A DNA stretch of 64,000 nucleotides from Parcubacteria group bacterium Gr01-1014_3. GTDB lineage: Bacteria > Patescibacteriota > Minisyncoccia > UBA6257 > WO2-44-18. Position numbers and translations under genes: made by a program. The DNA lies in NCBI GenBank assembly GCA_007376445.1, contig VMGF01000002.1, positions 103,928 through 167,927 of the forward strand, written 5' to 3'. Position 1 is the stretch's first letter; the number at the start of each line of letters is the position of its first letter. The notes below the pieces were generated by a model. The model saw only the letters and a program-made list of their open reading frames with translations. It was not told the origin of the DNA and searched no databases. Below, piece by piece: positions 1-64,000 of the stretch.

Positions 1-25
1 GAAAGAGAAGAAAGAGAGAAAAGGA

Positions 26-262
26 ATGGCTAAGCGTAGTGCGGAAGTTAAGATGATTTTCGTATTAAACTGGTCCTGTTACTTCGGGCCTAGGGATTCG
101 GATTCTGGCGGCGAAGAAATGTATGCCGACTCGGAAGAAGAAGGCATTGAGTTAGTAAAGTTCCGGATCAATGAAATTAAAGAGGAAATTCGTAAAAGCA
201 AGGGCAAAGACCCAAAAGAATTTCATTGTTCTTTCTACAAAAGAATAAAAATCCCCGAGTAA
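26..262 (+). CDS. small hypothetical protein
   Basis: ORF with upstream purine-rich RBS-like sequence, followed immediately by a hairpin terminator; no recognisable motif. Confidence 0.3.
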   Translation: MAKRSAEVKMIFVLNWSCYFGPRDSDSGGEEMYADSEEEGIELVKFRINEIKEEIRKSKGKDPKEFHCSFYKRIKIPE

Positions 263-277
263 CGGGGATTTTTTTAT
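247..277. terminator. rho-independent terminator (hairpin atccccg..cggggat + T-run), bidirectional between convergent genes
   Basis: GC stem with loop followed by TTTTTTT; A-run on other side. Confidence 0.6.
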
Positions 278-1302
278 TCTTTAATGATCGGAGACTCTAA
301 AACTTGCGGCTCAATATCCATAGATTTACCCGTAATCTTCAAAATATCCTTATCTATTTTGCCGAATTCTTTAGAAGCCTGATTGTACATATTCACCGAA
401 GTTCCGAGATTCTTGCCCAGTTTTTGCATAAACTCATCATAACTTCCCAAATGCGACGTGAGCCGCTCCACGTTTTTACGGATTTCTTTAACCGATTCCT
501 CTATCTGAAGGGCTTTCAATCCCTGAAGCACCGTCTGTAAATATGCCAGAAAAGATGTCGGCGAAACAATAATGACGTGCTTTTCTTTGAATGCATATTC
601 AATCAGGTCGCGGGTATTCACTTTTACCGCGCCAACTTGAGCGATCAAAAGATCGTAATAGATCGCTTCATGCGGGATAAACATAAAAGCGAAGTCCATC
701 GTGTTTTCATCTGGCTTCACATACTTAGCGGTTTCATCAATCCTATTTTTGAGATCGTTTTTAAATGCTTTTTCTAGGCGCTCTTTTTCCAATGGATCTC
801 TTTCTTCCACGAGCCGGTTGTAATTTTCGATAGAAAACTTGGAGTCGATCGGGATAACTTTGTCTTTTACAAAAACTACCGCGTCCACAATCGTGCCGTC
901 CTTAAATGGATACTGCATCTGGTAATTTCCGGGCGGCAAAACATTCTTCAGTACCGTTTCCAGAAAATATTCTCCTAAGATCCCTCTTTGTTTCGGATTT
1001 TTTAAAATATCTTGCAGGTTTTTCAACTGATCGGCAAAACCAACTACCTGCTTATTGGTCTCGTCGAGCCTAACCAACCGCTCTGTCACATCTCGGATGA
1101 TCCTGGCGCTCTGGCCGAACTGCTCCTGCATCAGGTGAGCCGACTCCCCCATTTTTTTATCCAGCGTGCGAGCGATCTCGTTGATCTGACCCTGAAGCAT
1201 CAGCATGGCCTGATCATCCTTTTTCTCTTCCTTTTTCCGGGAAAGTAAAAAGATCACCACCGCGAAACCGATTATTAATATAGCCGCCAAAATCCACTCC
1301 AT
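274..1302 (-). CDS. rmuC: DNA recombination protein RmuC
   Basis: N-terminal TM helix, long coiled-coil, conserved RmuC C-terminal region (SPTSFLAYL, FMFIPHEAIY). Confidence 0.8.
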   Translation of the reverse strand: MEWILAAILIIGFAVVIFLLSRKKEEKKDDQAMLMLQGQINEIARTLDKKMGESAHLMQEQFGQSARIIRDVTERLVRLDETNKQVVGFADQLKNLQDILKNPKQRGILGEYFLETVLKNVLPPGNYQMQYPFKDGTIVDAVVFVKDKVIPIDSKFSIENYNRLVEERDPLEKERLEKAFKNDLKNRIDETAKYVKPDENTMDFAFMFIPHEAIYYDLLIAQVGAVKVNTRDLIEYAFKEKHVIIVSPTSFLAYLQTVLQGLKALQIEESVKEIRKNVERLTSHLGSYDEFMQKLGKNLGTSVNMYNQASKEFGKIDKDILKITGKSMDIEPQVLESPIIKE

Positions 1303-1548
1303 ATATTTAGTTTACCTTTAACTGAACAAACAAAAAAGACGCCCTCACAGCGCCTTTCTTGTTTCTGATCTCATTTCCCTTGGCCACTTCCCAAACTTTA
1401 TGCTTCAAGAGGTATTTCTCATGCTGCAGACACAGAAACGCCTATTTCAGAACTCTGTCCGGAACTAACCTTAAGATAAATTGACTCAGCTATAAACTGG
1501 CTCAATAAGCATACCATTTTTGGCAAAATAAGTTATCCCCAGCCTGAA

Positions 1549-1881
1549 TTAATGCTCTTCTTTGGCCAGAACTGCCAACGCGAGGGCTGAAAGCGCCAGC
1601 GAAATATCCCGGAACACCACATCCAGAGCGGAAAGATTAATGACTACGATGCCAAGAAGCATGCCGGCGCTCAAAGATGCCGCGTAAAAAGTTTTGTAAC
1701 CGCTGACCAGCCAAATGCTCATGAAAACCTGACCGAGACCGAAAAACGTCAGCCAGCCCGTGGTTCGCACGAACTCCGGCAACCAGCCAACCCACGCTTC
1801 CGGATAGATAAAACTGGAAATGGCAGCGTAAGAAAAAGCGAACGCGAGACTTAACCTTAAAATTAATGAGGCGTTTTTCAT
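1549..1881 (-). CDS. small integral membrane protein
   Basis: 3-4 predicted TM helices, no motif recognised. Confidence 0.45.
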   Translation of the reverse strand: MKNASLILRLSLAFAFSYAAISSFIYPEAWVGWLPEFVRTTGWLTFFGLGQVFMSIWLVSGYKTFYAASLSAGMLLGIVVINLSALDVVFRDISLALSALALAVLAKEEH

Positions 1882-1884
1882 GGT

Positions 1885-2502
1885 TTAGACTTTAAAAACA
1901 ATAAATTTATATCCAAAGAAGTTAATCATGATAGTTACCGGAGCCGCGATCAGCTTTGCGATATTCTCCCAGACCGGCGGACTAATGGTCTCCGGCGCGC
2001 CGATAATGGTGGTCAAGAAATAGACCATAGATGAATTAATAATGACCGTGACCAGATTAATTCCGAGAAAATAAATAAATTCCTTCCAGTGAAAAGCGTG
2101 GGTGTTTTTGAACGCCCAAAACTTGTTTAAGAGAAAACTATTTATAAGCGCGGCTAACAAGGCGATGATGTTGAAGACTACTAATAAACCTCCGGAATAA
2201 ACCCGGAAAATAGCGCTGAAAAAATTCAATATCCCAATATCCAGCAAAGCGTTGGTAGATCCGGCCGCGGCGTATTTCACGAACTGCCAGAGATTCGCCC
2301 ATCGAGAACCCAGCCATCCCCCAACTGTGAGCGCAAGATTGGCAAAAACCAAAAAACCAAGAATAATACCGGCCGAATTAATGAAAGTGAACGCCCAAAA
2401 ATCCGGCTTGGTATTCTCCAAAATCGGCAAAATTAGCAAACCGAAAAGAACCCCGACATAAGAAACTATTAAGTAATCCTTGGAGACGGCAAGATTTCTC
2501 AT
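1885..2502 (-). CDS. GtrA-family membrane protein (possibly duplicated GtrA-like module)
   Basis: Polytopic membrane protein with GtrA-like endings NKFWAFKN and NFFGYKFIVFK. Confidence 0.6.
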   Translation of the reverse strand: MRNLAVSKDYLIVSYVGVLFGLLILPILENTKPDFWAFTFINSAGIILGFLVFANLALTVGGWLGSRWANLWQFVKYAAAGSTNALLDIGILNFFSAIFRVYSGGLLVVFNIIALLAALINSFLLNKFWAFKNTHAFHWKEFIYFLGINLVTVIINSSMVYFLTTIIGAPETISPPVWENIAKLIAAPVTIMINFFGYKFIVFKV

Positions 2503-2517
2503 TATCGAATCTGGAGA

Positions 2518-3288
2518 CTAGCGAATTTCGTAGGTTACATTAACACTCACTGTTACTTCCTGACTGCCTGGTTCGATAGCTGGCGCGGGAGCAGCTATAG
2601 GCCCACCCATATCGCCACCTTTACCGAAAGTTTCATACATCGGATATGGCCGCGGATAACCGCCAGAAGACTCATAAAAGTTAATCACCCGGGAAATACG
2701 GACGCCGTTTTGATCCGCCATAGCCTCAGCCTTAGCCCTGGCCTTCGCGAATGCTTCTTCCCTAGCCTGGCTTAAAAACTTATCCGGATCCTCGATATCG
2801 AATGACAAGCTACTAATATCATTGATGCCATAGGTCGGTAGAGAACCAATTAACTTTCCTACTTTAGCGAAATCACGGACTTTCACGAAAACCGTCTGAG
2901 TGATCGTATAACCGTTGATGAAGCTACGGCCAGTCTTTGGATCATAATTATATTTCGGAGATAGGTTGTATCCGGCCGTCTTAATGTCTTTTGACTCAAC
3001 TCCTTGAGATTTAACGTACGCGATCGCGGCGTTCATTTTCTTGGTATTTTCCTCGGCTAACACCTCTGGATCCTTGCCCTCGGCCACGACCGAAAAAGAA
3101 AACTGCGCGATATCCGGCGCGACCACTGTTTTGCCCTCTGCCGTTACGCTGATAGTGCGGGACGGAATGGTCGCGTTGGATGAGATCCAAAGTGACTTGG
3201 CCCACATCAAACCTAAAATGCTCACGACCGCTAATGATACATTCACCAATATCCAGAAAATTCTTCTTGAATCGAATTTTGATGCCAT
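2518..3288 (-). CDS. SIMPL-domain (DUF541) periplasmic protein
   Basis: Signal-anchor; DUF541/SIMPL-like pattern (SFSVVAEGKDPE..., TQTVFVKV..., VTVSVNVTYEI). Confidence 0.75.
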   Translation of the reverse strand: MASKFDSRRIFWILVNVSLAVVSILGLMWAKSLWISSNATIPSRTISVTAEGKTVVAPDIAQFSFSVVAEGKDPEVLAEENTKKMNAAIAYVKSQGVESKDIKTAGYNLSPKYNYDPKTGRSFINGYTITQTVFVKVRDFAKVGKLIGSLPTYGINDISSLSFDIEDPDKFLSQAREEAFAKARAKAEAMADQNGVRISRVINFYESSGGYPRPYPMYETFGKGGDMGGPIAAPAPAIEPGSQEVTVSVNVTYEIR

Positions 3289-3289
3289 G

Positions 3290-3985
3290 TTAATATTTTT
3301 TACTTATTTCGACGATTTTTATAATTTCTTTTGCTTCTAGACTAGCGCCCCCTACCAACGCGCCATCAATTCCCTCTTTACTTAAGAACTCCTCGACGTT
3401 CTGGCTGGTCACGGAACCACCGTAGATAATTCGAGGGTTTAGGGTATAGGGTTTAGCGTTTAGGGTTTCCTTAATGAATTGTACCATTTTCAGCATACTC
3501 TCTGGACTATCCGGTGTGCCGGTGCCGATGGCCCAGATTGGCTCGTAAGCTATAACTAAATTTTCAATTTTAAATTTTAAATTTTCAAGTAAGGATAGGC
3601 CGATTTTTAGTTCACGGCCAACGACTTCTTCGGTTTCATTGGCATCCCGCTCAGCCCTGGATTCACCAACGCACAAGATCGGGATTAACCCGTCTTCTAC
3701 CGCCTGAGCCATTTTTTCCGCTACCGTCTCGTCAGTCTCGCCTAATTTTCGGCGATCCGAATGGCCGATGATCACATATTCCAGATTTTCCGGTACGGCC
3801 TCTCCTGTCATATCCTGCGCGCCGAGTTTGGCGGTTTTTATATTTTCAGCGACCACTTTTAAAAACGAAAATGGCGGACAGATCACCAATCCTTCGACAT
3901 CACTATCTTTTGCAAGCTGAGCTGCCTCATTTTCTGTTTCCGGGTGCGACTTCCAATTAGCAATAATGAGTTTGGACATTAACAA
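3290..3985 (-). CDS. tpiA: triose-phosphate isomerase
   Basis: IIANWK, GHSDRR, AYEPIWAIGTG, IIYGGSV motifs. Confidence 0.9.
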   Translation of the reverse strand: MLMSKLIIANWKSHPETENEAAQLAKDSDVEGLVICPPFSFLKVVAENIKTAKLGAQDMTGEAVPENLEYVIIGHSDRRKLGETDETVAEKMAQAVEDGLIPILCVGESRAERDANETEEVVGRELKIGLSLLENLKFKIENLVIAYEPIWAIGTGTPDSPESMLKMVQFIKETLNAKPYTLNPRIIYGGSVTSQNVEEFLSKEGIDGALVGGASLEAKEIIKIVEISKKY

Positions 3986-3995
3986 TAATTATAGC

Positions 3996-4022
3996 AAAAA
4001 TCCCCACTTTGGGGGATTTTTT
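3996..4022. other. hairpin (aaaaatcccc-acttt-ggggattttt) between divergent tpiA and membrane-protein genes
   Basis: perfect 9-bp stem flanked by A and T runs; sits in a divergent promoter region, so not a classical terminator. Confidence 0.35.
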
Positions 4023-4085
4023 GACTTTTGTAATACTTGCTGTTATATTATGCCTAGTTCTTAAACACTTTTTTTGGAGGCCGAG

Positions 4086-4775
4086 ATGATTGAGAACGCG
4101 ACATTTGTGACATGGGTAGCCGGAGTTATGGCCGTTGGAGCGATTGGTTTTTGGATCTTGGTGGCTCTGGAGTTTATCTGCCTGATTACCTGTATGGCGA
4201 AGGACAAGGGTACCTGGGCTACGGTCTCGCTGATCGCCACCTGCGCCATTCTGAATTGGGTTTCGGGCATGCCTTTGCTTCACTGGGTCGCCGGACACTT
4301 TTGGCTCGCGCTGGCATATGCCGGGGGCTATTTCGTAGCCGGAACGGTCTGGTCAGTGGTCAAGTGGTATTCATATGTCACCGATCAACGCGAACGCTAC
4401 GACGAGATGAAGGATGCGTTTTTCAAAAACTATAACCTTAATGCCATTACCGCCGATAACCGCACTGCGTGGAAGCGCTGGCTGGATGATGGGCATGAAT
4501 CTGGCAAGGGATGTGGCAGGACCCGATGCAAGTGTGTTGGTCAGCCCCTTGCCCGCAATCATAAAGATGACGTGATCCGCTGGATGTCCTATTGGCCATT
4601 CAGTCTCCTCTGGACCGTGCTCTTCAACTGGGTGGTGAAGGTATGCCACAAGATTTATCAGCACATCCAGGCTTCACTCCAAAGAATCTCCGACTACAAG
4701 TTCAAGGATACGGCTTCCGACTTCACTGACGAACAGCCCGACGCGAAGGTAGCTGACAAGGATGCTAAGCCTTAA
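4086..4775 (+). CDS. membrane protein, hypothetical
   Basis: ATG at 4086 preceded by GGAGG (track start 4074 is a TTG); N-terminal TM helices, Cys-containing cytoplasmic tail. Confidence 0.5.
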   Translation: MIENATFVTWVAGVMAVGAIGFWILVALEFICLITCMAKDKGTWATVSLIATCAILNWVSGMPLLHWVAGHFWLALAYAGGYFVAGTVWSVVKWYSYVTDQRERYDEMKDAFFKNYNLNAITADNRTAWKRWLDDGHESGKGCGRTRCKCVGQPLARNHKDDVIRWMSYWPFSLLWTVLFNWVVKVCHKIYQHIQASLQRISDYKFKDTASDFTDEQPDAKVADKDAKP

Positions 4776-4786
4776 ATTAAACGACA

Positions 4787-4812
4787 AGAGTCCGCGAATG
4801 CGGACTCTTTTT
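4787..4812 (+). terminator. rho-independent terminator
   Basis: agagtccgcg-aat-gcggactc followed by TTTTT. Confidence 0.6.
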
Positions 4813-4817
4813 ATTTG

Positions 4818-4889
4818 TTCCGGGGGGTGGAATTGAACCACCTACCTTCAGGTTATGGGCCTGACGAGCTACCGATGCTCTACCCCGGG
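4818..4889 (-). tRNA. tRNA-Met (anticodon CAT), probable initiator
   Basis: Cloverleaf found by hand: D arm GAGC/GCTC, anticodon loop CCCATAA, T arm GGTGG-TTCAATT-CCACC, C1:A72 mismatch typical of bacterial initiator tRNA; CCA not encoded. Confidence 0.75.
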
Positions 4890-4931
4890 GTTAGCTGTAT
4901 AATATCACGAATATTAGAAAAAATCAAAGTT

Positions 4932-4955
4932 AAAAAACACCCTTTCGGGTGTTTT
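4932..4955 (-). terminator. rho-independent terminator for the 4963..5307 gene
   Basis: aaaaaacaccc-tttc-gggtgtttt; T-run on minus strand. Confidence 0.55.
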
Positions 4956-4962
4956 GCATTGG

Positions 4963-5307
4963 CTACTTATTCACGATCTCGATGCCGACCTGCGCTCCGT
5001 TATAAAGAATCGGTTCGATTTTTTCGTTTGGCGCTAGCTTGAGGTGATGTGCCAGGCGCTTCCAGGTGTGCATCGGATCCCATGGATTATTACGGCTTGG
5101 CTCTTCGGTGGTCGGCTCAACGCTGAGAACTTCGTGCAGGTATTCATAGGCATCCAGAGTTTCTTCGCCGCGCATCGCCGCCGCGACACGCCGAGCCTGA
5201 TCAATATCAAGCGCCATGATCACTCGGCTCTTCTGATCCTGCAAAGATTCGGCAAATCCATCGTGATAAATCACGCTAAATTCAATCTTGAAAGCCAAAT
5301 GCTTCAT
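4963..5307 (-). CDS. hypothetical protein
   Basis: ORF with downstream terminator; no motif recognised. Confidence 0.45.
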   Translation of the reverse strand: MKHLAFKIEFSVIYHDGFAESLQDQKSRVIMALDIDQARRVAAAMRGEETLDAYEYLHEVLSVEPTTEEPSRNNPWDPMHTWKRLAHHLKLAPNEKIEPILYNGAQVGIEIVNK

Positions 5308-5375
5308 CCCGTCATCTCCTTAAGAACTTCGAAAACTTTACTACACAAATTAGCAAAAGTCAAATAGGATTGACC

Positions 5376-5465
5376 CCGTTAGAAGTAGCCCGCCCATAGG
5401 CCCCTCCGGGGCGCGCATAGCCTGCCTGCCGGTAGGCATGCCGCGGGCGAGACTTCTAACGGGGT
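5376..5465. repeat. GC-rich ~90 nt element with ~20 bp terminal inverted repeats (ccccgttagaagtagcccgc / gcgggcgagacttctaacgggg)
   Basis: Strong long-range complementarity plus internal gcccc/ggggc hairpin, in an otherwise AT-rich intergenic region. Confidence 0.4.
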
Positions 5466-5493
5466 TGATAAATAGCTCTAAAACCGCTATAAT
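5465..5493 (+). promoter_or_regulatory. sigma70-like promoter (TTGATA-17-TATAAT) for tRNA-Met
   Basis: near-consensus -35/-10 with 17 bp spacer about 12 nt upstream of the tRNA 5' end. Confidence 0.5.
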
Positions 5494-5504
5494 TCCTTTA
5501 GAAA

Positions 5505-5576
5505 GGCGGCGTAGCTCAGTGGTAGAGCGAGCGTTTCATAAGCGCTAGGTCACAGGTTCGATCCCTGTCGCCGCTA
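5505..5576 (+). tRNA. tRNA-Met (CAT), elongator type (could be tRNA-Ile2/lysidine)
   Basis: GGCGGCG acceptor, GCTC/GAGC D stem, anticodon loop TTCATAA, T arm ACAGG-TTCGATC-CCTGT; no encoded CCA. Confidence 0.8.
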
Positions 5577-5586
5577 CTAATGAAAT
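5561..5586 (+). repeat. direct repeat copy 1 (tRNA-Met 3' end plus 9 nt: atccctgtcgccgctacTaatgaaat)
   Basis: 26/27 nt identical to 5768-5793. Confidence 0.6.
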
Positions 5587-5636
5587 TGTGGAACCAAACA
5601 CAAAAGTCGATTGCGTTTTTCAACTCCAACCTCCTG

Positions 5637-5735
5637 GGCAGGGATCGAACCGTGTTTCGCCCCGTATCAGGAAGGCTATCGGAAACCGAAGGTGTCCGAG
5701 ATGGGGGTCGGGGCGAAACGCATGGTTCGGTGAGC
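5637..5735. other. GC-rich structured insert: inverted copy of the tRNA T-arm (cagggatcgaacc) followed by a long hairpin (gtttcgccccg / cggggcgaaac, 11 bp perfect, extended to ~20 bp)
   Basis: seen directly in sequence; the two ORFs called here (5580..5768, 5588..5830) have no coding support. Confidence 0.35.
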
Positions 5736-5767
5736 TTTTGGGCTATCCAGCCAAAAGCGAAACTTTA

Positions 5768-5793
5768 ATCCCTGTCGCCGCTACAAATGAAAT
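5768..5793 (+). repeat. direct repeat copy 2 (atccctgtcgccgctacAaatgaaat), overlapping the murD start
   Basis: att-like duplication of tRNA 3' end. Confidence 0.6.
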
Positions 5794-7049
5794 CGCACAT
5801 GAAAATAGCAATTCTTGGCTTTGGACGTGAGGGAAAGGCGGTTTTCAAGTTTCTCTCCGCCCGAGGCGGATCCTCCTTCGGAGGAAAAAAAAATAAATAT
5901 AAAAAGGCAACTATAGAAGTTCTCGATCAGAAACATGGCCAGGATTATCTGAAAGATCTTGATACTTTCGATCTGGTCTTCCGCTCCCCTGGCGTGCCGT
6001 ATAATCGTCCGGAAATTCAACGAGCGATAAAAAATGGAGTTAAGTTCTCCAGCGTCACCAAATTATTTTTTGAACTCTGCCCGGCGAAAGTTATCGGAAT
6101 TACCGGAACAAAAGGAAAAGGCACGACTGCTACCCTGCTCTATAAGATCCTTAAAGCTTCTGGCGCGGACGTTCATCTCGCCGGAAATATCGGAAAACCA
6201 GCCATCGATATCCTCCCAAAACTGCGCAACTCATCGACTGTTATCTTGGAGCTTTCCAGCTTCCAGCTTCAGGACCTCGGCCAGTCCCCGCCAATTTCTA
6301 TTGTCACAGAAACCTTTGAAGACCACATGGACGCGCATAAGAGCGTCAAAGAATATCTGGACGCCAAAACTAATATCGCCCGACATCAAAAAAAGGACGA
6401 TGTGATTTTCTACTTCGCCGATAGCGACTGGGCTAAAAAGATCGCCCTCAAAAGTCCGGCGAAAAAGATCGCGGTCTATGGCGGATCATTCGGCTTAAAA
6501 AAGAACTTCGTGATGGCGGCAACCGTCGCGGCTTATCTTGGTGTAGACAGAAAATTCATCGTGCGGACTCTCAAAAACTTCCCAGGCATTAAACATCGGA
6601 TGGAATTAGTTGCGGAAAATTGTGGAGTCCGGTTTTATAACGATTCCGCCAGCACTAATCCTAGGACAACCGCGGCCGCGATCTTAGAATTTACTAATAC
6701 CCTAAACGCTAAACCCTATCCCCTAGTTCTAATCGCCGGAGGCAAAGACAAGAATCTGGACTACGCGCCGCTCGCTACCACCTTAGCCAATACATCTCAC
6801 GTAAAAACCGTGATCCTTCTAGGAGAAAACAAAAATAAGGTTTTCGAAAAATTGAAAATTGAAAATTTAAAATTGAAAATTGAACTTGCCGATGATCTTG
6901 AGATCGCGGTAAAAAACGCCTATCAATCAGCTAAAATATACGGTGGTGCTGTGCTTTTTTCGCCTGGAGCGGCAAGTTTCGATATGTTCAAAGACTATCA
7001 AGACCGCGGCGAGCAGTTTAAAGAGATTGTCAAAAAGCTTAAAAAGTAA
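5787..7049 (+). CDS. murD: UDP-N-acetylmuramoylalanine--D-glutamate ligase
   Basis: Mur ligase P-loop GITGTKGKGTT, NDSASTNP, C-terminal Mur ligase domain; start may be the ATG at 5802; low-complexity N-terminal insert (SARGGSSFGGKKNKYKK). Confidence 0.85.
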   Translation: MKSHMKIAILGFGREGKAVFKFLSARGGSSFGGKKNKYKKATIEVLDQKHGQDYLKDLDTFDLVFRSPGVPYNRPEIQRAIKNGVKFSSVTKLFFELCPAKVIGITGTKGKGTTATLLYKILKASGADVHLAGNIGKPAIDILPKLRNSSTVILELSSFQLQDLGQSPPISIVTETFEDHMDAHKSVKEYLDAKTNIARHQKKDDVIFYFADSDWAKKIALKSPAKKIAVYGGSFGLKKNFVMAATVAAYLGVDRKFIVRTLKNFPGIKHRMELVAENCGVRFYNDSASTNPRTTAAAILEFTNTLNAKPYPLVLIAGGKDKNLDYAPLATTLANTSHVKTVILLGENKNKVFEKLKIENLKLKIELADDLEIAVKNAYQSAKIYGGAVLFSPGAASFDMFKDYQDRGEQFKEIVKKLKK

Positions 7050-7065
7050 TAGAATAGAAGCACTT

Positions 7066-7143
7066 GCGGTGGTGGTGTAGCCTGGTTAACATGCCTCCCT
7101 GTCACGGAGGAGATCGCCGGTTCAAATCCGGTCCACCGCGCCA
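7066..7143 (+). tRNA. tRNA-Asp (GTC) with encoded CCA
   Basis: acceptor GCGGTGG/CCACCGC, anticodon loop CTGTCAC, T arm GCCGG-TTCAAAT-CCGGT, 3' GCCA. Confidence 0.85.
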
Positions 7144-7166
7144 AATCAGCCTTATTTTACAGGGTA

Positions 7167-7194
7167 TTGACAAATCCTGTGGGTTTGCTATAAT
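7167..7194 (+). promoter_or_regulatory. consensus sigma70 promoter TTGACA-16-TATAAT
   Basis: perfect hexamers; no ORF downstream before a strong terminator. Confidence 0.6.
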
Positions 7195-7200
7195 TACACC

Positions 7201-7351
7201 AGTAATAAATATTGAGTTGGGCCTTAAAATCTAGCCAGCCAGTCTTCCTTATAGGAGCGCTAGACAACTCCCGGTTACCGAGTGCGGTTCATGACCCCGG
7301 TGCCGGCCTGACGACGAAATCCCATAGCCTGTGAAGCTATGGGATTTTTTT
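7201..7351 (+). ncRNA. candidate small ncRNA (~150 nt), identity unknown
   Basis: consensus promoter upstream, internal hairpins (ggag..ctcc, cgg-tta-ccg), strong intrinsic terminator, no ORF on this strand. Confidence 0.45.
7318..7351 (+). terminator. rho-independent terminator (aaatcccatagc-ctgtga-gctatgggattttttt)
   Basis: 12-bp stem + T7; may also serve the convergent 7355..7900 gene. Confidence 0.7.
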
Positions 7352-7354
7352 AAT

Positions 7355-7900
7355 CTAATCAATCAATCCAAACTCTTGGAGGGCTTTTTTGTATATTTTC
7401 AAAACTTCAATGGCTTCGGCGTGAGCGAGGCTAAACTCCGGATCCTTGCTAACTTTGCTCCGGACCGCGTGAGCTTGCATTACCTGATCGTAGTTTGAGA
7501 TCAGCTCCGTGCTTAATGCGTTAAAACGCTCATCCACGGACGGCTGATTATAACCGCTGGACCGCAATACATCGTCGAGTAGTTTATCCGCTTCCAAAAT
7601 CGCCATTTTCCATTCGGTCTGATCCGGCTCTTTAGACCGATGAACGATCTTATGCCAAGCCTTCATATGCCGCCTCTTACCCACATCGCCATAGCCGGTT
7701 TTATCCATATAAAACTCCACCTTCTTTTTCGCGAAGCCAGTATTGATGATCATATAAACTATTCCCCAGAAAAGCAGGCCGGAAATCACGATAGAAATCA
7801 CCCAAAACCACGGCAAAAGCGGGCCGAAGAAATCGATCATCCATTCCCGGAATTTCAAAGTTGCCTCTACAGCCTGATTAATCGTTTGTTGTCCTTTCAT
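7355..7900 (-). CDS. membrane-anchored hypothetical protein
   Basis: two N-terminal TM helices, soluble C-terminal domain; no motif recognised. Confidence 0.45.
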   Translation of the reverse strand: MKGQQTINQAVEATLKFREWMIDFFGPLLPWFWVISIVISGLLFWGIVYMIINTGFAKKKVEFYMDKTGYGDVGKRRHMKAWHKIVHRSKEPDQTEWKMAILEADKLLDDVLRSSGYNQPSVDERFNALSTELISNYDQVMQAHAVRSKVSKDPEFSLAHAEAIEVLKIYKKALQEFGLID

Positions 7901-7902
7901 AG

Positions 7903-7995
7903 TTACGAATATCGAATTAATACGAACAAGCGAATAAACGAATTACGAATTAACCATTCGATTATTCGTATATTCGTTCAGATTCGTTATTCGCC
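7903..7995. promoter_or_regulatory. array of ACGAAT / ATTCGT hexamer repeats in both orientations upstream of the 7355..7900 gene
   Basis: at least 10 copies of (A)CGAAT(A/T) or its complement in 90 bp. Confidence 0.35.
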
Positions 7996-8001
7996 ACACC
8001 T

Positions 8002-9450
8002 TTATATCTTATTTATTCTCTCATAATATTGCCCAATTCCCAAAATGTCGGCTTCGCGCCAATGCTTGCCGATCAGCTGAAAACCAATCGGTAATTTTCC
8101 TTCAACTTTCGCGGGAATTGATATTGCCGGCACCCCAGCCATATTCACAGGGATAGTAAAAATGTCTGAAAGATACATAGAAAGCGGGTCGCTGGTCTTC
8201 TCGCCAATCTTAAAAGCTGGAGTCGGAGAAACCGGGGTTAAAATCACGTCTACTTCCTTAAAGGCATTATCAAAATCTTGTCGCATCAGGCGGCGGACTT
8301 TTTGCGCCTTGGCGTAGTAGGCATCGTAATATCCGGAAGACAAAACGAAAGTTCCGAGAATCAAACGACGCTGAACCTCCGCGCCAAACCCATTACTCTT
8401 ATTTAATTTGTAGAGATCGATCAAATTCTTAGCATTTTTTCCGTGTTCACGAGTGCCATACCGGATGCCGTCGTAACGAGCCAGGTTGGAGCTGACCTCG
8501 GCCGGCATAATGATGTAGTAGCAAGAGATCGCGTGTTTCGTGTGCGGCAAGGTAATTTCTTTAAATTTGATTCCGAGAGTTTTCAAGCTGGCGATCACCT
8601 CATCCATCGCCTTCCGGACTTCCGGAGAAAGGCCGTCGATAAAATATTCGCTCGGAAGACCGATGGTCATATTTTTAATATCCTCGAGTTTTGGATTCAA
8701 AAGTTCGTCGCCGTAATTTACACGAACATTCGTGGAATCGTGCCGGTCTTTGGCCGCTAGGGCTTTAAAAAGAATCGCCGCGTCTTCCACGGTCTTAGTA
8801 ATCGGACCGATCTGATCTAAGCTCGAAGCCATAGCAATCGCGCCATGACGGGATACCGCGCCATAGGTCGGCTTCAACCCAACGACTCCGCAAAGACTGG
8901 CAGGCTGACGAATAGAACCGCCCGTGTCCGTACCGAGCGCGGCCAGGGCCATATTGTCGGCAACAGCAGCAGCCGAACCGCCCGAAGAACCTCCGGGAAC
9001 TCTTTCGAGATCATGCGGATTTTTCGTGATTTTAAACGCGGAATTTTCGGTGGAAGAACCCATCGCGAACTCATCCATATTAGTTTTGCCAAGAAAAACC
9101 GCTCCAGCTTTTTTCAGCTCCACAATTACGGCGGCGTCATAAGAGGCCGTGTAGTTTTCCAGCATCTTCGAGGCGGCGGTCGCCGGTAAACCTTTTATGA
9201 GAATATTGTCCTTAATCGCCATCGGCACTCCAGCCAACGCGCCCACCTCCTCTCCCCTCGCGATCGCCAAATCCGCCTGCTCGGCCTGCTGGTAGGCCTG
9301 ATCCTTGGCGGTACTCAAAAACGCTCCGATCTCCGGATCGCGAACTTCGATGTATTTTAAATAAGCCTGCGCGATCTCAAGCGCGGTAAATTCTTTTTTA
9401 ACTAACCCCTCATGAAAACTTTTAATTGTCAGGTTGTGTAGGCTGTGCAT
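8002..9450 (-). CDS. gatA: Asp-tRNA(Asn)/Glu-tRNA(Gln) amidotransferase subunit A
   Basis: amidase signature GKTNMDEFAMGSSTENSAF, GGSSGGSAAAVA; true start probably MHSLHN (ATG 9448-9450), since the track's 5' extension covers the palindromic intergenic region. Confidence 0.9.
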   Translation of the reverse strand: MHSLHNLTIKSFHEGLVKKEFTALEIAQAYLKYIEVRDPEIGAFLSTAKDQAYQQAEQADLAIARGEEVGALAGVPMAIKDNILIKGLPATAASKMLENYTASYDAAVIVELKKAGAVFLGKTNMDEFAMGSSTENSAFKITKNPHDLERVPGGSSGGSAAAVADNMALAALGTDTGGSIRQPASLCGVVGLKPTYGAVSRHGAIAMASSLDQIGPITKTVEDAAILFKALAAKDRHDSTNVRVNYGDELLNPKLEDIKNMTIGLPSEYFIDGLSPEVRKAMDEVIASLKTLGIKFKEITLPHTKHAISCYYIIMPAEVSSNLARYDGIRYGTREHGKNAKNLIDLYKLNKSNGFGAEVQRRLILGTFVLSSGYYDAYYAKAQKVRRLMRQDFDNAFKEVDVILTPVSPTPAFKIGEKTSDPLSMYLSDIFTIPVNMAGVPAISIPAKVEGKLPIGFQLIGKHWREADILGIGQYYERINKI

Positions 9451-9459
9451 TTTATACTC

Positions 9460-9522
9460 CACTAATATACGAATATAGCGCGGATATACCAATTCGCGAA
9501 TTGGTATATTGGTATATTAGTG
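9460..9522. promoter_or_regulatory. nested palindrome in the gatC-gatA intergenic region (outer cactaatatac/gtatattagtg; inner 24-bp TATACCAATTCGCGAATTGGTATA)
   Basis: perfect dyad symmetry seen directly. Confidence 0.4.
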
Positions 9523-9546
9523 CTTGATTAGTCATATTGGTGAAGT

Positions 9547-9837
9547 TTACTCGAATACTGGCGGAACTTTAAGGTGCCGGTTTTGTTTATCCGGAAAAGC
9601 ATCGACGACTTCCTCCGCGCCAAGTCTTTCTCGAACCGCGTCTTCCCTGAAAATATTCTTCAGATCCGTGCCGCCGGTCATCGGCAAAACACCTTCGGTA
9701 TTTAAAGCCTGTAACTCCTGGAAATGGTTCAAAATATTCTGGAGATCGTGAAGTAATTTTTCTTCCTTTTTCTCATCGAGATGGATTCTGGCCAGATCCG
9801 CCAGGTGCTCAAGTGATTTTTTATTGATAGCGTCCAT
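9547..9837 (-). CDS. gatC: Asp-tRNA(Asn)/Glu-tRNA(Gln) amidotransferase subunit C
   Basis: 96 aa, GatC-like pattern, immediately upstream of gatA. Confidence 0.8.
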   Translation of the reverse strand: MDAINKKSLEHLADLARIHLDEKKEEKLLHDLQNILNHFQELQALNTEGVLPMTGGTDLKNIFREDAVRERLGAEEVVDAFPDKQNRHLKVPPVFE

Positions 9838-9877
9838 GCCTAGTATTTTACAGGAAAAGCTGGGTTTTTCAAATAAA

Positions 9878-9906
9878 AAATCCCCGCTTTACGCGGGGAA
9901 ATTTGT
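9878..9906 (-). terminator. rho-independent terminator downstream of aceA
   Basis: aaatttccccgcg-taaa-gcggggatttttt on the minus strand. Confidence 0.6.
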
Positions 9907-9910
9907 TAAC

Positions 9911-11209
9911 TTACTTCTTTTTCTTCTTTTTGTCCGTGAACTGTTCTTCTTCGGTCGATCCCTTCATAGCCTTCAGGGTTGCCTTGCCGCCAGAAACTAA
10001 ATCCAAGATTGCGTCAAAATACTTTGTGCCGACGACTTCCTGATGGCGCAGGCCTTCATAACCAAACTCTTCGCCTTTCATTTCTTCCTGCTGAATCTCA
10101 GCGTAAGCTGCCATGCCACGCTGAAGATATTGCCGAGAAGCTATGAAGCTCATGAGATTCACGAGATGCCATCCGAACAGAGTCACGAACTGGAACTTAT
10201 ATCCAAGCTTCCCAAGGTCATCCTGAAAAGATTCGATTCGCTTCATAATTTCATCCATCCCTATCGGATCGGCGACATTAAGCTTGTACTTCTTAGCAAA
10301 GAAGTCTACCCATTTGAAAGATGGCGAACAGTTGTAAGCCAAGGGCTTTCCGGGAAATTTCGCGTGAACTTTTTCAGCCACATACCGCGCGTCATCGAGA
10401 TCCGGAGTCGCCGTCTCGCACCAGAGCATTTCCGCGTAAGGCGCGTAAGCCAGCAGTCGTTCAACCGCGAGTTCGAAACCGCCTTTGATCTCATAGAAAC
10501 CTTCGGGGGTCCGCTTGCCGGTCAAGAATGGACGGTCGCGATCATCAATATCGCTGGTAATGTGGCCCGCTTTTTCGGCATCGGTCCGGGCGATAATCAC
10601 CGTAGGAACTTTCAGAATATCCGCCGCTAGACGAGCCTGCTTAAGTTTTTCAATATGCTCCCTGACGGGGACCATGATCTTTCCGCCCAAGTGACCGCAC
10701 TTCTTTCGCGTGGAATCCTGGTCTTCCAGGTGAATCGCCGCCGCCCCTGCGTTAATCAGCATTTTTGTAAGTTCGAAAGTGCTGTTCAGTCCAGCTTCGG
10801 CATCAGCCACAATCGGCACGAACCAGTTTTTCGTATCGTCGCCAGCAAGATGCTTTCGTTCATCTTCACGCTGTAGCGCGTTATTGATTCTGGCCACATG
10901 CGCCGGAACACTGTTCAGCGGATACAAACTCATATCCGGATAGGTTTGACCGGCCAGATTCATGTCTGCCGCAACCTGCCATCCACTGACGTAAATCGCC
11001 TTCATACCGGCGCGCACCATCTGTACGGCCATCGAGCCAGTCAAGGCGCCGAAGCTTTTCACATAATCATTGCCGCTGATCAGTTTACGGAAGTTTTCCG
11101 CGCCACGTCGAGCAGTTTCAATCCCTTCATAACGAACCGTGCCGCTGACACTATCAAGCTGCTTGTTGGTATATGGACGGATCGGAACAAAATTCTTCTT
11201 CTTAGCCAT
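9911..11209 (-). CDS. aceA: isocitrate lyase
   Basis: ICL signature KKCGHLGGK; start taken at MAKKKNF (ATG 11207-11209) with AAGGAGG RBS; overlaps the aceB stop. Confidence 0.85.
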   Translation of the reverse strand: MAKKKNFVPIRPYTNKQLDSVSGTVRYEGIETARRGAENFRKLISGNDYVKSFGALTGSMAVQMVRAGMKAIYVSGWQVAADMNLAGQTYPDMSLYPLNSVPAHVARINNALQREDERKHLAGDDTKNWFVPIVADAEAGLNSTFELTKMLINAGAAAIHLEDQDSTRKKCGHLGGKIMVPVREHIEKLKQARLAADILKVPTVIIARTDAEKAGHITSDIDDRDRPFLTGKRTPEGFYEIKGGFELAVERLLAYAPYAEMLWCETATPDLDDARYVAEKVHAKFPGKPLAYNCSPSFKWVDFFAKKYKLNVADPIGMDEIMKRIESFQDDLGKLGYKFQFVTLFGWHLVNLMSFIASRQYLQRGMAAYAEIQQEEMKGEEFGYEGLRHQEVVGTKYFDAILDLVSGGKATLKAMKGSTEEEQFTDKKKKKK

Positions 11210-12776
11210 TCTTGGCCTCCTTTTCCAGCTTGAGTAGCTTCTCATAGGCTGGGATGGTTAAAAAATCAATGAACTTCGGACTAGTGGCAACTTTGGCAAA
11301 AATCTTAACGGCTTCTGGAAAACGGCCGCTCGTATTCTTACCAAACTCCCTCTTTATAAGCTGGAGAACCAGCTTTTTTGTCACTCGCTTGCCGTTCGTC
11401 ATTTTGACGCGATGCCTGGCCCAGTGCCAAACCTGGCCGCCGGAAACATGCGCTGTGGCCAAATCTTCCATTCGATTTTTCTGCGCCACGCAGCCGATCT
11501 TCCTCAGCCAAGCCTCCAGATAAGAAATGCCAGCCTGAATATTCTCCAGCAGACCATCCTTGGTAACCTCGCCAGCGACTGGCTCAAGAAGTTCTTCCTG
11601 GCCAACCCGAATGTTGATCTCGTGATTCAATTGATTCGGTCCGGGCATCAGCCTGTCAGCAACTTTTTGCGCGACCGGAACATAAGCCGGATGAGCGACC
11701 CAGGTGCCGTCGTAACCAATTGAGAACTCGCGAACTTTATCTGCCTCGGTCTTGGACTCAGCAAACTGATTCCATTCCGGATTATCTTTCGCCGGAATAA
11801 ATGCCGACATCCCGCCGATGGCGTGAGCGCCGCGTCGATGGCAAGTCTGGACCAGTAAGCTCGCGTAAGCCGCGAGAAAACCCTTATCCATGGTCACTAA
11901 TCCGCGATCAGGCAAAACCCGATCTTTGTGTTCACGAAGTTTCTTTATGTAGCTGAAGATATAATCCCAGCGACCGGCGTTCAAACCAGCCGAGTGATCG
12001 CTCAGCGCGTAAAGGATCTCATGCATCTCAAAAGCCGCAGGCAAGGTTTCGATCAGAACCGTGGCCTTGATAGTGCCGTGAGGAATCATGAGCGTCGATT
12101 CGGTGAAGGAAAAAACATTGTCCCAAAGCCCGGCCTCTTCACGACTCTCCATTTTCGGGAGATAGAAATACGGCGCGGAACCTCTGGCGAAGAGCTCGTG
12201 AGCGTTATGATAAACGAACAGGCCGAAATCAAACAAAGATGCCGACACCGGCCGTCCGTGAACTTGCATGTGCTTTTCCAAAAGATGCCAGCCGCGAGGC
12301 CGCACCATAAGAACCGCCCGCTTTTCATTGAGTTTATATTCTTTGCCTTCGGGATTCGTGTAAGTCAATTCACCACGAATAGCGCGATAAAGATTCAATT
12401 GGCCCTGAATTATATTTTCGTAAGTTGGGCACAGTGAATCTTCGAAATCGCTCATGTAAACTTTGGCGCCGGAATTGTAGCCATGGATAACCATCTTGGC
12501 GTCGTTGGCAGGACCAGCAATTTCCACTCGCCGATCACAAAGATCGAACGGAGCGGGATTTACTTTCCATTCGCCAGATCGTAGAACTTCGGTTTCCGGA
12601 AGAAAATCCGGCAACTCACCCTTATCAAATCGGCGCTGTCTGACGGCGCGTTTCTGAAGCAAGAGGACTCGTTCACGGTTAAATTTCTTCTGAAGCTCGG
12701 CCACAAAAAGAAGCGCGTGCGGACTAAGAATATGCTGATATTCCGCGGAAACGCTCTCGGTTAAATCGATTCTCAA
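11202..12776 (-). CDS. aceB: malate synthase A
   Basis: ~524 aa, malate synthase A family conservation throughout (GRWDYIFS, catalytic region). Confidence 0.85.
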   Translation of the reverse strand: MRIDLTESVSAEYQHILSPHALLFVAELQKKFNRERVLLLQKRAVRQRRFDKGELPDFLPETEVLRSGEWKVNPAPFDLCDRRVEIAGPANDAKMVIHGYNSGAKVYMSDFEDSLCPTYENIIQGQLNLYRAIRGELTYTNPEGKEYKLNEKRAVLMVRPRGWHLLEKHMQVHGRPVSASLFDFGLFVYHNAHELFARGSAPYFYLPKMESREEAGLWDNVFSFTESTLMIPHGTIKATVLIETLPAAFEMHEILYALSDHSAGLNAGRWDYIFSYIKKLREHKDRVLPDRGLVTMDKGFLAAYASLLVQTCHRRGAHAIGGMSAFIPAKDNPEWNQFAESKTEADKVREFSIGYDGTWVAHPAYVPVAQKVADRLMPGPNQLNHEINIRVGQEELLEPVAGEVTKDGLLENIQAGISYLEAWLRKIGCVAQKNRMEDLATAHVSGGQVWHWARHRVKMTNGKRVTKKLVLQLIKREFGKNTSGRFPEAVKIFAKVATSPKFIDFLTIPAYEKLLKLEKEAKNG

Positions 12777-12809
12777 TTGCCACCTCCTATTTAAAGGACT
12801 GCGCCTATC

Positions 12810-13286
12810 TTAAAATTTTTTAGCCTCTCCGTCAATGCGTCTGAGCAATAGATAAGACACCACATAAACACCCGCCGTGCTAAAAATCGAAGCTAAGCAA
12901 TATATACAAAGCGCGACGATCACGAAAGCCTGAAGATATAAAAGCGCCATCGAGATCAAAAATCCCAGGAATGACAATTGAAAAATCCGAAGCAGGGTTG
13001 GCCGGCGGCCTTTATCCAAATACCAAACCGACATCACTACTAACGCCAGATAATACAAAGCCCCGATCAACGCCAGTGGCACGCCAAGAACGATCGAGTA
13101 TTCGCTGGTCAAAACTATTTCACAGCCCTCGAGAAGCGTGCACGGCGGGATCTCCCCCATATAATGTAAGGCCGTCAAATAAGCCGTATCGGCAAAGCCT
13201 ATAAGCGCGAAGACCAAAAGTCCGGCTACTAATATTTTACTTTGCCAAATCGATCTCAGATTGGATGGTTGATTTGAATTCATCAT
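12810..13286 (-). CDS. vitamin K epoxide reductase (VKOR) family protein
   Basis: loop cysteines CTLLEGC and TM CIYC (CxxC) motif, 4-5 TM helices. Confidence 0.7.
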   Translation of the reverse strand: MMNSNQPSNLRSIWQSKILVAGLLVFALIGFADTAYLTALHYMGEIPPCTLLEGCEIVLTSEYSIVLGVPLALIGALYYLALVVMSVWYLDKGRRPTLLRIFQLSFLGFLISMALLYLQAFVIVALCIYCLASIFSTAGVYVVSYLLLRRIDGEAKKF

Positions 13287-13887
13287 AGTTATTCGGAACG
13301 TTTAATTTTCGGCCATTAAGATAGAAAGTCGGAGTGGCATTTACGCCTAAGGCTAAACCGCTCTGAAAATCAGCTTCGACTTTGGTTTTTAAAACCGGAT
13401 CTTTTAGGTCCAACGCGTATCGGATCAGATCCAATTCAAGTTGCCGGGCGTAGCCCTCAAAAATCTCAACGCCCACCGCGGAATTAGTCCAGGTGATCTG
13501 ATTATCAAAGATCATCCTATACATTTCCCAAAATTTTCCCTGCTTGCCGGCCGCTTCCGCCGCCATTGCCGCCGGGCGGGCATAAACGTGCTGATTCAAT
13601 GGGAAATGGCGGTATACGAAAGCGAAATTTGCGCCTAAATCTTCGATCAGTTTTTCAACCGCCGGAAAATACGCGGCGCAGGCTGGGCATTGAAAATCAC
13701 TATACTCTACTAGTACAACCTTGGCGTCCTTACTCCCCCGAATCCAATCAGAGGCAGTGATAGTTTTTGCGTCACCCAGAACGTGGTCGCCCATATCGCC
13801 AGGACCGCTGGCCGCGCGGGAGACTACAAGCACTAGGATTGCTAAAATAATCGCTGTAGAAACCCAGATAACTGAACTCTTTTTCAT
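13237..13887 (-). CDS. DsbA-family thiol:disulfide oxidoreductase
   Basis: signal anchor, thioredoxin fold with CPAC active site (FQCPACAAY). Confidence 0.75.
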   Translation of the reverse strand: MKKSSVIWVSTAIILAILVLVVSRAASGPGDMGDHVLGDAKTITASDWIRGSKDAKVVLVEYSDFQCPACAAYFPAVEKLIEDLGANFAFVYRHFPLNQHVYARPAAMAAEAAGKQGKFWEMYRMIFDNQITWTNSAVGVEIFEGYARQLELDLIRYALDLKDPVLKTKVEADFQSGLALGVNATPTFYLNGRKLNVPNNYDEFKSTIQSEIDLAK

Positions 13888-13917
13888 AATAGCTATGCTG
13901 ACACCGATATTATACCA

Positions 13918-14649
13918 CTAAAGGCTTAATCCGGTAAACTGATGCACTAAAAAACCAATCAAGTAAGCCATACTCGCGGCAAAGCCGCCGGTTAAAAGCA
14001 TTTGAAGGCCGTTTTTGAAAAATCCCCCACCGGTAATACTCACACGCGAACCGCCGACGACAAAAAGCGCCAAGCCGGTCAAAGCCATCGAGGCATAAAA
14101 ACCAGTATCGCCGCTGTAGCCAAAAAGATACGGCAGGATCGGGATCAAGCCGATGATGGCAAAGGAAAAGAAGGTGGTGATGGCGTGTCGGATCGGAGTG
14201 GATTTGATATCTTCCTCCGGAATGATCCCCAACTCTCCGATAAGCATCTCGTTAACCCAAACTTTTTTGTCAGCGGCGAGAATCTGCACGGCCCGCTCAA
14301 GATCAGCTCCTTGAAATCCTTTTTTAATATAAATATCCCTCAACTCCTGCAACTCCTCCTCCGGCTTTGTTATGATCTCCTCACCTTCAATGCGTTTTTG
14401 CTCAAGCTCAAAGTCTTGGCGGGACTTGATACCCAGATAATTACTGGTCGCCATGGAAAATCCGTCAGCCACCAGATTAGCAAATCCTAATATTAAAATA
14501 ACCGAGGCCGAAATACCGGCTCCAGCGGAAGCGGCGATAATCGCGAAGGTGGTAATGATGCCGTCATTCGCGCCGTAAACAAAATCCGCGATATACCGAC
14601 CGGCCGTCGCCAAATGCCTGACTTCTTTTTTATGATCCTGATGATCCAT
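13918..14649 (-). CDS. VIT1/CCC1-family iron/manganese transporter
   Basis: YGANDGIITTFAIIAA N-terminal motif, C-terminal TM bundle. Confidence 0.7.
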   Translation of the reverse strand: MDHQDHKKEVRHLATAGRYIADFVYGANDGIITTFAIIAASAGAGISASVILILGFANLVADGFSMATSNYLGIKSRQDFELEQKRIEGEEIITKPEEELQELRDIYIKKGFQGADLERAVQILAADKKVWVNEMLIGELGIIPEEDIKSTPIRHAITTFFSFAIIGLIPILPYLFGYSGDTGFYASMALTGLALFVVGGSRVSITGGGFFKNGLQMLLTGGFAASMAYLIGFLVHQFTGLSL

Positions 14650-14670
14650 TATTTTTTAGAATACCACGTT

Positions 14671-15888
14671 TTATTCGTACCGCAGAGCTTCGATCGGATT
14701 CAAATTCGCGGCGCGGCGCGCCGGATAATATCCGAAAATAATTCCGATCGCGGCGCAAACCCCGAAGGCAATAATGATCGCCATCAACGAAACGCTGGTC
14801 GCGATTCCGGCAAAGGTAGAAACAGCGACCGAGATCAGCCATCCCAAAATAATTCCGATCAGGCCGCCCATGAAAGTCAGCATCAGCGCTTCCGCCAAAA
14901 ATTGGCGGCTAATGTCGAGTTTTTTCGCGCCGATAGCTTTCCGCAAGCCTATCTCGCGAGTCCGCTCAGTAACGGTGGTCAGCATCATATTCATAATGCC
15001 AATACCGCCGACAAGCAAAGAAATACCGGCCACGAACGCCAAGAACATCGTGAAGGTGGTGGTCACTTGATTCAAAGTTCCCAGGATATCCGCCTGTGAG
15101 ATGATCGAAAAATCCGGTTCCGCCGGATCCACCCGGTGCTTCATCGCTAAAACGAATGTCACCTCGTCTTTGACCTGCGCCATCAGATCTTTATCCGCCA
15201 CGCTGACAGAAACCGTGGAAAGATAGTTATCGCCAACCAGAATTTTTTGCATAGTCGAGAGAGGCACAAAAACCGCGTCGTCCTGACCGCCGAATCCGGC
15301 GCCTCCTTTAGCTTCTAAAAGACCGATGACCTTAAAGTTGATTCCGCCAATACGAACCGTCTTGCCAACCGGATCAACTTCACCAAAAAGATCGGCGGCG
15401 GCCGTGGCGCCCAGCACCGCTACCCGCGCCAGACTGCGTGATTGATTTTCATTTATAAATACTCCGCTGGAAAGTTTTAAATTCTTAACGATCGTATATT
15501 CCGGACCAACGCCAAAGACGGTGGAATTGGTGTTATTGCCGACTTGTGAAACTATCTGAAACCGCCTACTTAACTCCGGCGCCACGGAAGCCACGCCTTC
15601 CACCGCGCGAAGTATATTCACATCTTCATTCTTCAAACTTTGCGCGGAGCCTCGGCCAGATGACACAATTCCCCGGCCAGGTTGAACCACGCCCGGGAAA
15701 ATTGTAAGTAAGTTAGAGCCTAACCCTTCGATACTGGACTGGATCACACCCTGCGCTCCTTGTCCGATCGAGACCATCGAGATCACAGAGGCAATGCCGA
15801 TCACAATACCAAGCGTGGTTAAGCTAGACCGCACCTTATTGGACGTTAAAGCTCGGTATGTCTCATGTAATATGTCGGAAATTGGCAT
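14671..15888 (-). CDS. ABC transporter permease, MacB/FtsX family
   Basis: N-terminal TM, large periplasmic domain, C-terminal FtsX-like 3-TM domain; start set at the internal M just after the ATPase stop. Confidence 0.8.
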   Translation of the reverse strand: MPISDILHETYRALTSNKVRSSLTTLGIVIGIASVISMVSIGQGAQGVIQSSIEGLGSNLLTIFPGVVQPGRGIVSSGRGSAQSLKNEDVNILRAVEGVASVAPELSRRFQIVSQVGNNTNSTVFGVGPEYTIVKNLKLSSGVFINENQSRSLARVAVLGATAAADLFGEVDPVGKTVRIGGINFKVIGLLEAKGGAGFGGQDDAVFVPLSTMQKILVGDNYLSTVSVSVADKDLMAQVKDEVTFVLAMKHRVDPAEPDFSIISQADILGTLNQVTTTFTMFLAFVAGISLLVGGIGIMNMMLTTVTERTREIGLRKAIGAKKLDISRQFLAEALMLTFMGGLIGIILGWLISVAVSTFAGIATSVSLMAIIIAFGVCAAIGIIFGYYPARRAANLNPIEALRYE

Positions 15889-15892
15889 AATG

Positions 15893-16576
15893 TTATTTTT
15901 TAATTTCGTCAGATATAATCTGTCCATCGCGGATCTGAATAATTCGCCTGGCGTGTTCGGCAACCTCTCGCTCGTGCGTGATCAGCACGATCGTGCGGCC
16001 GTGCTTTTCGTTTAATTCCTGGAAAGTTTGGAGAACCGCCTCGCCAGTCTTGCTGTCCAGATTGCCGGTCGGTTCGTCGGCCAAGATCAGCGCCGGGTTG
16101 TTCACTAAAGCCCGCGCGATCGCGACCCTCTGCATCATGCCGCCGGAAAGTTGATTGGAATAGTGATTCCAAAAGCCTTCTGGAAAAGCCGCGCCCCGCA
16201 AAGCTGATTTGGCCATTTCTTCCCGTTTTTCAGTAGGAACACCGGCATAGGCCAGCGGCAACATCACGTTCCGCAAAACCGAAGTTCTCGGAAGTAAATT
16301 AAAGGACTGAAAAACGAAACCGATCTTTTTGGTGCGGATTACCGCGAGTTCATCATCGGTAAGCCTTGAGACATCCTGACCATCAATCCAATACTGGCCT
16401 TCGGTTGGCGTGTCTAAGGCGCCTAAAATATGCATCAAAGTAGACTTTCCTGAACCGGACGGCCCCATAATTGCCACGAATTCTCCGTCGTTTATTTTAA
16501 ATGAAGCATTTTTAAGAACCCGCGTTTCTAAATTGCCGCTTTTATAGGCCTTGCTTATGTTCTTGCATTCGAGCAT
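15893..16576 (-). CDS. ABC transporter ATP-binding protein (MacB/LolD type)
   Basis: Walker [10 protein letters not shown], signature [15 protein letters not shown], Walker [12 protein letters not shown]. Confidence 0.9.
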
Positions 16577-16585
16577 GAGAATGAT

Positions 16586-18343
16586 TTATCTGACCTGAAC
16601 CCTGAAACCACCGTTGGATGATCCGCCAGTCGTACGAACGCCCGTGGCCGGAGCGCCGAATAAAGAATTTTGCTGAGCTCGCGGAGCTGAATTGGCTTGG
16701 ATTTCCCGCACCACGATCTTATCTCCTTCCTCCGCGCCGTTTAGGATTTCCACGAACTCATCATTAGAATCCCCTATCTCGATGATCTGCTGGCGGGCCG
16801 GATTTTCTAAAAGAACCGCGCCGATATTCGCGCCAGCGGAAAGATTAGTCGTCAATTCCCCATCAATGACCTCTACATAACTAACCAGACCCCTCTGCTT
16901 GACCGCGGCGCTCGGCGCCAGTAATACGCCCAATTTTTCCAGCGTGGCGATTTCCACTGTCACGCTCATACCAGGCTTGATCTGAGTATTTCCTGCTTCA
17001 AAGGAAACCTTGGCATTATAGGTAACCACTCCCTGAGAAACGGTGCCGATACCATCTATTTCGGCCACCAATCCACTAAGTTTTAATTCTGGAAGCGCGT
17101 CAAAGGTCAGCGTGGCTTTTTGTCCGGCCTGAACTTTAGCGGCATCAACTTCGTTCAAAGAAATTTCGGCGATCTGCTGACGGGTCACCAAGGTAGCGAT
17201 GACCGTGCCGCTGGAAACCGTGTCAGATTTTTTTACGGAGATCTTAGCGAGAATTCCCGCGAATGGCGCTCGGATATAACAATCGGCTAATTTTTTCTTC
17301 GCGTCCCCTAGCCCGTTAGTAGCTCGCTCCACCTCCCACCGCTGAGATTTAATATCAAAACCCGCGTTCACCAGATTTTCTTTATTGTCTTGGATTCCAT
17401 TGCGAGCGCTGGAAAGAGCGGAAAAGTGCTTACTTATCTTGCCGTAGTAATCGTTCAATGTTTCCAGATGGCTAACCGATGTTTGATTCGGAGAAATTTT
17501 GTCCGCCACTAAAGAATCATGATAGGCCTGAATCAGATCTAGGGCGCTCTTCACGGCCTCTGAGATGGATTTTACGGCCTTATATATATCACCAGTCGCT
17601 TGATCAAGAGATGCCTGATCGGAAGATAAAGAAATTAACTTATACGACTTAAAAGCTGAATCATAATCTGCCTTAGCTTCTTTATATTCTTTCTGAACTT
17701 TTTCTTTAAGTAAATTACCATTAGAACCATAAGCGGTTACCATGTCCGCGTAATAAGCCATATTCCATTGTTCCGAATTGCCAAAGTCAGTGCCATACAA
17801 CAAACGTTCTAGTCCGGAAACTATGCCCGGCAAATCCAGAAAAGAAGCCGTCGCGACGCCTAGCGCGTTATCATATGCTTCCACCAAGCCTTCATTGGCC
17901 TGATCTTCGGCGCCCCGATAAACGACAGAAGCGTTTTCTATACCCTCTAACTTTTGGAGAGATATGTTCGCCTTCTCTAAATTCAACTGAGCATCACGCA
18001 CGGCTTTCTCGGCGTCCGTATAATCCACGATCGCGATCAGTTGGCCCGCGTAAACTTCCTGGCCAGTCGTCACGCCGACATAAACCACATCACCGCTGGT
18101 TTTAGGCTTAACTTCCAGTTGATTTGAGGCCAAAACCTGCCCGCTACCGGAAATTGAAACGACAAGATCCCCACGATAAACCTGCGCCACTAAATAGCGG
18201 GGATCGGCGGAACCGCCAAAGAGAGCGCCGCCAATAAAATAAATCACTAAAATTGCCATGAACGCGATACCCGATGACATTAATTTCCGCTCCATGATTT
18301 TTTTAAACAAACCTATCTTGAACGCGATTATTTTATTCATCAT
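16586..18343 (-). CDS. efflux transporter periplasmic adaptor (HlyD/MacA family) with extended coiled-coil
   Basis: signal anchor, barrel-sandwich/lipoyl-like segments flanking a very long coiled-coil, adjacent to the MacB-like pair. Confidence 0.7.
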   Translation of the reverse strand: MMNKIIAFKIGLFKKIMERKLMSSGIAFMAILVIYFIGGALFGGSADPRYLVAQVYRGDLVVSISGSGQVLASNQLEVKPKTSGDVVYVGVTTGQEVYAGQLIAIVDYTDAEKAVRDAQLNLEKANISLQKLEGIENASVVYRGAEDQANEGLVEAYDNALGVATASFLDLPGIVSGLERLLYGTDFGNSEQWNMAYYADMVTAYGSNGNLLKEKVQKEYKEAKADYDSAFKSYKLISLSSDQASLDQATGDIYKAVKSISEAVKSALDLIQAYHDSLVADKISPNQTSVSHLETLNDYYGKISKHFSALSSARNGIQDNKENLVNAGFDIKSQRWEVERATNGLGDAKKKLADCYIRAPFAGILAKISVKKSDTVSSGTVIATLVTRQQIAEISLNEVDAAKVQAGQKATLTFDALPELKLSGLVAEIDGIGTVSQGVVTYNAKVSFEAGNTQIKPGMSVTVEIATLEKLGVLLAPSAAVKQRGLVSYVEVIDGELTTNLSAGANIGAVLLENPARQQIIEIGDSNDEFVEILNGAEEGDKIVVREIQANSAPRAQQNSLFGAPATGVRTTGGSSNGGFRVQVR

Positions 18344-18435
18344 ATTTTAGACAAATTATACAACTTTGTCGCTAAATTAACAATGAGTAAGAAAAGCTGG
18401 TTAAAAATATCCGGCTTCGTGCTATAATCATTTTC

Positions 18436-18942
18436 ATGTCCTCTTCTGTTGTCATCCGGCCATTGGAATGGCTGGAACTGCCGCAGTATATGAACCTCCG
18501 GAAATCGATTGAAGACGAAGCTGAGCACCTCGTGGTCAGCCGCGGCGAAAGAAAAGAAACCATTGTTCATGTGGCGGCGAAAATGATCCTCACCGGCGAA
18601 CGCACCCGCACCTTAGTCGCGGTGGAAAACGGCCAGCTGGTTGGTTATATCAATACAATTTTCGCTAAATTTAAAAAATTACACGGAAATGCCTATCTCA
18701 CGATGGCTGTTAAAAACTCTCATCGCGGTCTCGGCATCGGCACTCAGCTTCTGGAGGCCGCGGAAAACCTGGCTAAAACTCGCGATACTCGCCGCATGGA
18801 ACTAGAGGTTTTAGGTAATAATACCGGAGCTATCAAGCTTTATAAAAAAATGGGCTACACCAAGGAGGGCACCAAAAAGAACGCTGTCAAAACCGAATCC
18901 GGCTTCGACGACGTGATCTTCATGGCGAAAACGTTGGTCTAA
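18436..18942 (+). CDS. GNAT-family N-acetyltransferase
   Basis: motif A RGLGIGTQLL, MGY..EG; TATAAT promoter upstream and terminator downstream. Confidence 0.8.
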   Translation: MSSSVVIRPLEWLELPQYMNLRKSIEDEAEHLVVSRGERKETIVHVAAKMILTGERTRTLVAVENGQLVGYINTIFAKFKKLHGNAYLTMAVKNSHRGLGIGTQLLEAAENLAKTRDTRRMELEVLGNNTGAIKLYKKMGYTKEGTKKNAVKTESGFDDVIFMAKTLV

Positions 18943-18970
18943 AAAACCGCCTTCTGGCGGTTTTTTAATT
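18943..18970 (+). terminator. rho-independent terminator
   Basis: aaaaaaccgcc-ttct-ggcggtttttt. Confidence 0.65.
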
Positions 18971-18989
18971 AATCATTTATTAACAAAGC

Positions 18990-19146
18990 GGAGGACAACT
19001 AATTTTTCGGAATATCCCGGAGGCACGCCGGCTGGACTATCCTATAATCGGTCTCCGACTTATGTCGGAGCGGCGTGCCGAGGGCGAAGAAAAAACGGCC
19101 GCAGGAGCCGTTTTATTCTGTTTCCGAAAAGTGGTTGTCCGGAGCC
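18990..19146. other. ~155 nt structured intergenic element (closing helix 18990-19012/19122-19146, internal 9-bp helix ggcacgccg/cggcgtgcc) containing a bidirectional terminator at 19090-19114
   Basis: multiple long complementary segments seen directly. Confidence 0.3.
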
Positions 19147-19147
19147 C

Positions 19148-19393
19148 TTATTTCTTCTTCTGTTCGCTGAAAACGTAGATATACAATATATCTAAAATTC
19201 CTAGCGTGTTGATCAGTAGCAAGGCCACGAACCAGCCCTGTTTATCTGCCCTTGCGGCTTTCCAGAGCGCCAGACCCTTCCAGGTTAAAGACCAGAGCAA
19301 CAGAGCCAGCATCATCATGCCGCCATAGCCGCCCATCCAACCGCCGAATGGCATCCAGGAACCCCAGTTCATCATATATGGTCCAAAGTGCAT
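19148..19393 (-). CDS. small Gly/Met/Trp-rich membrane protein
   Basis: MMNWGSWMPFGGWMGGYGGMMM low-complexity N-terminus + 2 TM; paralog at 20528..20675. Confidence 0.45.
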   Translation of the reverse strand: MHFGPYMMNWGSWMPFGGWMGGYGGMMMLALLLWSLTWKGLALWKAARADKQGWFVALLLINTLGILDILYIYVFSEQKKK

Positions 19394-19397
19394 AGTT

Positions 19398-19652
19398 TTA
19401 TTTATTTATTTTATTCCAAACCGAAGCAAATATCCAGCCGACTATATTACCCATCACGAAGGCAACAATCACGAGCACGATCGCTCCACCGATACTCATC
19501 GGACCGATAGTCACCGGAACCTCTATGGCGTGAAGCGAGAGAGCCCAGTTATAAAGTGGCTGAGCCAAACCCAACATCACCAAAATCGACCAACCTACAT
19601 GCATAACCGCCGCGAACGCGCCGACCGCTAAACCTGTTTTTTGTTTATTCAT
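19398..19652 (-). CDS. small membrane protein
   Basis: 2 TM helices. Confidence 0.45.
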   Translation of the reverse strand: MNKQKTGLAVGAFAAVMHVGWSILVMLGLAQPLYNWALSLHAIEVPVTIGPMSIGGAIVLVIVAFVMGNIVGWIFASVWNKINK

Positions 19653-19743
19653 ATTTTAAGTATAGCAAATTTGGCGTATTTAGTTGACCTTCCGGTAAAA
19701 AAAATAGTAAACTTGCGACAGCTATTTTAAAGGAGGTGGCTGG

Positions 19744-20499
19744 ATGAGAAACGTTGCGCCGCTGTTATTGGTTTGCTCCATTGCCCTGTTGAGCTGCGAA
19801 GGAAAAAGTACTCCCATTACGAATGAACAGAGTTCGGCGCCGACTTCGGCAAAGGACAATACTACCGCGCTGACTTCGGTAAAAGGTAACGGTAGCCTGA
19901 AAGTTAAATTTACCTATTTAGGGAAGGTGCCGAAAAAGAAGATCAGCGATCCGTACTGCGGCGACGATATCATAGCCGACAATCTTTTAGTCGGAGAAAA
20001 TAAGGAATTAAAGGATGTGGTTATGTATTTGGATATCGATACCGAAAAGAAGTTCGAGAATCAGCCGGAGCTTACCATTGATCAAAAAGGATGTCTTTTT
20101 ATTCCTAAGGTTTTACTGGCTAAGCCTGGGGACAAGATCAAAATAAAGAATTCCGATGATACCCTTCATAATGTTCACATTCTCGCGGATTTAAATACTG
20201 GGATTAACAGTGGCCTACCGCGTCAAGGCAGCGAAATTACCTATGAACCAACCACCGCTGAGTTTATAAAGATCATGTGCGACGTTCATCCTTGGATGGG
20301 CGGATGGATCGTGGTTCGTAAGCATCCATACTACGCCTTAAGCGGTTCTGATGGCGTGGCAGAACTTAAAGATATTCCTGCCGGCAAGTATAAGCTGCAC
20401 CTGCGTCATTTTTCGCTCGGCCATATGGAACAGGAAGTTGAAATCAAGGATGGCGAGACGACCGATCTGGCCGTAGAGTTCGTAAAGGAAAAGAAGTAA
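19744..20499 (+). CDS. cupredoxin-like lipoprotein with C-terminal carboxypeptidase-regulatory-like domain
   Basis: lipobox LLSC, type-1 copper ligand pattern H...CDVHPWM, RBS AAAGGAGGTG. Confidence 0.5.
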   Translation: MRNVAPLLLVCSIALLSCEGKSTPITNEQSSAPTSAKDNTTALTSVKGNGSLKVKFTYLGKVPKKKISDPYCGDDIIADNLLVGENKELKDVVMYLDIDTEKKFENQPELTIDQKGCLFIPKVLLAKPGDKIKIKNSDDTLHNVHILADLNTGINSGLPRQGSEITYEPTTAEFIKIMCDVHPWMGGWIVVRKHPYYALSGSDGVAELKDIPAGKYKLHLRHFSLGHMEQEVEIKDGETTDLAVEFVKEKK

Positions 20500-20502
20500 A
20501 AA

Positions 20503-20537
20503 AATGCCCGCGCTGTATGCGCGGGTTTTATTTTTTA
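20503..20537 (+). terminator. rho-independent terminator
   Basis: aaaaaaatgcccgcgc-tgtat-gcgcgggttttatttttt. Confidence 0.65.
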
Positions 20538-20675
20538 TTGATATAGCGCCAAAGAGCGATAATCGATAGCACGAGTACTGCCCAAAAAAGCAGAGTGCTG
20601 ATCCAAAAGACCAAGCCCCAGCTGGAACCCCAGCCCATCATTCCACCGCTAAAATTTTGCATCATATTATACATA
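20528..20675 (-). CDS. small Gly/Met-rich membrane protein (49 aa; not in the supplied ORF track)
   Basis: translated by hand: MYNMMQNFSGGMMGWGSSWGLVFWISTLLFWAVLVLSIIALWRYINKK; resembles 19148..19393 product. Confidence 0.3.
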
Positions 20676-20683
20676 TTATTATT

Positions 20684-21157
20684 TTAACCAATTAAACTTC
20701 GTAATTTAGGGAATTTTTTACAAATCGGCAGACTTCCACACCAATTTTCTAATCCCCAAATCCGGCCGACCTTTGCGGCAGCGAAATACGCCAGAACCAA
20801 AGCGTAAATAATGTGGTCATCTATTAAAAAGCCATGCCCAACATAGGGAAATTCTAAGACTGGAAAATAATAAAGCATCATTAAAACCGCGCCCAAAACA
20901 GAGCTGAGGCGGACAAAAACTCCGAGGATCAACGAAACCCCTAAGAGCGTGAGTCCCCATTCATTAATAAAATTGATGGCCGGGAGGATTTCCGGGCTCG
21001 CGAACCATTGAAAAAGACCCGTGAAAGTTTTCGCGCTGTTTAAATATCCCGCGGCAGACCAGGCCGGATCTAAAACCTTGGTTATTCCGGCGTAAAACAT
21101 AAACCAGCCTAAAGTTATCCGCAGAGCCGCTATAGCTAACTTGGTTACTTTGTCCAT
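20684..21157 (-). CDS. DoxX-family membrane protein
   Basis: DoxX-like N-terminal pattern RITLGWFMFYAGITKV, 4 TM. Confidence 0.65.
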   Translation of the reverse strand: MDKVTKLAIAALRITLGWFMFYAGITKVLDPAWSAAGYLNSAKTFTGLFQWFASPEILPAINFINEWGLTLLGVSLILGVFVRLSSVLGAVLMMLYYFPVLEFPYVGHGFLIDDHIIYALVLAYFAAAKVGRIWGLENWCGSLPICKKFPKLRSLIG

Positions 21158-21172
21158 GTCTTTATTATACCA

Positions 21173-21964
21173 CTATCGGCTATTATCCCCGTTTTCAGCG
21201 AATAATTTATAGTACGCGGTCACGGCGACAGCACCGATGATTATCCAGAAGAAAAGCTCTTCAAATGGGAAGCTTATGCCTAAAATTTTAACTATTCCGA
21301 TAAATTGATTTTCGGCGGGGAAAGACCATTGACCCAACGACAAAGCCGTTAATTCATAGACTAGTGAAAGTATGAAGAAGTACACTCCCGCCCGTAAAAT
21401 ACCGCCAAATACTTCCGGAATTTTAAATAAACCGACGATCAGCGGGATCATTCCGATCACACCGAGTTTCAAATAAAAATAGTCGATATTCAACAGGGCG
21501 GGGCTAAAGAAATGCGCGACCACGAACAAACCAAGCATAACCGCCATGAAAATGGCGAACGGCTTAATTTTGGAAGATATGGGCGCGACATTTTTGTGCT
21601 GATCAATAAAAACTTCATAAAAAATACCAACAAAATAAACCCATAAAAAGACCCAGACTATCTGATCAACGATCACATAATCAAATATCCGGAACGATCC
21701 GAAGATCGAATAAGTGAGCCACCCACCGGTTTGCTGCATAATATGATCGACGATAATTCCGACAGGGACGCTCAAAATTGCCGCGAATAGAGCGACTTTT
21801 TTAATGTATCTCGGATACTTAAAAGAAAGATACGCCACGGGCGCTCCTAAAAATAAAAGCATCGAAACGACCAACCCGGCATTAAGGGCAAAAGAACCCA
21901 GCGCCGCTATAATCGGCCAAATTAAAACCAGGCACAGGTCAAATTTTTTCCGACCTAAACCCAT
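21173..21964 (-). CDS. polytopic membrane protein, possibly lycopene-cyclase-domain family
   Basis: two-repeat architecture with conserved PFEELFFW motif resembling the PxEE(x)F of CrtYcd-type lycopene cyclase domains. Confidence 0.4.
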   Translation of the reverse strand: MGLGRKKFDLCLVLIWPIIAALGSFALNAGLVVSMLLFLGAPVAYLSFKYPRYIKKVALFAAILSVPVGIIVDHIMQQTGGWLTYSIFGSFRIFDYVIVDQIVWVFLWVYFVGIFYEVFIDQHKNVAPISSKIKPFAIFMAVMLGLFVVAHFFSPALLNIDYFYLKLGVIGMIPLIVGLFKIPEVFGGILRAGVYFFILSLVYELTALSLGQWSFPAENQFIGIVKILGISFPFEELFFWIIIGAVAVTAYYKLFAENGDNSR

Positions 21965-21967
21965 AGT

Positions 21968-22171
21968 TTATTGGTTCTTATTATCGATACCGAACAAGGT
22001 GTGTAGCCAGCACCAGCCCAAAAAGCTTTCCACGAGGGCGATCCAGCCAACAAAACAAATAACTGTGTTTATTAACCCGATCTCAAACTGTGGGACCCAC
22101 GGAGTGCCGAGCCACCAAAACGCGAGCGTGAATCGCAAAACTCTGTCTAATTTTCCTAAATTTTGAGTCAT
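21968..22171 (-). CDS. DUF2892 (YgaP-like) small membrane protein
   Basis: DR..R leader and GWC..L..FG motif. Confidence 0.5.
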   Translation of the reverse strand: MTQNLGKLDRVLRFTLAFWWLGTPWVPQFEIGLINTVICFVGWIALVESFLGWCWLHTLFGIDNKNQ

Positions 22172-22201
22172 AATTTAAAATTTATTTTTTACCAACGACC
22201 T

Positions 22202-22567
22202 TTATTCCAAAAAATTTCGGATTTTGTCCGCCAGATCATCCAATGTCAAGCGGGTTTTTTCCAGATAGCCGCGGCAACCTAGCCGGATCGCGTCATTTAC
22301 CATGGCCATGTTCTCATAGGCGGTGAGCATAACTACCGGAATCTCCGCGATCTCTTTGTCTTGTTTTAATGCCTTAAGAAATTCAATGCCATTCATCTTC
22401 GGCATCACGATATCCGCGATCACCAAGTCCGGTTTATGCTCTTTTGTTTTTTTTAATCCGTCCTGACCATTTTCCGCGATAATCACGTTAAACCCAGCGT
22501 CTTTAAGAGCTTCCAAGATGGTCTTTTGGAAAATTATATCATCTTCAATTACTAAAAGATTCTTCAT
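22202..22567 (-). CDS. response regulator receiver (CheY-like, single domain)
   Basis: DD..., LVIADIVMP, K pocket; directly downstream of the histidine kinase. Confidence 0.8.
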   Translation of the reverse strand: MKNLLVIEDDIIFQKTILEALKDAGFNVIIAENGQDGLKKTKEHKPDLVIADIVMPKMNGIEFLKALKQDKEIAEIPVVMLTAYENMAMVNDAIRLGCRGYLEKTRLTLDDLADKIRNFLE

Positions 22568-22591
22568 TCGCTAATATTATCAAATTTTTAT

Positions 22592-23866
22592 TTATTTAGG
22601 AAGCTCGACGTAAAATGTACTGCCTTTATTCTCTTCCGATTCAAACCAAATCTTTCCGCCCAAGAGTTTCACCGCTTCGGCAGTAACATATAAGCCGATA
22701 CCAGCCCCGTCAGTCTTGAAAGTCAGGGCATTGCCAGCGCGGAAAAATTTTTCAAAAACTCTCTTCTGATCGGCCCTGGCTATTCCGATGCCGGCATCCT
22801 GAACCACGATCAGAAAGCGCTTTTCCCGATCCTCCAGGCGAATGTCAACTTTGCCGCCCGCTGGCGTGTAATCTATGGCGTTGCCGGTTAAATTCTGCAA
22901 AATTATGCGCAAAGCATTAATGTCGGTGACTGCCGTTAAAGTTTTTAAGTTGCTTTTGAAAGTTATTTGCACTTTTTTCTTTAAGCAAAGCAGGCGGTAT
23001 TCTTTAATATAATTGTTCATAAATTCGACCAGTTCGACTGGCTTCGGAGTTATTTTCATCGCTCCGCTTTCGATGCGCGATACATCTAAAAGAAGTTCGA
23101 TCATGCTGGTCAGGCGTTGCGCGGAAAAACTTATATCGTTGAGATAAGTTTTTTGTTTCTCCGAAAATTCGTCCTTCTGTTTGATCATCCGCTCGATAAC
23201 CCATCGGATGCCGATGAGCGGAGTCCGGAGCTGATGAGACGCGATGGAAATAAACTCGCTTTTGGCGCGATCGATGGCCTGCTCTTTAGTGACATCACGA
23301 AACACCCCGATGGCGCCGACGGTTTTCCCATATAAAACGACCGGGGTGACGGTAAGGGCGACGGGTATTCTCGGTTTATTCAACGGAACGTAATAAATCA
23401 TGGTGGAAATTTTTCTGCCTGACAGGGCGATGGAAATCGGACGCTTTTCCGTCGACACGGGATTACCTTTTTCATCTTCATTGAGCCATTGTTCATAAAA
23501 CTTTTTGCCGATACAGCCGGGCTTTAGCCCCAGCATCTCTTGCGCCGTCTCATTCATAAACACAATATTTTTTTCCTTATCAATGGCGTATAGCCCATCT
23601 CCCACGCTTTCCAGAAGCGCTTTATATTTCGATTCCGCCACCACGATTTGGTTTAAAATATTAACCATCAAGGCGGCGATGGCAACGCTAAGGGCTAGCA
23701 AAAGCAGGTGGCCAACGGAAGTATTAAGAACCTTTAATTCAGGAAAGATTGGCGGCGCGAAAGCCACCGTGGCGTGCAAGACAATCGGTAAAATCAGCAA
23801 TGAAAACACGGCCCAAAACCGTCTGGTCCGGCTCACTTTAATAAAATTTAAAAATCTTTCTGCCAT
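22592..23866 (-). CDS. sensor histidine kinase with PAS domain
   Basis: 2 TM, PAS, H-box SHQLRTPL, HATPase_c N/G boxes. Confidence 0.8.
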   Translation of the reverse strand: MAERFLNFIKVSRTRRFWAVFSLLILPIVLHATVAFAPPIFPELKVLNTSVGHLLLLALSVAIAALMVNILNQIVVAESKYKALLESVGDGLYAIDKEKNIVFMNETAQEMLGLKPGCIGKKFYEQWLNEDEKGNPVSTEKRPISIALSGRKISTMIYYVPLNKPRIPVALTVTPVVLYGKTVGAIGVFRDVTKEQAIDRAKSEFISIASHQLRTPLIGIRWVIERMIKQKDEFSEKQKTYLNDISFSAQRLTSMIELLLDVSRIESGAMKITPKPVELVEFMNNYIKEYRLLCLKKKVQITFKSNLKTLTAVTDINALRIILQNLTGNAIDYTPAGGKVDIRLEDREKRFLIVVQDAGIGIARADQKRVFEKFFRAGNALTFKTDGAGIGLYVTAEAVKLLGGKIWFESEENKGSTFYVELPK

Positions 23867-23870
23867 TTAT

Positions 23871-25094
23871 TTAGTGAACGTGGCCATCCGTATCAAGAAT
23901 TCCGGAGAATATAGCCGGGTTTTCCTTACCGCTAACCTCCAAAACTCCCCAAGCGCCGCGCTCAATTCGAGCTAAGGCGTGATCAACTAATGGATACTTA
24001 CCAGGAACATTCAAAGTGAATTCGGTAATAGTCGCTCCGCCGGCCGGAACCAAAGTCGTCTGAACATTTTTAAACAGCGCGCCGCCGATCGAGGCCTCCG
24101 GATAAACTGTGTCAAAAATTTCGCCGATAACATGGAATGACGATATGAGATTTACACCGCCGTTACCGACGAACAGCCGGACACGCTCTCCGGCCTTGGC
24201 CTTCATATTGCCTACCAGCGAAGAGGTTTTGCCATTAAACACAATATATTCTGGCTGGGCATTCAACATTTTGAGAGCGTCAAAGATCTGAAGACCCGTT
24301 TTGCCAATGTCGCCTACGGTATAAAACTCACCCTGCATCACATAAAATTCCTTGTCGACTTCCGGCAATCCGAATTTTGGCTCAACCAAAATTAAACCAT
24401 ACATTCCATGAGCATCATGCGTGGCAACATTGGGATGCGCGCAGTGGTACATATATAACCCCGGGTTTATAGCCTGGAATGTAAAGGTTTTTGTCTCTCC
24501 TGGATCGACATTGGTTAATACCGCGCCGCCACCGGGCCCGTTCACCGCGTGCAGATCTATATTGTGCGGATGCACGCTGGAAATATCGTTAGTAAGCGTG
24601 AGCTCAACGGTATCACCCTCGCGGACCCGTAAAAAAGGACCCGGCACAGTACCGTTAAAAGTCCAATAATTCAAAAAAACGCCGGGCGCGACTTCAGAAA
24701 TAACTTCTTTAGTCACAAGATTGATTTTTACTTTTTCGGAATAATTTCTTTCGATCGGCGGAGGAATATCATTTGGATCGCGGCCAATGTTGACTACCCT
24801 CTCCATTTTTGAAGATTTTTTTAAAAATTCCAGCGCGCTTTTAAATGGCAGAGCCGGTCCATCCGAGGGTCCATAGGTTGTCAAAAATACCGGATATTCA
24901 AAAGCCTTTGGCACGATACTTGGTCCAAAAAGAACTAACGCGGTACCAACTAAAAGCGTGGCTCCTAAAATGGCTAATTCCAACCGATAGTACTTTTTGA
25001 TCAGCAAAAACACGCTAACACTCGCCAAAACCGTGAGTACCAGCCAGCCGCCGAGATAAACCATTATGAACTTGATTAGGGCGAAAATTATCAT
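23871..25094 (-). CDS. nirK: copper-containing nitrite reductase (NirK-like), membrane-anchored
   Basis: WTFNGTVPGPFLRVREGDTVE, HNIDLHA, YMYHCAHP....HGMYGLILVEP, closely matching NirK type-1/type-2 copper ligand regions. Confidence 0.7.
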   Translation of the reverse strand: MIIFALIKFIMVYLGGWLVLTVLASVSVFLLIKKYYRLELAILGATLLVGTALVLFGPSIVPKAFEYPVFLTTYGPSDGPALPFKSALEFLKKSSKMERVVNIGRDPNDIPPPIERNYSEKVKINLVTKEVISEVAPGVFLNYWTFNGTVPGPFLRVREGDTVELTLTNDISSVHPHNIDLHAVNGPGGGAVLTNVDPGETKTFTFQAINPGLYMYHCAHPNVATHDAHGMYGLILVEPKFGLPEVDKEFYVMQGEFYTVGDIGKTGLQIFDALKMLNAQPEYIVFNGKTSSLVGNMKAKAGERVRLFVGNGGVNLISSFHVIGEIFDTVYPEASIGGALFKNVQTTLVPAGGATITEFTLNVPGKYPLVDHALARIERGAWGVLEVSGKENPAIFSGILDTDGHVH

Positions 25095-25116
25095 ATATAT
25101 AGTATATAACGAATCT

Positions 25117-27267
25117 TTATAATGTTTTTCTTTTTAATAACACGGCATTTAGGGCCACGATTATGGTGCTAACCGACATCAGCAAACCGGCGATCGCGGG
25201 CTGGAGCAGAATCCCCTGGCTCGCCAGAACTCCGGCGGCCAACGGCAAAGCGATCACATTGTATCCTGTCGCCCAGAAAAGATTCTGGATCATCTTTCTG
25301 TAGGTGGCCCGTGAGAGTTCAATGATCTTTACGATATCCCGCGGATCATTCTTAACTAAAATAATCCCGGCGGATTCAATGGCAACGTTCGTGCCCGCGC
25401 CAATCGCGATGCCAAGATCGGCTTGAGTGAGCGCTGGGGCGTCGTTGATGCCATCACCAACCATAGCCACCCGCCGCGGGCGGGAATTTTCAATTTTAAA
25501 TTTTAAATTTTCAAACTTTCCTTCTTGAAGTTGCTTCACGATTTTTGCTTTTTCTTCTGGCAAAACCCGCGCGAAATATTCATCTATCCCCAATTCTCCC
25601 GCCACCCATTTCGCCACGTTTTCCGAGTCGCCAGTGATCATCGCGGTTTTTATTCCCATTTTTTGAAGAGCCGCCACGGCTTCTCTGGACTCTTCGCGAA
25701 TAATATCTCCGAGCGAAAAAGCTCCGAGTATCACTTTCGCCGCGATCACAAACGCTATCCCCTTGCCGTTCTTCCCTTCAACTTCAGAGAATTCTTTAAA
25801 AATCTCCGGCATTTCTATGCCAAGCGACTCCACCATCGCCATTCCACCCACGGAAATTTCCGCATCATTAATCTTTCCTCGCGTGCCTTTCCCGGAAAGG
25901 CGGATAAAATCTTTAACCGGAAGAATTTGAACCGAGCGTTTTTTGGCTTCCGCCATGATCGCTTTTGAAACAACATGCTCAGATAAAGAATCTACGGAAG
26001 CAGCCAACTGTAAAACCCGGTTTTCTTGCTCCCACGGCGTGGTGATTATTTTTTCCACTCCATAATTTCCGGTGGTCAAAGTCCCAGTTTTATCAAACAA
26101 AACAATATCCACGCTTCGCGCCGCTTCAAGCGCGAGACGCTGTTTTACCAAAAAACCGTTGCGCGCGGCGAGAGTAGTGGAAATTGAGGCAACGAGCGGC
26201 ACCGCTAAACCTAGCGCGTGCGGGCAAGCGATCACTAACACCGCTACAAGCCGAGCCACCGCGAAGCTAGTTCCGGCGCCGGCCAGGAGCCAGGCAATCA
26301 ACGTGATCAGGCCTCCAGCGACGGCGATAATAGTTAAATAAAAAGCCGCTCTGTCAGACAGTATCTGAAGGCGGGATTTGGAAGCTTGCGCTTCCCGCAC
26401 CAGCCGCATTACTCCGGCCAAAAAGGTGCCTTCCCCTATTTTTGTGACTTTTATTTTTAAAGAACCATCGGTATTTACAGTGCCAGCGATCACCTCGCTA
26501 TTCACTATTTTTTTAACCGGAGCGGATTCGCCGGTGATCATAGACTCATTCACGTTTGCCTCACCCTCGATCACTGCTCCATCGGCCGGGATCCTGCCGC
26601 CAGGACGTACCAAAACCACGTCTCCGACTTTCAAATCAGAGATCGCGACTACCCTGCCATCGGCCAACTCCGCCGTGTCTGGTAAAAGTTTAGAAAGTTC
26701 CTTGAGGGCGCCTTGCGCTCCGCTGACCGCGCGCATCTCCAGCCAGTGCCCTAAAAGCATGATGGTAATTAGCGTCGTGAGTTCCCAAAACAAAGCTTCC
26801 TCGCCGGCAAATACCGCGTATAGACTCCAAAGATACGCGGCAGAGATCGCGATGCCGATCAGCGTCATCATGCCGGGCAATTTCGCTCTTAACTCCCGCC
26901 AGGCGCCAGCTAGGAAAACCCAGCCACCATAGAAAAATACGATTGAACCGAGGACCAACGGCAGATATGCCGATCCGTAGAAATCGGGCGGAGACCAATT
27001 AAAAATCTTCCCGACGACATCGGCATAGAGCACCACGGGAATCGTCAGCGCCAAACTTATCCAAAACTTTCTAAAGAATGCCGCGGTGCTATGCCCAGCG
27101 TGCTTGTCCTGAGCCGCGCCGAAGGATTTATCCTGTTCGGAACTTTTGACTTTGGACTTTGGACTTTTGACTTCCAGCAGGCCCATTCCGCATTCTGGAC
27201 ACATACCGGGCGCATCCTGAATTACTTCTGGGTGCATGGGACAGGTATATTTTAATGGATTGATCAT
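25117..27267 (-). CDS. copper-translocating P1B-type ATPase (CPH motif, CopB-like) with N-terminal Cys-rich metal-binding motif
   Basis: CPMHPEV...[30 protein letters not shown]; contains in-frame repeat insertions (see findings). Confidence 0.85.
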
Positions 27268-27420
27268 AGATTTAAAACTGAAGGATGCGAAGCGCTCTCA
27301 ATATTACAATAAAAAGCGCGGAGTCCCGCACCAAGCTTGCTTTGGTGCGGGGCATGGGGCAAGTATAGATCGTAGATTTCATATTTTTATTGTTCATTCT
27401 TACTATATATTATTTATCAT

Positions 27421-28218
27421 CTAAATTCCGCAACTGCCAGATTTTTGCGATTGAACCGCCGCCGTTTCTATTCCGCATCCTCCACCGAGGCTTTGCTCAG
27501 GAAACCAATAGTTGTTTACCTTTAGAGCAATCCTCCGCATTTCTTCTTCGCTAGTCCCCCGCGATGCTAACAGTTCAAGTAATCCCAGCATCGCCATGCC
27601 GTGATTACAATCCGGGAAGTAGGCTGGATTCTTACAACAAGGCCGATAGATATTTTTTGATACCCGCTCCACCAGTATCTGCTGTTCCGGAGTTAACATA
27701 ATCATCGGATGCGCGCTGTAATGATCCATGGCTTCACCTCTGGCGATAGTCCAGCCGGCTGTGGAGGCAAATTTTCCGGCTCCGCCGTAACGCCAACTGG
27801 ACATTGGCCCAGTCTCCAATATGGGGTTCTTATTCCCCAGTCCAAGGGCCCAGAAAAGATTCAACATGACTCCGGAATTCTCCGCGTTAATCCGGATAGT
27901 TCCATTGTTATCGCCATAAAGCATTGCCCGAATATCCTGAGTTAGACCACCGCTGCTAAAATATAATTGCTCAAAACGGTCAGCATCAATTACTCCGGCG
28001 GCAACTAGCTGCTTACCAAGATCGCCCCAGCGGACCGGCAAGACCGTTTCGTCCGCGGTAGTATTTGATGCCGCGGCTGGAGGCGACAAATAAGCCTCGC
28101 TTCTTATTCTCCAGCCGACATTATAGACAAGAGCCGCCGCGAGAATAATAGCTGAGGCTAAAATACTGGCCGGTAGTAAGCTGTTTTTCTTTTCCAGATT
28201 TTGATTTTCCGTGTTCAT
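27421..28218 (-). CDS. Cys-rich membrane-anchored hypothetical protein
   Basis: signal anchor; CC/CxxxC clusters (PCCKNPAYFPDCNHG, GGGCGIE...SCGI). Confidence 0.4.
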   Translation of the reverse strand: MNTENQNLEKKNSLLPASILASAIILAAALVYNVGWRIRSEAYLSPPAAASNTTADETVLPVRWGDLGKQLVAAGVIDADRFEQLYFSSGGLTQDIRAMLYGDNNGTIRINAENSGVMLNLFWALGLGNKNPILETGPMSSWRYGGAGKFASTAGWTIARGEAMDHYSAHPMIMLTPEQQILVERVSKNIYRPCCKNPAYFPDCNHGMAMLGLLELLASRGTSEEEMRRIALKVNNYWFPEQSLGGGCGIETAAVQSQKSGSCGI

Positions 28219-28224
28219 ATTTAT

Positions 28225-28665
28225 TTAGCAGCATTGTTTCATCTTTTTTTCTAAGTCCTCGGCCGCCGCGTTATTCTTATTATTTTTCTTCATCAACACG
28301 AAAAAAATCAGAACAATTACGCCCAGAAAAATTATTGCTGGTAAAAAAACCTCCCAGCCTAGAACCAGCAATCCGTAAACCGCGATAAATCCGGCGGGAA
28401 TAAACAGCGCTTTCCACAACAATGATAATTTTTCTGATGGCAATCTTTTTTCCAGCTGATAAGCCGCGCCGACCACTGAGCCACCCATCAGCAAAGCTGG
28501 GAGCGCTGGATCGATTTTGTATCCCAGGAACAGCGCTATCAACATCCACAGCCACGTTCCGCTGACTCCGGCGCAAATCGGACAAATCCGGAATCGGAAA
28601 GTTTTGTTAAGGAGCCAGGCTAGTCCCATAATCATAAAAATCGAAATTGTAACAATGATAATCAT
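28225..28665 (-). CDS. small membrane protein with CPIC motif (possible DsbB-like)
   Basis: 4 TM; CxxC in the first loop. Confidence 0.4.
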   Translation of the reverse strand: MIIIVTISIFMIMGLAWLLNKTFRFRICPICAGVSGTWLWMLIALFLGYKIDPALPALLMGGSVVGAAYQLEKRLPSEKLSLLWKALFIPAGFIAVYGLLVLGWEVFLPAIIFLGVIVLIFFVLMKKNNKNNAAAEDLEKKMKQCC

Positions 28666-28669
28666 GGTT

Positions 28670-29452
28670 TTATAGGAAGAAGATGATGATTCCCAGCAGG
28701 ATCATGGCGATCCCGCCTCCGAATCTCATCAATTTATTTTCGCGCCTTTGCCATGACCGGACTTTTTCCAGTAGCGTCTGATTACCCGCGATTAACAAGA
28801 TCAATACTAACGGAGTAACAAAGATCAGGTTATATAAGATCAAATAACCAACCCCCTTAAGATAGGTAGCTTGGTCATGAAGCAGTCCCAGAACCATCAG
28901 GTATGGTCCGCCGGTGCAGGGAAATTCACACAAGCCAACCAGGGCGCCCAGTAAAAAGACGGCCACCCAGGATCCTTTCTCCATCAACTCGGCCATCTTG
29001 TGGTGAGCGACCTGCGGAATACGGAGTTTCATCGGAAAAGCGGGAAAGAATTCGTTGATTAGATTGATGGAACCAAGGCCGATCAGCAAAGCCGCTCCCA
29101 CCTTAGCCATAAAGTGCGGAGTATCGAAGATGTGCAGGGTCTGCAGAATTCCCAGGCCGATCAGCATGTAAACCACAAAGATGCCGAGAACGTAAAGTCC
29201 GCCAAGTTTTAGAATGCTGGAGCGGACTTTCCCAATGCTCAATAAGAAAGCAATTGTCAGGATTAAAATGGAAAAAGCGCAGGGATTAATACTGTCCACC
29301 AACGCCGCAATTCCCACTAAAGGCAAAAGCCATTTGCCGCCGTTGCTCAAATTCCAAACCAGAGAAGTGCTCCAGCTCCCCTCCTTTAAGAAGAAACCGA
29401 ATACGAAAACCAATGCCGCGACCGCGAGAAGAATAATTAATTTTTTATTCAT
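28670..29452 (-). CDS. ccdA: cytochrome c biogenesis / thiol-disulfide transporter CcdA (DsbD-core) family
   Basis: conserved TM cysteines (INPCAF and CEFPC), 6-8 TM. Confidence 0.7.
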   Translation of the reverse strand: MNKKLIILLAVAALVFVFGFFLKEGSWSTSLVWNLSNGGKWLLPLVGIAALVDSINPCAFSILILTIAFLLSIGKVRSSILKLGGLYVLGIFVVYMLIGLGILQTLHIFDTPHFMAKVGAALLIGLGSINLINEFFPAFPMKLRIPQVAHHKMAELMEKGSWVAVFLLGALVGLCEFPCTGGPYLMVLGLLHDQATYLKGVGYLILYNLIFVTPLVLILLIAGNQTLLEKVRSWQRRENKLMRFGGGIAMILLGIIIFFL

Positions 29453-29456
29453 ATGA

Positions 29457-29996
29457 TTATGGTTCCACGGTCGCGGAAATTTTAATTTCGAGCGGATTTC
29501 CTACGGAATTTTCCAGGAAAACGATCCGTTCAATTCGACCAACGCCGGATGGGCCATGCGCCGCCGGATCAAAAGCAACGTCAATGACGACCTCTTCGTT
29601 AGCGGCGAGAGTTTGATTAATCTTCGGGACAGCTCCATGACCCGGCATGCCAAATGGGCCCATCGATTCGCCATTTCTCGTGAATGTTGCCAGCGTGCAC
29701 ATGCAGGATGTAGTTATTCTTTCAATCACGACTGGATCACTACTTAAATTTTTCAACTGAAACTGATGACGGACTTTCCCTTTGGCCATGGAAATGGATC
29801 CGAAATCAAAGGATTTTTCCTCCAGGACCAGCGCGCCTACCGTATCAGGCGCTAGATTCGCGTTAATGTTTGCCTGTTGATCAGTTGGCGATGGTTGGGC
29901 AAGCCAAATCACTATGCCGAACAAGGAGATTGCCAGTAACACACCGATAATATTTTTTGGATTTTTAACCATAATTAAGAAATTAATGAATAACAA
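29457..29996 (-). CDS. DUF1573 domain protein
   Basis: TSCMCT motif and beta-rich domain typical of DUF1573. Confidence 0.65.
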   Translation of the reverse strand: MLFINFLIMVKNPKNIIGVLLAISLFGIVIWLAQPSPTDQQANINANLAPDTVGALVLEEKSFDFGSISMAKGKVRHQFQLKNLSSDPVVIERITTSCMCTLATFTRNGESMGPFGMPGHGAVPKINQTLAANEEVVIDVAFDPAAHGPSGVGRIERIVFLENSVGNPLEIKISATVEP

Positions 29997-30060
29997 AAAA
30001 CCTCAATGACGAGGCAATGGCGCGGATCATAAATGCCGCGGACTAGGCGGAATTTATGGT

Positions 30061-30471
30061 CTACGCCCTACAAAAGGCCGGACTGTTTTCGTGAAACGAA
30101 AGCCAGCTGGTAATTTTTTCAAATAAAGAGGTGGATCGCTGATCGGCGTCCGTAAAACGCGCGTTATTCAGTCGGAAGGATGGAACATAAAAAACTTTTC
30201 TCAAAAATACGAATGAAAAATATGCCAAAAATATAATGGTCGCTATACTTACAACTCCACTGATGGTAGGGGCGAGAAAACTATTTAAAATGCCAGAATG
30301 CAAATTAAGCATCGAAAGAATATCCTGGGTTGATGCGCAATCGATACCTTGAATCACCGAGATAATACACGGACTGCCGCTATGGTCAGAACTATGGTTC
30401 ATGCCAAAAAGACCGAACATCGTAGTTCCGATAAATATTACGCTTAATACAATAGTTAGAGTTAATTTCAT
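30061..30471 (-). CDS. hypothetical membrane protein
   Basis: 2 TM; no motif. Confidence 0.35.
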   Translation of the reverse strand: MKLTLTIVLSVIFIGTTMFGLFGMNHSSDHSGSPCIISVIQGIDCASTQDILSMLNLHSGILNSFLAPTISGVVSIATIIFLAYFSFVFLRKVFYVPSFRLNNARFTDADQRSTSLFEKITSWLSFHENSPAFCRA

Positions 30472-30507
30472 TTTTACGTAATCATTATACCAAATTTCCG
30501 GAAAAAA

Positions 30508-30535
30508 GCCAATAAAAAAACCGCCCCTATGGGGC
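30508..30535 (-). terminator. rho-independent terminator overlapping the stop of 30527..30907
   Basis: ccgcccc-tat-ggggcgg with T-run on the minus strand. Confidence 0.5.
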
Positions 30536-30907
30536 GGGTGGCTGAGTCAGCCAAGGTGGGAGCATGGCAACTATCACTTCTGTGTAGAAAATCTCTTTCT
30601 TCTCATTGTAGGAGTAGCACAGACCGGAAATACTCACAGTTGGTTCACCGATCACTCCGCGAAAAAGCATATCGCCAAACTCCAGCTGATTCTCGATTAA
30701 CTTGCCCTTTTTGATTTCGCCATCAGACAAAACCGGTGGCTTCGGAATTCTGGTTTTTATTTCGTCCGATTGCCCTTCAAAGGCATAAAGCATAGAGAGC
30801 AAGGCAAGCGTTGGGTTAATCTCTGGCGGCATCAGCCACCTCCCTAAATCAAATTCCTGATTTGATCGGGCAATCAATCCACAATGGATTGATTTAGCCT
30901 TTCTCAA
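30527..30907 (-). CDS. hypothetical protein
   Basis: ORF only. Confidence 0.35.
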   Translation of the reverse strand: MRKAKSIHCGLIARSNQEFDLGRWLMPPEINPTLALLSMLYAFEGQSDEIKTRIPKPPVLSDGEIKKGKLIENQLEFGDMLFRGVIGEPTVSISGLCYSYNEKKEIFYTEVIVAMLPPWLTQPPAP

Positions 30908-30960
30908 ACTAAACAGATAATACCAAAAATCACCGAAACAGTCAAGCCGCCCGGGAATGC

Positions 30961-31716
30961 CTACTCAGCCCAGATTACAAAAGTAAAGACCTTCTGGCCA
31001 TTACCGAAATCACGCTCATGGAGAGATGCTTTTTTATCGGATGAGGTGCGGATAACCTGACCCCAAGAGGCGCGATCGGAGTGATCGATATCCTGATTAG
31101 CAGACGCGGCGGTTTGGCTCGCGGTATTAGTAGTGTCTAAGTGAGCATAGATCGTCTCCAGCATATCGTAGTCATGCTGGTTCGGGTGCTGATTAGACAG
31201 CGGGTCATTCGAGTAATCCATGCAGGTGTCTAAGTTCGGATTAGTGAAATTCTCGTCTTGATGATCAAGGCCGATGGTGTGGCCGACTTCCTGACACATG
31301 ACTAAATTTTTCCAAGCCGGAGTATTATATTTCGCGGTGTTGAAATAGGTGTCATTCACTTTTACCGTGCCCTGAACAATATGGGTCCCGCTCGCCCACA
31401 CGCTGGCGATACCAAGCCATCCATTATTACCATACTTGCTATTGCAAACTTCAACGCGCCCGGAAACCGCTCGGCAGTTCTTCGGATTAGATCTGCCCGC
31501 CACAACGTTCGTATCCAAAACACTAGACGCGCTCCAGTCCGCCGCTGTCGTAGCAAGATACGGATCCCACAGGCTGGACACATTATCTCCTAGTTTGAGA
31601 TTTAACGGATTGGCAGTTCTAGCCCAATGATACCCGCCCCAGGAATGGCTCGCGTACGCGAACGCGCCAACAGAACCAACCAACAAAACCGCTAAAGATA
31701 AAAGTATTTTTTTCAT
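30961..31716 (-). CDS. secreted protein with metzincin/snapalysin-like motif (putative zinc metalloprotease)
   Basis: signal peptide; EVGHTIGLDH resembles HExxHxxGxxH but lacks the first His (C-Q-E instead). Confidence 0.4.
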   Translation of the reverse strand: MKKILLSLAVLLVGSVGAFAYASHSWGGYHWARTANPLNLKLGDNVSSLWDPYLATTAADWSASSVLDTNVVAGRSNPKNCRAVSGRVEVCNSKYGNNGWLGIASVWASGTHIVQGTVKVNDTYFNTAKYNTPAWKNLVMCQEVGHTIGLDHQDENFTNPNLDTCMDYSNDPLSNQHPNQHDYDMLETIYAHLDTTNTASQTAASANQDIDHSDRASWGQVIRTSSDKKASLHERDFGNGQKVFTFVIWAE

Positions 31717-31780
31717 ATGAATAAGTGTATATGATTCTCACAAAAAATGGAATATCCCCAGCTTTACAATCTAGGCTTAT

Positions 31781-32815
31781 TTGATTACATTTATTACTAT
31801 AATGAACCCAAAGAAAGCTCTTATTACCGGCGTTACCGGTCAAGACGGCAGTTATTTAGCCGAACTATTACTCTCTAAAGGCTATGAAGTGCACGGCATC
31901 ATCCGGCGCGCTTCTTCTTTTAATACCGGCCGCATCGCTCATATTTTTCAGGATGTTCATGAATCCGAAAAAAGATTCCACCTCCACTATGGAGATCTGT
32001 CCGACGCCGCCACGATCCGTAAACTGATCTATGAAGTTCAGCCGGACGAGATCTATAATATCGGCGCGCAATCGCATGTTCGGGTTTCTTTTGATATTCC
32101 AGAATACACCGCAGACATCACCGGCTTAGGCGTTTTAAGAGTTTTGGACGCCATTAAGGATTTTCAGGAACACACCGGTAAAAAAGTAAAATTCTACCAG
32201 GCTTCTTCGTCAGAGATGTTCGGCGCGACACCGCCGCCCCAACATGAAAACACCCAGTTCCACCCGCGCAGCCCATATGGTTCCGCCAAAGTCTTCGCGT
32301 ATCACACTACCAGAAATTACAGGGAAGCTTACGGAATTTTCGCGGTCAACGGAATTCTTTTCAATCATGAAAGCCCAAGGCGCGGCGAAACTTTCGTAAC
32401 CCGGAAAATTACCCGTGGTATCGCGCGAATCAAGGCCGGACTGGATAAAAAGATCTATCTTGGAAATTTGGATGCCAAACGCGATTGGGGCTACGCTCCG
32501 GAATATGTTGAGGCTATGTGGATGATGCTTCAACAACCACATCCGGATGATTATGTAATCGGCACCGGCGAATCACGTTCCGTAAAAGAATTTTTGATAG
32601 AAGCTTTTAAGCATTCAGGTCTTGGCGACTGGAAAAATTATGTTGAGATCGATCCGCGTTATCACCGCCCGACGGAAGTGGAAAGTCTTATCGCTGATAC
32701 CCGAAAGGCCAAAGAAAAATTAGGCTGGACTGCTAAGACCAAGTTTTCCGATCTCGTAAAAATAATGGTAGACGCGGACATAAAAGAAATATGCGGAGAG
32801 AAATCCGGAAAATAG
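31781..32815 (+). CDS. gmd: GDP-mannose 4,6-dehydratase
   Basis: [19 protein letters not shown], YxxxK region, typical Gmd length. Confidence 0.9.
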
Positions 32816-33993
32816 GCGTTGGGACGGTTAAGATCTCCGCTCTCGGCAAGAAATACGTGAACCAGGCGATGGATAACGATCGTCTTTCTTACGGTCCATT
32901 TTTGCGGAGATTTGAAAACGAATTCGCGGCGCTCCACGACCGAAAATTCGCCATCAGCTGTAATAGCGGGACCAGCGCTCTTCAGATCGCGCTTGGCGCG
33001 ATGAAAGAAATCCACGGCTGGAAAGATGGCGACGAGGTCATCGTGCCCTCCATCACCTTTATCGCCACCTCCAATATCGTCCTGCAAAACGGCATGAAAC
33101 CGGTTTTCGTTGATGTCGATTCCCTGACCTGCAACATGGATCCGAATAAGATAGAAGCTAAGATAACCGATCGGACCCGCGCTATCATTCCGGTGCATCT
33201 TTTCGGACTCTCCGCGGAAATGGAACCGATCATGAAGATCGCTAAAAAGCATAACCTAAAAGTCATCGAGGATTCTTGCGAAACGATGTTCGTTAAATAT
33301 AAAGGCGCGCCGGTAGGTTCACGTGGTGATATCTCCTGCTTCTCGACCTACACAGCTCACTTGGTGGTAACCGGAGTCGGCGGTCTGGCGTTGACCAACA
33401 ATCCGGAATACGCCGTGGTCATGAAAAGCATGATGAATCATGGCCGGGACTCAATTTATCTGAATATTGATGCTGATGACGCGCTGAGAAGCGACAAAGA
33501 AATTTTAAAAATGGCCGATCGCCGGTTTTCCTTTATTCGCATGGGGTATAGTTTTCGTCTGACGGAACTCGAGGGCGCGCTCGGAGTCGCCGAACTCGTC
33601 CAGCGTACTCAGAATCTGAAAAATCGTTTAGCTAACGCTAAGTATCTTATTGCCGGTCTTTCTAAATACAAAGATCTAATCCAGCTGCCGTCTTGGCCAA
33701 AATACGCCGAACACGCCTTTATGATGTTCCCTCTAGTGGTCAAACATCCTAAGCTCAAGCGGGATGAAATAATCACTTACTTGGAAAAAAATGGGATAGA
33801 GACCCGGTATCTGATGCCGCTAATAAACCAACCATATTATAAAAAGATCTTCGGCGATATCGAATCTAAATATCCCGTCGCGGCCTGGATCAATAAAAAT
33901 GGATTTTATGTTGGATGCCACCAGACTCTCAATAAAAAGGATCTTGATTATATGATTGAAGTATTCTCTAAATTCCTGAACAAATGGATCTAA
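32791..33993 (+). CDS. DegT/DnrJ/EryC1 PLP enzyme, ColD-like (GDP-4-keto-6-deoxy-D-mannose 3-dehydratase) candidate
   Basis: DegT family throughout; at the usual PLP-lysine position the sequence is [15 protein letters not shown] (His, not Lys), as in ColD; start uncertain (overlaps gmd). Confidence 0.55.
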
Positions 33994-34922
33994 CTAAAAA
34001 AAATATCTTACTGACCGGCGGTGGCGGTTTTTTGGGCAAACACGTCTTCAAGAAATTGCTCGAACGGGGCGTATCCGCCGATAGGATTTATATTCCGCGA
34101 TCCAAAGAGCATGATCTTCGCGATCCGGCCGTCTGCGAAAAGCTAGTCCAAGGAAAAGATGTGGTAATTCATTTGGCGGCGGCGGTTGGCGGTATCGGTT
34201 TCAATCGGAAATACCCCGGAAAAGCATTTTACGACAATGCTTCCATGGCCATGCACTTATTAGAAGCTTTTCGTAAATCCGGCGGAGAGAAATTTGTTGG
34301 TATCGGCACGGTTTGCGCTTACCCCAAAATTTTACCGGCGCCGTTCTCCGAAAATGATCTTTGGGCGGGTTATCCTGAAGAAACCAACGCGCCATACGGT
34401 CTCGCGAAAAAAATGATGCTGGTCCAGTCGCAGGCTTACCGCCAGGAATACGGCACTAACGCTATCCATCTTTTAATGGTCAATCTTTATGGCCCGAAAG
34501 ATAATTTTCATCCGGAAAATTCTCATGTCATTCCCGCCTTGATAGACAAGATCGCCGAGGCCAAAAAAAATAATCAGCCGTCGGTGGAGGTCTGGGGCAC
34601 CGGCAAGGCCACCCGTGAATTTCTCTTTGCCGAAGACGCGGCGGAAGCCATCGTGGCCGCGGCGGAAAAATATAATAGCATTGAACCGGTTAATATCGGC
34701 TCCGGGCAGGAAGTGAGCATCAAAGATCTGGTGGATGTAATCTGTCGATTGGTTGGATTTAACGGTGAAATCCGCTGGAATGCCGATAAACCCGATGGTC
34801 AGCCTCGCCGAGTCCTGGATATCAGCCGGGCAGAAAAAGAATTTGGATTCAAGGCTCAGACAACACTTGAAGCTGGCCTAAAAAAGACGATTGATTGGTA
34901 CTATAAAATCTACAAAAAATAA
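33984..34922 (+). CDS. GDP-L-fucose synthase family (Fcl / GDP-L-colitose synthase ColC-like)
   Basis: LLTGGGGFLGKH, NLYGPKDNFHPENSHVIPALI matches the Fcl signature. Confidence 0.8.
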   Translation: MDLTKKNILLTGGGGFLGKHVFKKLLERGVSADRIYIPRSKEHDLRDPAVCEKLVQGKDVVIHLAAAVGGIGFNRKYPGKAFYDNASMAMHLLEAFRKSGGEKFVGIGTVCAYPKILPAPFSENDLWAGYPEETNAPYGLAKKMMLVQSQAYRQEYGTNAIHLLMVNLYGPKDNFHPENSHVIPALIDKIAEAKKNNQPSVEVWGTGKATREFLFAEDAAEAIVAAAEKYNSIEPVNIGSGQEVSIKDLVDVICRLVGFNGEIRWNADKPDGQPRRVLDISRAEKEFGFKAQTTLEAGLKKTIDWYYKIYKK

Positions 34923-37429
34923 TGAAAATCGCTCTCTGTTTTTTAACTTATAACGAAGCTGAATGCCTCCGTAAAATGTTGCCTGGCCTGGATTATTCCA
35001 TGTTCGATGATGTTTTCGCGGTGGATGGCGGTTCAACAGATGGTTCACTGGAAGTTTATAAACAGCATGGTATCCGAGTAGCTCTTCAGAAATCCCGGGG
35101 CCGTGGAGAAGCTTTCAAATTCGCCGAAAAATCCACCGACGCAGACGCTATAGTTTATTTCAGTCCGGACGGAAACGAAGATCCTAAGGACTTTCCAAAA
35201 TTCAGGGAACAGCTCGAAAAAGGCGCGGATATTGTGATCGCCTCCCGGATGATGAAAGGCGCTTTCAATGAAGAGGATATCTCCTGGTGGCGGCCCCGAA
35301 AATGGGTAAATAATCTGTTTACCTTGGCGATCAATATTCTCTGGAACCGTTCCGGCGCTTATATCACCGATTCCATCAACGGATTCCGTGCTATCCGCCG
35401 TGGCCTGATCGAAAAACTTGGCCAGGACGCGATCGGCTACACGATTGAATACCAAAATACGATGCGCGCGCTTCAGAAAAATCTGAAGATCACCGAATTT
35501 CCTACCCGGGAAGGCCAGCGCCTCGCCGGTGAAACCAAGGCGCACTCACTAGAAGTCGGCATAAAATTCCTAAAGTGCTTGTTTCAAGAAATTTGGCTTT
35601 CTCCGCCATGGCGTCTCATTCTTCCGGTACTAGCAGCGATTTTCGTGGGATTAGTTTATATCCTACCGCCGATCTTTATCAGAAATCATATCGAAAATCA
35701 GGGCGGATCATTTTTACTAGTTCAGCCGGAAACCTATCGGGATGAATTTTTCAGCAATCTGCCAAAAAACCGGGAAGTTTACGATGGGCACTTTCCACCA
35801 GCCGGACCGTACGCCGATGATCTCCCGCGGACCCTTCTCAATCCGCTTCCACCCACGATCTTTTCCGGATTTTTATATCTCTCAGACGGCGATGTCAATA
35901 ACGCGTATCTCGCCATGCAATTCTTGTTTTCAGCCGGTGTCTTTCTACTGCTTTATGCCCTGGGTTTAAAATTGATGGGTTCCGGACTCTGGGGAATGTT
36001 TTTAGGATTCCTTGGAGTCTTTACGCACTTTGCTCAGATGATCTTTTATTATCCCTACCGCGATTTTCTGAATATCTTCGTTAAGGATTTTATACCACTG
36101 GTCCGATCCCCAATCGACAAGCTTCACATTGCGCGGATCGATGATCCGCTCATCACCCTTCCGGTCTTCGCGGCGGCCCTTCTCGCTTTTTATTTATTTT
36201 GGAAAAAACCCAAATTCTCCACCGCCGCCATATCGGCCGTCTTAGCTGGACTGCTTGCCTATACCTACCTTCACCACTGGCTGGTGATGATGTCTATCAT
36301 CGGCATTCTCTTTTTACTGGCGCTAGCCTTCTATCGTCAAGATAAACCGCGGATTAAAAATTTTATATTCCTCCTGGCTATCACGTTTGTTATTTTAATT
36401 CCTTACTTCGTAAATAATTTTTCTTTTCTCGCGACTTATGGCGAAGACTTCGCTCTGCGGGTCGGCCTGGAAAAGGGGCGCGACTTGGCCTGGAAGTTCC
36501 TTACGACCACGCACATTGGCCTGGATCATATAATCTATACGCTCCTTTTAGCCGCCGTTTACTTTGTTTATTTCCGATGGCTGAAAAATAAAGATAAAGG
36601 CATATTTTTTATGGCCTGTGTCTTATCGATGTTCGCGGTGTGGCAAATACCGACTATCCTCGGGTCTATCCCGCAGTTTTCTCACTTAATGAAATCCTTG
36701 AGCCTAATAGCGCTAATTCTGATCGTCAATATAATTTATGACGCGCATAACGGACTCGGCGCGCGTGGCAAAAAAATAGTTCGCCTATTTATAATACTTC
36801 TCATAGTGGGAATGGCCGGTAAAAAAACAATAAATACCGCTATATTTATTAATCCTCCAGCTGGTGTGGTGGAGGTTTATTCATTCCCGAAGGATATTTT
36901 GGATTCGTGGAAATGGATCGACGAAAACCTTGGCAAAGAGCCGAAAATCGTCTCTTCCTCCCTGGTTACCTCTCTTTATCTCGCGTCCAACACCGTTGCC
37001 CGGCCATATCTGCCAACAGGATTCATCTCTACCCTACCGACCGTAGAGCTAGAGAAGCGCTTTTTGCTGGTCAATAAGCTATTTTCCGTATCTCCCGAGA
37101 TATTACAAAGGAGGCTGGACGACTTCAAAGATGGCTTCCAGGACCGCTGTTTTGGCCAAAAATGCGTTCATGCATCCGAATTCAATTTCACTAAAACCCG
37201 CTGGTATCTAACCGAACATGGCTGGCATATGACCAGAATGGCTAAAGAACCGGCTAAGGTGATTGAAGAGTACAAAAAAATGCCTGCTTCCTGGGCAGAA
37301 ACCAATTCGGATTATATTTACTATGGGCCGTGGGAAAAACAGTTCGCCGTAAAAAATTTCTCAACCGATAAAAATCTAGATTTAGTCTATAAAAATAGTC
37401 TAGTAGAGATCTATCGGATCCGAAAGTAA
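34922..37429 (+). CDS. family-2 glycosyltransferase fused to a large polytopic membrane domain
   Basis: N-terminal GT2 (FLTYNEAE, DGGSTDGS, DxD-like), then ~600 aa with >10 TM helices. Confidence 0.7.
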   Translation: MKIALCFLTYNEAECLRKMLPGLDYSMFDDVFAVDGGSTDGSLEVYKQHGIRVALQKSRGRGEAFKFAEKSTDADAIVYFSPDGNEDPKDFPKFREQLEKGADIVIASRMMKGAFNEEDISWWRPRKWVNNLFTLAINILWNRSGAYITDSINGFRAIRRGLIEKLGQDAIGYTIEYQNTMRALQKNLKITEFPTREGQRLAGETKAHSLEVGIKFLKCLFQEIWLSPPWRLILPVLAAIFVGLVYILPPIFIRNHIENQGGSFLLVQPETYRDEFFSNLPKNREVYDGHFPPAGPYADDLPRTLLNPLPPTIFSGFLYLSDGDVNNAYLAMQFLFSAGVFLLLYALGLKLMGSGLWGMFLGFLGVFTHFAQMIFYYPYRDFLNIFVKDFIPLVRSPIDKLHIARIDDPLITLPVFAAALLAFYLFWKKPKFSTAAISAVLAGLLAYTYLHHWLVMMSIIGILFLLALAFYRQDKPRIKNFIFLLAITFVILIPYFVNNFSFLATYGEDFALRVGLEKGRDLAWKFLTTTHIGLDHIIYTLLLAAVYFVYFRWLKNKDKGIFFMACVLSMFAVWQIPTILGSIPQFSHLMKSLSLIALILIVNIIYDAHNGLGARGKKIVRLFIILLIVGMAGKKTINTAIFINPPAGVVEVYSFPKDILDSWKWIDENLGKEPKIVSSSLVTSLYLASNTVARPYLPTGFISTLPTVELEKRFLLVNKLFSVSPEILQRRLDDFKDGFQDRCFGQKCVHASEFNFTKTRWYLTEHGWHMTRMAKEPAKVIEEYKKMPASWAETNSDYIYYGPWEKQFAVKNFSTDKNLDLVYKNSLVEIYRIRK

Positions 37430-37485
37430 GTTTTTTTCTGTTGACTTATCCACCGACCAATTGCGCGCTTTGCTATACTTAGCCT

Positions 37486-38475
37486 ATGACAAAAAAATAC
37501 TTACTCTGGGCAGTATTGGGCGCCTTGGTGGTCGGAGGCTACTATTTACTTTCTCAGCCGGTAACTCCGGGCACCGATGAGGTGACTGGCGTACCAACTA
37601 CAGACAAACCTAGCACCGGTTCCACGGCGTCTAAACCGGCGGGTTCAGTTCCGGCTAAAGACCTGGGCAGACTGGTCTTTTCCATCACTGACGAAGCCGT
37701 TAAATTAGACAACGCGCAATCGGTACTCGTAAATATCACCCGAGTTGAAGCTTTTAACGCTCAAAAGGGCTGGGTTACAATCTCCAGCACTCCGCAAACC
37801 TTTGATCTCGTTCAGTTAAAGAAAGATGGTCGCTTCGTGCTCTTGGGCGACAAGCAAGTCTCTTTCGGCGACTATACCCAGGTCCGACTAGTGATCGGCA
37901 CCGTGGTCGTCCTGAAAGATGGCGTGGCGCATGACGCAAGGATCCTTAATAAAGATTTACGTCTCGTCACCAACTTTGCCGTTGCCCGTGGCGCGACTTC
38001 CGCGGTTACGGTAGATATCCTTGGCGACAAATCACTCCATCGGACTTCCAGCGGTAAATATATCTTCGCTTCGGTTTTAAATCTTAAGACCTATGAACGC
38101 GTGGAGCAGGTTCAGATCGCGAATAAAAAAGTTGAATTAATCGGCGGAACTATTAAATATAATTCAACCATCGGTGTTGATGAAAATGGCGATCTCAAAA
38201 TCGGCTACGAGATCAACTCGGCTGCCACCCTAGAAATCCTGGGCGACGCGATCATTGTTACTTCAGCCGGTTATGACACCAACTTCTTCAAGTTCAGCGC
38301 GGCGGAATCAATTAAGATCGCCATCGACGCGGGCCACATCGCGGTAGCGCTATCAGCCAAATCGATTAATAACGACGAATATAGTCCGGTCTGGCAGATC
38401 ATTGGCGTAAAGAATGGCAAGAGAGTGCTGGTGAAAGTTCACGGCACATCCGGAAAGATAATTTACGTCCAATAA
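37486..38475 (+). CDS. secreted lipoprotein-like beta-rich protein (DUF4382-like)
   Basis: N-terminal signal/TM, Thr/Pro-rich linker, beta-rich domains. Confidence 0.35.
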   Translation: MTKKYLLWAVLGALVVGGYYLLSQPVTPGTDEVTGVPTTDKPSTGSTASKPAGSVPAKDLGRLVFSITDEAVKLDNAQSVLVNITRVEAFNAQKGWVTISSTPQTFDLVQLKKDGRFVLLGDKQVSFGDYTQVRLVIGTVVVLKDGVAHDARILNKDLRLVTNFAVARGATSAVTVDILGDKSLHRTSSGKYIFASVLNLKTYERVEQVQIANKKVELIGGTIKYNSTIGVDENGDLKIGYEINSAATLEILGDAIIVTSAGYDTNFFKFSAAESIKIAIDAGHIAVALSAKSINNDEYSPVWQIIGVKNGKRVLVKVHGTSGKIIYVQ

Positions 38476-38487
38476 GCCGAAACAAAA

Positions 38488-38532
38488 AAACCGTCCGCCA
38501 ACATTTTCAAAGTTGTGGCGGACGGTTTTTTT
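38488..38532. terminator. bidirectional rho-independent terminator
   Basis: aaaaaaaccgtccgcca...tggcggacggtttttttt. Confidence 0.65.
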
Positions 38533-39056
38533 TAAAGCTGGGGTTCCTTAATCGAGTAGATTGCTCCAAAAGCCTTTTCTAATATTTCCGTCCCGTTTCC
38601 ATCATGCCCTAAAACAGACGCGTGAGAAAAATTTAATCTGGCCGTGCCCGGCCTTTGTGCTCTAAAAGATATTTGTAAAATATTCCCCACTCTCATATAT
38701 TCCGGGTTAGTGAGGGCCCCGGAAAATTTTAATATTCCTTCGGTATTTGAGAAAGTTGGAGGATTTATCCAAAGATCGATAATTGAATCCTCGTAAGAAA
38801 TGGAATCGATCTCCAACAACTCTTTCGGAAACTTAACTACCGCCTCCGCCGCGTTAAAATCCACCGCGGAGCTAATTGCCACAAACACCGAAAAATTATC
38901 GCCGGAGGTAATGGTGGCGGTTTGCGGAGATAAAGCAAGATACGCGCCTAGGTCATCGCTAGCTAAAAACGAAGTACTGGCTAGGACGGCGGCCAGGGCA
39001 ATAAAGGCGGCGGCGATTAGAAGATAAAGATTGTGTTGTTTTAGTTTATCTAGCAC
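38532..39056 (-). CDS. secreted hypothetical protein
   Basis: signal anchor; no motif. Confidence 0.4.
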   Translation of the reverse strand: MLDKLKQHNLYLLIAAAFIALAAVLASTSFLASDDLGAYLALSPQTATITSGDNFSVFVAISSAVDFNAAEAVVKFPKELLEIDSISYEDSIIDLWINPPTFSNTEGILKFSGALTNPEYMRVGNILQISFRAQRPGTARLNFSHASVLGHDGNGTEILEKAFGAIYSIKEPQL

Positions 39057-39123
39057 CGCTTAAAACTAAAACAATCACTCTAAGAAAGCTCTAAGATATG
39101 GTTAAAATCTTTCTCGATTAAAA

Positions 39124-40668
39124 TTAAAACTTTACTATAAACGCAGTCCCAAATCCGGGAGAACTTTCCACGGTGATCGTGCCGTTATGCCTTTCAGCGA
39201 TGGTTTTGCAGATCGCTAATCCCAAGCCGGTGCCATGAATATCATCCCCGTTTTTCGCGCGATAAAATCTGTCAAAAATGTGCGGCAGGTCTTCGGAACT
39301 GATGCCGATGCCCGTATCGCTGACGGAAAGCTCAATAGGCCCGCGATTTTTATTGAGGGCAATCACGATCTTCTTTTCACCGCCATTATGCATGTATTTT
39401 ACCGAATTGCTTAGAAGATTCGTGACCAGCTCTTCCAGTCGGTTCTTGTCTCCTGTCACAAAAATATCCGGCTGGATATTGACGACCACATTTATGTGCT
39501 TCGCCTCCGCTAGTGTGCTGAAATATTCGGAAGTATCGGATAAAAGACGGCTCAAATTAACTTTTTCCCAGATAAAATTCGCCTGCGCTGTTTCCAATTT
39601 GGACAAATTCAGGAAATCATAAATGAACTTTGAAATATCATCTACCGATTTATCCAAAGCGCTCAAACTAGGCAATTTAACGTGATGCCTTAGCGACTCC
39701 AGTTCGCTTTTCAGGATCGTTAATGGGGTTTGTAGGCCGTGTGAAATATCCACCATGATCTGCTTTTCTTTTTCCCGTAATTCTTTGAGGTGGCTCGTTT
39801 TTTCTTCAACTCTTTTCTTTGAGTAAATTTCAATCAGAAAAACGGATATAATGCCGACCACGACCGACAAACCGGCGGAGATCATGACCGATAAGTGTTC
39901 TGGGATGATCAGGCCGATGTGAAGGGCTGATAATAAATAGAGCGACACTATTACTCCTAAAAGCGTCGCGTAGATCAGGCTTTTTTGTATAACTACGCGA
40001 ATGTCCATTAACTGATGACGGACCAGGGCATAGGCGGTGAAAGTCACAAAAACGATCGAGCCGAGAATGCCCATAAAATTAAGGTCAAAAACTCCAAGGA
40101 ATGGCAGGACAGCGCTAAAGACGAATCCGGTTATGCCAAAGGTAGCGGCGCCGAAAAATAAATACTTCATCTTCAATCTGGCCAGATCGGATAGTTTTCT
40201 GTAGTTCCGGAAAAATAAAATAATACTGAAGATCACGTAGAAACCGAAGAAAAACGCGTAAAGCGGGAACCAGGGAGTATTGATCGGAGCCACCGCGCCG
40301 TTAGCAGACACTTCGATGCCGCTGACAAAAATCCCGAACGGTATCGCGACACAGATCGGTATAAATGGAATCAGGGTCAACCAGAAAGACTTTTTTATTT
40401 GGGAAGAGTTCGGAAATGTTTTAGCCAATAAAACCAACCCGAAAAGTAAGGTCGTCCCGGCCATCAGAATAACCCGGTCAAAAATAATACTCTTAGTTAT
40501 AAAGACCAATACCAGGCTGCCGATCCAAACCGCTATGCCGCAGGCAAAGCAGAAAAATGACCAATTTACGATACTACGAGGGTTTTTGAAAAGCACGAAA
40601 ACTCCGATCAAAAAATTGACAATAGCCGTTCCCAGGAAAACCACCTCCTGGAGGGGTGAAAAAGTCAT
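39124..40668 (-). CDS. membrane sensor histidine kinase (multi-TM sensor domain)
   Basis: about 8 TM helices, HisKA H-box SHGLQTPL, HATPase_c. Confidence 0.8.
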   Translation of the reverse strand: MTFSPLQEVVFLGTAIVNFLIGVFVLFKNPRSIVNWSFFCFACGIAVWIGSLVLVFITKSIIFDRVILMAGTTLLFGLVLLAKTFPNSSQIKKSFWLTLIPFIPICVAIPFGIFVSGIEVSANGAVAPINTPWFPLYAFFFGFYVIFSIILFFRNYRKLSDLARLKMKYLFFGAATFGITGFVFSAVLPFLGVFDLNFMGILGSIVFVTFTAYALVRHQLMDIRVVIQKSLIYATLLGVIVSLYLLSALHIGLIIPEHLSVMISAGLSVVVGIISVFLIEIYSKKRVEEKTSHLKELREKEKQIMVDISHGLQTPLTILKSELESLRHHVKLPSLSALDKSVDDISKFIYDFLNLSKLETAQANFIWEKVNLSRLLSDTSEYFSTLAEAKHINVVVNIQPDIFVTGDKNRLEELVTNLLSNSVKYMHNGGEKKIVIALNKNRGPIELSVSDTGIGISSEDLPHIFDRFYRAKNGDDIHGTGLGLAICKTIAERHNGTITVESSPGFGTAFIVKF

Positions 40669-40703
40669 GCAGGCAGTCTAAATAAAGAGCCCTAGTATTG
40701 CAA

Positions 40704-41294
40704 CTAGGGCCCAAAAACTATAAAACCGGCCTTAACGGAGCGCCTCACGTTCGGCTCCATGGCCTCAACCATCTGACTCAAGTCCATCATATAGAGTTTA
40801 GGGGCTGGTAAGTCCAAATAGTAGCCTAAACCGTCCTTACTAATCCGATCCATCATCAGCCTGGCGTCCAATATTACCCGAGCATCGATACCCAGCTGAT
40901 CTAGCTTGGCCTTGATGTGATCTTTAGCCTCGGAAATCGTGTGAGTCTTGCCTTGAGTCAGGCCGTGCTTGGCCGCGACATAGATTAAGGCATCCGCGAT
41001 ACCCCGCATAGTGACCATCCAGCGTCCATATTGAATGTTTTTTTCTCTGTGGAATGGCCACGGAGTTTTGGCTTTATCGAATTCATAAATGATCTCGAGA
41101 GGCAAAGGTTTATTAACCTCGCCTATATCAAGACCGGTAGTACCGACAATTTCTGAGCCATTTGTGGCCACAAAAAGCACATCCGGAGGCGGAGGTGGTT
41201 GGCACTTATAATGATTGAAGGCTACTTTATTAATAAACTCCAGCGCTTTTTGATAATCACTGCCCTGGCCTACCAATCGAATGTTTATGGCCAC
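40704..41294 (-). CDS. hypothetical protein, possibly acyl-CoA N-acyltransferase (GNAT-like) fold
   Basis: weak motif-A-like RGIADALIYVAAKHG; overlaps the ThiF stop/start (operon). Confidence 0.3.
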   Translation of the reverse strand: MAINIRLVGQGSDYQKALEFINKVAFNHYKCQPPPPPDVLFVATNGSEIVGTTGLDIGEVNKPLPLEIIYEFDKAKTPWPFHREKNIQYGRWMVTMRGIADALIYVAAKHGLTQGKTHTISEAKDHIKAKLDQLGIDARVILDARLMMDRISKDGLGYYLDLPAPKLYMMDLSQMVEAMEPNVRRSVKAGFIVFGP

Positions 41295-42253
41295 TAACCC
41301 CTCACGATCTCTGCCTTCATTTTGGCAGCATCAAAGTAAAGATAGCCAGGCATCTTCGGCGTCTCAATCGCGGTCCGCTTGATTGCGGATGACGCGAGCA
41401 GATGCAATAAGACCCGGTCCGCGAGAAAACCAGTGGCCATTGGCGGATTGGTGGCAATAATCGAAGCCTTTCCCTCGTTAAATAGACGCTCTTTCAGTCG
41501 AATCACATTTTGGTAATCCGACTCTTCCGCGCAATATTCCGGTATGGCCGGCACCAACCCATTCAGCACGCTGTTCATCACTTCATGAATCTCGTCTTTA
41601 CTGGCTTTACGCGATTGAATTTTTTCCTGCAGCAATTTCGCTTTTTGATATGAAAGTCCCAGACAATCCTCCATCGTCTGGCTATCATGGGTAAACAGGA
41701 AAAGCCGCGTTCCAAAGCCGACCGTGTTGCAGTTAAAAACCGGCCTCTTAAACTTTCGCGCCTGCTGATGCAAAAGGATTCGGGCGCCAACCGCCCAAAA
41801 TTCTATTTCATCGCACACCACATCACATCCGGAAATAAACTGATCGACGGTTTCCTCCGAGATCCCCTGCGGATAAACTTCCAGAGTGAAATCATCGCTG
41901 ATCTCCCGGAGCATCCGGGCGGTTTCAAAAGCTTTGGATTTGCCAACCGTGAAGCGAGTTGCCGCGAATTGCCGATTGATATTGGAAATATCAAAAACTT
42001 CGCAATCGGCGATTCGGATTTCTCCGACTCCCAGGCGCAAAAATTTTTCCGCCAGCTGGCCGCCCATACCTCCGCATCCGGCAATGCCGATCACGGTTTT
42101 TCTAAGGACTTCCTGTTCGGTTTTGGTGATCCAGCCGATATTCCGGTCTACTCTTTCCCAGTAATATTTTTCATCGGCATTCCGGGGACCGATCCTATAG
42201 ATAGTGTCGAGTTTGAGCTTCTTAGGTAAGACTACGCGCTTCTGTACCATCAC
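41294..42253 (-). CDS. ThiF/MoeB/HesA-family E1-like adenylyltransferase
   Basis: Rossmann GIAGCGGMGG, RQ motif region; no rhodanese domain. Confidence 0.75.
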   Translation of the reverse strand: MMVQKRVVLPKKLKLDTIYRIGPRNADEKYYWERVDRNIGWITKTEQEVLRKTVIGIAGCGGMGGQLAEKFLRLGVGEIRIADCEVFDISNINRQFAATRFTVGKSKAFETARMLREISDDFTLEVYPQGISEETVDQFISGCDVVCDEIEFWAVGARILLHQQARKFKRPVFNCNTVGFGTRLFLFTHDSQTMEDCLGLSYQKAKLLQEKIQSRKASKDEIHEVMNSVLNGLVPAIPEYCAEESDYQNVIRLKERLFNEGKASIIATNPPMATGFLADRVLLHLLASSAIKRTAIETPKMPGYLYFDAAKMKAEIVRG

Positions 42254-42333
42254 AAAAAACCTCCTTGTTAAGGTACCTCTCTAATTTTCGTTTTAAATTG
42301 CTATAAAAAAGCTCTAAAAAAACTCAAATCTTT

Positions 42334-43008
42334 CTAAAGTTGTTCGGAAAGTTTATAGCCACGGCCCGGAATGGTGTGGATAAGTCGTTTTTTAACGTTG
42401 GTATCGATTTTTCTCCGCAAACTCAAAATATGTGATTCAATAGTATTTGAAAATGGGTCCGCGCTCATATTCCAGACATGCTCCATGATCATACCTCTGG
42501 ATAAAACCGCGCCGGCGTTTTTTAAAAGATATTCTAATAGCGCGAATTCTTTCCGGGTCAAATAAACCTCTTTCGCGCCACGCTTTACCACCTGTTTTTT
42601 GTTGTCCAAAACCAGATCCGCAATCTGTAAAATATCCCCTTCTACTTTTGGCGGACGGCGCAATAATGCCCGAACTCTCGCCATGAGCTCTTCTAATGAA
42701 AATGGCTTACTGAGATAGTCATCGGCGCCGGAATTTAATAACTCAACTTTCGTAGAAACTTCACTTTTCACCGATAAGACGATGATCGGCACGCTCTTTC
42801 CCTCTTTCCGGACTTCTTGGCAGACCTGCAGACCGGTCTTTTTGGGCAAGATATTATCCAGAATAATTAAATCGTAATCGTTAGTCCGCGCCAAAAATGA
42901 CCCTCGCTCACCATCGGTAGCCACATCCACCGCGAAGGATTCCGCCTCTAAACCCGCCCGCAGAAACTGGGCGATCTGCTTTTCGTCTTCCACAATTAGG
43001 ATACGCAT
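42334..43008 (-). CDS. OmpR-family two-component response regulator
   Basis: receiver MRILIVEDE + winged-helix C-terminal (track start 43038 trimmed to MRILIV). Confidence 0.85.
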   Translation of the reverse strand: MRILIVEDEKQIAQFLRAGLEAESFAVDVATDGERGSFLARTNDYDLIILDNILPKKTGLQVCQEVRKEGKSVPIIVLSVKSEVSTKVELLNSGADDYLSKPFSLEELMARVRALLRRPPKVEGDILQIADLVLDNKKQVVKRGAKEVYLTRKEFALLEYLLKNAGAVLSRGMIMEHVWNMSADPFSNTIESHILSLRRKIDTNVKKRLIHTIPGRGYKLSEQL

Positions 43009-43176
43009 AATTTGTTCATAAAGTATCAGGTGATTCAAGACCAGTCAAAGGCTAACATTTTATAGATAAATTATTTCTAAAGTTTAAAAATGGAGAATTT
43101 AAGAAAAATTTGCCAAATTTTAGCTAATTCGTCATAATCTAACAGGTTTTTTGATAGTGATTTAAGGAGTTGGCTG

Positions 43177-44046
43177 ATGGAAGTAATCGTAATTCCCCCG
43201 ACCTATTTTGACGTCGTGGAGTCTTACAATACCCGCATGCGGCCGGATCTGCCGTATGGCAAACCTGATCCACGCAAAACCTTTCAGCAGTGGGCGAAAA
43301 TGGTCGAGATTCTTACGTATGATCTTGGAGTTAAAGTAGAATTCATGAATCCGACTATCGATCTTCACGACATGGCCTTCGCCTGTGATCCGGGACTTTG
43401 GATAGACAATACGTTTATTGCCGCTAACTTCCAGCCGGAAGCTCGTCGGCTGGAGGTCGCGCCATTTTTTGAAGCCTTTTCCAGAACCACAACCTATCCC
43501 AGAGCCTTACCCGAAGAAGCATGTTTCGAAGGTGGCGACTGCGTTGTTGTAGGAAATACTCTCCTGTTGGGTTATGGCGAAAATCGCACCAACCGGCGCG
43601 GAGTCGAAGAGGTGAAAAAGATCCTGGAACCGCAGGCAATCAGGGTTGTCCCGATCCGCCGGGTCACGGAAGAGTTCTATCATCTGAACTCGGTGCTGAC
43701 AGTGTATCCCTCGGCCGGTCTCATCGCTTACTATGCCGAAGCCTTTGAGCCGGATATTCAAGAGATCCTTGAAAAAAATCTGCCGCGGATGAAGTCGGTA
43801 GCCCTTCCGAAGGACGCGGTCTACCGGAAACAGCCGGCGATCGGCGATGAGTATCTCTATAGCTACTGCCTGAATTCGATCGAAAATAACGGCAAAGTGC
43901 TAATGTCGTATTGTTCCAGTACGCATCGCAAGCTTCTCGAAAGTCACGGACTGCAACCGATCGTTCTCGACTGCTCGGAATTCGAGAAGTCCGGCGGCGC
44001 ATTTCGCTGTTTGACGATGATCCACAACATTACAAAAACCCCATAA
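43177..44046 (+). CDS. amidinotransferase/DDAH-superfamily (pentein fold) hydrolase
   Basis: C-terminal catalytic Cys in SGGAFRCLTM, His/Asp upstream; ~289 aa fits DDAH/CtlX-like. Confidence 0.6.
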   Translation: MEVIVIPPTYFDVVESYNTRMRPDLPYGKPDPRKTFQQWAKMVEILTYDLGVKVEFMNPTIDLHDMAFACDPGLWIDNTFIAANFQPEARRLEVAPFFEAFSRTTTYPRALPEEACFEGGDCVVVGNTLLLGYGENRTNRRGVEEVKKILEPQAIRVVPIRRVTEEFYHLNSVLTVYPSAGLIAYYAEAFEPDIQEILEKNLPRMKSVALPKDAVYRKQPAIGDEYLYSYCLNSIENNGKVLMSYCSSTHRKLLESHGLQPIVLDCSEFEKSGGAFRCLTMIHNITKTP

Positions 44047-44054
44047 ATGGGGTT

Positions 44055-44588
44055 TTATTTTACTTCGAGGATTGTGTAGGTTTTTGAAACGGCGCCAGTT
44101 TGAAAAGTGACACTATCCCCTTTTTCGTGACCAAGAAGCGCGGCGCCAAGCGGTGATTGATAAGAAATACGTCCATTGGTTGGTTCGGTTTCGGACGGCC
44201 CGACGATTTGGAAAGCTCGTGGTGAGCCCGCCTGCCCCGCCCTGGCGGTGGCCGAACCATTCTCTTCAATTACAACGATCGAACCAAGCTGAACCTTACC
44301 GGAAGTATTCGGCCCGGATTTAATTACAGATGCTCGGCGGATCTGGTCCTCTAAACTCAAAATCTGCCGGTGTGTTCCTCGTAATTTAGATTTCGCGGCT
44401 TGGTATTCGGCATTCTCCGACCGGTCACCATAATCGGCGGCGGTTTTCGCGTCGGTAGCCAACTTCGGTAAAGATTCTTTAAGGCGCGCTAGCTTATCTT
44501 TTAAATCCTTAAGACCGCCTTCAGTTAAATGAACCGGGCCTTGATCGCGGACTTTCAGTTTTTCTAAGCGACTCCTCGGAATCTGCAT
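44055..44588 (-). CDS. greA: transcription elongation factor GreA
   Basis: N-terminal coiled-coil with acidic tip (DYGDRSENAEY), C-terminal FKBP-like domain. Confidence 0.8.
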   Translation of the reverse strand: MQIPRSRLEKLKVRDQGPVHLTEGGLKDLKDKLARLKESLPKLATDAKTAADYGDRSENAEYQAAKSKLRGTHRQILSLEDQIRRASVIKSGPNTSGKVQLGSIVVIEENGSATARAGQAGSPRAFQIVGPSETEPTNGRISYQSPLGAALLGHEKGDSVTFQTGAVSKTYTILEVK

Positions 44589-44996
44589 CTAAACCTCGGT
44601 CGGAATCAGTTTCTGATATATCTCACCTACTAATTTTCTAAATAGATCGCGCTTTTTCCAAAAGGTATTGCTCTCGGAAACATCGTTGTTTTGGATCTTT
44701 TTTATCTCATTCAACACCGCGTATCGGGTGTGTCCGAGATCGGCATCCGACTTAGTGTTAGCATCTTCCAGTGCCTGGTAGATCTGCTTGAGATGATTGT
44801 ACTTATTCGGAATGTTGAGAGCGATATTGGCCTTAGTATTGGATGAAAGAGTGGCGGTCAAAGTGTTTACTTCGATATGTTCAATAAAATCGTGAATCGC
44901 TTCAAAAAACGCGAAACTATCAGGCGTTTTAAGAACCTTTTGAAATTTCTTCTCAAGACCAACCTTAACTTTTGGTAGTATCTTCATTGCTTGCAT
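44589..44996 (-). CDS. hypothetical protein
   Basis: ORF, translationally coupled to greA. Confidence 0.4.
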   Translation of the reverse strand: MQAMKILPKVKVGLEKKFQKVLKTPDSFAFFEAIHDFIEHIEVNTLTATLSSNTKANIALNIPNKYNHLKQIYQALEDANTKSDADLGHTRYAVLNEIKKIQNNDVSESNTFWKKRDLFRKLVGEIYQKLIPTEV

Positions 44997-45023
44997 TCTA
45001 GCATGTCTATGGCGAAATAGCGA

Positions 45024-45052
45024 GCAATAAAAAATGCCCCGATAGTTGTCGG
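45024..45052 (-). terminator. rho-independent terminator
   Basis: gccccgac-aacta-tcggggc + T-run on the minus strand. Confidence 0.55.
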
Positions 45053-45066
45053 GGCAAGTCTGTTAT

Positions 45067-46497
45067 TTAATTAATTCGTTTCATTTTCCGTTTCACGGCG
45101 CGGATGCTTTCTTTTAAGGTGTCGGTGATAATGCCGAGCTCGTTTTTACGTTTATTTTCGCTATCAGAGCCGATGATCAGCGGTGGCGTGATCCGGATCG
45201 CGGAAATTCCCGCGTCCAAGAAAAGCACGCCACGCTTCCGGGATTCCAGTACCACTTCATTTCGGAAATTTGTGGCCGGTTTTATGGTATTCGGATTCCA
45301 GAATTCAATCCCGTGCATCAGACCCATGCCGCGGACATTGTGAACTACGTCCTTATTTTCCTCTTCGATCATGCGCAAGGCTGGACCTAGTTCCCCATCG
45401 CCAACCTCCTGGGCTCGCTGAGGAAGATTCTTGGATAATGTCTGCGAAAGCACTTCCAGCGCTATAGCGGAACCGAGAGGAGAGCCGGCAAAAGTACTCG
45501 ACTGCTGTCCCTTATTGGTCCAGCCCATCTTGTGATCGTAAATTACGGCGCTGAACGGAAAACCATGCGCCAGAGATTTCGACAACACTACGACATCCGG
45601 CTCGATGTTGAAATGCTCAAAGGCAAAAAGCTTTCCGGTACGCCCAAGGCCGGTTTGAATTTCATCAACCACGACATAAACGCCGTGATTTTTGAAAAAC
45701 CTCACCAAGTCCTGAATCGCCTCTTTAGAAGGAACATTAATGCCGCCTTCGCCCTGGATTAGCTCCAGCACCACCGCGTTGACCGAATCAATATCGATCA
45801 TACCCTTACGACATGCCGTCTTCAGCTTCTCTAGGTATTCATTTCTCGTGAGGTCGGTGTACTGAACATCACCATCGTCGTCATAAACAAAATACCGATG
45901 CTTAGCTGGAAAGTGAATGTGGTAATTAGGAAAAGCGTTGGTCGGATAATTCTCCCGCTGAATGGGTTTCGAACAGGTCAACGACAAAGCGCCGAGTGTT
46001 CGTCCATGGAAAGCGCCATAGCACGCCACGAAATCTTTACGATGCTTTTGAGTACCAGTCCGTACTCGAGCGTTATAGCAGAGCTTAATGGCCGCTTCAA
46101 TCCCCTCGGAGCCGGAGTTAGCAAAAACAACTTCACGCTCCACTTTCAACGGTGTCAGTTCAGCCAGCACATAGGCAAGCTCCAGCGCGTAATCATTTTG
46201 CATATCATGGTGAGGATAGCCGAAGACATCCTTCTGCTTTCGCAGGACCTCTCGGATAACTTGCCTGATCCTTTCATTGCCATAGCCTAGATTTTTAGTA
46301 CTCACTCCTCCCGAGGCATCGATTAATGACCGACGCTGACCATTATCCAAAACCATAATGCGCGAACCTTTGCCGTCTAAATAGGTCAATTTCTTATCAA
46401 TGACGGTAGTGCAAGCGTAACTATCTTCTCTCTTTTCGCGCGGTATTTTTTCAACTCGGCTAAAAAGCTTAGCGGCGCGTTCCTTGTCTGTATTCAA
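45067..46497 (-). CDS. class-III (omega) PLP-dependent aminotransferase
   Basis: VDEIQTGLGRTGKLFAFEHF, SKSL (PLP-Lys region). Confidence 0.8.
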   Translation of the reverse strand: MNTDKERAAKLFSRVEKIPREKREDSYACTTVIDKKLTYLDGKGSRIMVLDNGQRRSLIDASGGVSTKNLGYGNERIRQVIREVLRKQKDVFGYPHHDMQNDYALELAYVLAELTPLKVEREVVFANSGSEGIEAAIKLCYNARVRTGTQKHRKDFVACYGAFHGRTLGALSLTCSKPIQRENYPTNAFPNYHIHFPAKHRYFVYDDDGDVQYTDLTRNEYLEKLKTACRKGMIDIDSVNAVVLELIQGEGGINVPSKEAIQDLVRFFKNHGVYVVVDEIQTGLGRTGKLFAFEHFNIEPDVVVLSKSLAHGFPFSAVIYDHKMGWTNKGQQSSTFAGSPLGSAIALEVLSQTLSKNLPQRAQEVGDGELGPALRMIEEENKDVVHNVRGMGLMHGIEFWNPNTIKPATNFRNEVVLESRKRGVLFLDAGISAIRITPPLIIGSDSENKRKNELGIITDTLKESIRAVKRKMKRIN

Positions 46498-46607
46498 GAG
46501 GGTGCTCCTTTCATGAGCTACATTTTTTTAAAGGACAACAACCGGGTATATCATAATAAGATTTTGGCAGGATGTCTAGCGAAAAATTTAAATAAAAAAA
46601 CCCACTC

Positions 46608-47900
46608 CTAGGAGTGGGTTTCAATCGCTTTCATCAGAATTTCAGTCGCTTTCTTGATCTCGTCATAGGTGATGATCAGCGGTGGCATCAGGCGGGTGCT
46701 TTGCTCGCCGGTACTCATTAGAAGCAGGCCGCGATTCATCGCTTCCTCGACCACCTTATCCCGCGTCTTCGCGTCGGTGAAGGTCATCCGGCTCATGAGT
46801 CCCAGTCCGCTAATGTCGCTGACCAGTTCCTGAGCCTTCAGACTGTTACTTCTCGCTTCCCAGAGACCACCGCGCAGTACCAAGCCCATCTCATGCGATG
46901 CCTGAGCCAAGTTCTCGCTTTCCACAATCTCCAGGGACTTCAGCCCCGCGGCGCACGCCTGCGGATAACCGCCGAAAGTGTTGCAGTGCTCGGCCCTCTT
47001 CCGGTAACCGAATCCACTCCGGAAAATAGTCGCGCCAATCGGTATCACACCACCGCTCAACGCTTTCGCCACCGTCATAATATCCGGCTCTACTTCGTAG
47101 AAATCAGAGGCCCACATATGGCCGGTCCGTCCCAGTCCGGTCTGAACCTCATCGATAATGACTGTGACTTGGTTTTCATGCAGGTACTGGATCAGCACCT
47201 GCATCATCCGCTTCTTCGCCACATTGATCCCGCCTTCGCCCTGGACCAGTTCCAGCAAGGCAAAGTTGATCTCTTTAATGAATGGCCCGATGGAGCTTTG
47301 GACATACCGGAGATACTGCCTGGAGGTTTGGATGCAATCCAGGAATTCTTTTTTCGCCATCGTCTCGGGATTTTCTGACGGGAAGATAAGGTAGAACGCC
47401 CGGTTAATCCCGCCATTCAATCCTTCCACATGAAGCGGCTTAGAGCTGGTCGCGGTCCGGCAAAAGCCCAATCGGCCATGAAAATCACCGGCAAAGGTAA
47501 CCATGCCGCGCCGTTCTGGCCGCGCCTTCAGGCAGGCCAGGATCGCCGCTTCGACTGCTTCGCCGCCGGAATTGGAAAAGAAAACTTGCTTATCATATTT
47601 TCCGGGCGTAATGGCTGAAAGCTTCTCCGCGAGCATGACCTGATACTTGTTCAGATACATATTCCCGCTCCAGCCGGCTTCGTCGTTATCGAGAACCTCT
47701 TTCACAGCATTCAAAACTGCCGGGTGATTGTATCCGATATTGGATACTCCCGGACCCGAGGCAAAGTCCAAATAAGGCTTATCATTCAGCCAGATCGTGG
47801 AACCCTTAGCCTTCGTAAAGATCAGCGCCGGCTTCCAAGCAGAAATTGCCACATTCCGAACGGCCTTAATCCCTAACTTCGCGTAATCCGATGCTTCCAT
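46608..47900 (-). CDS. class-III PLP-dependent aminotransferase (second paralog)
   Basis: IDEVQTGLGRTGHMWASDFY, TVAKAL. Confidence 0.8.
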   Translation of the reverse strand: MEASDYAKLGIKAVRNVAISAWKPALIFTKAKGSTIWLNDKPYLDFASGPGVSNIGYNHPAVLNAVKEVLDNDEAGWSGNMYLNKYQVMLAEKLSAITPGKYDKQVFFSNSGGEAVEAAILACLKARPERRGMVTFAGDFHGRLGFCRTATSSKPLHVEGLNGGINRAFYLIFPSENPETMAKKEFLDCIQTSRQYLRYVQSSIGPFIKEINFALLELVQGEGGINVAKKRMMQVLIQYLHENQVTVIIDEVQTGLGRTGHMWASDFYEVEPDIMTVAKALSGGVIPIGATIFRSGFGYRKRAEHCNTFGGYPQACAAGLKSLEIVESENLAQASHEMGLVLRGGLWEARSNSLKAQELVSDISGLGLMSRMTFTDAKTRDKVVEEAMNRGLLLMSTGEQSTRLMPPLIITYDEIKKATEILMKAIETHS

Positions 47901-47913
47901 ATCACCTCCTTGT

Positions 47914-47928
47914 CACGCCAAGGGCGTG
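47914..47928. promoter_or_regulatory. inverted repeat CACGCC-AAG-GGCGTG in the divergent promoter region
   Basis: 6-3-6 dyad between divergent aminotransferase and dehydrogenase genes. Confidence 0.3.
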
Positions 47929-47986
47929 GCTTTCAAAGTTCCGCCCAAGAGTGTATCATTCCTGGCAGATATTTGAAAGGGACAAT

Positions 47987-49081
47987 ATGTCTAAACGTTT
48001 TGTAGTACTTGGCGGCGCCGGAACAATCGGACGAGTAGTGGTGCGCGATCTCTCCGAATCCCGGCCCGGCGATCATGTTATCATTGCAGATTACAACCAA
48101 GAGGCGGCGCAATTCGTGGCGGATACCATTAAGAATCCGGATATAGAAGTCCGTAAAGCGGATGCCCGTCAGCCGGAACTTTTAGCCGGTCTGCTCCGTG
48201 GCTCTGATGTAGTGATCAACTGCCTTCAGCACGACTACAATCTCATGGTGATGGCCGCGGCCCTGGAAGCGGGAACGAATTACGTGGACCTAGGCGGTTT
48301 GTTTACCTGGACCCGCAAGCAATTACGGCTTGATGAAAAATTTAGAAGCGCGGGATTGACGGCCGTGATCGGTGTGGGTTGTTCGCCCGGCATTACCAAT
48401 GTCCTTGCCGCTTACGCGGTAAAGCAGCTGACGAAAGTGAATTCCATAAAAATCCGGATTGGATCAAAAAATTTTAACCAGCCGGATAAAAAACTAAGCT
48501 TTCCATATTCGGCGCAAACGATCATTGAAGAGCTCACCCTGAAACCCTGGGTGTTCCAAGACGGACGGTTTCGCCAAGTATTGCCACGGACCGGCTGGGA
48601 ACAAACCCAATTCGACAAACCAGTGGGACCGGCCTGGACTGTCCGTACGCGACACAGCGAAATTGCCACCCTGCCGGTTAGTTTCAAAAAGAATGGCTTA
48701 CGATTCTGCGATTTCAAGGTCGGTCTTGACCGGCCATTCGTAAAAGAAGTAATGAAACGCTTGCGGAATGGCTGGACAATGCCGGAATTTCAAAAACTGG
48801 TTGCCACGCCTCCAGAACCCAACGACTATGAAATTGTAAGAGTGATGGCCGATGATATGACTATTGATTGCCATTCCCGCTCGCGTCCAGATTGGCGCGC
48901 CAGCGCCGGTGACATCAACACGGCTTGCCCCATCTCCATTGCCGCGCAGATGATCGCGGAGGGCGAGATTGAGCAGCCAGGCGTTTCACCGCCGGAGATT
49001 GCCATTCACCACGAATGCTTCGCCGCTGGTATATTTATCCTCAAACTCCAACTGTGCGGCATGAAAATCGTAATAAATTAA
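47987..49081 (+). CDS. saccharopine-dehydrogenase-like NAD(P)-binding oxidoreductase (carboxynorspermidine/saccharopine DH family)
   Basis: FVVLGGAGTIGRVV Rossmann start (true ATG 47987 with GAAAGGGA RBS), family-like length. Confidence 0.65.
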   Translation: MSKRFVVLGGAGTIGRVVVRDLSESRPGDHVIIADYNQEAAQFVADTIKNPDIEVRKADARQPELLAGLLRGSDVVINCLQHDYNLMVMAAALEAGTNYVDLGGLFTWTRKQLRLDEKFRSAGLTAVIGVGCSPGITNVLAAYAVKQLTKVNSIKIRIGSKNFNQPDKKLSFPYSAQTIIEELTLKPWVFQDGRFRQVLPRTGWEQTQFDKPVGPAWTVRTRHSEIATLPVSFKKNGLRFCDFKVGLDRPFVKEVMKRLRNGWTMPEFQKLVATPPEPNDYEIVRVMADDMTIDCHSRSRPDWRASAGDINTACPISIAAQMIAEGEIEQPGVSPPEIAIHHECFAAGIFILKLQLCGMKIVIN

Positions 49082-49088
49082 AAACTCA

Positions 49089-49118
49089 AAGCCCGATTGC
49101 TTCAATCGGGCTTTTTTG
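49089..49118 (+). terminator. rho-independent terminator
   Basis: aaagcccgattg-cttca-atcgggctttttt. Confidence 0.65.
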
Positions 49119-49154
49119 TTAATATAACGGCGGTTCATTTATAAGGAGACGCGT

Positions 49155-50525
49155 ATGATGTTGCGATCGATTAATCCATCGAATTATAAGGTTGTGGGTT
49201 CGGTTAAGGTCTCGACTCCCAAAGAAATTAGCGACAAAGTTCGCCAGGCTCGTCTTTACCAAAAATATTGGTCGGAAATGGGAGCGGCGATGCGAGTTCA
49301 TATGGTGCGTAAAGCGATGGCCGAATTTGAAAAGCGGAAGGACGAAGTGATCAAGCTGGAATCGATGGAGATGGGCAAACCCATTACCGCGGCAGCCAGC
49401 GACTTCAATGACGCGATGGCTTTCGCCAACTGGTACTTGGACAACGCGGAAAAGTGCCTCGCCGCAGAAACGACTTTCGAGGACGAAAAGGAAATTCACC
49501 GGGTTTACCGTGAACCGCTCGGAGTGGCCGCGGTGATTATTCCTTGGAATTACCCGTTCCTGATGTTCGTCTGGACGGTCATTCCCAATCTGCTGGCCGG
49601 TAACTGCGTGGTTCTCAAGCACTCGGAAGAGTGCCCGCTAATAGGAAAGCTCATTGAAGAAGTGATGCATAAGTACGTTCACGTGAGCGCCTTTTCGGAA
49701 GTTTACGGCGGCGGCGAGGTCGGGATGCTGCTAGTTCGGAACGATATTGGTCTCATTTCTTTTACCGGCAGTACTGCAACCGGGAAAAAGCTTTACGAAA
49801 CCGCCGGCCGGAAGTTCATCCGCGCGGTTATGGAAATGGGCGGCTCGGCTCCCGGAATTGTTTTTGAAGATGCCAATATCGATGAGGCAGTCAAAAGCAT
49901 CTGCACTTATCGTTTGACCAATGCCGGTCAGTACTGCGATGGCCTGAAGCGGCTGATGGTTCATCAGGACCGATTTGAAGAGGTGGTCAGTAAGCTCTCC
50001 AATGCCTTCGCGACCCTGTGGGTTGGTCCGGCCGATCTTGAAAGCACCGAGCTGGGTCCTCTCGTCGCGAAACGACAGCTTGATCTCTTGGCAGCGCAAG
50101 TCGCTGATGCTAAGAGGTTGGAAGCTCGCGTAATCACTGGCGGTAAGTCATTGGAATCTGAGCTTGGGGGCGCGTTTTTCCAGCCCACGCTTTTGACCGG
50201 TGTTACTCCGGCAATGAGAGTCTGGAGAGAAGAGGTCTTTGGTCCAGTTCTGCCGGTGGTAAGGTTTAGAACCGAGGACGAGGCGATCTCAATCGCTAAC
50301 GACACAGTCTACGGACTCGGCGGATATGTTTACACCGCGGACATGAACCGGGCGGAGCGAGTGGCCCGCGCGCTCAAGACCGGCATGGTCAGCATCAACG
50401 GCACGAACTACACGACTCCGTTCAACCCCTTTGGCGGCTGGAAGAACTCCGGCATGGGCCGCGAGCATGGCAAGTACGGCTTCCACGAACTGACCCAAAC
50501 CAAGGTAGTCGCGAGAAATAAGTAA
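49155..50525 (+). CDS. NAD(P)-dependent aldehyde dehydrogenase
   Basis: ALDH family: FTGSTATG, catalytic EMGG.A and Cys region (QYCDGL). Confidence 0.85.
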   Translation: MMLRSINPSNYKVVGSVKVSTPKEISDKVRQARLYQKYWSEMGAAMRVHMVRKAMAEFEKRKDEVIKLESMEMGKPITAAASDFNDAMAFANWYLDNAEKCLAAETTFEDEKEIHRVYREPLGVAAVIIPWNYPFLMFVWTVIPNLLAGNCVVLKHSEECPLIGKLIEEVMHKYVHVSAFSEVYGGGEVGMLLVRNDIGLISFTGSTATGKKLYETAGRKFIRAVMEMGGSAPGIVFEDANIDEAVKSICTYRLTNAGQYCDGLKRLMVHQDRFEEVVSKLSNAFATLWVGPADLESTELGPLVAKRQLDLLAAQVADAKRLEARVITGGKSLESELGGAFFQPTLLTGVTPAMRVWREEVFGPVLPVVRFRTEDEAISIANDTVYGLGGYVYTADMNRAERVARALKTGMVSINGTNYTTPFNPFGGWKNSGMGREHGKYGFHELTQTKVVARNK

Positions 50526-50529
50526 AAGA

Positions 50530-50563
50530 AGACACCGGCTGTTTATAAACAGCCGGTTTTTTA
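50530..50563 (+). terminator. rho-independent terminator
   Basis: acaccggctgtttat-aaacagccggtttttt. Confidence 0.65.
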
Positions 50564-50608
50564 TTTCGTAAAATCCTTATTCGCTTATTCGCGCGAATTA
50601 GACCGTAT

Positions 50609-50642
50609 AACACTCCAACATTCTTAAGAATGTTGGAGTGTT
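50609..50642. repeat. palindromic repeat copy A (34 bp perfect: AACACTCCAACATTCTTAAGAATGTTGGAGTGTT)
   Basis: perfect palindrome centred on TTAA; identical core to copy C. Confidence 0.7.
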
Positions 50643-50654
50643 AATTGTACGCGT

Positions 50655-52187
50655 TTATTTTAAATCATCCAGAAGCCCCAATTTTACTAGGCGCGACCGA
50701 ATAGCTCCTTTTGTTCTATTAAATAGTGCGGCAAGATCGGCGACAAGTGAACCACCTACAAAAGATCTTCTTAATCTTTCATCTTGCGTTTCATCCCACG
50801 GCAAATAAGCGCTGGGGTGCTTCTCTCTTATTTTTTCATATGACACAAAATTTTTCTGTGCGGATATAGCCACAGGTTCGCCTTCTGCTGCCACGCTAAA
50901 CCTCTGCGCAGCCTTCTCCGACTGCGCTCGGAACTTTGTATCTTTTTCTAATACTTCTGGATGCACCCGAAACGCGAGCTCATTCCAACCAATAATATGA
51001 AGGCCTGAAAGTCTTCTCACGCGTGAAAGCGCGACATAGCCCTGTCCAAATTCAAAAACATCGCTCAAATCCACCACTGCCTCGTCCAAACTTATACCCT
51101 GACTCTTATGTACGGTAATCGCCCACGCAAGACGAAGCGGTAATTGTGTAATGCGCGCTCGAATTGCGCTATTCTCTTCTACTGTCCAATCCGTTGCCCT
51201 GACTTCAATCCGTCGTCCGTTTCTTGCCCTTACAACCGGACATCCGCTCTGCGCGTCAAATTTTTCAACCACGCCCAACGTGCCATTCACAAACCCTTCT
51301 TTCGGATTATTTTTTGTGAACATTACCGCCGCTCCAACTTTGAGATAGAGTGTCTCAGGCGAAAGACAACCCCTCTTAAGCATGGCAACAATTTTTTCTT
51401 GGCCCTGCGCGGACATAGTAAATGCACGAGGATCACCCGAAAGCTTGGCGAGTATTTCATTATTGACGCGATCCACATCAATATTGTGGGAAAAAAGTTT
51501 CGGCGCGCTATCGGGGATGGCGTGATTTGTAATTTTTCTAGCTTTAATGTGCCTTAAGTGTTCGTCGCCAAAAACGTTGCCGCGAATCGCCGAAAGCACG
51601 GCAAGAAAATCGGCATCGTCCTGTCTATGCTGCTCCTCAAGATAACAGACGACCGGCTTCGCTCGCTCCCAGGCGGGCGAGTCATAGGCAAAACCAGCCG
51701 CCGACTCTCGTATGAGAACATTGTCCGCGTTACTTTCCTCTTCAGCTTTAGAAACTGGCGGTAATTGGAAAAAGTCTCCGACTAAAACAATTTGAACTCC
51801 CCCAAAAGGTTCCTGGTTCCGTTTAATTTTGCGGCAAATAACGTCAATCATGGAAAGTGTTCCGGCGGAAAGCATAGAGACTTCGTCTACTATCAGTACT
51901 TGAGCCCGCTGGATGCGTTTTGTGATATTTCTATTTGATGAGATTTTATCAAGATCGTATTGGCTTAATTTAGTTTTAATGCCTATGCCGCTCCAAGAAT
52001 GAATTGTCATTCCTCCGATATGAGTCGCGGCAATACCGGTTGAGGCGGTAATCGCCGGCTCAATGCCCCGCGCGCGCAAATACGCCACATACTCGTTTAC
52101 TGTATGCGTTTTACCAGACCCAGGTTCGCCGGTCAAAAAAACATTAGCTGCCGTCTTCAAAATTGATAATGCTTGGGATTGGGTCAT
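50655..52187 (-). CDS. PIF1-like SF1B DNA helicase with C-terminal HTH-like extension
   Basis: Walker A GEPGSGKTHTV, Walker B LIVDEVSM, PIF1-family motifs; C-terminal 100 aa extra with DLAALFNRTKGAIRSRLVKLG. Confidence 0.65.
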   Translation of the reverse strand: MTQSQALSILKTAANVFLTGEPGSGKTHTVNEYVAYLRARGIEPAITASTGIAATHIGGMTIHSWSGIGIKTKLSQYDLDKISSNRNITKRIQRAQVLIVDEVSMLSAGTLSMIDVICRKIKRNQEPFGGVQIVLVGDFFQLPPVSKAEEESNADNVLIRESAAGFAYDSPAWERAKPVVCYLEEQHRQDDADFLAVLSAIRGNVFGDEHLRHIKARKITNHAIPDSAPKLFSHNIDVDRVNNEILAKLSGDPRAFTMSAQGQEKIVAMLKRGCLSPETLYLKVGAAVMFTKNNPKEGFVNGTLGVVEKFDAQSGCPVVRARNGRRIEVRATDWTVEENSAIRARITQLPLRLAWAITVHKSQGISLDEAVVDLSDVFEFGQGYVALSRVRRLSGLHIIGWNELAFRVHPEVLEKDTKFRAQSEKAAQRFSVAAEGEPVAISAQKNFVSYEKIREKHPSAYLPWDETQDERLRRSFVGGSLVADLAALFNRTKGAIRSRLVKLGLLDDLK

Positions 52188-52188
52188 T

Positions 52189-52548
52189 TTAATCGAAAAC
52201 AGTTACCTCGCCTTTTTCGTATTTCCCAGTCTCCCATCCGCCATATATAAAATGATCGCCATCCTGGTGAAAGTACAACGCGGTAGAACCGTCAATAATA
52301 AGCTGAAAGCCGCGTAAACCCGATTTTGAAGGGATGATATCTATTCGTTCCGTTGCTTGGAAAAATTCACTTGCTTGATTGGCGACGTCCGAATTAACAC
52401 CAAGCTCGCGCGATAGCCGCTTTACGCCGCGAAGAGGCGATACCCTAAGCAATACCCGCGTCCACCAACTCACACCGCCTTCCTTAAGATTTTTTAAATC
52501 AAATTGTATTTTTTTATTCTCGAAATCGAAATCTTCCATATCAGACAT
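52189..52548 (-). CDS. hypothetical protein, translationally coupled to the helicase
   Basis: stop 1 nt before the helicase start; no motif recognised. Confidence 0.45.
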   Translation of the reverse strand: MSDMEDFDFENKKIQFDLKNLKEGGVSWWTRVLLRVSPLRGVKRLSRELGVNSDVANQASEFFQATERIDIIPSKSGLRGFQLIIDGSTALYFHQDGDHFIYGGWETGKYEKGEVTVFD

Positions 52549-52589
52549 TGGTACATTATGCTAATTCGTAAAGCTGTAAGTCAAGGCTT

Positions 52590-52635
52590 CCAATAAACAC
52601 TCTAACATTCTTAAGAATGTTAGAGTGTTTATTGG
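52590..52635. repeat. palindromic repeat copy B (46 bp perfect, variant with symmetric compensatory changes)
   Basis: ccaataaacactctaacattc-ttaa-gaatgttagagtgtttattgg. Confidence 0.7.
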
Positions 52636-52898
52636 AATGTTTTTATGAATTTTATAAATCGTTCTCCGTAGGGTGAAAGTGAATGAATCACATTCCTGCC
52701 TCGGTATTTTTTGTTTACAAGGCCAGCTTGGACCAATCGCCTAGTATGCTCGGAAATGGTTTTGAAATTTTTATTCAAACTTTTAGCAATTCCATCCAGG
52801 TTAATATCAGGGTTTTTAAAAACTAAAAACAATATATCAATCCGGCAATAATTGGCCACGCCCTTGAAATGTCGTTCGAGTTGTTTCGCGCTTCTCAT
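52629..52898 (-). CDS. ArsR/SmtB-like winged-helix transcriptional regulator
   Basis: 89 aa; HTH region ISEHTRRLVQAGLV followed by wing. Confidence 0.55.
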   Translation of the reverse strand: MRSAKQLERHFKGVANYCRIDILFLVFKNPDINLDGIAKSLNKNFKTISEHTRRLVQAGLVNKKYRGRNVIHSLSPYGERFIKFIKTFQ

Positions 52899-52932
52899 GC
52901 TCCAAATCTTAAAACATTTAGTGTCTTAAAAC

Positions 52933-52966
52933 AACACTCCAACATTCTTAAGAATGTTGGAGTGTT
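52933..52966. repeat. palindromic repeat copy C (34 bp, identical to copy A)
   Basis: seen directly. Confidence 0.7.
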
Positions 52967-52987
52967 TAAATGAATTTTCATTAAGCT

Positions 52988-53716
52988 TTAAAAAATGGAG
53001 GGGTAGCCGAGGTAGTACTTGAGGGTGTGGATCCAGTCTTCGTCTTGGCTGCCTTCGGCTTGTTTACTGCCCAGCATCCATTCCAGGTAGCCGCGGTCGG
53101 TTTGGGCCACGTCCGCGATCTTTTTGTCTTTGTGTTTTCCGAAGTTAAATACTCTGAATAATGATGGCCGGCCGGAAATATCAATCATCTTGGCGATGGC
53201 TTCGGGTTCGGAGAGGCCGGTATCCATCATTTTTTTGAGCAGACGGTTAAAAAGCGCGTGGAGGACTTTCACGTCCCCTTCCGCGTCGTGGGCGTTGGCG
53301 TCTTCCACATCCAGTTCCAAAAAATACCGTAAAAAAGATAAATTGTATTCCGGGATCTGATTCTCCGGGTCTAGTTCCCGGGCCACCCGGAAAGTGCAGA
53401 TCCGCTTCGGGATATTCATTCCCTCGGCTTCCAGGATCGCGCAGTCGAATTTCGCATTATGCGCCACCAGGATTCCCCCATCGGTCAGCTTGGCCTGCAA
53501 GTCTTTCATCGTCGCGCTGTCTTTGAATGGCTCCTTATCCGCCAGCATCTTGTTGGTGATATTGGTAATACTCATGGCCTTTATCGACACCGGAATTGGC
53601 GGCTTAAAATAACCTACTTTAACCCCATCGGAAGTTTTGTAGCAAATCTGACAGAGCCTGTCCTTGGCCACATCATTGCCAGTCGTTTCGGTATCTAAAA
53701 AAATAAGTTGGGGCAT
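52988..53716 (-). CDS. DEDDh 3'-5' exonuclease (DnaQ-like)
   Basis: Exo I FLDTETTG, Exo II HNAKFD, Exo III HDAEGDVKVL. Confidence 0.75.
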   Translation of the reverse strand: MPQLIFLDTETTGNDVAKDRLCQICYKTSDGVKVGYFKPPIPVSIKAMSITNITNKMLADKEPFKDSATMKDLQAKLTDGGILVAHNAKFDCAILEAEGMNIPKRICTFRVARELDPENQIPEYNLSFLRYFLELDVEDANAHDAEGDVKVLHALFNRLLKKMMDTGLSEPEAIAKMIDISGRPSLFRVFNFGKHKDKKIADVAQTDRGYLEWMLGSKQAEGSQDEDWIHTLKYYLGYPSIF

Positions 53717-53745
53717 GCGTTAATTAACTCATTCTACTATTTTCT

Positions 53746-54477
53746 CTATTTTTGCGAAACGCCAAGAGCGGAAATAATCTTATTCCCCATCTCTTCCGAC
53801 CAGTTCGTTATCGGCGAAAGTTCAAAAATGTGGTTTGTAAGTTTGCTAGCCTCGGTTATAAAAATTCCAGTTTCGCCGGTAATTTTCCCGATTTTTCCAC
53901 CCGCCAAAACCAACATTGCCATCACCCGAACATCTACCCCTTTAGTCTTAAAGAATTTAACCAAAAAATCTTTTTGTCGCGCAGTTTGCCAAACGGGCCT
54001 AGGAAGTTCAAAAAAGTTATACCATCCTCTCTTTTTATGCATGTGCCCTGCTTCAAAATCGAAAACACCAGAATAATTTTTAACCTCAAGAATAATTACG
54101 CCCTTGGGACCGAGTAAAAGCCCATCAATATCACCGATGCGCGTATTGGGGATTATATAATTCGGCACATAGATATAGCTGTCGTCCAAAGTTTCCTTTA
54201 ACATGTTAAGGATTTTTTCTTCGCCTTCCTTACCGGATTGAAATCCAGAAATTTTATCGAACAATGGATCTCCGTATTTTCGGCTAATTAAAATTATGAT
54301 TAAGCCGATAGTAGTAACTACCCACAAATATTTTGATTGACGTAAGGTTGGAATCACCAAGGTCAATGCAATCGTTACCATCACGAAGAGTATCACAAGC
54401 AAAACCGCTGTACCCCAAGGTGCATACTTGCGAAGATTTTTCGAGCTATAAGATTCTTGAAATTGGATAATTTTCAT
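53746..54477 (-). CDS. NERD-domain nuclease-related protein, membrane-anchored
   Basis: 2 TM then NERD pattern GDIDGLLLG...VIILEVKNYSG. Confidence 0.65.
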   Translation of the reverse strand: MKIIQFQESYSSKNLRKYAPWGTAVLLVILFVMVTIALTLVIPTLRQSKYLWVVTTIGLIIILISRKYGDPLFDKISGFQSGKEGEEKILNMLKETLDDSYIYVPNYIIPNTRIGDIDGLLLGPKGVIILEVKNYSGVFDFEAGHMHKKRGWYNFFELPRPVWQTARQKDFLVKFFKTKGVDVRVMAMLVLAGGKIGKITGETGIFITEASKLTNHIFELSPITNWSEEMGNKIISALGVSQK

Positions 54478-54483
54478 TTTTTA

Positions 54484-54519
54484 GTTGTTTCGGTATCTAA
54501 AAAAATAAGTTGGGGCATG
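54484..54519 (-). pseudogene. duplicated 5' fragment of the exonuclease gene (MPQLIFLDTETT*)
   Basis: ~33 nt identical to 53684-53716 incl. start codon, then stop. Confidence 0.5.
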
Positions 54520-54521
54520 GT

Positions 54522-55070
54522 TTATTTTGGGTTTGGTTGTTGCTTCTCTGTAAGTTTAATATATTCAACAAGCTTTGCGCCATCAATAAGCTCTATACCA
54601 ACCCTGTTGGCAAAAATTCTAGCCGTATGAATAAATCCATAAGTGAAATAACTGGTGGTGACGAAAATTCCTTTGGCGTCGGGATGATCAGCCTTGAGTG
54701 CCCCGAAGAACTCCCTCACCTGCTGTACGCGCACAGGGTGTTTAAGTCCGTATTTTTTGACCTGAATATAATAAATTTGACTATCCTTCTCTGCCTTCAC
54801 ATCAAATCCACCATCGGCCTGATGAACTCCGCCAATAACCTGAACATTCTCATATCCCATTTTTTTAAAAAGCATACCAATATAATCTTCAAATTCTTCT
54901 GGGTGCAATTTATGTATAAGGTCACCGAGGGTCTTTTGGCTGGCCAGCCACTTCTTATATCGCCTGTAGCGAAAATAGCCAACGATCAATCCAACTGCAA
55001 TGAACGGCACCAAGACATAAACAAAGGGTTTAATTGCGGCCAGCAAGACGGCCTGAGGAAGTTCGATCAT
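54522..55070 (-). CDS. Mrr-like restriction endonuclease domain protein, membrane-anchored
   Basis: TM then Mrr_cat pattern (FE..IG.LF..MGY, QADGGFD, YYIQVKKY, GIFVTTSYFT). Confidence 0.7.
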   Translation of the reverse strand: MIELPQAVLLAAIKPFVYVLVPFIAVGLIVGYFRYRRYKKWLASQKTLGDLIHKLHPEEFEDYIGMLFKKMGYENVQVIGGVHQADGGFDVKAEKDSQIYYIQVKKYGLKHPVRVQQVREFFGALKADHPDAKGIFVTTSYFTYGFIHTARIFANRVGIELIDGAKLVEYIKLTEKQQPNPK

Positions 55071-55092
55071 ATGTATATCTTACTATAAAATT

Positions 55093-55119
55093 TGCGCCCT
55101 CGGCAGGGATCGAACCCGC
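55093..55119 (-). pseudogene. tRNA 3' fragment (T arm GCGGG-TTCGATC-CCTGC + acceptor 3' strand CGAGGGC-G)
   Basis: no matching 5' half (GCCCTCG) upstream; parent tRNA not in window. Confidence 0.5.
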
Positions 55120-55159
55120 AAAATCGGGATAGCCAAACTTAAGCTACTGCCAAGAATTT

Positions 55160-55192
55160 TAAAACCGCCATTGGGCCCAATGGCGGTTTTAG
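55160..55192. terminator. bidirectional hairpin terminator (aaaaccgccattgggcccaatggcggtttt)
   Basis: perfect 12-bp stem. Confidence 0.5.
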
Positions 55193-55350
55193 GACGGAAT
55201 CAGTCGATGTATCACGAACAATCTTTTCTAAGACCCCTCTAAAGCAATCGCGTCAGATTTGTCAGAAAATTAAGATCGTCTGAGTAAGGAAATATTCTAA
55301 TTCTTGAGGTGAGTTGCTCGATTGGTACCTAGCTTTCATCCGACCCATAA

Positions 55351-55716
55351 TCACTTACCAAGTTTGTTGTATTTCGGTTTATATCTCGAAATTTCCGAAG
55401 CCTCAAAATCTTCAGCTTCTTGAGCGTTATCGCAAAGATGATAGCCGAAATGCGTTACGCCTGGCCAGTAATCACCTCGAAGATGGTCAAGCAGCCTACC
55501 TCGGATGCCGTCTTCGCTAACTGCCCTTCCGATGTAAAGAGGTATTAGGCCGCCATCCGTTGTTATCAAGCCGCAATAATAAACACCGATATGGTATGAA
55601 TTCAAATTACGTACGGTATCATCATTGTAGCTATAATGCCCACTATAATCGTTCACCATTATTGTTATTTCATCTCTTCTTATTATTCTCCGGCTCGACG
55701 AACCTTCGCGGCGCAT
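55351..55716 (-). CDS. GIY-YIG nuclease-domain protein
   Basis: GVYYCG...PLYIGRA...R..HL; likely start at the internal Met (MVNDYSG). Confidence 0.5.
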   Translation of the reverse strand: MRREGSSSRRIIRRDEITIMVNDYSGHYSYNDDTVRNLNSYHIGVYYCGLITTDGGLIPLYIGRAVSEDGIRGRLLDHLRGDYWPGVTHFGYHLCDNAQEAEDFEASEISRYKPKYNKLGK

Positions 55717-55865
55717 TAAGAGAAAATGCTCGGTGAACCAGCTGTGGTCACTCTATAATTTTCTAAAATAACGTGGGCTATGTCAAATAGTATTGTGAAT
55801 ATGATGTGTATGATCTGGGGATAATTTTTCCTTGACGGTTTGCCTACGCTTGGTAAATTTACTAT

Positions 55866-56498
55866 ATGCATAACCTACAAATCAAATTATTAAAAATCCT
55901 TGGGAAGATAGATTTTTCCAAAGAAAGCCTGCGGAGTATCGCCAAAATGGTGGGCGAAAAATATCCACAAAAGATAAAGCACCATATTACCCAGTTAGAG
56001 AAAAAGTATCTAATCTCCGTAGACTGGCAGAATAAGCGGATCACAAAGACCGATCCGAAAAAAATGAATAACTCTCCCCTACTCTCGATCCCGATCGTAG
56101 GTATGGCCAACTGCGGCCCAGCCCTGGTCTTTTCCGAGCAGAATATCGAAGGCTTCGTAAAAATTTCCAAAGTGATCCTCGGTCTCAAAGCGATTGGCGA
56201 CTTCTTCGCTATCCGCGCTTCCGGTAATTCGATGAATCGCGCGAAGGTGGCCGGCAAAAGCATTGAAGACGGCGATCTAGTCATAGTTGATCCTCGGCTC
56301 AAAGAACCCCGCAATGGCGACTATGTTCTTTCTATTATCGACAATGTCGGCAACATCAAAAAATTCTTCCGTGACGCCAAAAATAAGCTAGTCATGCTGC
56401 TCTCCGAATCCACCGAAGACTATCCTCCAATCTATATATCCCCTCGTGAAGACTACTTCGTAAGCGGAAAGGTCATCTATGTAATAAAAAAGAGCTAG
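55866..56498 (+). CDS. LexA-like S24 peptidase family repressor (N-terminal HTH + C-terminal S24)
   Basis: ASGNSMN Ser nucleophile region and downstream K; ~210 aa. Confidence 0.65.
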   Translation: MHNLQIKLLKILGKIDFSKESLRSIAKMVGEKYPQKIKHHITQLEKKYLISVDWQNKRITKTDPKKMNNSPLLSIPIVGMANCGPALVFSEQNIEGFVKISKVILGLKAIGDFFAIRASGNSMNRAKVAGKSIEDGDLVIVDPRLKEPRNGDYVLSIIDNVGNIKKFFRDAKNKLVMLLSESTEDYPPIYISPREDYFVSGKVIYVIKKS

Positions 56499-56521
56499 TT
56501 TTCGTTCAACCGATAACTATT

Positions 56522-57415
56522 TTGAAAAAAATGATCCAGCTTAATTTATTTAGCAGTAGGTCATTATTGTATAATGAGTACATGGAGCTGGATCAATATT
56601 TCACTAAGTCTGATGTAGCTAACCGGTGTCTTGAGCTTCTTTATGACAAGCTCCCAGGAATTCGAAATAAGTCCTTTATAGAGCCGTCAGCTGGCAATGG
56701 GTCTTTTTATTCAATTTTGCCAAAATCACGAAGAATTGGCTTAGATATTGCTCCCCAGTCGCCTGATATTAAAAGGGCAGATTTTTTGAGCTGGGAACCT
56801 AAAAGAAGCTCTCAGGATAAATATGTGATAGTCGGGAACCCTCCATTTGGACACCGCTCCAAGCTAGCTATAGATTTTTTTAATCATTCAGCAGATATCG
56901 CAAACACGATTGCTTTTATCGTACCTCGTCAATTCGAAAAATATTCTGTTCACTCAAAATTAAACAAAGACTTTAGACTTATCCACAGCCAAGAATTGGC
57001 CGAAAATTCATTCTACACTCCAAGTGGCAAGGATTTTGCCGTACGATGCGTTTTCCAAGTTTGGACTCGCAATGAAACAGAGCATGAAAACATGCGCATA
57101 CTTGAAGCGCCTCCAATCGTCCACCCCGACTTTGAGATGTACCAGTACAACAACACCCCAGATGCGCTAAAGTTTTTTGATAAAGACTGGGACTTTGCCG
57201 TTCCTAGGCAGGGCTATGAAGATTATACAAGGCGCGAAAAGCATAAAAATCGCTGCGAACTTAATAAGCAGTGGATAATGTTTAAGGTAAAAACGGAACA
57301 GGCTCGAGATAGACTGTTCAATTTTGACTTCTTTTCGCTTGCCAAGAAGAACACGATGGTTTATGGTTTCGGCAAAGCCGACGTCGTAATGGAATACAGC
57401 AAGCGTTATGATTAA
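56522..57415 (+). CDS. type II N6-adenine DNA methyltransferase
   Basis: motif I EPSAGNGSF, motif IV NPPF (VIVGNPPFG). Confidence 0.75.
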   Translation: MKKMIQLNLFSSRSLLYNEYMELDQYFTKSDVANRCLELLYDKLPGIRNKSFIEPSAGNGSFYSILPKSRRIGLDIAPQSPDIKRADFLSWEPKRSSQDKYVIVGNPPFGHRSKLAIDFFNHSADIANTIAFIVPRQFEKYSVHSKLNKDFRLIHSQELAENSFYTPSGKDFAVRCVFQVWTRNETEHENMRILEAPPIVHPDFEMYQYNNTPDALKFFDKDWDFAVPRQGYEDYTRREKHKNRCELNKQWIMFKVKTEQARDRLFNFDFFSLAKKNTMVYGFGKADVVMEYSKRYD

Positions 57416-58082
57416 CTCTTTATTTGAATCTATTCGAGATGACAAACAACTCTATCTAAATGCCCGCGAAGGAAGTGAATTTGAAGATAGGGTTGTTTAC
57501 TATTTAAAAAGCACCCTTGGCCTAACCCGCATCCTAAGACGGGACGTTGTGGCAAAAGACTGGGCGGCAATCAGTAGCCAGCTGGCTAATAAATTTGGCA
57601 CAGAATACCTTAACTTGCCCAATAAAAAGCTTAGAAAAACATTCATCTACCAACCACGCGGAAAACAAGAGTTTCCAGACATTATTGTTTTTAGTGATAA
57701 AAAAGTCATACCTATTGAGATAAAGTTCTCAGCTAATAGCCAGACGAAACCCATGTGGAATAGTAATGTTCCTAGGGCTAATGCTTTTTATATTTTTGGA
57801 TCATATGGGTTACAGGACATAACTTTCTTTTGTGGTGATAGCATCATTAGTCCAAAACACAGGGAAAGGCTGTATGGATTTTTTGATGATATCAAGAAGC
57901 TAGAGGATGAGATCAGAACTAAAATGCCTGAGCTGGATACAACGGACCGAGGATTTACTCCTTATATTAGAGCGGCATTCGATCAAAAAAAGCACAAGGA
58001 TACGGTAGTAACAAACTTCTTCACTCATCCGAAGCGGATTGAGGCAGAGAATTTAGCAATCGAAAAGCTGAAAGCCCTATAG
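57408..58082 (+). CDS. putative type II restriction endonuclease (PD-(D/E)xK)
   Basis: PDIIVF...IEIK motif; overlaps the MTase stop. Confidence 0.5.
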   Translation: MINSLFESIRDDKQLYLNAREGSEFEDRVVYYLKSTLGLTRILRRDVVAKDWAAISSQLANKFGTEYLNLPNKKLRKTFIYQPRGKQEFPDIIVFSDKKVIPIEIKFSANSQTKPMWNSNVPRANAFYIFGSYGLQDITFFCGDSIISPKHRERLYGFFDDIKKLEDEIRTKMPELDTTDRGFTPYIRAAFDQKKHKDTVVTNFFTHPKRIEAENLAIEKLKAL

Positions 58083-58087
58083 GGAGC

Positions 58088-58885
58088 TTATTCAACTCCT
58101 AATGCAGATTTGGCGCGAGCATAATTAGCTTTTCGATCATCTAATCCAGTAAGACCCCCATTAATTGCCTTCGTAAGTCTAACGAAATCTCCACTATCGG
58201 CGATAATATTACAGTTTCGGTTGTTCCAATACCAACCAGCCGAACGAAATGCATCTAATGGCTGCTCAAGCAATTCCGGAAATGCGATCAGATCGATACC
58301 CAGCCCAATACCGCACGCTTTATAATTACTACGGCCAGTTGTCTGGATAACGCCCCGACCTCTATATCGCCATCCGTCACCACTTGCTTCGTCCCCATTT
58401 CCCAAGCGATTACTATAAACGTGGTTTGCGATTTTCTCTGCCTGCTTAGCATAAACGCTGGCACTTTCTGACGTAAAACGACTTGGCCAGGTATTTACTA
58501 GGGCTTGAGCCGAATAATTCAGATTTTCTAAAAATGCGGAATACCCAGCCGATTCGTGAGAAGTTTGAGCAATGAAGGCAGCAATACGAATAGGAGTATT
58601 TATTTCGAACTCGGTTAATACTTTCAATAAATGTGGCAGATACTCGTTACATTTAGACTCCGCTAGGGTAGGAAGAATTTTTCCTAATTGTTCTGCGGTA
58701 ATAAGAACATCGACGCTTTCAAGAATACTCGGCGGTTCAGAACCTGGAATTTGAGGCGTAGATTTAATTGCCGTTTCGCTTATCGAATCATCCGGAGTTG
58801 ATATTGGGGTATTAATGGAAACCGAAGATTTCGGTTTAAGGTACTCCTTCAGAAAATTAATTATGTTTTGTATTATGTATTTCAT
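58088..58885 (-). CDS. GH19 family lysozyme/chitinase-like protein with N-terminal extension
   Basis: FIAQTSHESAGY, RYRGRGVIQTTGRSNY GH19 catalytic motifs. Confidence 0.7.
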   Translation of the reverse strand: MKYIIQNIINFLKEYLKPKSSVSINTPISTPDDSISETAIKSTPQIPGSEPPSILESVDVLITAEQLGKILPTLAESKCNEYLPHLLKVLTEFEINTPIRIAAFIAQTSHESAGYSAFLENLNYSAQALVNTWPSRFTSESASVYAKQAEKIANHVYSNRLGNGDEASGDGWRYRGRGVIQTTGRSNYKACGIGLGIDLIAFPELLEQPLDAFRSAGWYWNNRNCNIIADSGDFVRLTKAINGGLTGLDDRKANYARAKSALGVE

Positions 58886-59087
58886 TTGATTTTTTTATTA
58901 TTTTTAGATTTTTGGTACAAAAAACCCGGATAACTTTTCGCCGGGTTTGAAAAACATGTTTCAGTTTTTCTTTAATCAGAGATGATTCTAGCTTTTCGGT
59001 AATCCCCGATGATGACGAATTGTTATTTATTTTTTGTCAGCTACTGACGCTATATATAACGAGCCAGGGGAGACTTTATTTCATTAT

Positions 59088-59135
59088 CTTCTCCAATTCC
59101 TCTAAAATGCGGACCATGGCGAAGGTGGGGAGTTT
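59088..59135. repeat. cassette-boundary direct repeat copy 1 (~48 bp)
   Basis: 40/40 identical to 60528-60567 then divergent tail gggagttt. Confidence 0.7.
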
Positions 59136-59139
59136 GGGA

Positions 59140-59400
59140 CTAGTGTTTATAAACACTTTGTCGATGGCCGATACTCAAAACGAGAATTATTAATCGGTTT
59201 TTTTCGATCCGGTAAATTATCCTGTATGGCCAAATATGAATGCTAAACTTACCGGCGAGTTCGCCAGTAAGTGGCTGCCCCAGAAATGGATCTTGTTCCA
59301 AGTCCTTAAGCGCTTTTAATACGCCGTCCTTTTTAGCCCTAGGAAGCTTTTGCAGTCTTTTTCTGGCTGATTTTGCGATTATTACGTGATACCTGGACAT
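59140..59400 (-). CDS. relE: RelE/ParE-family toxin
   Basis: 86 aa, MSRYHVIIAKSARKRLQKL... typical RelE/StbE pattern. Confidence 0.7.
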   Translation of the reverse strand: MSRYHVIIAKSARKRLQKLPRAKKDGVLKALKDLEQDPFLGQPLTGELAGKFSIHIWPYRIIYRIEKNRLIILVLSIGHRQSVYKH

Positions 59401-59671
59401 ATCCTTCTTCTTTTAATATTTCATCAAGAGTTGAGTATTGGCCCTTCGCGTATTCGGACTCCCCCTTCTTAATGTCTTTCATTATCAACGGATTATTTAA
59501 TATATCAACAGTCTCGATTAAAGACTGATATTCATCCACAGACAAAACCACCGCTTTGGGACGGCCCTTGTCAGTTAACGTATAGTGCCTGTTGGGCCTT
59601 TGTACGTCTTCCGCAATATCAAAAATTTTCCTGCGCGCCTCTGAAATAGGCAATGTAGTGCTTTTACTCAT
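59339..59671 (-). CDS. Phd/YefM-family antitoxin
   Basis: start at MSKSTTLPISEARRKIFDI (the track's 5' extension is repeat-derived); overlaps the relE start. Confidence 0.65.
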   Translation of the reverse strand: MSKSTTLPISEARRKIFDIAEDVQRPNRHYTLTDKGRPKAVVLSVDEYQSLIETVDILNNPLIMKDIKKGESEYAKGQYSTLDEILKEEGYVQVSRNNRKISQKKTAKAS

Positions 59672-59726
59672 ATGTACATAATAACGTACACCTAGCCGAT
59701 AGGTCAAGTTAGTTATCCACCGCAAG

Positions 59727-59774
59727 TTTCTCCAATTCCTCCAAAATGCGGACCGTGGCGAAGGTGGGGAGTTT
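59727..59774. repeat. cassette-boundary direct repeat copy 2
   Basis: 45/48 identical to copy 1. Confidence 0.7.
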
Positions 59775-59933
59775 CGGTGAGACTTTTGAGTCAAATTAGC
59801 CCTGGGGATAACTATTGACTTTATGTGCCTGTCTTTGATACAATCTAGACAAGATCACCACGAAAAAGGCCCCATAAGGACGAGACCTTATAGGGGCCTT
59901 TTTCTTTTTTAGGGCCGTAAGCATGTATTCAAG

Positions 59934-60164
59934 TTATCTTGAAACAATCTTTCTAATTCCAAATTGGTTAAATTTCTCAATGATTCCTTTTACTAATTCT
60001 CTTTTTAGTCTTGAGTGTCTAGGAATTGTGGTAACGAATCGGCCGTGAACATCCTCTACTTTGTAATGCTTCCTACCAGACTTAACGACAAAACCGCATT
60101 TTTTTGCGGTTTTGATTAGTTCGTCTGAAGAACAATCGGAAGCATTAAGACTTAATTCCTTCAT
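59934..60164 (-). CDS. hicA: HicA-family toxin (mRNA interferase)
   Basis: KKCGFVVKSGRKHYKV...GRFVTTIPRHS. Confidence 0.7.
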   Translation of the reverse strand: MKELSLNASDCSSDELIKTAKKCGFVVKSGRKHYKVEDVHGRFVTTIPRHSRLKRELVKGIIEKFNQFGIRKIVSR

Positions 60165-60492
60165 AAGACGAAATCTTCATTTCTAATTCTCGGCTTCTCC
60201 TCGGGGCTGGGAAAGCGTCTAATTCGTATGCAACACTGACCGGCGGTAAATATGTTGGCATGTACTGAAAAAATTTTTGAGGAACTTCAAGATATGTTTT
60301 TACACAATCATTAACCATCTCTACTAGTTCGGACAGCGTATCCCCCTGAGTAACGCACCCTGGAAAAGAAAGTATTTCAGCAAAAAACCCTCCGTCTTCA
60401 GAGCGGCCAACTTTTACGTTTATTCTCGTAGAAAATTCACTCCTTAATTCCTTAATTCTTTTTATGTCTTTTTTGGTAATCTTTCTCTCCAT
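60145..60492 (-). CDS. hicB: HicB-family antitoxin
   Basis: FFAEILSFPGCVTQGDTLSE (RNase H-like HicB N-domain). Confidence 0.65.
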   Translation of the reverse strand: MERKITKKDIKRIKELRSEFSTRINVKVGRSEDGGFFAEILSFPGCVTQGDTLSELVEMVNDCVKTYLEVPQKFFQYMPTYLPPVSVAYELDAFPAPRRSRELEMKISSYEGIKS

Positions 60493-60518
60493 GTTTATAT
60501 ATTATAGGACGTAGGCCT

Positions 60519-62591
60519 TTAAATCAACTTCTCCAATTCCTCTAAAATGCGGACCATGGCGAAGGTGTCGAGTTTGCAGTATTCGAGCATGTCTTTGCGG
60601 AGTTGGGCTTTATCGATTGTAAGATCGCCACGGGGCGTTGCCCCTCGCGATGACGGGTCTCCGGGCGCAATGACGGAGGAATCGGGGTCGTCCTGCGGGG
60701 CAGGACGGCCGATCAACTTGAGCCAACTGGAGGAGGCGGTGCCGCCTTCTTGGATGGCCAGCTTTTTGTAGGAAAGTTCCGGGGCGAGGACGGGCTGAAC
60801 TTTTTTGATCGAGGTACTGCCCTTAAAATCTTTGTGGACGTAGTGCTGTTTGGTGAAGATGTCCATGAGGTCGTAGGTTCTGGAATTTATTGACTCAATA
60901 AATTCCTTGGCTTCGGGGACGCGCGCGGCGATCTCGGTGTTTCTCGAGCACTCGAAGCGCTTGCTCCAGACGATCAGACTCCCCTTCGGCCCGATCTGCG
61001 ACTGCAGGGATTCCACAAATGGTCGGCTGGGGTCGGTAGCCTGGTCGTGTAAAAATTCAAAGTGCTTCAACTTCGCGCCGAGCTCATCTAAAACATAAAG
61101 CGAGTATTGAAACGGGATCTGCTGATATGGCGAAAACCCGTCGAACATCGGAATGGCGGCCGGGAAAGTTTCATAGTCCACGAAATAAAGAGGATATTTT
61201 AACTGCTCCAACTCTTCTTGTATTTTTATTTTATCTACCAAAATCTGATTCAGCACGAAAGCCCGGATCTGATTTTTCTGCGTGTCGTTGAGTTCCATCT
61301 CCTCCGGAACTTCGTGAATATGAAATTTATTGCCGTCGATCAGCGATTCCAGTTTTTTCTTACTTAAGCCGATGCGGTTAATATCGTGGACGCTGTATTT
61401 CGGCACCTGGGGATTGGAGTGATGAAAAGTCGCGCAGTGGTTAGACCGACCCTTGTATATGCAGGTACAAGACCCGGGCGGTTCTTTATCGCTTGAAAGA
61501 TACTTCAAGGCCTGCTCCATCTCTAAAGCCACTGGTAGGGCGAGTTCATTGATCTCGCGGGTGATATTGTCGCTTTTGAATAGATTAACGAGGTCGAGCG
61601 CGCCCTGGCGGACATATTCCGAGTTGAGGTGCATTAGATTTATCTCATTAATCTTGAGGCCGCACTTTCTTAATAAATTGACCTGGAAAGCGAGATCATA
61701 ATAATGGCGCTTCTTGTCGGTGTCGTTGGAGGCTTTGATTTCGGTGATATTCCAGGCGTCCGCCGATTTGTCGTAGGTCAGCACATCCACCGCGGCGAGA
61801 AAGTTGTCTTTTAGAAATACCGGCTGGAAAATGACTTCTTGTTTTTTAGCGATCAGCTCGGCGGTAAGTTTTTGCGCGGCCTCATCCCGGCCTTCAATCA
61901 GCACACCGCTGGGCCAAATTTTGCGCGCCTCTAACTCCACCTCATTACCGGTTTCGATGATGTGCTTTTCAAAATCGGAAAGCTCCGATTTGTAATAAAT
62001 ATCGGGCTGATGAATTTTGTGCCAGACATTCTTCGGGCACTCCCGGAAAAGGATGTAGTCAGTTTTGGATATAAACATATGGATATTTTTATATTTTCTC
62101 TGTAATCTATCTATCAATTCTCTACAAAATAAGACCGTATTATCAATATTATCATTATAAGCATCTTCGACGGGTGTTTTCTCAAGAGGATACTTGCCAG
62201 ATTCTATAGCCCTTCGAATTTTTTTTAAATAATTTTCAATATCATCATCAATATCTGCAAAACAACGTTTGTAAAAATTTATTAAATTGTGCCTTGTAAA
62301 TGCCTGGACGAATCCAGCGCCTGTTGAATCGAGTGCAATCATTCCCTCTTGTAAGGCAATTGCCTTGAGATAGCATTCTATAGCAAACCCGTAGTTCATA
62401 ATGATACGACTGCTATACCTTATGTTATTTTTATATTTTTCATATAATAAATCGGCGATTTCCTCATTGATCTTGGCGTGGGAGATCCAAAGGAAGGGGT
62501 CTTGAGCTGATTCTTTCCATGCCTCGGCATCGTAAATATCACGAGAAAAATCCTCCGGAGGTTTATCCCAAATTAAATCATCTTCATGCAT
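60519..62591 (-). CDS. large multidomain nuclease-like protein (PD-(D/E)xK + Cys cluster, DUF2779-like; C-terminal DnaQ-like DxE)
   Basis: VDVLTYD...ITEIKAS (D..E.K), CTCIYKGRSNHC, C-terminal LYFVDYETF. Confidence 0.4.
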   Translation of the reverse strand: MHEDDLIWDKPPEDFSRDIYDAEAWKESAQDPFLWISHAKINEEIADLLYEKYKNNIRYSSRIIMNYGFAIECYLKAIALQEGMIALDSTGAGFVQAFTRHNLINFYKRCFADIDDDIENYLKKIRRAIESGKYPLEKTPVEDAYNDNIDNTVLFCRELIDRLQRKYKNIHMFISKTDYILFRECPKNVWHKIHQPDIYYKSELSDFEKHIIETGNEVELEARKIWPSGVLIEGRDEAAQKLTAELIAKKQEVIFQPVFLKDNFLAAVDVLTYDKSADAWNITEIKASNDTDKKRHYYDLAFQVNLLRKCGLKINEINLMHLNSEYVRQGALDLVNLFKSDNITREINELALPVALEMEQALKYLSSDKEPPGSCTCIYKGRSNHCATFHHSNPQVPKYSVHDINRIGLSKKKLESLIDGNKFHIHEVPEEMELNDTQKNQIRAFVLNQILVDKIKIQEELEQLKYPLYFVDYETFPAAIPMFDGFSPYQQIPFQYSLYVLDELGAKLKHFEFLHDQATDPSRPFVESLQSQIGPKGSLIVWSKRFECSRNTEIAARVPEAKEFIESINSRTYDLMDIFTKQHYVHKDFKGSTSIKKVQPVLAPELSYKKLAIQEGGTASSSWLKLIGRPAPQDDPDSSVIAPGDPSSRGATPRGDLTIDKAQLRKDMLEYCKLDTFAMVRILEELEKLI
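60528..60575. repeat. cassette-boundary direct repeat copy 3 = native 3' coding end of the 60519..62591 gene
   Basis: encodes KLDTFAMVRILEELEKLI*. Confidence 0.7.
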
Positions 62592-62686
62592 GTTGGTAGG
62601 CCAATAATACCATAAATTAAGTTATCCAGAGGGTATCGACCGACAGCGCTTTAATTGTTATATTGAACTTATAAATGGCCTCGGCC

Positions 62687-62704
62687 CTCTCCCGCGAAAG
62701 CGGG
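62687..62704. other. GNRA-capped hairpin ctcccgc-gaaa-gcgggag
   Basis: perfect 7-bp stem; no U-tract. Confidence 0.3.
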
Positions 62705-62757
62705 AGTTACTACATTAAAAGATTTGCATTTTAAAAAATTTGTGATAAGATAACGCC

Positions 62758-62830
62758 GGGGTCGTAACTCAACTGGCAGAGTAGCGGTTTTTTAAGCCGA
62801 AGGTTGTGGGTTCAAGTCCCACCGGCCCCA
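62758..62830 (+). tRNA. tRNA-Lys (TTT)
   Basis: GGGGTCG acceptor, D arm ACTC/GAGT, anticodon loop TTTTTAA, T arm GTGGG-TTCAAGT-CCCAC; promoter-like TTGCAT-16-TAAGAT upstream. Confidence 0.8.
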
Positions 62831-63119
62831 TGCCCTTTTACAGGAGGTCAGCCACCTCCTTATATATAAGCTCTCGGCGCGATGCTGGCTATTTTGAGTC
62901 AGCGATAGGAGCGACGACGAAGATGCGCAGGTGCGCTTCGAAGAGGAGCGACAAGCTCGATGACTCAAAATAGCCGCATCCCAAAGGGTTGTGACTAAAA
63001 TGAATTATCGCTACGTCGCTCGTCCTTGAAAGAGACCTCTCTATCTGCATCCTCGCTCCTGGCGCTAATTCATTTGTAGTTCACAACGCGCCAGAGATTC
63101 ATATACAAGGAGGTGGCTA
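62831..63119 (+). other. ~290 nt highly structured non-coding leader (hairpin 62842-62860; 15-bp inverted repeat 62888-62902/62961-62975 enclosing a nested hairpin)
   Basis: long perfect complementarities seen directly; ends at a strong RBS AAGGAGG. Confidence 0.3.
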
Positions 63120-63380
63120 GTGGCAGATGAGAAGAAAGAGTATTGCGCGAAATTTGAAGACCACAAGCTCAAGAATCTGCTGTGGCGCACTGATGACGCG
63201 ACCTTAGATGTGGTAAAGATCGTTCAGTGGTGTGAAATCTGCGGCCATGTCTCGATCCTCACTACTGTCGATGGACGAGAATTTTCCCGAGATAATCAAT
63301 ATAAACCAAAGATATTCCAGGACTGGTGTAAGGCCAACGGCCTGTTGCCGGAACAAAAGGAAGCTGCTACACCGCCTTAG
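63120..63380 (+). CDS. small Cys-containing hypothetical protein (GTG start)
   Basis: strong RBS 6 nt upstream of GTG; terminator downstream; 4 Cys (CAKF...CEICGH...C). Confidence 0.45.
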   Translation: MADEKKEYCAKFEDHKLKNLLWRTDDATLDVVKIVQWCEICGHVSILTTVDGREFSRDNQYKPKIFQDWCKANGLLPEQKEAATPP

Positions 63381-63398
63381 AGGCGGTGTTTTATTTTG
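63370..63398 (+). terminator. rho-independent terminator
   Basis: acaccgcc-ttag-aggcggtgttttatttt. Confidence 0.6.
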
Positions 63399-63402
63399 TA
63401 AT

Positions 63403-63452
63403 AGAAAAACCGCTCCTTCGGCAAGCTCAGGACGAGCCTGTGAGGAAGCGGT
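63403..63452. terminator. second, bidirectional terminator (for cspA on the minus strand)
   Basis: aaaaaccgcttcc...ggaagcggttttt. Confidence 0.55.
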
Positions 63453-63467
63453 TTTTCTTGTCAGCGC

Positions 63468-63665
63468 TTAAGCGCGAGACACGTTGGTGGCGCTTGGGCC
63501 CTTTTCTCCTTCGGCGATCTCGAAGGTGACGGTGTCACCCTGCTTGAGTTCGTCAAACGTTACACCCTTTAATTCTTTAGAGTGAAAGAAGAGGTCCTTA
63601 GCTTCACCTTCACGGGAGATGAATCCAAATCCACGATCCGTGAGAGTTTTAATAGTTCCTTTCAT
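63468..63665 (-). CDS. cspA: cold-shock protein (CspA family)
   Basis: RGFGFI RNP-1 and FFHSKEL RNP-2 like motifs, 65 aa. Confidence 0.85.
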   Translation of the reverse strand: MKGTIKTLTDRGFGFISREGEAKDLFFHSKELKGVTFDELKQGDTVTFEIAEGEKGPSATNVSRA

Positions 63666-63787
63666 TTGTTTGCTATTTATTATTTGTAATGCGCCTAGAA
63701 AGTCGACTGCATCTCTTGAGCTACACTATGGGTAGAGTATAGCATATGGTTAAAAACTTGTCAATAGGGGCTATTTATGGCGCAGTT

Positions 63788-64000
63788 TTAGTTAAAAATC
63801 GTGATCAAATAATCGTCCAGTTCCCGCTGGGTGAGATCATAAAAGCTCTTGCTTTGATCATGTAAATATTTCGCCAGCGCCACCCCCACGAACCGCCAAT
63901 GCCAGGGCTCAAATTTGTAATATAAATTATTTTTTGGGTATGAAAGCGCGAAGCCAAATTTATAAGCATTATCGGTCAGCCATTTATAAGCCGTTGCCTG
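63788..64000 (-). CDS. partial (C-terminal) D-Ala-D-Ala carboxypeptidase VanY/peptidase M15 family
   Basis: hand translation ...YKFGFALSYPKNN..YKFEPWHWRFVG... matches the M15/VanY C-terminal signature; 5' end beyond the window. Confidence 0.55.
   Translation of the reverse strand, partial: QATAYKWLTDNAYKFGFALSYPKNNLYYKFEPWHWRFVGVALAKYLHDQSKSFYDLTQRELDDYLITIFN

Follow-up and report, generated by a model that had tools for sequence, protein, structure and literature searches.

A probable recombination hotspot in a conserved DNA-processing cluster of a Parcubacteria genome, rather than an island integrated at the adjacent tRNA-Lys gene

An interval of about 12 kb in the genome of Parcubacteria group bacterium Gr01-1014_3 (about 50570-62757 of a 64,000-nt stretch of contig VMGF01000002.1, hereafter the window) reads, with a probability that we put at roughly 65%, as a recombination hotspot within a conserved Patescibacteria DNA-processing cluster, whose members, DUF2779 (Cas4-like plus DEDD nuclease), the DEDDh exonuclease ExoX, the SF1 helicase PIF1 and an S24/LexA-like protein, have been pulled apart by about ten low-GC cassettes that are small and mostly self-contained. 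As such it is a variable defence hotspot of a fairly ordinary sort and not an island integrated at the adjacent tRNA-Lys. The organism itself comes from groundwater. An earlier description made from the letters and open reading frames of the window (the sequence-only reading) had taken the interval for a single accessory island of ~12 kb. Profile searches recovered every gene family that it named and reproduced its gene calls, and strain-variable, horizontally acquired defence, toxin-antitoxin and nuclease genes are present, as low GC3 and the different cargo of relatives attest, but the single island does not hold: DUF2779 and ExoX, probably the S24/LexA-like gene and, less certainly, PIF1 form part of a conserved backbone rather than of the cargo.

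The cassettes sit at three backbone junctions (Table 1): between DUF2779 and ExoX (6.8 kb; 6,802 nt), between ExoX and PIF1 (0.8 kb), and at the DUF2779 N-terminus, where the insert is a fused HEPN-fold extension. They comprise HicAB, Phd-ParE, an orphan phage-type endolysin, a type II methyltransferase-endonuclease pair, GIY-YIG, Mrr and NERD nucleases, an ArsR-like regulator, one ORF without an assigned function, and the HEPN-fold domain on DUF2779. Judged by its domain families, this cargo would likely serve as anti-phage and addiction equipment, and the backbone probably functions as a module for DNA-end processing or repair.

Table 1. Features of the variable interval, in window coordinates.
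Feature	Position	Strand	GC3	Basis or remark
34-nt perfect palindrome, three copies	50609-50642, 52596-52629, 52933-52966	.		bracket wHTH and orf119-PIF1
PIF1-like SF1B helicase, C-terminal HTH tail	50655-52187	-	0.427	PF05970, E 1.5e-34
ExoX-PIF1 insert, 0.8 kb	52189-52898	-	0.37-0.42	ArsR-like wHTH (52629-52898) and orf119 (52189-52548)
DEDDh ExoX-like exonuclease, backbone	52988-53716	-	0.638	RNase_T and ExoX-like_C (Pfam, NCBIfam)
D3 copy 1, over ExoX start	53681-53725	-		repeat comparison
NERD nuclease cassette	53746-54477	-	0.406	PF08378, E 1.4e-17
D3 copy 2, displaced ExoX 5' end	54483-54527	-		14-codon mini-ORF
Mrr-type (type IV-like) restriction endonuclease cassette	54522-55070	-		Mrr_cat PF04471, E 5e-27; also PADLOC mREase_IV, PDC-S02
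tRNA-Arg(UCU) 3' fragment, T-arm and acceptor, 27 nt	55093-55119	-		22 nt upstream of Mrr start codon
GIY-YIG nuclease cassette	55351-55716	-	0.393	weak Cho match, E 0.0026; motif by eye GVY..x10..YIG..R..E..N
S24/LexA-like repressor, probably backbone	55866-56498	+	0.555	PF00717
Type II R-M pair	56522-58082	+	0.39-0.42	methyltransferase and putative PD-(D/E)XK endonuclease
N6-adenine-type methyltransferase	56522-57415	+		PADLOC MTase_II, E 1.8e-55; NPPF motif
Putative restriction endonuclease	57408-58082	+		PD..x13..EIK motif; phrog_18119 (unknown function)
Orphan GH19 phage-type endolysin	58088-58885	-	0.327	PF00182; phrog_181 endolysin, E 2e-84
D1 copy A, displaced DUF2779 3'-end fragment	59083-59136	-		54-nt repeat, alignment
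Phd-ParE/RelE toxin-antitoxin cassette	59140-59671	-		Pfam and TIGR matches
D1 copy B, displaced DUF2779 3'-end fragment, own stop codon	59722-59775	-		54-nt repeat, alignment
HicB-HicA toxin-antitoxin genes	59934-60492	-	0.29-0.34	HicA Pfam E 2e-7, HicB-like E 1e-3; whole cassette about 59776-60522
D1 copy C, functional 3' end of DUF2779	60523-60576	-		54-nt repeat family, alignment
DUF2779, whole gene	60519-62591	-		PF11074, E 7e-42
DUF2779 body, conserved backbone gene	60519-62078	-	0.629	PF11074; Cas4-like PD-(D/E)XK and DEDD exonuclease
HEPN-fold N-terminal extension, in-frame fusion to DUF2779	62079-62591	-	0.316	GC3, fold match, relatives
tRNA-Lys(UUU), neighbour rather than attachment site	62758-62830	+		ARAGORN and Rfam

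Gene order conserved across relatives had been named as the observation that would speak against an accessory island, and it is found for the backbone part, the cassette cargo being variable. In L045, L046 and L048, DUF2779, ExoX and PIF1 are contiguous with S24 3.3 kb downstream, the genes being 70-71% identical to those of the window. DUF2779 is also directly followed by ExoX in L049, L051, L083 and L090, with 5-182 nt from the stop of the one to the start of the other in these four loci and L045, and helicase and S24 genes adjoin DUF2779 in L057, L060, L067 and L098. DUF2779 itself, whose domains are read following published work (PMC13621843, PMC3985635), has 925 homologues, most of about 495 aa and most in Patescibacteria. 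By contrast, the DUF2779-ExoX junction, empty at 5-182 nt in some of these loci, is differently filled elsewhere: L043 carries 5.4 kb (orf51, Phd-ParE, MmeI, MazE) and L143 about 2.3 kb (NYN, DpnI-like, NERD), and in L130-L132 Phd-ParE is followed by another methyltransferase-like gene. The window shares its Phd-ParE cassette with L043 and L130-L132 (84-92% nucleotide identity), and the NERD alleles of the window and L143, 55% identical, occupy the same slot and are both preceded by an ExoX 5' fragment, the L143 allele being mosaic between conserved flanks. Within the type II pair, the methyltransferase 3' end and the putative endonuclease gene overlap by 8 nt, and the latter matches no curated family, only phrog_18119.

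Base composition draws the same division. GC is 0.39-0.42 across most of 52-60 kb versus 0.47 elsewhere in the window, and GC3 is 0.63 in DUF2779, 0.64 in ExoX and 0.56 in S24, all host-like (host mean 0.527, sd 0.05), versus 0.29-0.44 in the cassettes, which are compositionally foreign. So is the N-terminal extension of DUF2779 (z -4.3), missing in L039-L043, where DUF2779 starts at the equivalent of 62078; its homologues are mainly free-standing proteins of 180-200 aa. The extension is predicted to adopt a HEPN fold, given an AF2 model of pLDDT 90.6 whose best five PDB fold matches are all HEPN domains, and a Pfam HEPN match (E 0.001) in two of four homologues. The wHTH-orf119 insert has no counterpart in L045, where 5 nt separate the ExoX stop from the PIF1 start, and the palindrome that brackets wHTH and orf119-PIF1 has no further copies in the rest of the window or the fetched loci.

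Two members of the cluster are less firmly placed. PIF1 has a low GC3, unlike the other backbone genes, and does not adjoin ExoX in L143, the closest relative, so that its backbone status is uncertain; PIF1 and DUF2779 form one fused protein in P0010 and P0030, and the helicase is functionally linked to DUF2779, their adjacency not being constant. The S24/LexA-like protein, which scores 65 bits against LexA TIGR00498, under the cut-off, is 71% identical to the S24 of L045, and L067 and L098 carry S24 genes close to DUF2779. Alternatively, S24 could be a piece of a mobile S24-R-M unit: it stands upstream of an R-M system both in the window and in L045, where that system is a different one, and L142 encodes a LexA-S24-methyltransferase fusion.

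The history of the interval is recorded in duplicated gene ends. The window holds the DUF2779 3' end three times (D1) and the ExoX 5' end twice (D3), and at least three cassettes are flanked by 45-54-nt direct repeats that duplicate the terminus of the neighbouring backbone gene. Both displaced DUF2779 copies retain their own stop codon, the tail of copy A (IMK, then stop) resembling DUF2779 gene ends in relatives, and the stop of the D3 copy 2 mini-ORF overlaps the NERD ATG. In L130-L132 HicAB is precisely missing: the junction falls within D1, and the difference runs exactly between two D1 copies. Similar duplicates occur in relatives (ExoX 5' end, 61 nt in L043 and 37 nt in L143; S24 3' end, 75 and 182 nt in L045). 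Extra DUF2779 3' copies are absent from 80 metagenome loci and from L043-L047, so D1 stacking is confined to the lineage of the window and L130-L132. No flanking repeats were found around the central 4.6-kb block from GH19 to Mrr. The scars of successive insertions that had been proposed thus exist, but as copies of protein-gene ends and not of tRNA sequence.

That distinction weighs against a classical island built at tRNA-Lys by successive tRNA-targeted insertions, its integrase lost or outside the window, which we consider very improbable. The cargo is low in GC, ARAGORN and Rfam confirm a tRNA-Lys adjoining the block, and the fragment inside it is genuinely the 3' end of a different tRNA, tRNA-Arg(UCU): its 22-nt core is matched exactly in six viral contigs, in all six as a tRNA-Arg(tct) 3' end, and its acceptor strand is identical to that of the L044 tRNA-Arg(tct), the lack of an Rfam score being as expected at 27 nt. 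Elements targeting tRNA genes, however, lie 3' of the tRNA, whereas this block lies 5' of tRNA-Lys, whose 3' end has no second copy elsewhere in the window. The tRNA-adjacent gene is the conserved DUF2779, and tRNA-Lys is the variable partner: in L043, orf86, tRNA-Lys and DUF2779 follow one another as in the window, with other cargo deeper inside, and in L039-L042 DUF2779 keeps its position but tRNA-Lys is absent. The fragment, taken at first as a hallmark of integrase-mediated insertion, occurs once in the window, which has no intact tRNA-Arg partner for it, and it could just as well be where a piece of incoming DNA broke off; the cassette-bracketing repeats are protein-gene ends. The sequence-only reading saw no integrase, rightly, for a domain search found no integrase, recombinase or transposase domain in window ORFs of 150 aa or more or in any of the island's ORFs.

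An integron-like or IMEX-like system, in which an outside recombinase or a host enzyme inserts integrase-less cassettes at DUF2779 3' and ExoX 5' sites, is a less remote but still unlikely alternative, as is its corollary that every cassette supplies a replacement gene terminus. D1 copies A and B share their start base and a GA-to-CC change found in no full-length gene copy, which fits a shared attP-like site and hence possibly a recombinase encoded outside the window; every copy stays open in frame up to a stop of its own, NERD shows translational coupling to the displaced ExoX leader, and the newest cassette, HicAB, is the one closest to the gene, as insertion next to attI would place it. 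Yet a single fixed crossover site sits badly with fragment boundaries that differ among independent events (36, about 42 and 61 nt; 43 and 75 nt), the repeats lack dyad symmetry and attC-like or dif-like architecture, also on inspection, no recombinase gene is nearby, the D1 core was not found in viral contigs, and the relatives surveyed lack extra copies. A degraded prophage, leaving repressor, methyltransferase and endolysin as remnants, would explain why GH19, S24 and the methyltransferase match phage families (the endolysin phrog_181, the repressor phrog_4 and phrog_5172, respectively), but seems highly doubtful: capsid, terminase, portal, tail and integrase genes are all absent, the genes are scattered among backbone genes and differ in orientation, S24 is host-like in GC3 with an orthologue in L045, GH19 has a single, weak viral locus, and no related intact phage with GH19, methyltransferase, endonuclease and GIY-YIG in this order was found. 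Least probable by far is a mis-assembled or chimeric MAG contig joining unrelated pieces; repeats such as D1, D2 and D3 can confuse assemblers, but contigs of other assemblies are 100% identical through the D1-flanked cassettes, over 57690-60310 (L128) and 59098-60557 (L129), so the arrangement there is no assembly artefact, L140, from another assembly, is 100% identical from DUF2779 to CSP, and L130-L132, L043 and L143 keep the same architecture despite sequence divergence.

Under the preferred reading of a recombination hotspot, cassettes would arrive as DNA from related Parcubacteria and enter chiefly through homologous recombination within the conserved genes on either side, and now and then a one-sided or illegitimate join would leave a displaced gene-end fragment behind; such fragments might then act as portable homology arms for stacking, swapping or deleting further cassettes. 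Toxin-antitoxin islets that lack mobile-element genes are reported to be able to spread through homologous recombination in the core genes beside them (PMC13617665), and genomic islands with R-M systems have been described from Patescibacteria, alongside competence and pilus genes (PMC12455944). Hotspots of defence genes between conserved genes are of a kind already known.

The block at 50570-62757, taken in the sequence-only reading for a single mobile island of about 12 kb, appears instead to be a conserved operon into which small foreign cassettes have been set. The gene list of that reading was reproduced by an ORF listing and by Pfam, PADLOC, NCBIfam and PHROG scans (see the table), as was its observation that the integrase is missing, since no recombinase or transposase domain occurs in the island ORFs or in any window ORF of at least 150 aa. 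The two toxin-antitoxin pairs have the make-up of type II systems, small adjacent toxin and antitoxin genes of matching families (ParE/RelE-Phd, HicAB). With the methyltransferase that it overlaps, the 224-aa putative endonuclease would make a candidate type II restriction-modification system; it found no match in Pfam, NCBIfam, PADLOC or the PDB. The S24 protein is LexA-like in architecture only: it scores 65.4 bits with TIGR00498, where the LexA equivalog cut-off is 111, and inspection upstream of its gene revealed no LexA-box-like palindrome. An exact-protein look-up returned no record for the aldehyde dehydrogenase (ALDH) encoded nearby or for the full 690-aa DUF2779 protein.

Features of the block and of its surroundings, in window coordinates
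Feature	Coordinates	Strand	Basis or remark
PIF1 helicase	50655-52187	-	
orf119			unknown ORF in block, listed between PIF1 and ArsR-like wHTH
ArsR-like wHTH			in block, listed between orf119 and DEDDh/ExoX
DEDDh/ExoX	52988-53716	-	
NERD, then Mrr			in block, listed after DEDDh/ExoX
GIY-YIG protein			motif and weak Cho match only
S24/LexA-like protein	55866-56498	+	
N6-adenine-type methyltransferase			PADLOC MTase_II, E 1.8e-55; NPPF motif
Putative endonuclease, 224-aa ORF			overlaps methyltransferase; PD..EIK motif; PHROG of unknown function
GH19 protein			phage-type endolysin, phrog_181, E 2e-84
ParE/RelE-Phd pair			ParE_toxin E 1e-12; PhdYeFM E 5e-14
HicAB pair			HicA E 2e-7; HicB-like E 1e-3 (weak)
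DUF2779 protein			690 aa; PF11074, E 7e-42
DUF2779 N-terminal extension	62079-62591	-	first 171 codons
tRNA-Lys(UUU)	62758-62830	+	ARAGORN, Rfam
tRNA 3′ fragment (27-mer)	55093-55119	-	unique in window
D1, repeated DUF2779 3′ end	60523-60576 (C), 59722-59775 (B), 59083-59136 (A)		copy C is the real gene end
D2, 34-nt perfect palindrome	50609-50642, 52596-52629, 52933-52966		
D3, repeated ExoX 5′ end	54483-54527		displaced copy
Intergenic element, ~114 nt	59802-59915		hairpin 59870-59895
GC-rich double hairpin	62677-62706		
MITE-like element, 269 bp	62850-63118		

The backbone is best seen in relatives. Three Hainich groundwater loci (L045, L046 and L048) have the order DUF2779-ExoX-PIF1, the genes spaced 182 nt and then 5 nt apart, followed by a toxin-antitoxin pair and then by S24 with a different restriction-modification (R-M) system (C5 methyltransferase, HinP1I, Vsr), their DUF2779, ExoX, PIF1 and S24 being 70-71% identical to the window counterparts. 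ExoX also directly follows DUF2779 in L049, L051, L083 and L090 (spacing 5-142 nt), and the site between the two genes is thus empty, at 5-182 nt, across all of these loci; in the window 6,802 nt separate the DUF2779 stop from the ExoX start, and 800 nt the ExoX stop from the PIF1 start. Two homologous proteins (P0010 and P0030) are PIF1-DUF2779 fusions, and other SF1 helicases and S24 domains lie beside DUF2779 in L057, L060, L067 and L098. From this adjacency, together with the fusions and the helicase and S24 neighbours, we infer that DUF2779 and ExoX, and more loosely the helicase and the S24 protein, form a conserved backbone. Variants on these associations include a Schlafen-like helicase-S24 fusion adjoining DUF2779 (L067 12014-13993), a single operon of S24, a 1524-aa SF1 helicase-nuclease and DUF2779 (L098 4732-11491), and a 510-aa protein uniting LexA_DNA_bind, S24 and N6/N4 methyltransferase domains (L142 1409-2941(-)).

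What lies between the backbone genes differs from one relative to the next at the same site. The DUF2779/ExoX junction holds orf51, Phd-ParE, orf141, an MmeI-type R-M system, orf107 and MazE in L043; NYN, a DpnI-like gene and a 55%-identical NERD in L143, whose ExoX is 91.5% identical; and Phd-ParE followed by another methyltransferase-like gene in L130-L132. By their Pfam, PADLOC and PHROG matches the cargo genes belong predominantly to defence and addiction families, and their composition is atypical, GC3 setting cassettes and backbone clearly apart: it is 0.29-0.44 in every cassette gene (z-scores -1.7 to -4.9), while it is 0.629 in DUF2779, 0.638 in ExoX and 0.555 in S24, for a host mean of 0.527 (sd 0.05). 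The idea of foreign acquisition therefore holds for the low-GC3 cassettes but fails for DUF2779 and ExoX (and, loosely, for S24 and the helicase), which are host-like or conserved in relatives.

In L143, the closest relative, orthologues of window 30961-31716 (87% amino acid identity) and of the P-type ATPase at 25117-27267 follow within 0.4 kb after ExoX (L143 3500-4718), which means that some 21 kb of the window (31.7-53.0 kb), with PIF1 and the ALDH cluster among them, are absent or rearranged there. That cluster, at 45067-50525, comprises two class-III aminotransferases, a saccharopine dehydrogenase and the ALDH, has a GC content of 0.51-0.54 and GC3 of up to 0.66 (three genes measured), and possibly represents a metabolic island acquired on its own. 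In a scan of genome contigs the ALDH did not serve as a synteny anchor, its best match being 61% (a Saccharibacteria MAG), followed by 47-50% in Rhodospirillaceae, Gracilibacteria and Yersinia, none of them syntenic. Farther off, the two glyoxylate-shunt genes, for isocitrate lyase and malate synthase, lie adjacent at 9911-12776, with an amidase, which is out of the ordinary for the metabolism of an ultra-small CPR member.

The tRNA-Lys gene itself is borne out, but its proposed role as anchor is contradicted: the block is on its 5′ side, a second copy of its 3′ end was not found in the window even with 2-3 mismatches allowed, and in L039-L042 (91-97% nt identity at CSP) orf81 stands directly beside DUF2779 with no tRNA. 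L043 keeps the orf-tRNA-Lys-DUF2779 order, with 95.6% nt identity over the tRNA. tRNA-Lys is not the anchor. Immediately 3′ of it lies the MITE-like element, which has an internal palindrome and, at its ends, inverted repeats of 17-35 nt (AGCCACCTCCTTATATA...), and which folds as one long hairpin (z -7.85); its right arm gives orf86 its ribosome-binding site. L043 lacks the element, its tRNA and the next ORF being 20 nt apart. The GC-rich double hairpin (GGCCTCGGCC / CTCCCGC-GAAA-GCGGGAG) recurs at L043 4536-4565(-) and L045 15786-15815(-), and is thus kept in three genomes in differing intergenic contexts, where its stem shows compensatory changes; possibly it is a portable terminator or else a small RNA.

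The 27-nt tRNA 3′ fragment is likewise real. Its 22-nt core recurs exactly in six viral contigs, in each case where a tRNA-Arg(tct) gene has its 3′ end, and its acceptor strand is that of tRNA-Arg(tct) in L044, which together identify it as a tRNA-Arg(UCU) 3′ fragment; homology ends at the start of the T-stem, and Rfam did not score the fragment at E ≤ 10 on 54900-55500. It comes after the terminator hairpin of GIY-YIG and stands 22 nt ahead of the Mrr start. Since the window, which has no tRNA-Arg gene, offers no intact partner, the fragment is either an old att remnant that arrived as part of a cassette or the broken-off end of imported DNA. A true tRNA-3′-end direct repeat, the signature sought by the sequence-only reading, does occur 50 kb from the block (5505-5795), where a segment made up of the tRNA-Met(cat) 3′ end and some 10 nt beyond it (5561-5590) recurs at ~5768-5795, the copies flanking a structured insert of ~207 bp (fold z -2.9).

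DUF2779 proteins combine a Cas4-like PD-(D/E)XK nuclease with a DEDD exonuclease and are quasi-essential in JCVI-syn3.0 (PMC13621843, PMC3985635). Homologues (925 matches, annotated as Patescibacteria or Minisyncoccota) are about 495 aa long, widespread and well conserved in Patescibacteria. The window protein resembles the DUF2779/UU173 family (MMSYN1_0389 in JCVI-syn3.0) in its PF11074 match and two-nuclease architecture, with the Cys cluster and acidic residues invariant (alignment A1), but differs in its setting among ExoX, PIF1 and S24 partners and in an additional, compositionally foreign N-terminal domain of predicted HEPN fold. The latter, fused in frame, has a GC3 of 0.316, is missing in L039-L043, where the gene begins at the equivalent of 62078, and has homologues that are mostly free-standing proteins of 180-200 aa. 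Its AF2 model (pLDDT 90.6) matched HEPN proteins in all of the top five Foldseek PDB hits (probability 0.89-1.0; TM-score up to 0.70), and Pfam HEPN was detected in two of four homologues (E 0.001); the extension accordingly folds, by this model, as a four-helix HEPN domain. Its family does not conserve the catalytic Rx4-6H RNase motif: only His101 is nearly invariant, and no Arg is kept 4-6 residues before it (alignment A6; ..TRHNL.. in the window). A 171-aa ORF upstream of DUF2779 in L045, considered as a counterpart, proved unrelated to the extension.

The cassettes are marked by copies of the ends of backbone genes. The last ~50 nt of DUF2779 (D1) occur three times, each copy with its own stop codon, and bracket HicAB and Phd-ParE. 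In L130-L132 (87-92% nt identity) the DUF2779 end leads straight into Phd-ParE and then into a second D1 copy; the presence or absence of HicAB is thus bounded exactly by two D1 copies. At the other end of the junction, the first 36 nt of ExoX and its start region (D3) are duplicated with NERD between the copies, the NERD ATG overlapping the stop of a 14-codon ExoX remnant. Relatives carry their own ExoX 5′ duplicates (61 nt in L043; 37 nt before the L143 NERD allele) and, in L045, S24 3′-end duplicates of 75 and 182 nt. Extra DUF2779 3′ copies were found in none of 80 metagenome loci nor in L043-L047, and the D1 core was not found in viral contigs. Over 57690-60557, and again from DUF2779 to CSP, the window is matched at 100% identity by contigs of other assemblies, and the locus structure is hence no assembly artefact.

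Further scars and repeats accompany these. In L045 (13866-14593) PIF1 has its C-terminal HTH tail on an ORF of its own, 100 aa long, detached by a chimeric ORF of 109 aa; the final 14 residues of the latter, with 139 nt downstream, copy the S24 gene end, which makes this a further gene-end scar in the neighbourhood. The ~114-nt intergenic element, also found at L143 664-776 and L045 15274-15331, comes after different cassette genes, namely HicA in the window, NYN in L143 and ParE in L045. The D2 palindrome, found nowhere else in the window or in the compared loci, brackets the wHTH and orf119-PIF1; it precedes the start codons of the wHTH and orf119 by 35-48 nt and also follows PIF1, and could serve both as operator for the ArsR-like regulator and as terminator. 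Inspected as attC R′′/R′ boxes, it gave partial matches only.

These comparisons demonstrate that small cassettes have been gained, lost and swapped repeatedly and independently at fixed junctions of a conserved operon, and that the duplicated gene ends are scars left behind. As to the process, our leading explanation, to which we assign a probability of roughly 0.45 within the overall model, is homologous recombination in the conserved flanks combined with illegitimate joins, the resulting fragments acting as extra homology arms. DNA from related Parcubacteria would enter through the flanks, occasional one-sided or illegitimate joins would produce displaced gene-end fragments, and these would then permit stacking (D1) and allele replacement (the mosaic NERD in L143). 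Fragment boundaries that vary between events and the absence of a recombinase both count in its favour, as do the competence genes reported for Patescibacteria (PMC12455944) and the published precedent of toxin-antitoxin islets that can integrate through homologous recombination in the core genes beside them (PMC13617665). Against it, and for a site-specific system acting in trans, stands the fact that D1 copies A and B share a left boundary and a GA->CC change found in no full-length gene; inspection of D1 as a dif/Xer site gave partial matches only, with no dyad. Integrase-independent or trans-acting cassette stacking in Parcubacteria, with displaced DUF2779 3′, ExoX 5′ and S24 3′ ends as portable attachment or homology sites, we regard as improbable. 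If true, one- and two-gene defence and toxin-antitoxin cassettes would be captured, stacked by the anchor gene and exchanged between strains, a functional analogue of the integron built on a nuclease/exonuclease/helicase/LexA-like operon; in a bolder form, the operon's own Cas4-like nuclease, exonucleases and helicase would join in capture.

The value of the case lies in a corrected anatomy, in context clues to DUF2779 and in the gene-end-duplicate signature. Nuclease-rich genes by a tRNA resemble one mobile island, an annotation trap corrected here, as a third to a half of the block (depending on whether PIF1 is counted) is a conserved Patescibacteria DNA-processing module. The DUF2779/ExoX junction offers a reusable landmark for defence cargo in ultra-small CPR genomes, and for DUF2779, whose function is unassigned, the clues are PIF1 fusion, ExoX neighbourhood, SF1 helicases, S24/LexA-like proteins and an optional HEPN domain. 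Gene-end duplicates around one- or two-gene cassettes provide a tractable signature for studying how genomes that lack obvious mobile-element machinery come by defence genes.

The block lacks the defining features of a tRNA-anchored integrase island, an integron or a prophage. Its prophage-type matches are confined to an endolysin, a repressor-like protein and a methyltransferase, with no genes for structure, packaging or integration. tRNA-targeted islands have a tyrosine integrase, and attL/attR sites derived from a tRNA 3′-end repeat. The block shares with them, and with prophages, accessory cargo beside a tRNA, a tRNA 3′ fragment from T-arm to acceptor end, and insertion restoring the target gene's end (in this case that of a protein gene); unlike them, it has no tyrosine or serine integrase (island ORFs and window ORFs of at least 150 aa), lies 5′ of tRNA-Lys(+) with no 3′-end repeat at its far boundary, has a tRNA-Arg fragment unpaired in the window, and carries its real repeats as protein-gene ends. 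Integrons have an IntI integrase with attI, and imperfect attC palindromes at the cassette ends. With integron arrays and Xer-dependent pdif/IMEX elements the block shares tiny recombinase-less cassettes, often toxin-antitoxin, each followed by a repeated site, with the newest nearest the anchor gene; it differs in having no IntI, attC hairpins or dif-like dyad, its D1 and D3 repeats being direct copies of coding sequence without dyad symmetry, with boundaries that vary between events. The closest known kind is the defence hotspot between conserved genes; such core hotspots and defence islands are known from Pseudomonas, E. coli and Vibrio. Like defence hotspots and toxin-antitoxin islets (PMC13617665), the block has conserved flanks around a site that is empty or otherwise filled in relatives, cargo of R-M systems, toxin-antitoxin pairs and stand-alone nucleases, atypical composition and no mobility genes inside. 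Unlike them, its flanks are a functionally linked nuclease/exonuclease/helicase operon split by the cargo, its host is an ultra-small Parcubacteria member, and its cassettes are very small, of one or two genes each, several of them lying between 45-54-nt duplicates of the end of the flanking gene.

What the first reader, a model, noticed from the sequence alone, without database searches (positions are those of the whole stretch)
59088..60575. Integron-like tandem cassette array: TA modules separated by direct repeats copied from the 3' end of a nuclease gene
The last ~48 bp of the 60519..62591 gene (cttctccaattcctctaaaatgcggaccatggcgaaggtg-tcgagttt, encoding ...KLDTFAMVRILEELEKLI*) recur twice downstream in the same orientation. 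One copy lies at 59727-59774, between HicBA and Phd/RelE. The other lies at 59088-59135, after RelE.

The downstream copies share a variant tail (gggagttt) that differs from the native gene end. This is expected if each insertion regenerated a hybrid att site. The architecture is [gene 3' end = attB] - cassette - repeat - cassette - repeat. It resembles serial site-specific integration or integron-type cassette capture, but with direct repeats rather than attC inverted repeats, and with no intI in view.

The track's long 5' extension of the antitoxin ORF (MTQKSHRNSPP...) is just the repeat read in another frame.
Basis: seen in the sequence. Interest (0 to 1): 0.75.

Follow-up and report, generated by a model that had tools for sequence, protein, structure and literature searches.

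The report
Toxin-antitoxin cassettes between duplicated gene ends
Two small toxin-antitoxin gene pairs sit in a row behind a nuclease gene of an uncultured groundwater bacterium, each followed by a copy of that gene's last ~48 bases; this is a real insertion scar resembling the 'insertion with long target duplication' known for restriction-modification genes, not an integron, and it shows how such selfish gene pairs can enter a genome without carrying a transposase or integrase.

Summary
Three direct copies of a 48-50 nt segment lie at 59088-59136, 59728-59777 and 60528-60576. They are the 3' coding end of a DUF2779 gene and two displaced copies of it. They bracket a HicB-HicA operon and a Phd-ParE operon. 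Two independent assemblies reproduce the downstream part of the array.

The integron reading is not supported. The copies have no attC-like fold, none of 59 window ORFs scanned is a recombinase, and the cassettes appear to carry their own promoters.

The array lies in a hypervariable interval between DUF2779 and a DnaQ-like exonuclease gene. These two genes are adjacent in many relatives.

- A sister lineage has only Phd-ParE.
- Other lineages have different cargo behind the same gene end, with repeats of different length (about 74 and 87 nt).
- The same architecture occurs at other gene ends: the DnaQ 5' end around NERD (in this window) and around Doc/AbrB, and the greA 5' end around a HicBA homologue.
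- Sharp identity breaks at the repeat edge indicate homologous recombination.

Best fit: serial insertion with long target duplication, known for restriction-modification genes, spread by recombination in the conserved gene-end core. The mechanism is inferred. A shared GAC-to-CCC change in both displaced copies keeps a cassette-borne recombination site possible.

The parts
60519..62591 (-). DUF2779 (RNase H-like / Cas4-like nuclease family) gene. The core protein starts at 62078. Residues 1-171 (62079-62591) are an AT-rich N-terminal extension.
   Evidence: Pfam DUF2779 E=6.9e-42. NCBIfam UU173 family partial match and a weak PADLOC Cas4 match. Homologues at 64-82% identity in Patescibacteria.
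60528..60576 (-). Repeat copy R1: the functional 3' end of the gene (KLDTFAMVRILEELEK). It is followed by 60519-60527, TTG ATT TAA, which is supplied by the hicBA upstream region.
   Evidence: The 12-mer AAGTTGATTTAA is shared with the L035 hicB upstream region.
59775..60527 (-). Cassette 1 (about 753 nt): a -35-like TTGATT at 60522-60527 and an AT-rich -10 region (read by eye), HicB 60145-60492, HicA 59934-60164, an intrinsic terminator at 59870-59895, and about 95 nt of spacer.
   Evidence: Pfam. HicB homologues. Terminator scan. Only the segment from about 13 nt upstream of hicB to the hicA stop is homologous to HicBA modules elsewhere (74-80% nt).
59728..59777 (-). Repeat copy R2: a displaced gene end with head AAACTCCCC (the Asp codon has become Pro), two core mismatches and its own tail (LAVDN*).
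59137..59727 (-). Cassette 2 (about 590 nt): promoter-like TTGACC-18-TATTAT at 59707-59678, Phd 59339-59671, ParE/RelE 59140-59400.
   Evidence: Pfam. Promoter scan. The same cassette sits alone behind DUF2779 in L027-L030.
59088..59136 (-). Repeat copy R3: a displaced gene end with head AAACTCCCC and a core identical to R1. It is followed by a native-like tail, IMK*, at 59076-59087.
   Evidence: The same block is joined to three different native-like tails in the window, L028 and L029.
53717..60518 (.). Accessory interval (6.8 kb) between DUF2779 and the DnaQ-like gene. It holds the two TA cassettes, a GH19 hydrolase (58088-58885), a type II methyltransferase with a 224-aa partner (56522-58082), an S24/LexA-like gene (55866-56498), a 121-aa ORF, an Mrr-like nuclease (54522-55070) and NERD (53746-54477).
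   Evidence: Synteny: the two flanking genes are 55-200 nt apart in L003, L004, L005, L008, L012 and L021. Annotations. GC is about 0.40 here against about 0.47 elsewhere.
54483..54526 (-). Duplicated 5' end of the DnaQ-like gene (ATGCCCCAACTTATTTTTTTAGATACCGAAAC.ACT, MPQLIFLDTETT) lying upstream of the NERD gene. This is the second, independent example of the architecture in this window.
   Evidence: Self-BLAST found a 45-nt pair at 93% identity. Sequences and translation.
53681..53725 (-). The matching copy: the true start of the DnaQ-like exonuclease gene (52988-53716).
   Evidence: Pfam RNase_T plus ExoX-like_C.

Best explanation
The array is a scar of two successive duplicative insertions of self-contained type II toxin-antitoxin operons into the last codons of a DUF2779 nuclease gene. 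It lies inside a strain-variable interval between DUF2779 and a DnaQ-like exonuclease gene in a Parcubacteria (Patescibacteria) genome. The 48-nt direct repeats are copies of the target, that is, of the gene's own 3' coding end. They are not a dedicated recombination site of the attC kind. This matches the phenomenon described for restriction-modification genes as 'insertion with long target duplication'.

Proposed course; steps 1, 2 and 4 are shown and steps 3 and 5 are inferred.
1. The interval is a hotspot whose content differs between lineages.
2. Each cassette is bounded by a gene-end copy. The proximal copy stays in frame with the gene and takes a new stop codon from the cassette. The distal copy keeps the earlier tail.
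3. Incoming DNA from related strains carries a cassette next to a copy of this conserved segment. It recombines with the chromosomal gene end by a single crossover within the 39-nt identical core, or two single-cassette alleles undergo an unequal crossover. No cassette-encoded enzyme is involved. The Asp codon (GAC) therefore stays with the gene and the incoming head (CCC) ends up on the distal copy.
4. The cassettes are then exchanged among strains by homologous recombination. The breakpoints fall at the edge of the repeat, because that is the last conserved sequence before variable DNA.
5. Loss of a cassette by repeat-to-repeat recombination is counter-selected by post-segregational killing. 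This would explain why toxin-antitoxin pairs are common among cassettes still flanked by intact repeats.
For: Repeats and gene content are confirmed.

Empty sites and polymorphism:
- DUF2779 abuts the DnaQ-like gene in L003, L004, L005, L008, L012 and L021.
- L027-L030 carry Phd-ParE only, between the gene end and R3.

Long and variable duplications at the same gene end in other lineages:
- L032: a 316-aa cargo, with a 74-nt repeat running past the stop codon.
- L006: a MazG-like gene plus a 674-aa gene, followed by an 87-nt remnant.

The same architecture at other targets:
- NERD between 45-nt copies of the DnaQ 5' end in this window.
- A Doc/AbrB TA module between 61-nt copies of the DnaQ 5' end in L031.
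- A HicBA homologue (78% nt) between 65-110-nt copies of the greA 5' end in L034, with a decayed version in L035.
- Three copies of an S24 gene's 3' end in L003.

Homologous-recombination signatures:
- Window against L028: 0 mismatches over at least 480 nt from mid-phd to the last base of R3. In contrast, DUF2779 is 87.5% identical and there are 11-14 mismatches per 50 nt beyond R3.
- L028 against L029: 1 difference in 1707 nt, then divergence starting at the first base after R3.

No cis or nearby mobility function:
- No recombinase or transposase domain in 59 window ORFs scanned.
- No attC-like fold.
- No match in plasmid, phage or viral-contig collections.

Precedent and its criteria: Furuta, Abe and Kobayashi 2010, PMC2853133.
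Against: - R2 and R3 have identical limits and share the double substitution GAC to CCC, although their cargo is unrelated. A plain in-situ target duplication predicts GAC in all copies at birth. Either each cassette arrived with its own copy of the site, which is also what a site-specific system predicts, or a very short gene-conversion tract must be assumed.
- The origin of the first 'cassette plus gene-end copy' molecule is not explained.
- A 39-48 nt homology is close to the lower limit usually given for RecA-dependent recombination (my knowledge, not tested here).
- recA, competence genes and the rest of the genome were not examined.
- No circular or empty-site reads were examined.
- The mechanism of the restriction-modification precedent is itself unknown.
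- Not every TA insertion in this hotspot has a duplication: L042 HigBA, L031 Phd-ParE and L044-46 HicBA have none.
Confidence: 0.5

Rival explanations
1. A dedicated site-specific cassette system works in trans, integron-like in logic. Each cassette carries a ~48-nt recombination site that mimics the DUF2779 3' end (head AAACTCCCC). A recombinase encoded elsewhere in the genome inserts and excises cassettes at the gene end, producing hybrid sites.
For: The repeat limits and the CCC head are identical in two cassettes with unrelated cargo. The core variants form a mosaic (R1 = R3, R2 differs) of the kind expected from crossovers inside a core. All continuations diverge at the same nucleotide after GGAGAA. 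Cassette number is polymorphic.
Against: No recombinase was found in the 64 kb window. The site has no inverted repeat or fold. Insertions behind the same gene end in L032 and L006 have other limits and no CCC head. Equivalent duplications exist at greA, DnaQ and S24 gene ends, so a different specificity would be needed for each. The site pattern occurs in only one contig of the metagenome collection and in no viral contig.
Confidence: 0.2
2. Tandem accretion followed by decay. Two larger integrative elements (prophage, ICE or plasmid-like), each with an integrase targeting the DUF2779 3' end, integrated one after the other. Deletions then removed everything except the addictive TA modules and the att repeats, leaving CIME-like remnants.
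For: Direct repeats of a gene's 3' end are the classic mark of integrase-mediated insertion. An element-derived att arm would explain the shared CCC head. TA modules resist loss. The interval is rich in defence and mobile-type genes.
Against: The cassettes are extremely compact, with no pseudogene debris. The hicBA promoter region abuts R1 directly, and the parE stop lies 4 nt from R3. The NERD cassette starts 5 nt before its ATG. No integrase remnant was seen in ORF lists or domain scans. There is no similarity to phages or plasmids. The many parallel cases at other gene ends would each need their own decayed element.
Confidence: 0.15
3. In-situ amplification. A single ancestral cassette flanked by a target duplication was amplified by unequal crossing-over between its repeats, and one unit's cargo was later replaced.
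For: Repeat-flanked units are known to amplify (stated for restriction-modification units in PMC2853133). This would explain the identical repeat limits and the shared CCC head.
Against: The two cassettes share no sequence outside the repeats. Replacing one cargo precisely between two 48-nt repeats needs the same kind of event that the model was meant to avoid.
Confidence: 0.1
4. Artefact or chance: an assembly duplication, or a common intergenic repeat unrelated to cassette boundaries.
For: Short repeats can mislead assemblers. The short contig L002 starts and ends inside repeat copies.
Against: None is expected by chance. Independent assemblies are identical to the window across R2 and R3, and their k-mer sizes, as suggested by the contig names (k119/k141), are longer than the repeat. 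There are only three copies in 64 kb, all at cassette borders.
Confidence: 0.02

Closest known systems
Insertion with long target duplication of restriction-modification gene complexes (Nobusato et al. 2000, Gene 259:99; Furuta, Abe and Kobayashi 2010, NAR 38:2428, PMC2853133)
   Same: A small 'selfish' addiction-type gene unit, with no transposase or integrase, is inserted relative to an empty site in a related genome. It is flanked by direct repeats longer than 30 bp (45 to about 420 bp in that paper) that are a duplication of the target. The repeat often overlaps the 3' end of a neighbouring gene. The mechanism is unknown.
   Different: The cargo here is type II toxin-antitoxin operons (plus NERD and other genes), not restriction-modification genes. 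The host is a Patescibacteria lineage. The same 48-nt target was used twice, giving a tandem array. The displaced copies share a change absent from the target. In the papers I could search, 'long target duplication' co-occurs with 'toxin-antitoxin' in 7 papers; in the two I opened, one uses it for restriction-modification systems only and the other only in its reference list.
Integron cassette arrays, including TA cassettes of chromosomal superintegrons
   Same: A series of small, mostly single-operon cassettes in one orientation, separated by a recurring sequence. TA cassettes are common and thought to stabilise the array. Cassettes carry no recombinase.
   Different: There is no IntI or attI in view. 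The recurring sequence is a direct copy of a coding gene end, without the imperfect inverted repeats or folded structure of attC. The cassettes appear to carry their own promoters. Repeat length and target differ from case to case.
Tandem accretion of integrative elements and cis-mobilisable remnants (CIMEs), for example ICESt1/ICESt3 at the 3' end of fda in Streptococcus thermophilus (from my own knowledge, not checked in the library)
   Same: The arrangement is the 3' end of a protein-coding gene acting as an attachment site, then an element, a repeat, a second element and another repeat. The internal units lack recombination genes.
   Different: No integrase-bearing partner element is seen in any of the loci examined. 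The units are under 1 kb and consist only of a TA operon. The repeat limits are not constant across lineages.
Minimal mobile elements of Neisseria, and integration hotspots between conserved core genes (from my own knowledge, not checked in the library)
   Same: A fixed interval between two conserved genes (here DUF2779 and the DnaQ-like exonuclease) holds different whole-gene cargo in different strains. The cargo is exchanged by homologous recombination in the flanks.
   Different: That model needs no target duplication. Here 45-110-nt gene-end duplications bracket individual cassettes inside the interval.

Membership tests
Integron | IntI tyrosine recombinase gene with an adjacent attI at the head of the array | tested here: not met
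   No recombinase, integrase or transposase Pfam domain in 59 ORFs of at least 110 aa across the 64 kb window. The rest of the genome was not available.
Integron | attC sites: imperfect inverted repeats that fold as single-stranded hairpins at each cassette end | tested here: not met
   The three copies are direct repeats of coding sequence. DNA folds of both strands give z-scores from -0.30 to +0.75 against shuffles. No inverted repeat was reported at these sites.
Integron | Mostly promoterless cassettes expressed from a common promoter | tested here: inconclusive
   A sigma-70-like site (10 of 12) lies upstream of phd at 59707-59678. A TTGATT/AT-rich -10 upstream of hicB was seen by eye only. 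hicA has its own terminator. These are consensus matches, not expression data.
Insertion with long target duplication (criteria of Furuta et al. 2010) | The insert is absent from an otherwise collinear site in a related genome, where the repeated sequence occurs once | tested here: met
   For HicBA, L027-L030 lack it. For the whole interval, L003, L004, L008, L012 and L021 have a single gene end followed by the DnaQ-like gene.
Insertion with long target duplication (criteria of Furuta et al. 2010) | Flanking direct repeat longer than 30 bp that aligns with the target | tested here: met
   Repeats of 47-50 nt at 91-96% identity. Other cases are 45, 61, 65, 74 and 87 nt.
Insertion with long target duplication (criteria of Furuta et al. 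2010) | Insert shorter than 20 kb without mobility genes | tested here: met
   The inserts are about 753 and 590 nt and hold only TA genes.
Insertion with long target duplication (criteria of Furuta et al. 2010) | The insert contains restriction and modification genes | tested here: not met
   The cargo is HicBA and Phd-ParE. This is a criterion of that survey's scope, not of the mechanism.
Integrase-type integrative element or CIME | A constant attachment core, with the same crossover position in independent insertions | tested here: inconclusive
   The limits are identical for the two cassettes in this lineage. They differ in L032 and L006, and in part in L028, where the repeat runs on towards the stop codon.
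Integrase-type integrative element or CIME | An integrase in the element or in an adjacent partner element | tested here: not met
   None in the window or in the flanks of the related loci inspected.
Type II toxin-antitoxin modules | Adjacent small antitoxin and toxin genes with family domains | tested here: met
   PhdYeFM E=1.6e-14 with ParE_toxin E=1.3e-12. HicA_toxin E=2.3e-7 above its cutoff. The HicB match is weak (E=1e-3) but an 81%-identical homologue is named HicB by NCBI. Activity was not tested.
Hotspot / minimal-mobile-element type locus | Conserved flanking genes with lineage-specific cargo, and recombination tracts ending in the flanks | tested here: met
   Cargo ranges from 0 to 7.5 kb between DUF2779 and the DnaQ-like gene across about 12 lineages. 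Identity mosaics are shown.

The most novel reading that the evidence does not exclude
Patescibacteria may possess a recombinase-in-trans gene-cassette system in which the recombination site is a short direct mimic of a conserved gene's end (AAACTCCCC...GGAGAA) rather than a folded attC. Unrelated TA and defence cassettes would each carry this site and would be stacked behind the DUF2779 gene. That would be an integron analogue with a different site logic.
Probability: 0.15. Interest if true: 0.8.

Novelty: new variant of a known kind. Interest (0 to 1): 0.5.

Why it matters
How chromosomal toxin-antitoxin modules move when they are not riding on a plasmid, phage or transposon is poorly understood. 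Reviews say only that they 'establish independently or as part of genomic islands' (PMC7167474).

This locus, with its relatives, gives a set of natural before-and-after states with nucleotide-level junctions:
- four different TA families (HicBA, Phd-ParE, Doc/AbrB and a second HicBA context);
- several non-TA genes;
- each inserted a few codons inside the end of a conserved gene, with a 45-110-nt duplication.

This extends a phenomenon so far documented for restriction-modification systems to TA modules and to the reduced genomes of candidate-phyla-radiation bacteria. Few mobile elements are known in those genomes, and DNA uptake is thought to be important there. The data also give concrete sequences (the 48-mer and the hybrid junctions) with which circular intermediates, empty sites and recombination dependence can be tested.

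For annotation, it explains spurious 5' extensions and tiny gene-end pseudo-ORFs in such islands.

Tried and rejected
- **attC-like folding.** Both strands of all three copies fold no better than shuffles.
- **Recombinase hunt.** Pfam, NCBIfam and PADLOC scans of the window ORFs found none.
- **Public collections searched for the repeat core.** One metagenome contig matched (L027, the one-cassette allele). No viral contig matched.
- **Plasmid and phage collections searched with the whole array.** No match.
- **Exact-protein look-ups.** The 690-aa protein is not on record. HicA and ParE occur only in the two known contexts. The ParE homologue search gave only itself and the L031 copy.
- **oriC idea.** A DnaA-box-like GTGGATAAC recurs near cassette borders and the GC-skew minimum falls here. 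However, boxes with at most 1 mismatch are spread over the whole window and do not cluster at the array. Dropped.
- **L035 as a circularly permuted, re-inserted HicBA cassette.** It is better read as a decayed version of the L034 greA insertion, with the remnants in the same order.
- **The conserved element after R3 as a general cassette-boundary element.** A covariance model finds no copy beyond the five used to build it in 322 kb.
- **The stretch after R3 as the native 3' UTR of DUF2779.** Withdrawn, because the same element follows an S24 gene in L003 and L005.
- **Rfam.** Only tRNA-Lys was found.

Full report
**1.

The window contains exactly three copies of a 48-50-nt segment, all in the same orientation, at 59088-59136, 59728-59777 and 60528-60576. 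The 39-nt core matches with 0, 2 and 0 mismatches. No match is expected in shuffled sequence.

All genes here are on the minus strand. The copy at 60528-60576 encodes the last residues (KLDTFAMVRILEELEK) of a 690-aa ORF with a DUF2779 domain (E=6.9e-42). Reading downstream in gene orientation, the order is:
- HicB (60145-60492) and HicA (59934-60164);
- repeat copy 2;
- Phd (59339-59671) and ParE/RelE (59140-59400);
- repeat copy 3.

Each displaced copy stays in the gene's frame and ends with its own stop codon (...EKLAVDN* and ...EKIMK*). Both carry AAACTCCCC where the gene has AAACTCGAC, so a conserved Asp codon has become Pro.

Two contigs from other samples are 100% identical to the window across R2, Phd-ParE and R3, and one of them starts inside R1 (L001, L002). 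The array is therefore not an assembly artefact.

The long 5' extension of the antitoxin ORF is copy 2 read in another frame. A promoter-like site lies inside it.

**2. Organism and setting**

The HicB and ParE proteins are on record from 'Parcubacteria group bacterium Gr01-1014_3', on a 242.7-kb contig. The closest DUF2779 genes all come from Patescibacteria MAGs.

In six relatives (L003, L004, L005, L008, L012, L021) the DUF2779 gene is followed within 55-200 nt by a DnaQ/ExoX-like exonuclease gene. In the window that gene is at 52988-53716 (Pfam RNase_T plus ExoX-like_C). The 6.8 kb between them (53717-60518; GC about 0.40 against about 0.47) is therefore accessory. It holds:
- the two TA operons;
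- a GH19 hydrolase;
- a type II methyltransferase (PADLOC E=1.8e-55) with a 224-aa partner;
- a LexA-like S24 protein;
- an Mrr-type nuclease;
- a NERD protein.

Other lineages have other cargo in the same interval:
- a single ORF on the opposite strand (L007, L016);
- a Gp49/HTH TA pair (L042);
- Phd-ParE, an MmeI-type system and a Doc/AbrB pair (L031);
- 7.5 kb of defence-like genes (L006).

**3. Cassette polymorphism and hybrid junctions**

A sister lineage appears in four public datasets (L027-L030). Its DUF2779 is 87.5% identical at the nucleotide level. It has the gene end, then Phd-ParE, then R3, and no HicBA.

In the window, the nine bases after R1 (TTG ATT TAA) provide the gene's last two codons and its stop. 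They also read as a -35-like hexamer in front of hicB. The same 12-mer, AAGTTGATTTAA, precedes a hicB homologue in an unrelated locus, L035.

The identical Phd-ParE-R3 block is joined to three different native-looking gene tails directly after GGAGAA:
- GATAATGAAATAA in the window;
- AATAGTTGCTGCGGCAAAATAA in L028;
- GATAGTAGCAGTGACGAAGTAA in L029.

**4. It is not an integron**

- The repeat has no inverted symmetry and folds no better than shuffled sequence on either strand.
- None of 59 window ORFs of at least 110 aa has a recombinase, integrase or transposase domain.
- The cassettes appear to have their own promoters, and hicBA has its own terminator.
- The array has no relative in the plasmid, phage or viral-contig collections.

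**5. The architecture is general and the repeat is a target duplication**

Behind the same gene end, other lineages show displaced 3' ends with different limits:
- L032: a 316-aa cargo between 74-nt copies that run past the stop codon into the next gene's start.
- L006: a MazG-like gene and a 674-aa gene, followed by an 87-nt remnant.

At other targets:
- In this window, the NERD gene lies between 45-nt copies of the first 12 codons of the DnaQ-like gene (53681-53725 and 54483-54526).
- In L031, a Doc/AbrB TA pair on the opposite strand lies between 61-nt copies of the same gene's 5' end.
- In L034, a HicBA module 78% identical in DNA to the window's lies between 65-110-nt copies of the greA 5' end. 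L035 holds a decayed version of the same insertion.
- L003 has three copies of an S24 gene's 3' end, with Phd-ParE and other genes between them.

Not every insertion has a duplication. L042 HigBA, L031 Phd-ParE, L036 HicBA and L044-46 HicBA have none.

Long (over 30 bp) and variable duplications around small units that lack mobility genes, judged against an empty site, are the criteria used for 'insertion with long target duplication' of restriction-modification systems. There the repeats are 45 to about 420 bp, often overlap a gene's 3' end, and the mechanism is unknown (PMC2853133). In the papers I could search, the term co-occurs with 'toxin-antitoxin' in 7 papers. In the two I opened, one applies it to restriction-modification systems only and the other has it only in its reference list.

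**6. Mechanism**

Two comparisons show homologous recombination ending at the repeat.
- Window against L028: no difference over at least 480 nt from mid-phd to the last base of R3. Divergence is about 12% in DUF2779 and 11-14 mismatches per 50 nt after R3.
- L028 against L029: one base differs in 1707 nt, then the two diverge from the first base after R3.

The conserved gene-end core is the last stretch of homology before variable DNA, so crossovers pile up there. This gives a sharp, site-like edge without a site-specific enzyme.

I therefore favour the following, which is inferred and not shown. Cassettes enter and are reshuffled by recombination between the chromosomal gene end and a copy of the same segment that travels with the cassette. 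This could be a single crossover with a circular or tandem donor, or an unequal crossover between single-cassette alleles. TA addiction would counter-select repeat-mediated loss.

The main difficulty is that R2 and R3 share both their limits and the GAC-to-CCC change despite unrelated cargo, while the core variants group R1 with R3. This fits a cassette-borne copy of the site, which is also what a trans-acting site-specific system or decayed integrase-type elements would predict. I keep those as rivals, at 0.2 and 0.15. A 7-mer, AAACTCC, directly after the stop codon in L028-L030 looks like the head of a deleted R2-type copy and is unexplained.

**7. Verdict**

Its interpretation as integron-type capture at an attB is only partly right. 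The feature is best filed as a new variant of a known but mechanistically unsolved kind of gene mobility, insertion with long target duplication. Here the cargo is toxin-antitoxin operons, stacked twice at the same 48-nt target, inside a DUF2779/DnaQ hotspot of a Parcubacteria genome.

Interest is moderate (0.5). The kind of event is not new, but the set of junctions makes the question of how TA modules move on their own directly testable.

Noticed in passing
window 53681-53725 and 54483-54526 (NERD gene 53746-54477 between them): The first 12 codons of the DnaQ-like exonuclease gene (MPQLIFLDTETT) are duplicated upstream of the NERD gene. This is a second, independent 'cassette between duplicated gene ends' in the same window. 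L031 has a Doc/AbrB TA pair between 61-nt copies of the same gene start (8856-8916 and 9753-9813).
   Followed up: yes
window 58905-59023 (-); L028 1798-1925; L003 13585-13716 and 17270-17401; L005 150-269 (-): A conserved ~120-nt structured element lies directly after R3. It has two hairpins, one with an invariant CUGAAAC loop, plus an intrinsic terminator. 8 of 23 predicted pairs show compensatory changes. There is no Rfam match. A covariance model finds no further copy in 322 kb. In L003 and L005 it follows an S24/LexA-like gene instead. It may be a small RNA or a leader of the downstream gene.
   Followed up: partly
window 50609-50647, 52596-52634, 52933-52968; also L004 3614/3954, L006 444/11861/12177, L034 (several copies): A perfect 34-nt palindrome, AACACTCCAACATTCTTAAGAATGTTGGAGTGTT, occurs three times. 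The copies bracket the Pif1-like helicase plus a 119-aa ORF, and the ArsR-like HTH gene. The same element brackets the HTH gene in other lineages. It could be an operator or a bidirectional terminator.
   Followed up: partly
window 62079-62591 (-): The AT-rich 171-aa N-terminal extension of the DUF2779 ORF appears to correspond to a free-standing 171-aa gene just upstream of DUF2779 in L039-L041 (judged by size and position only; no sequence comparison was run). It is fused in the window and in L033 (48% identity). No family match was found.
   Followed up: partly
window 62655-62715, next to tRNA-Lys 62758-62830; L031 about 4540-4600 (inverted): A hairpin-rich segment (ggcctcggcc; ctcccgcgaaagcgggag) has an inverted homologue downstream of DUF2779 in L031, with compensatory-looking stem changes. 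This was seen by eye only. There is no Rfam match.
   Followed up: no
L005 2635-2719 and 4292-4375: In this relative the whole DUF2779 gene is itself bracketed by 85-nt direct repeats (89% identical) containing CTGATGACAGATAA motifs.
   Followed up: no
L003 13524-13705, 15251-15320, 17168-17390 (same in L039): There are three direct copies of the 3' end of an S24/LexA-like gene, with a 109-aa ORF fused to the S24 tail. Phd-ParE, an HTH gene and a 232-aa gene lie between them. Here the intact gene is the last unit of the array, not the first.
   Followed up: partly
window 56522-58082 (+) and 54522-55070 (-): The island carries a type II DNA methyltransferase (PADLOC E=1.8e-55) overlapping a 224-aa ORF with no family match, which is a candidate restriction enzyme. 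It also carries an Mrr-type (type IV-like) nuclease. No flanking duplication was detected around them.
   Followed up: partly
window about 59000-60000: The cumulative GC skew reaches its minimum at the array. DnaA-box-like 9-mers are more frequent than expected over the whole window (31 against 12.8 expected) but do not cluster here.
   Followed up: partly
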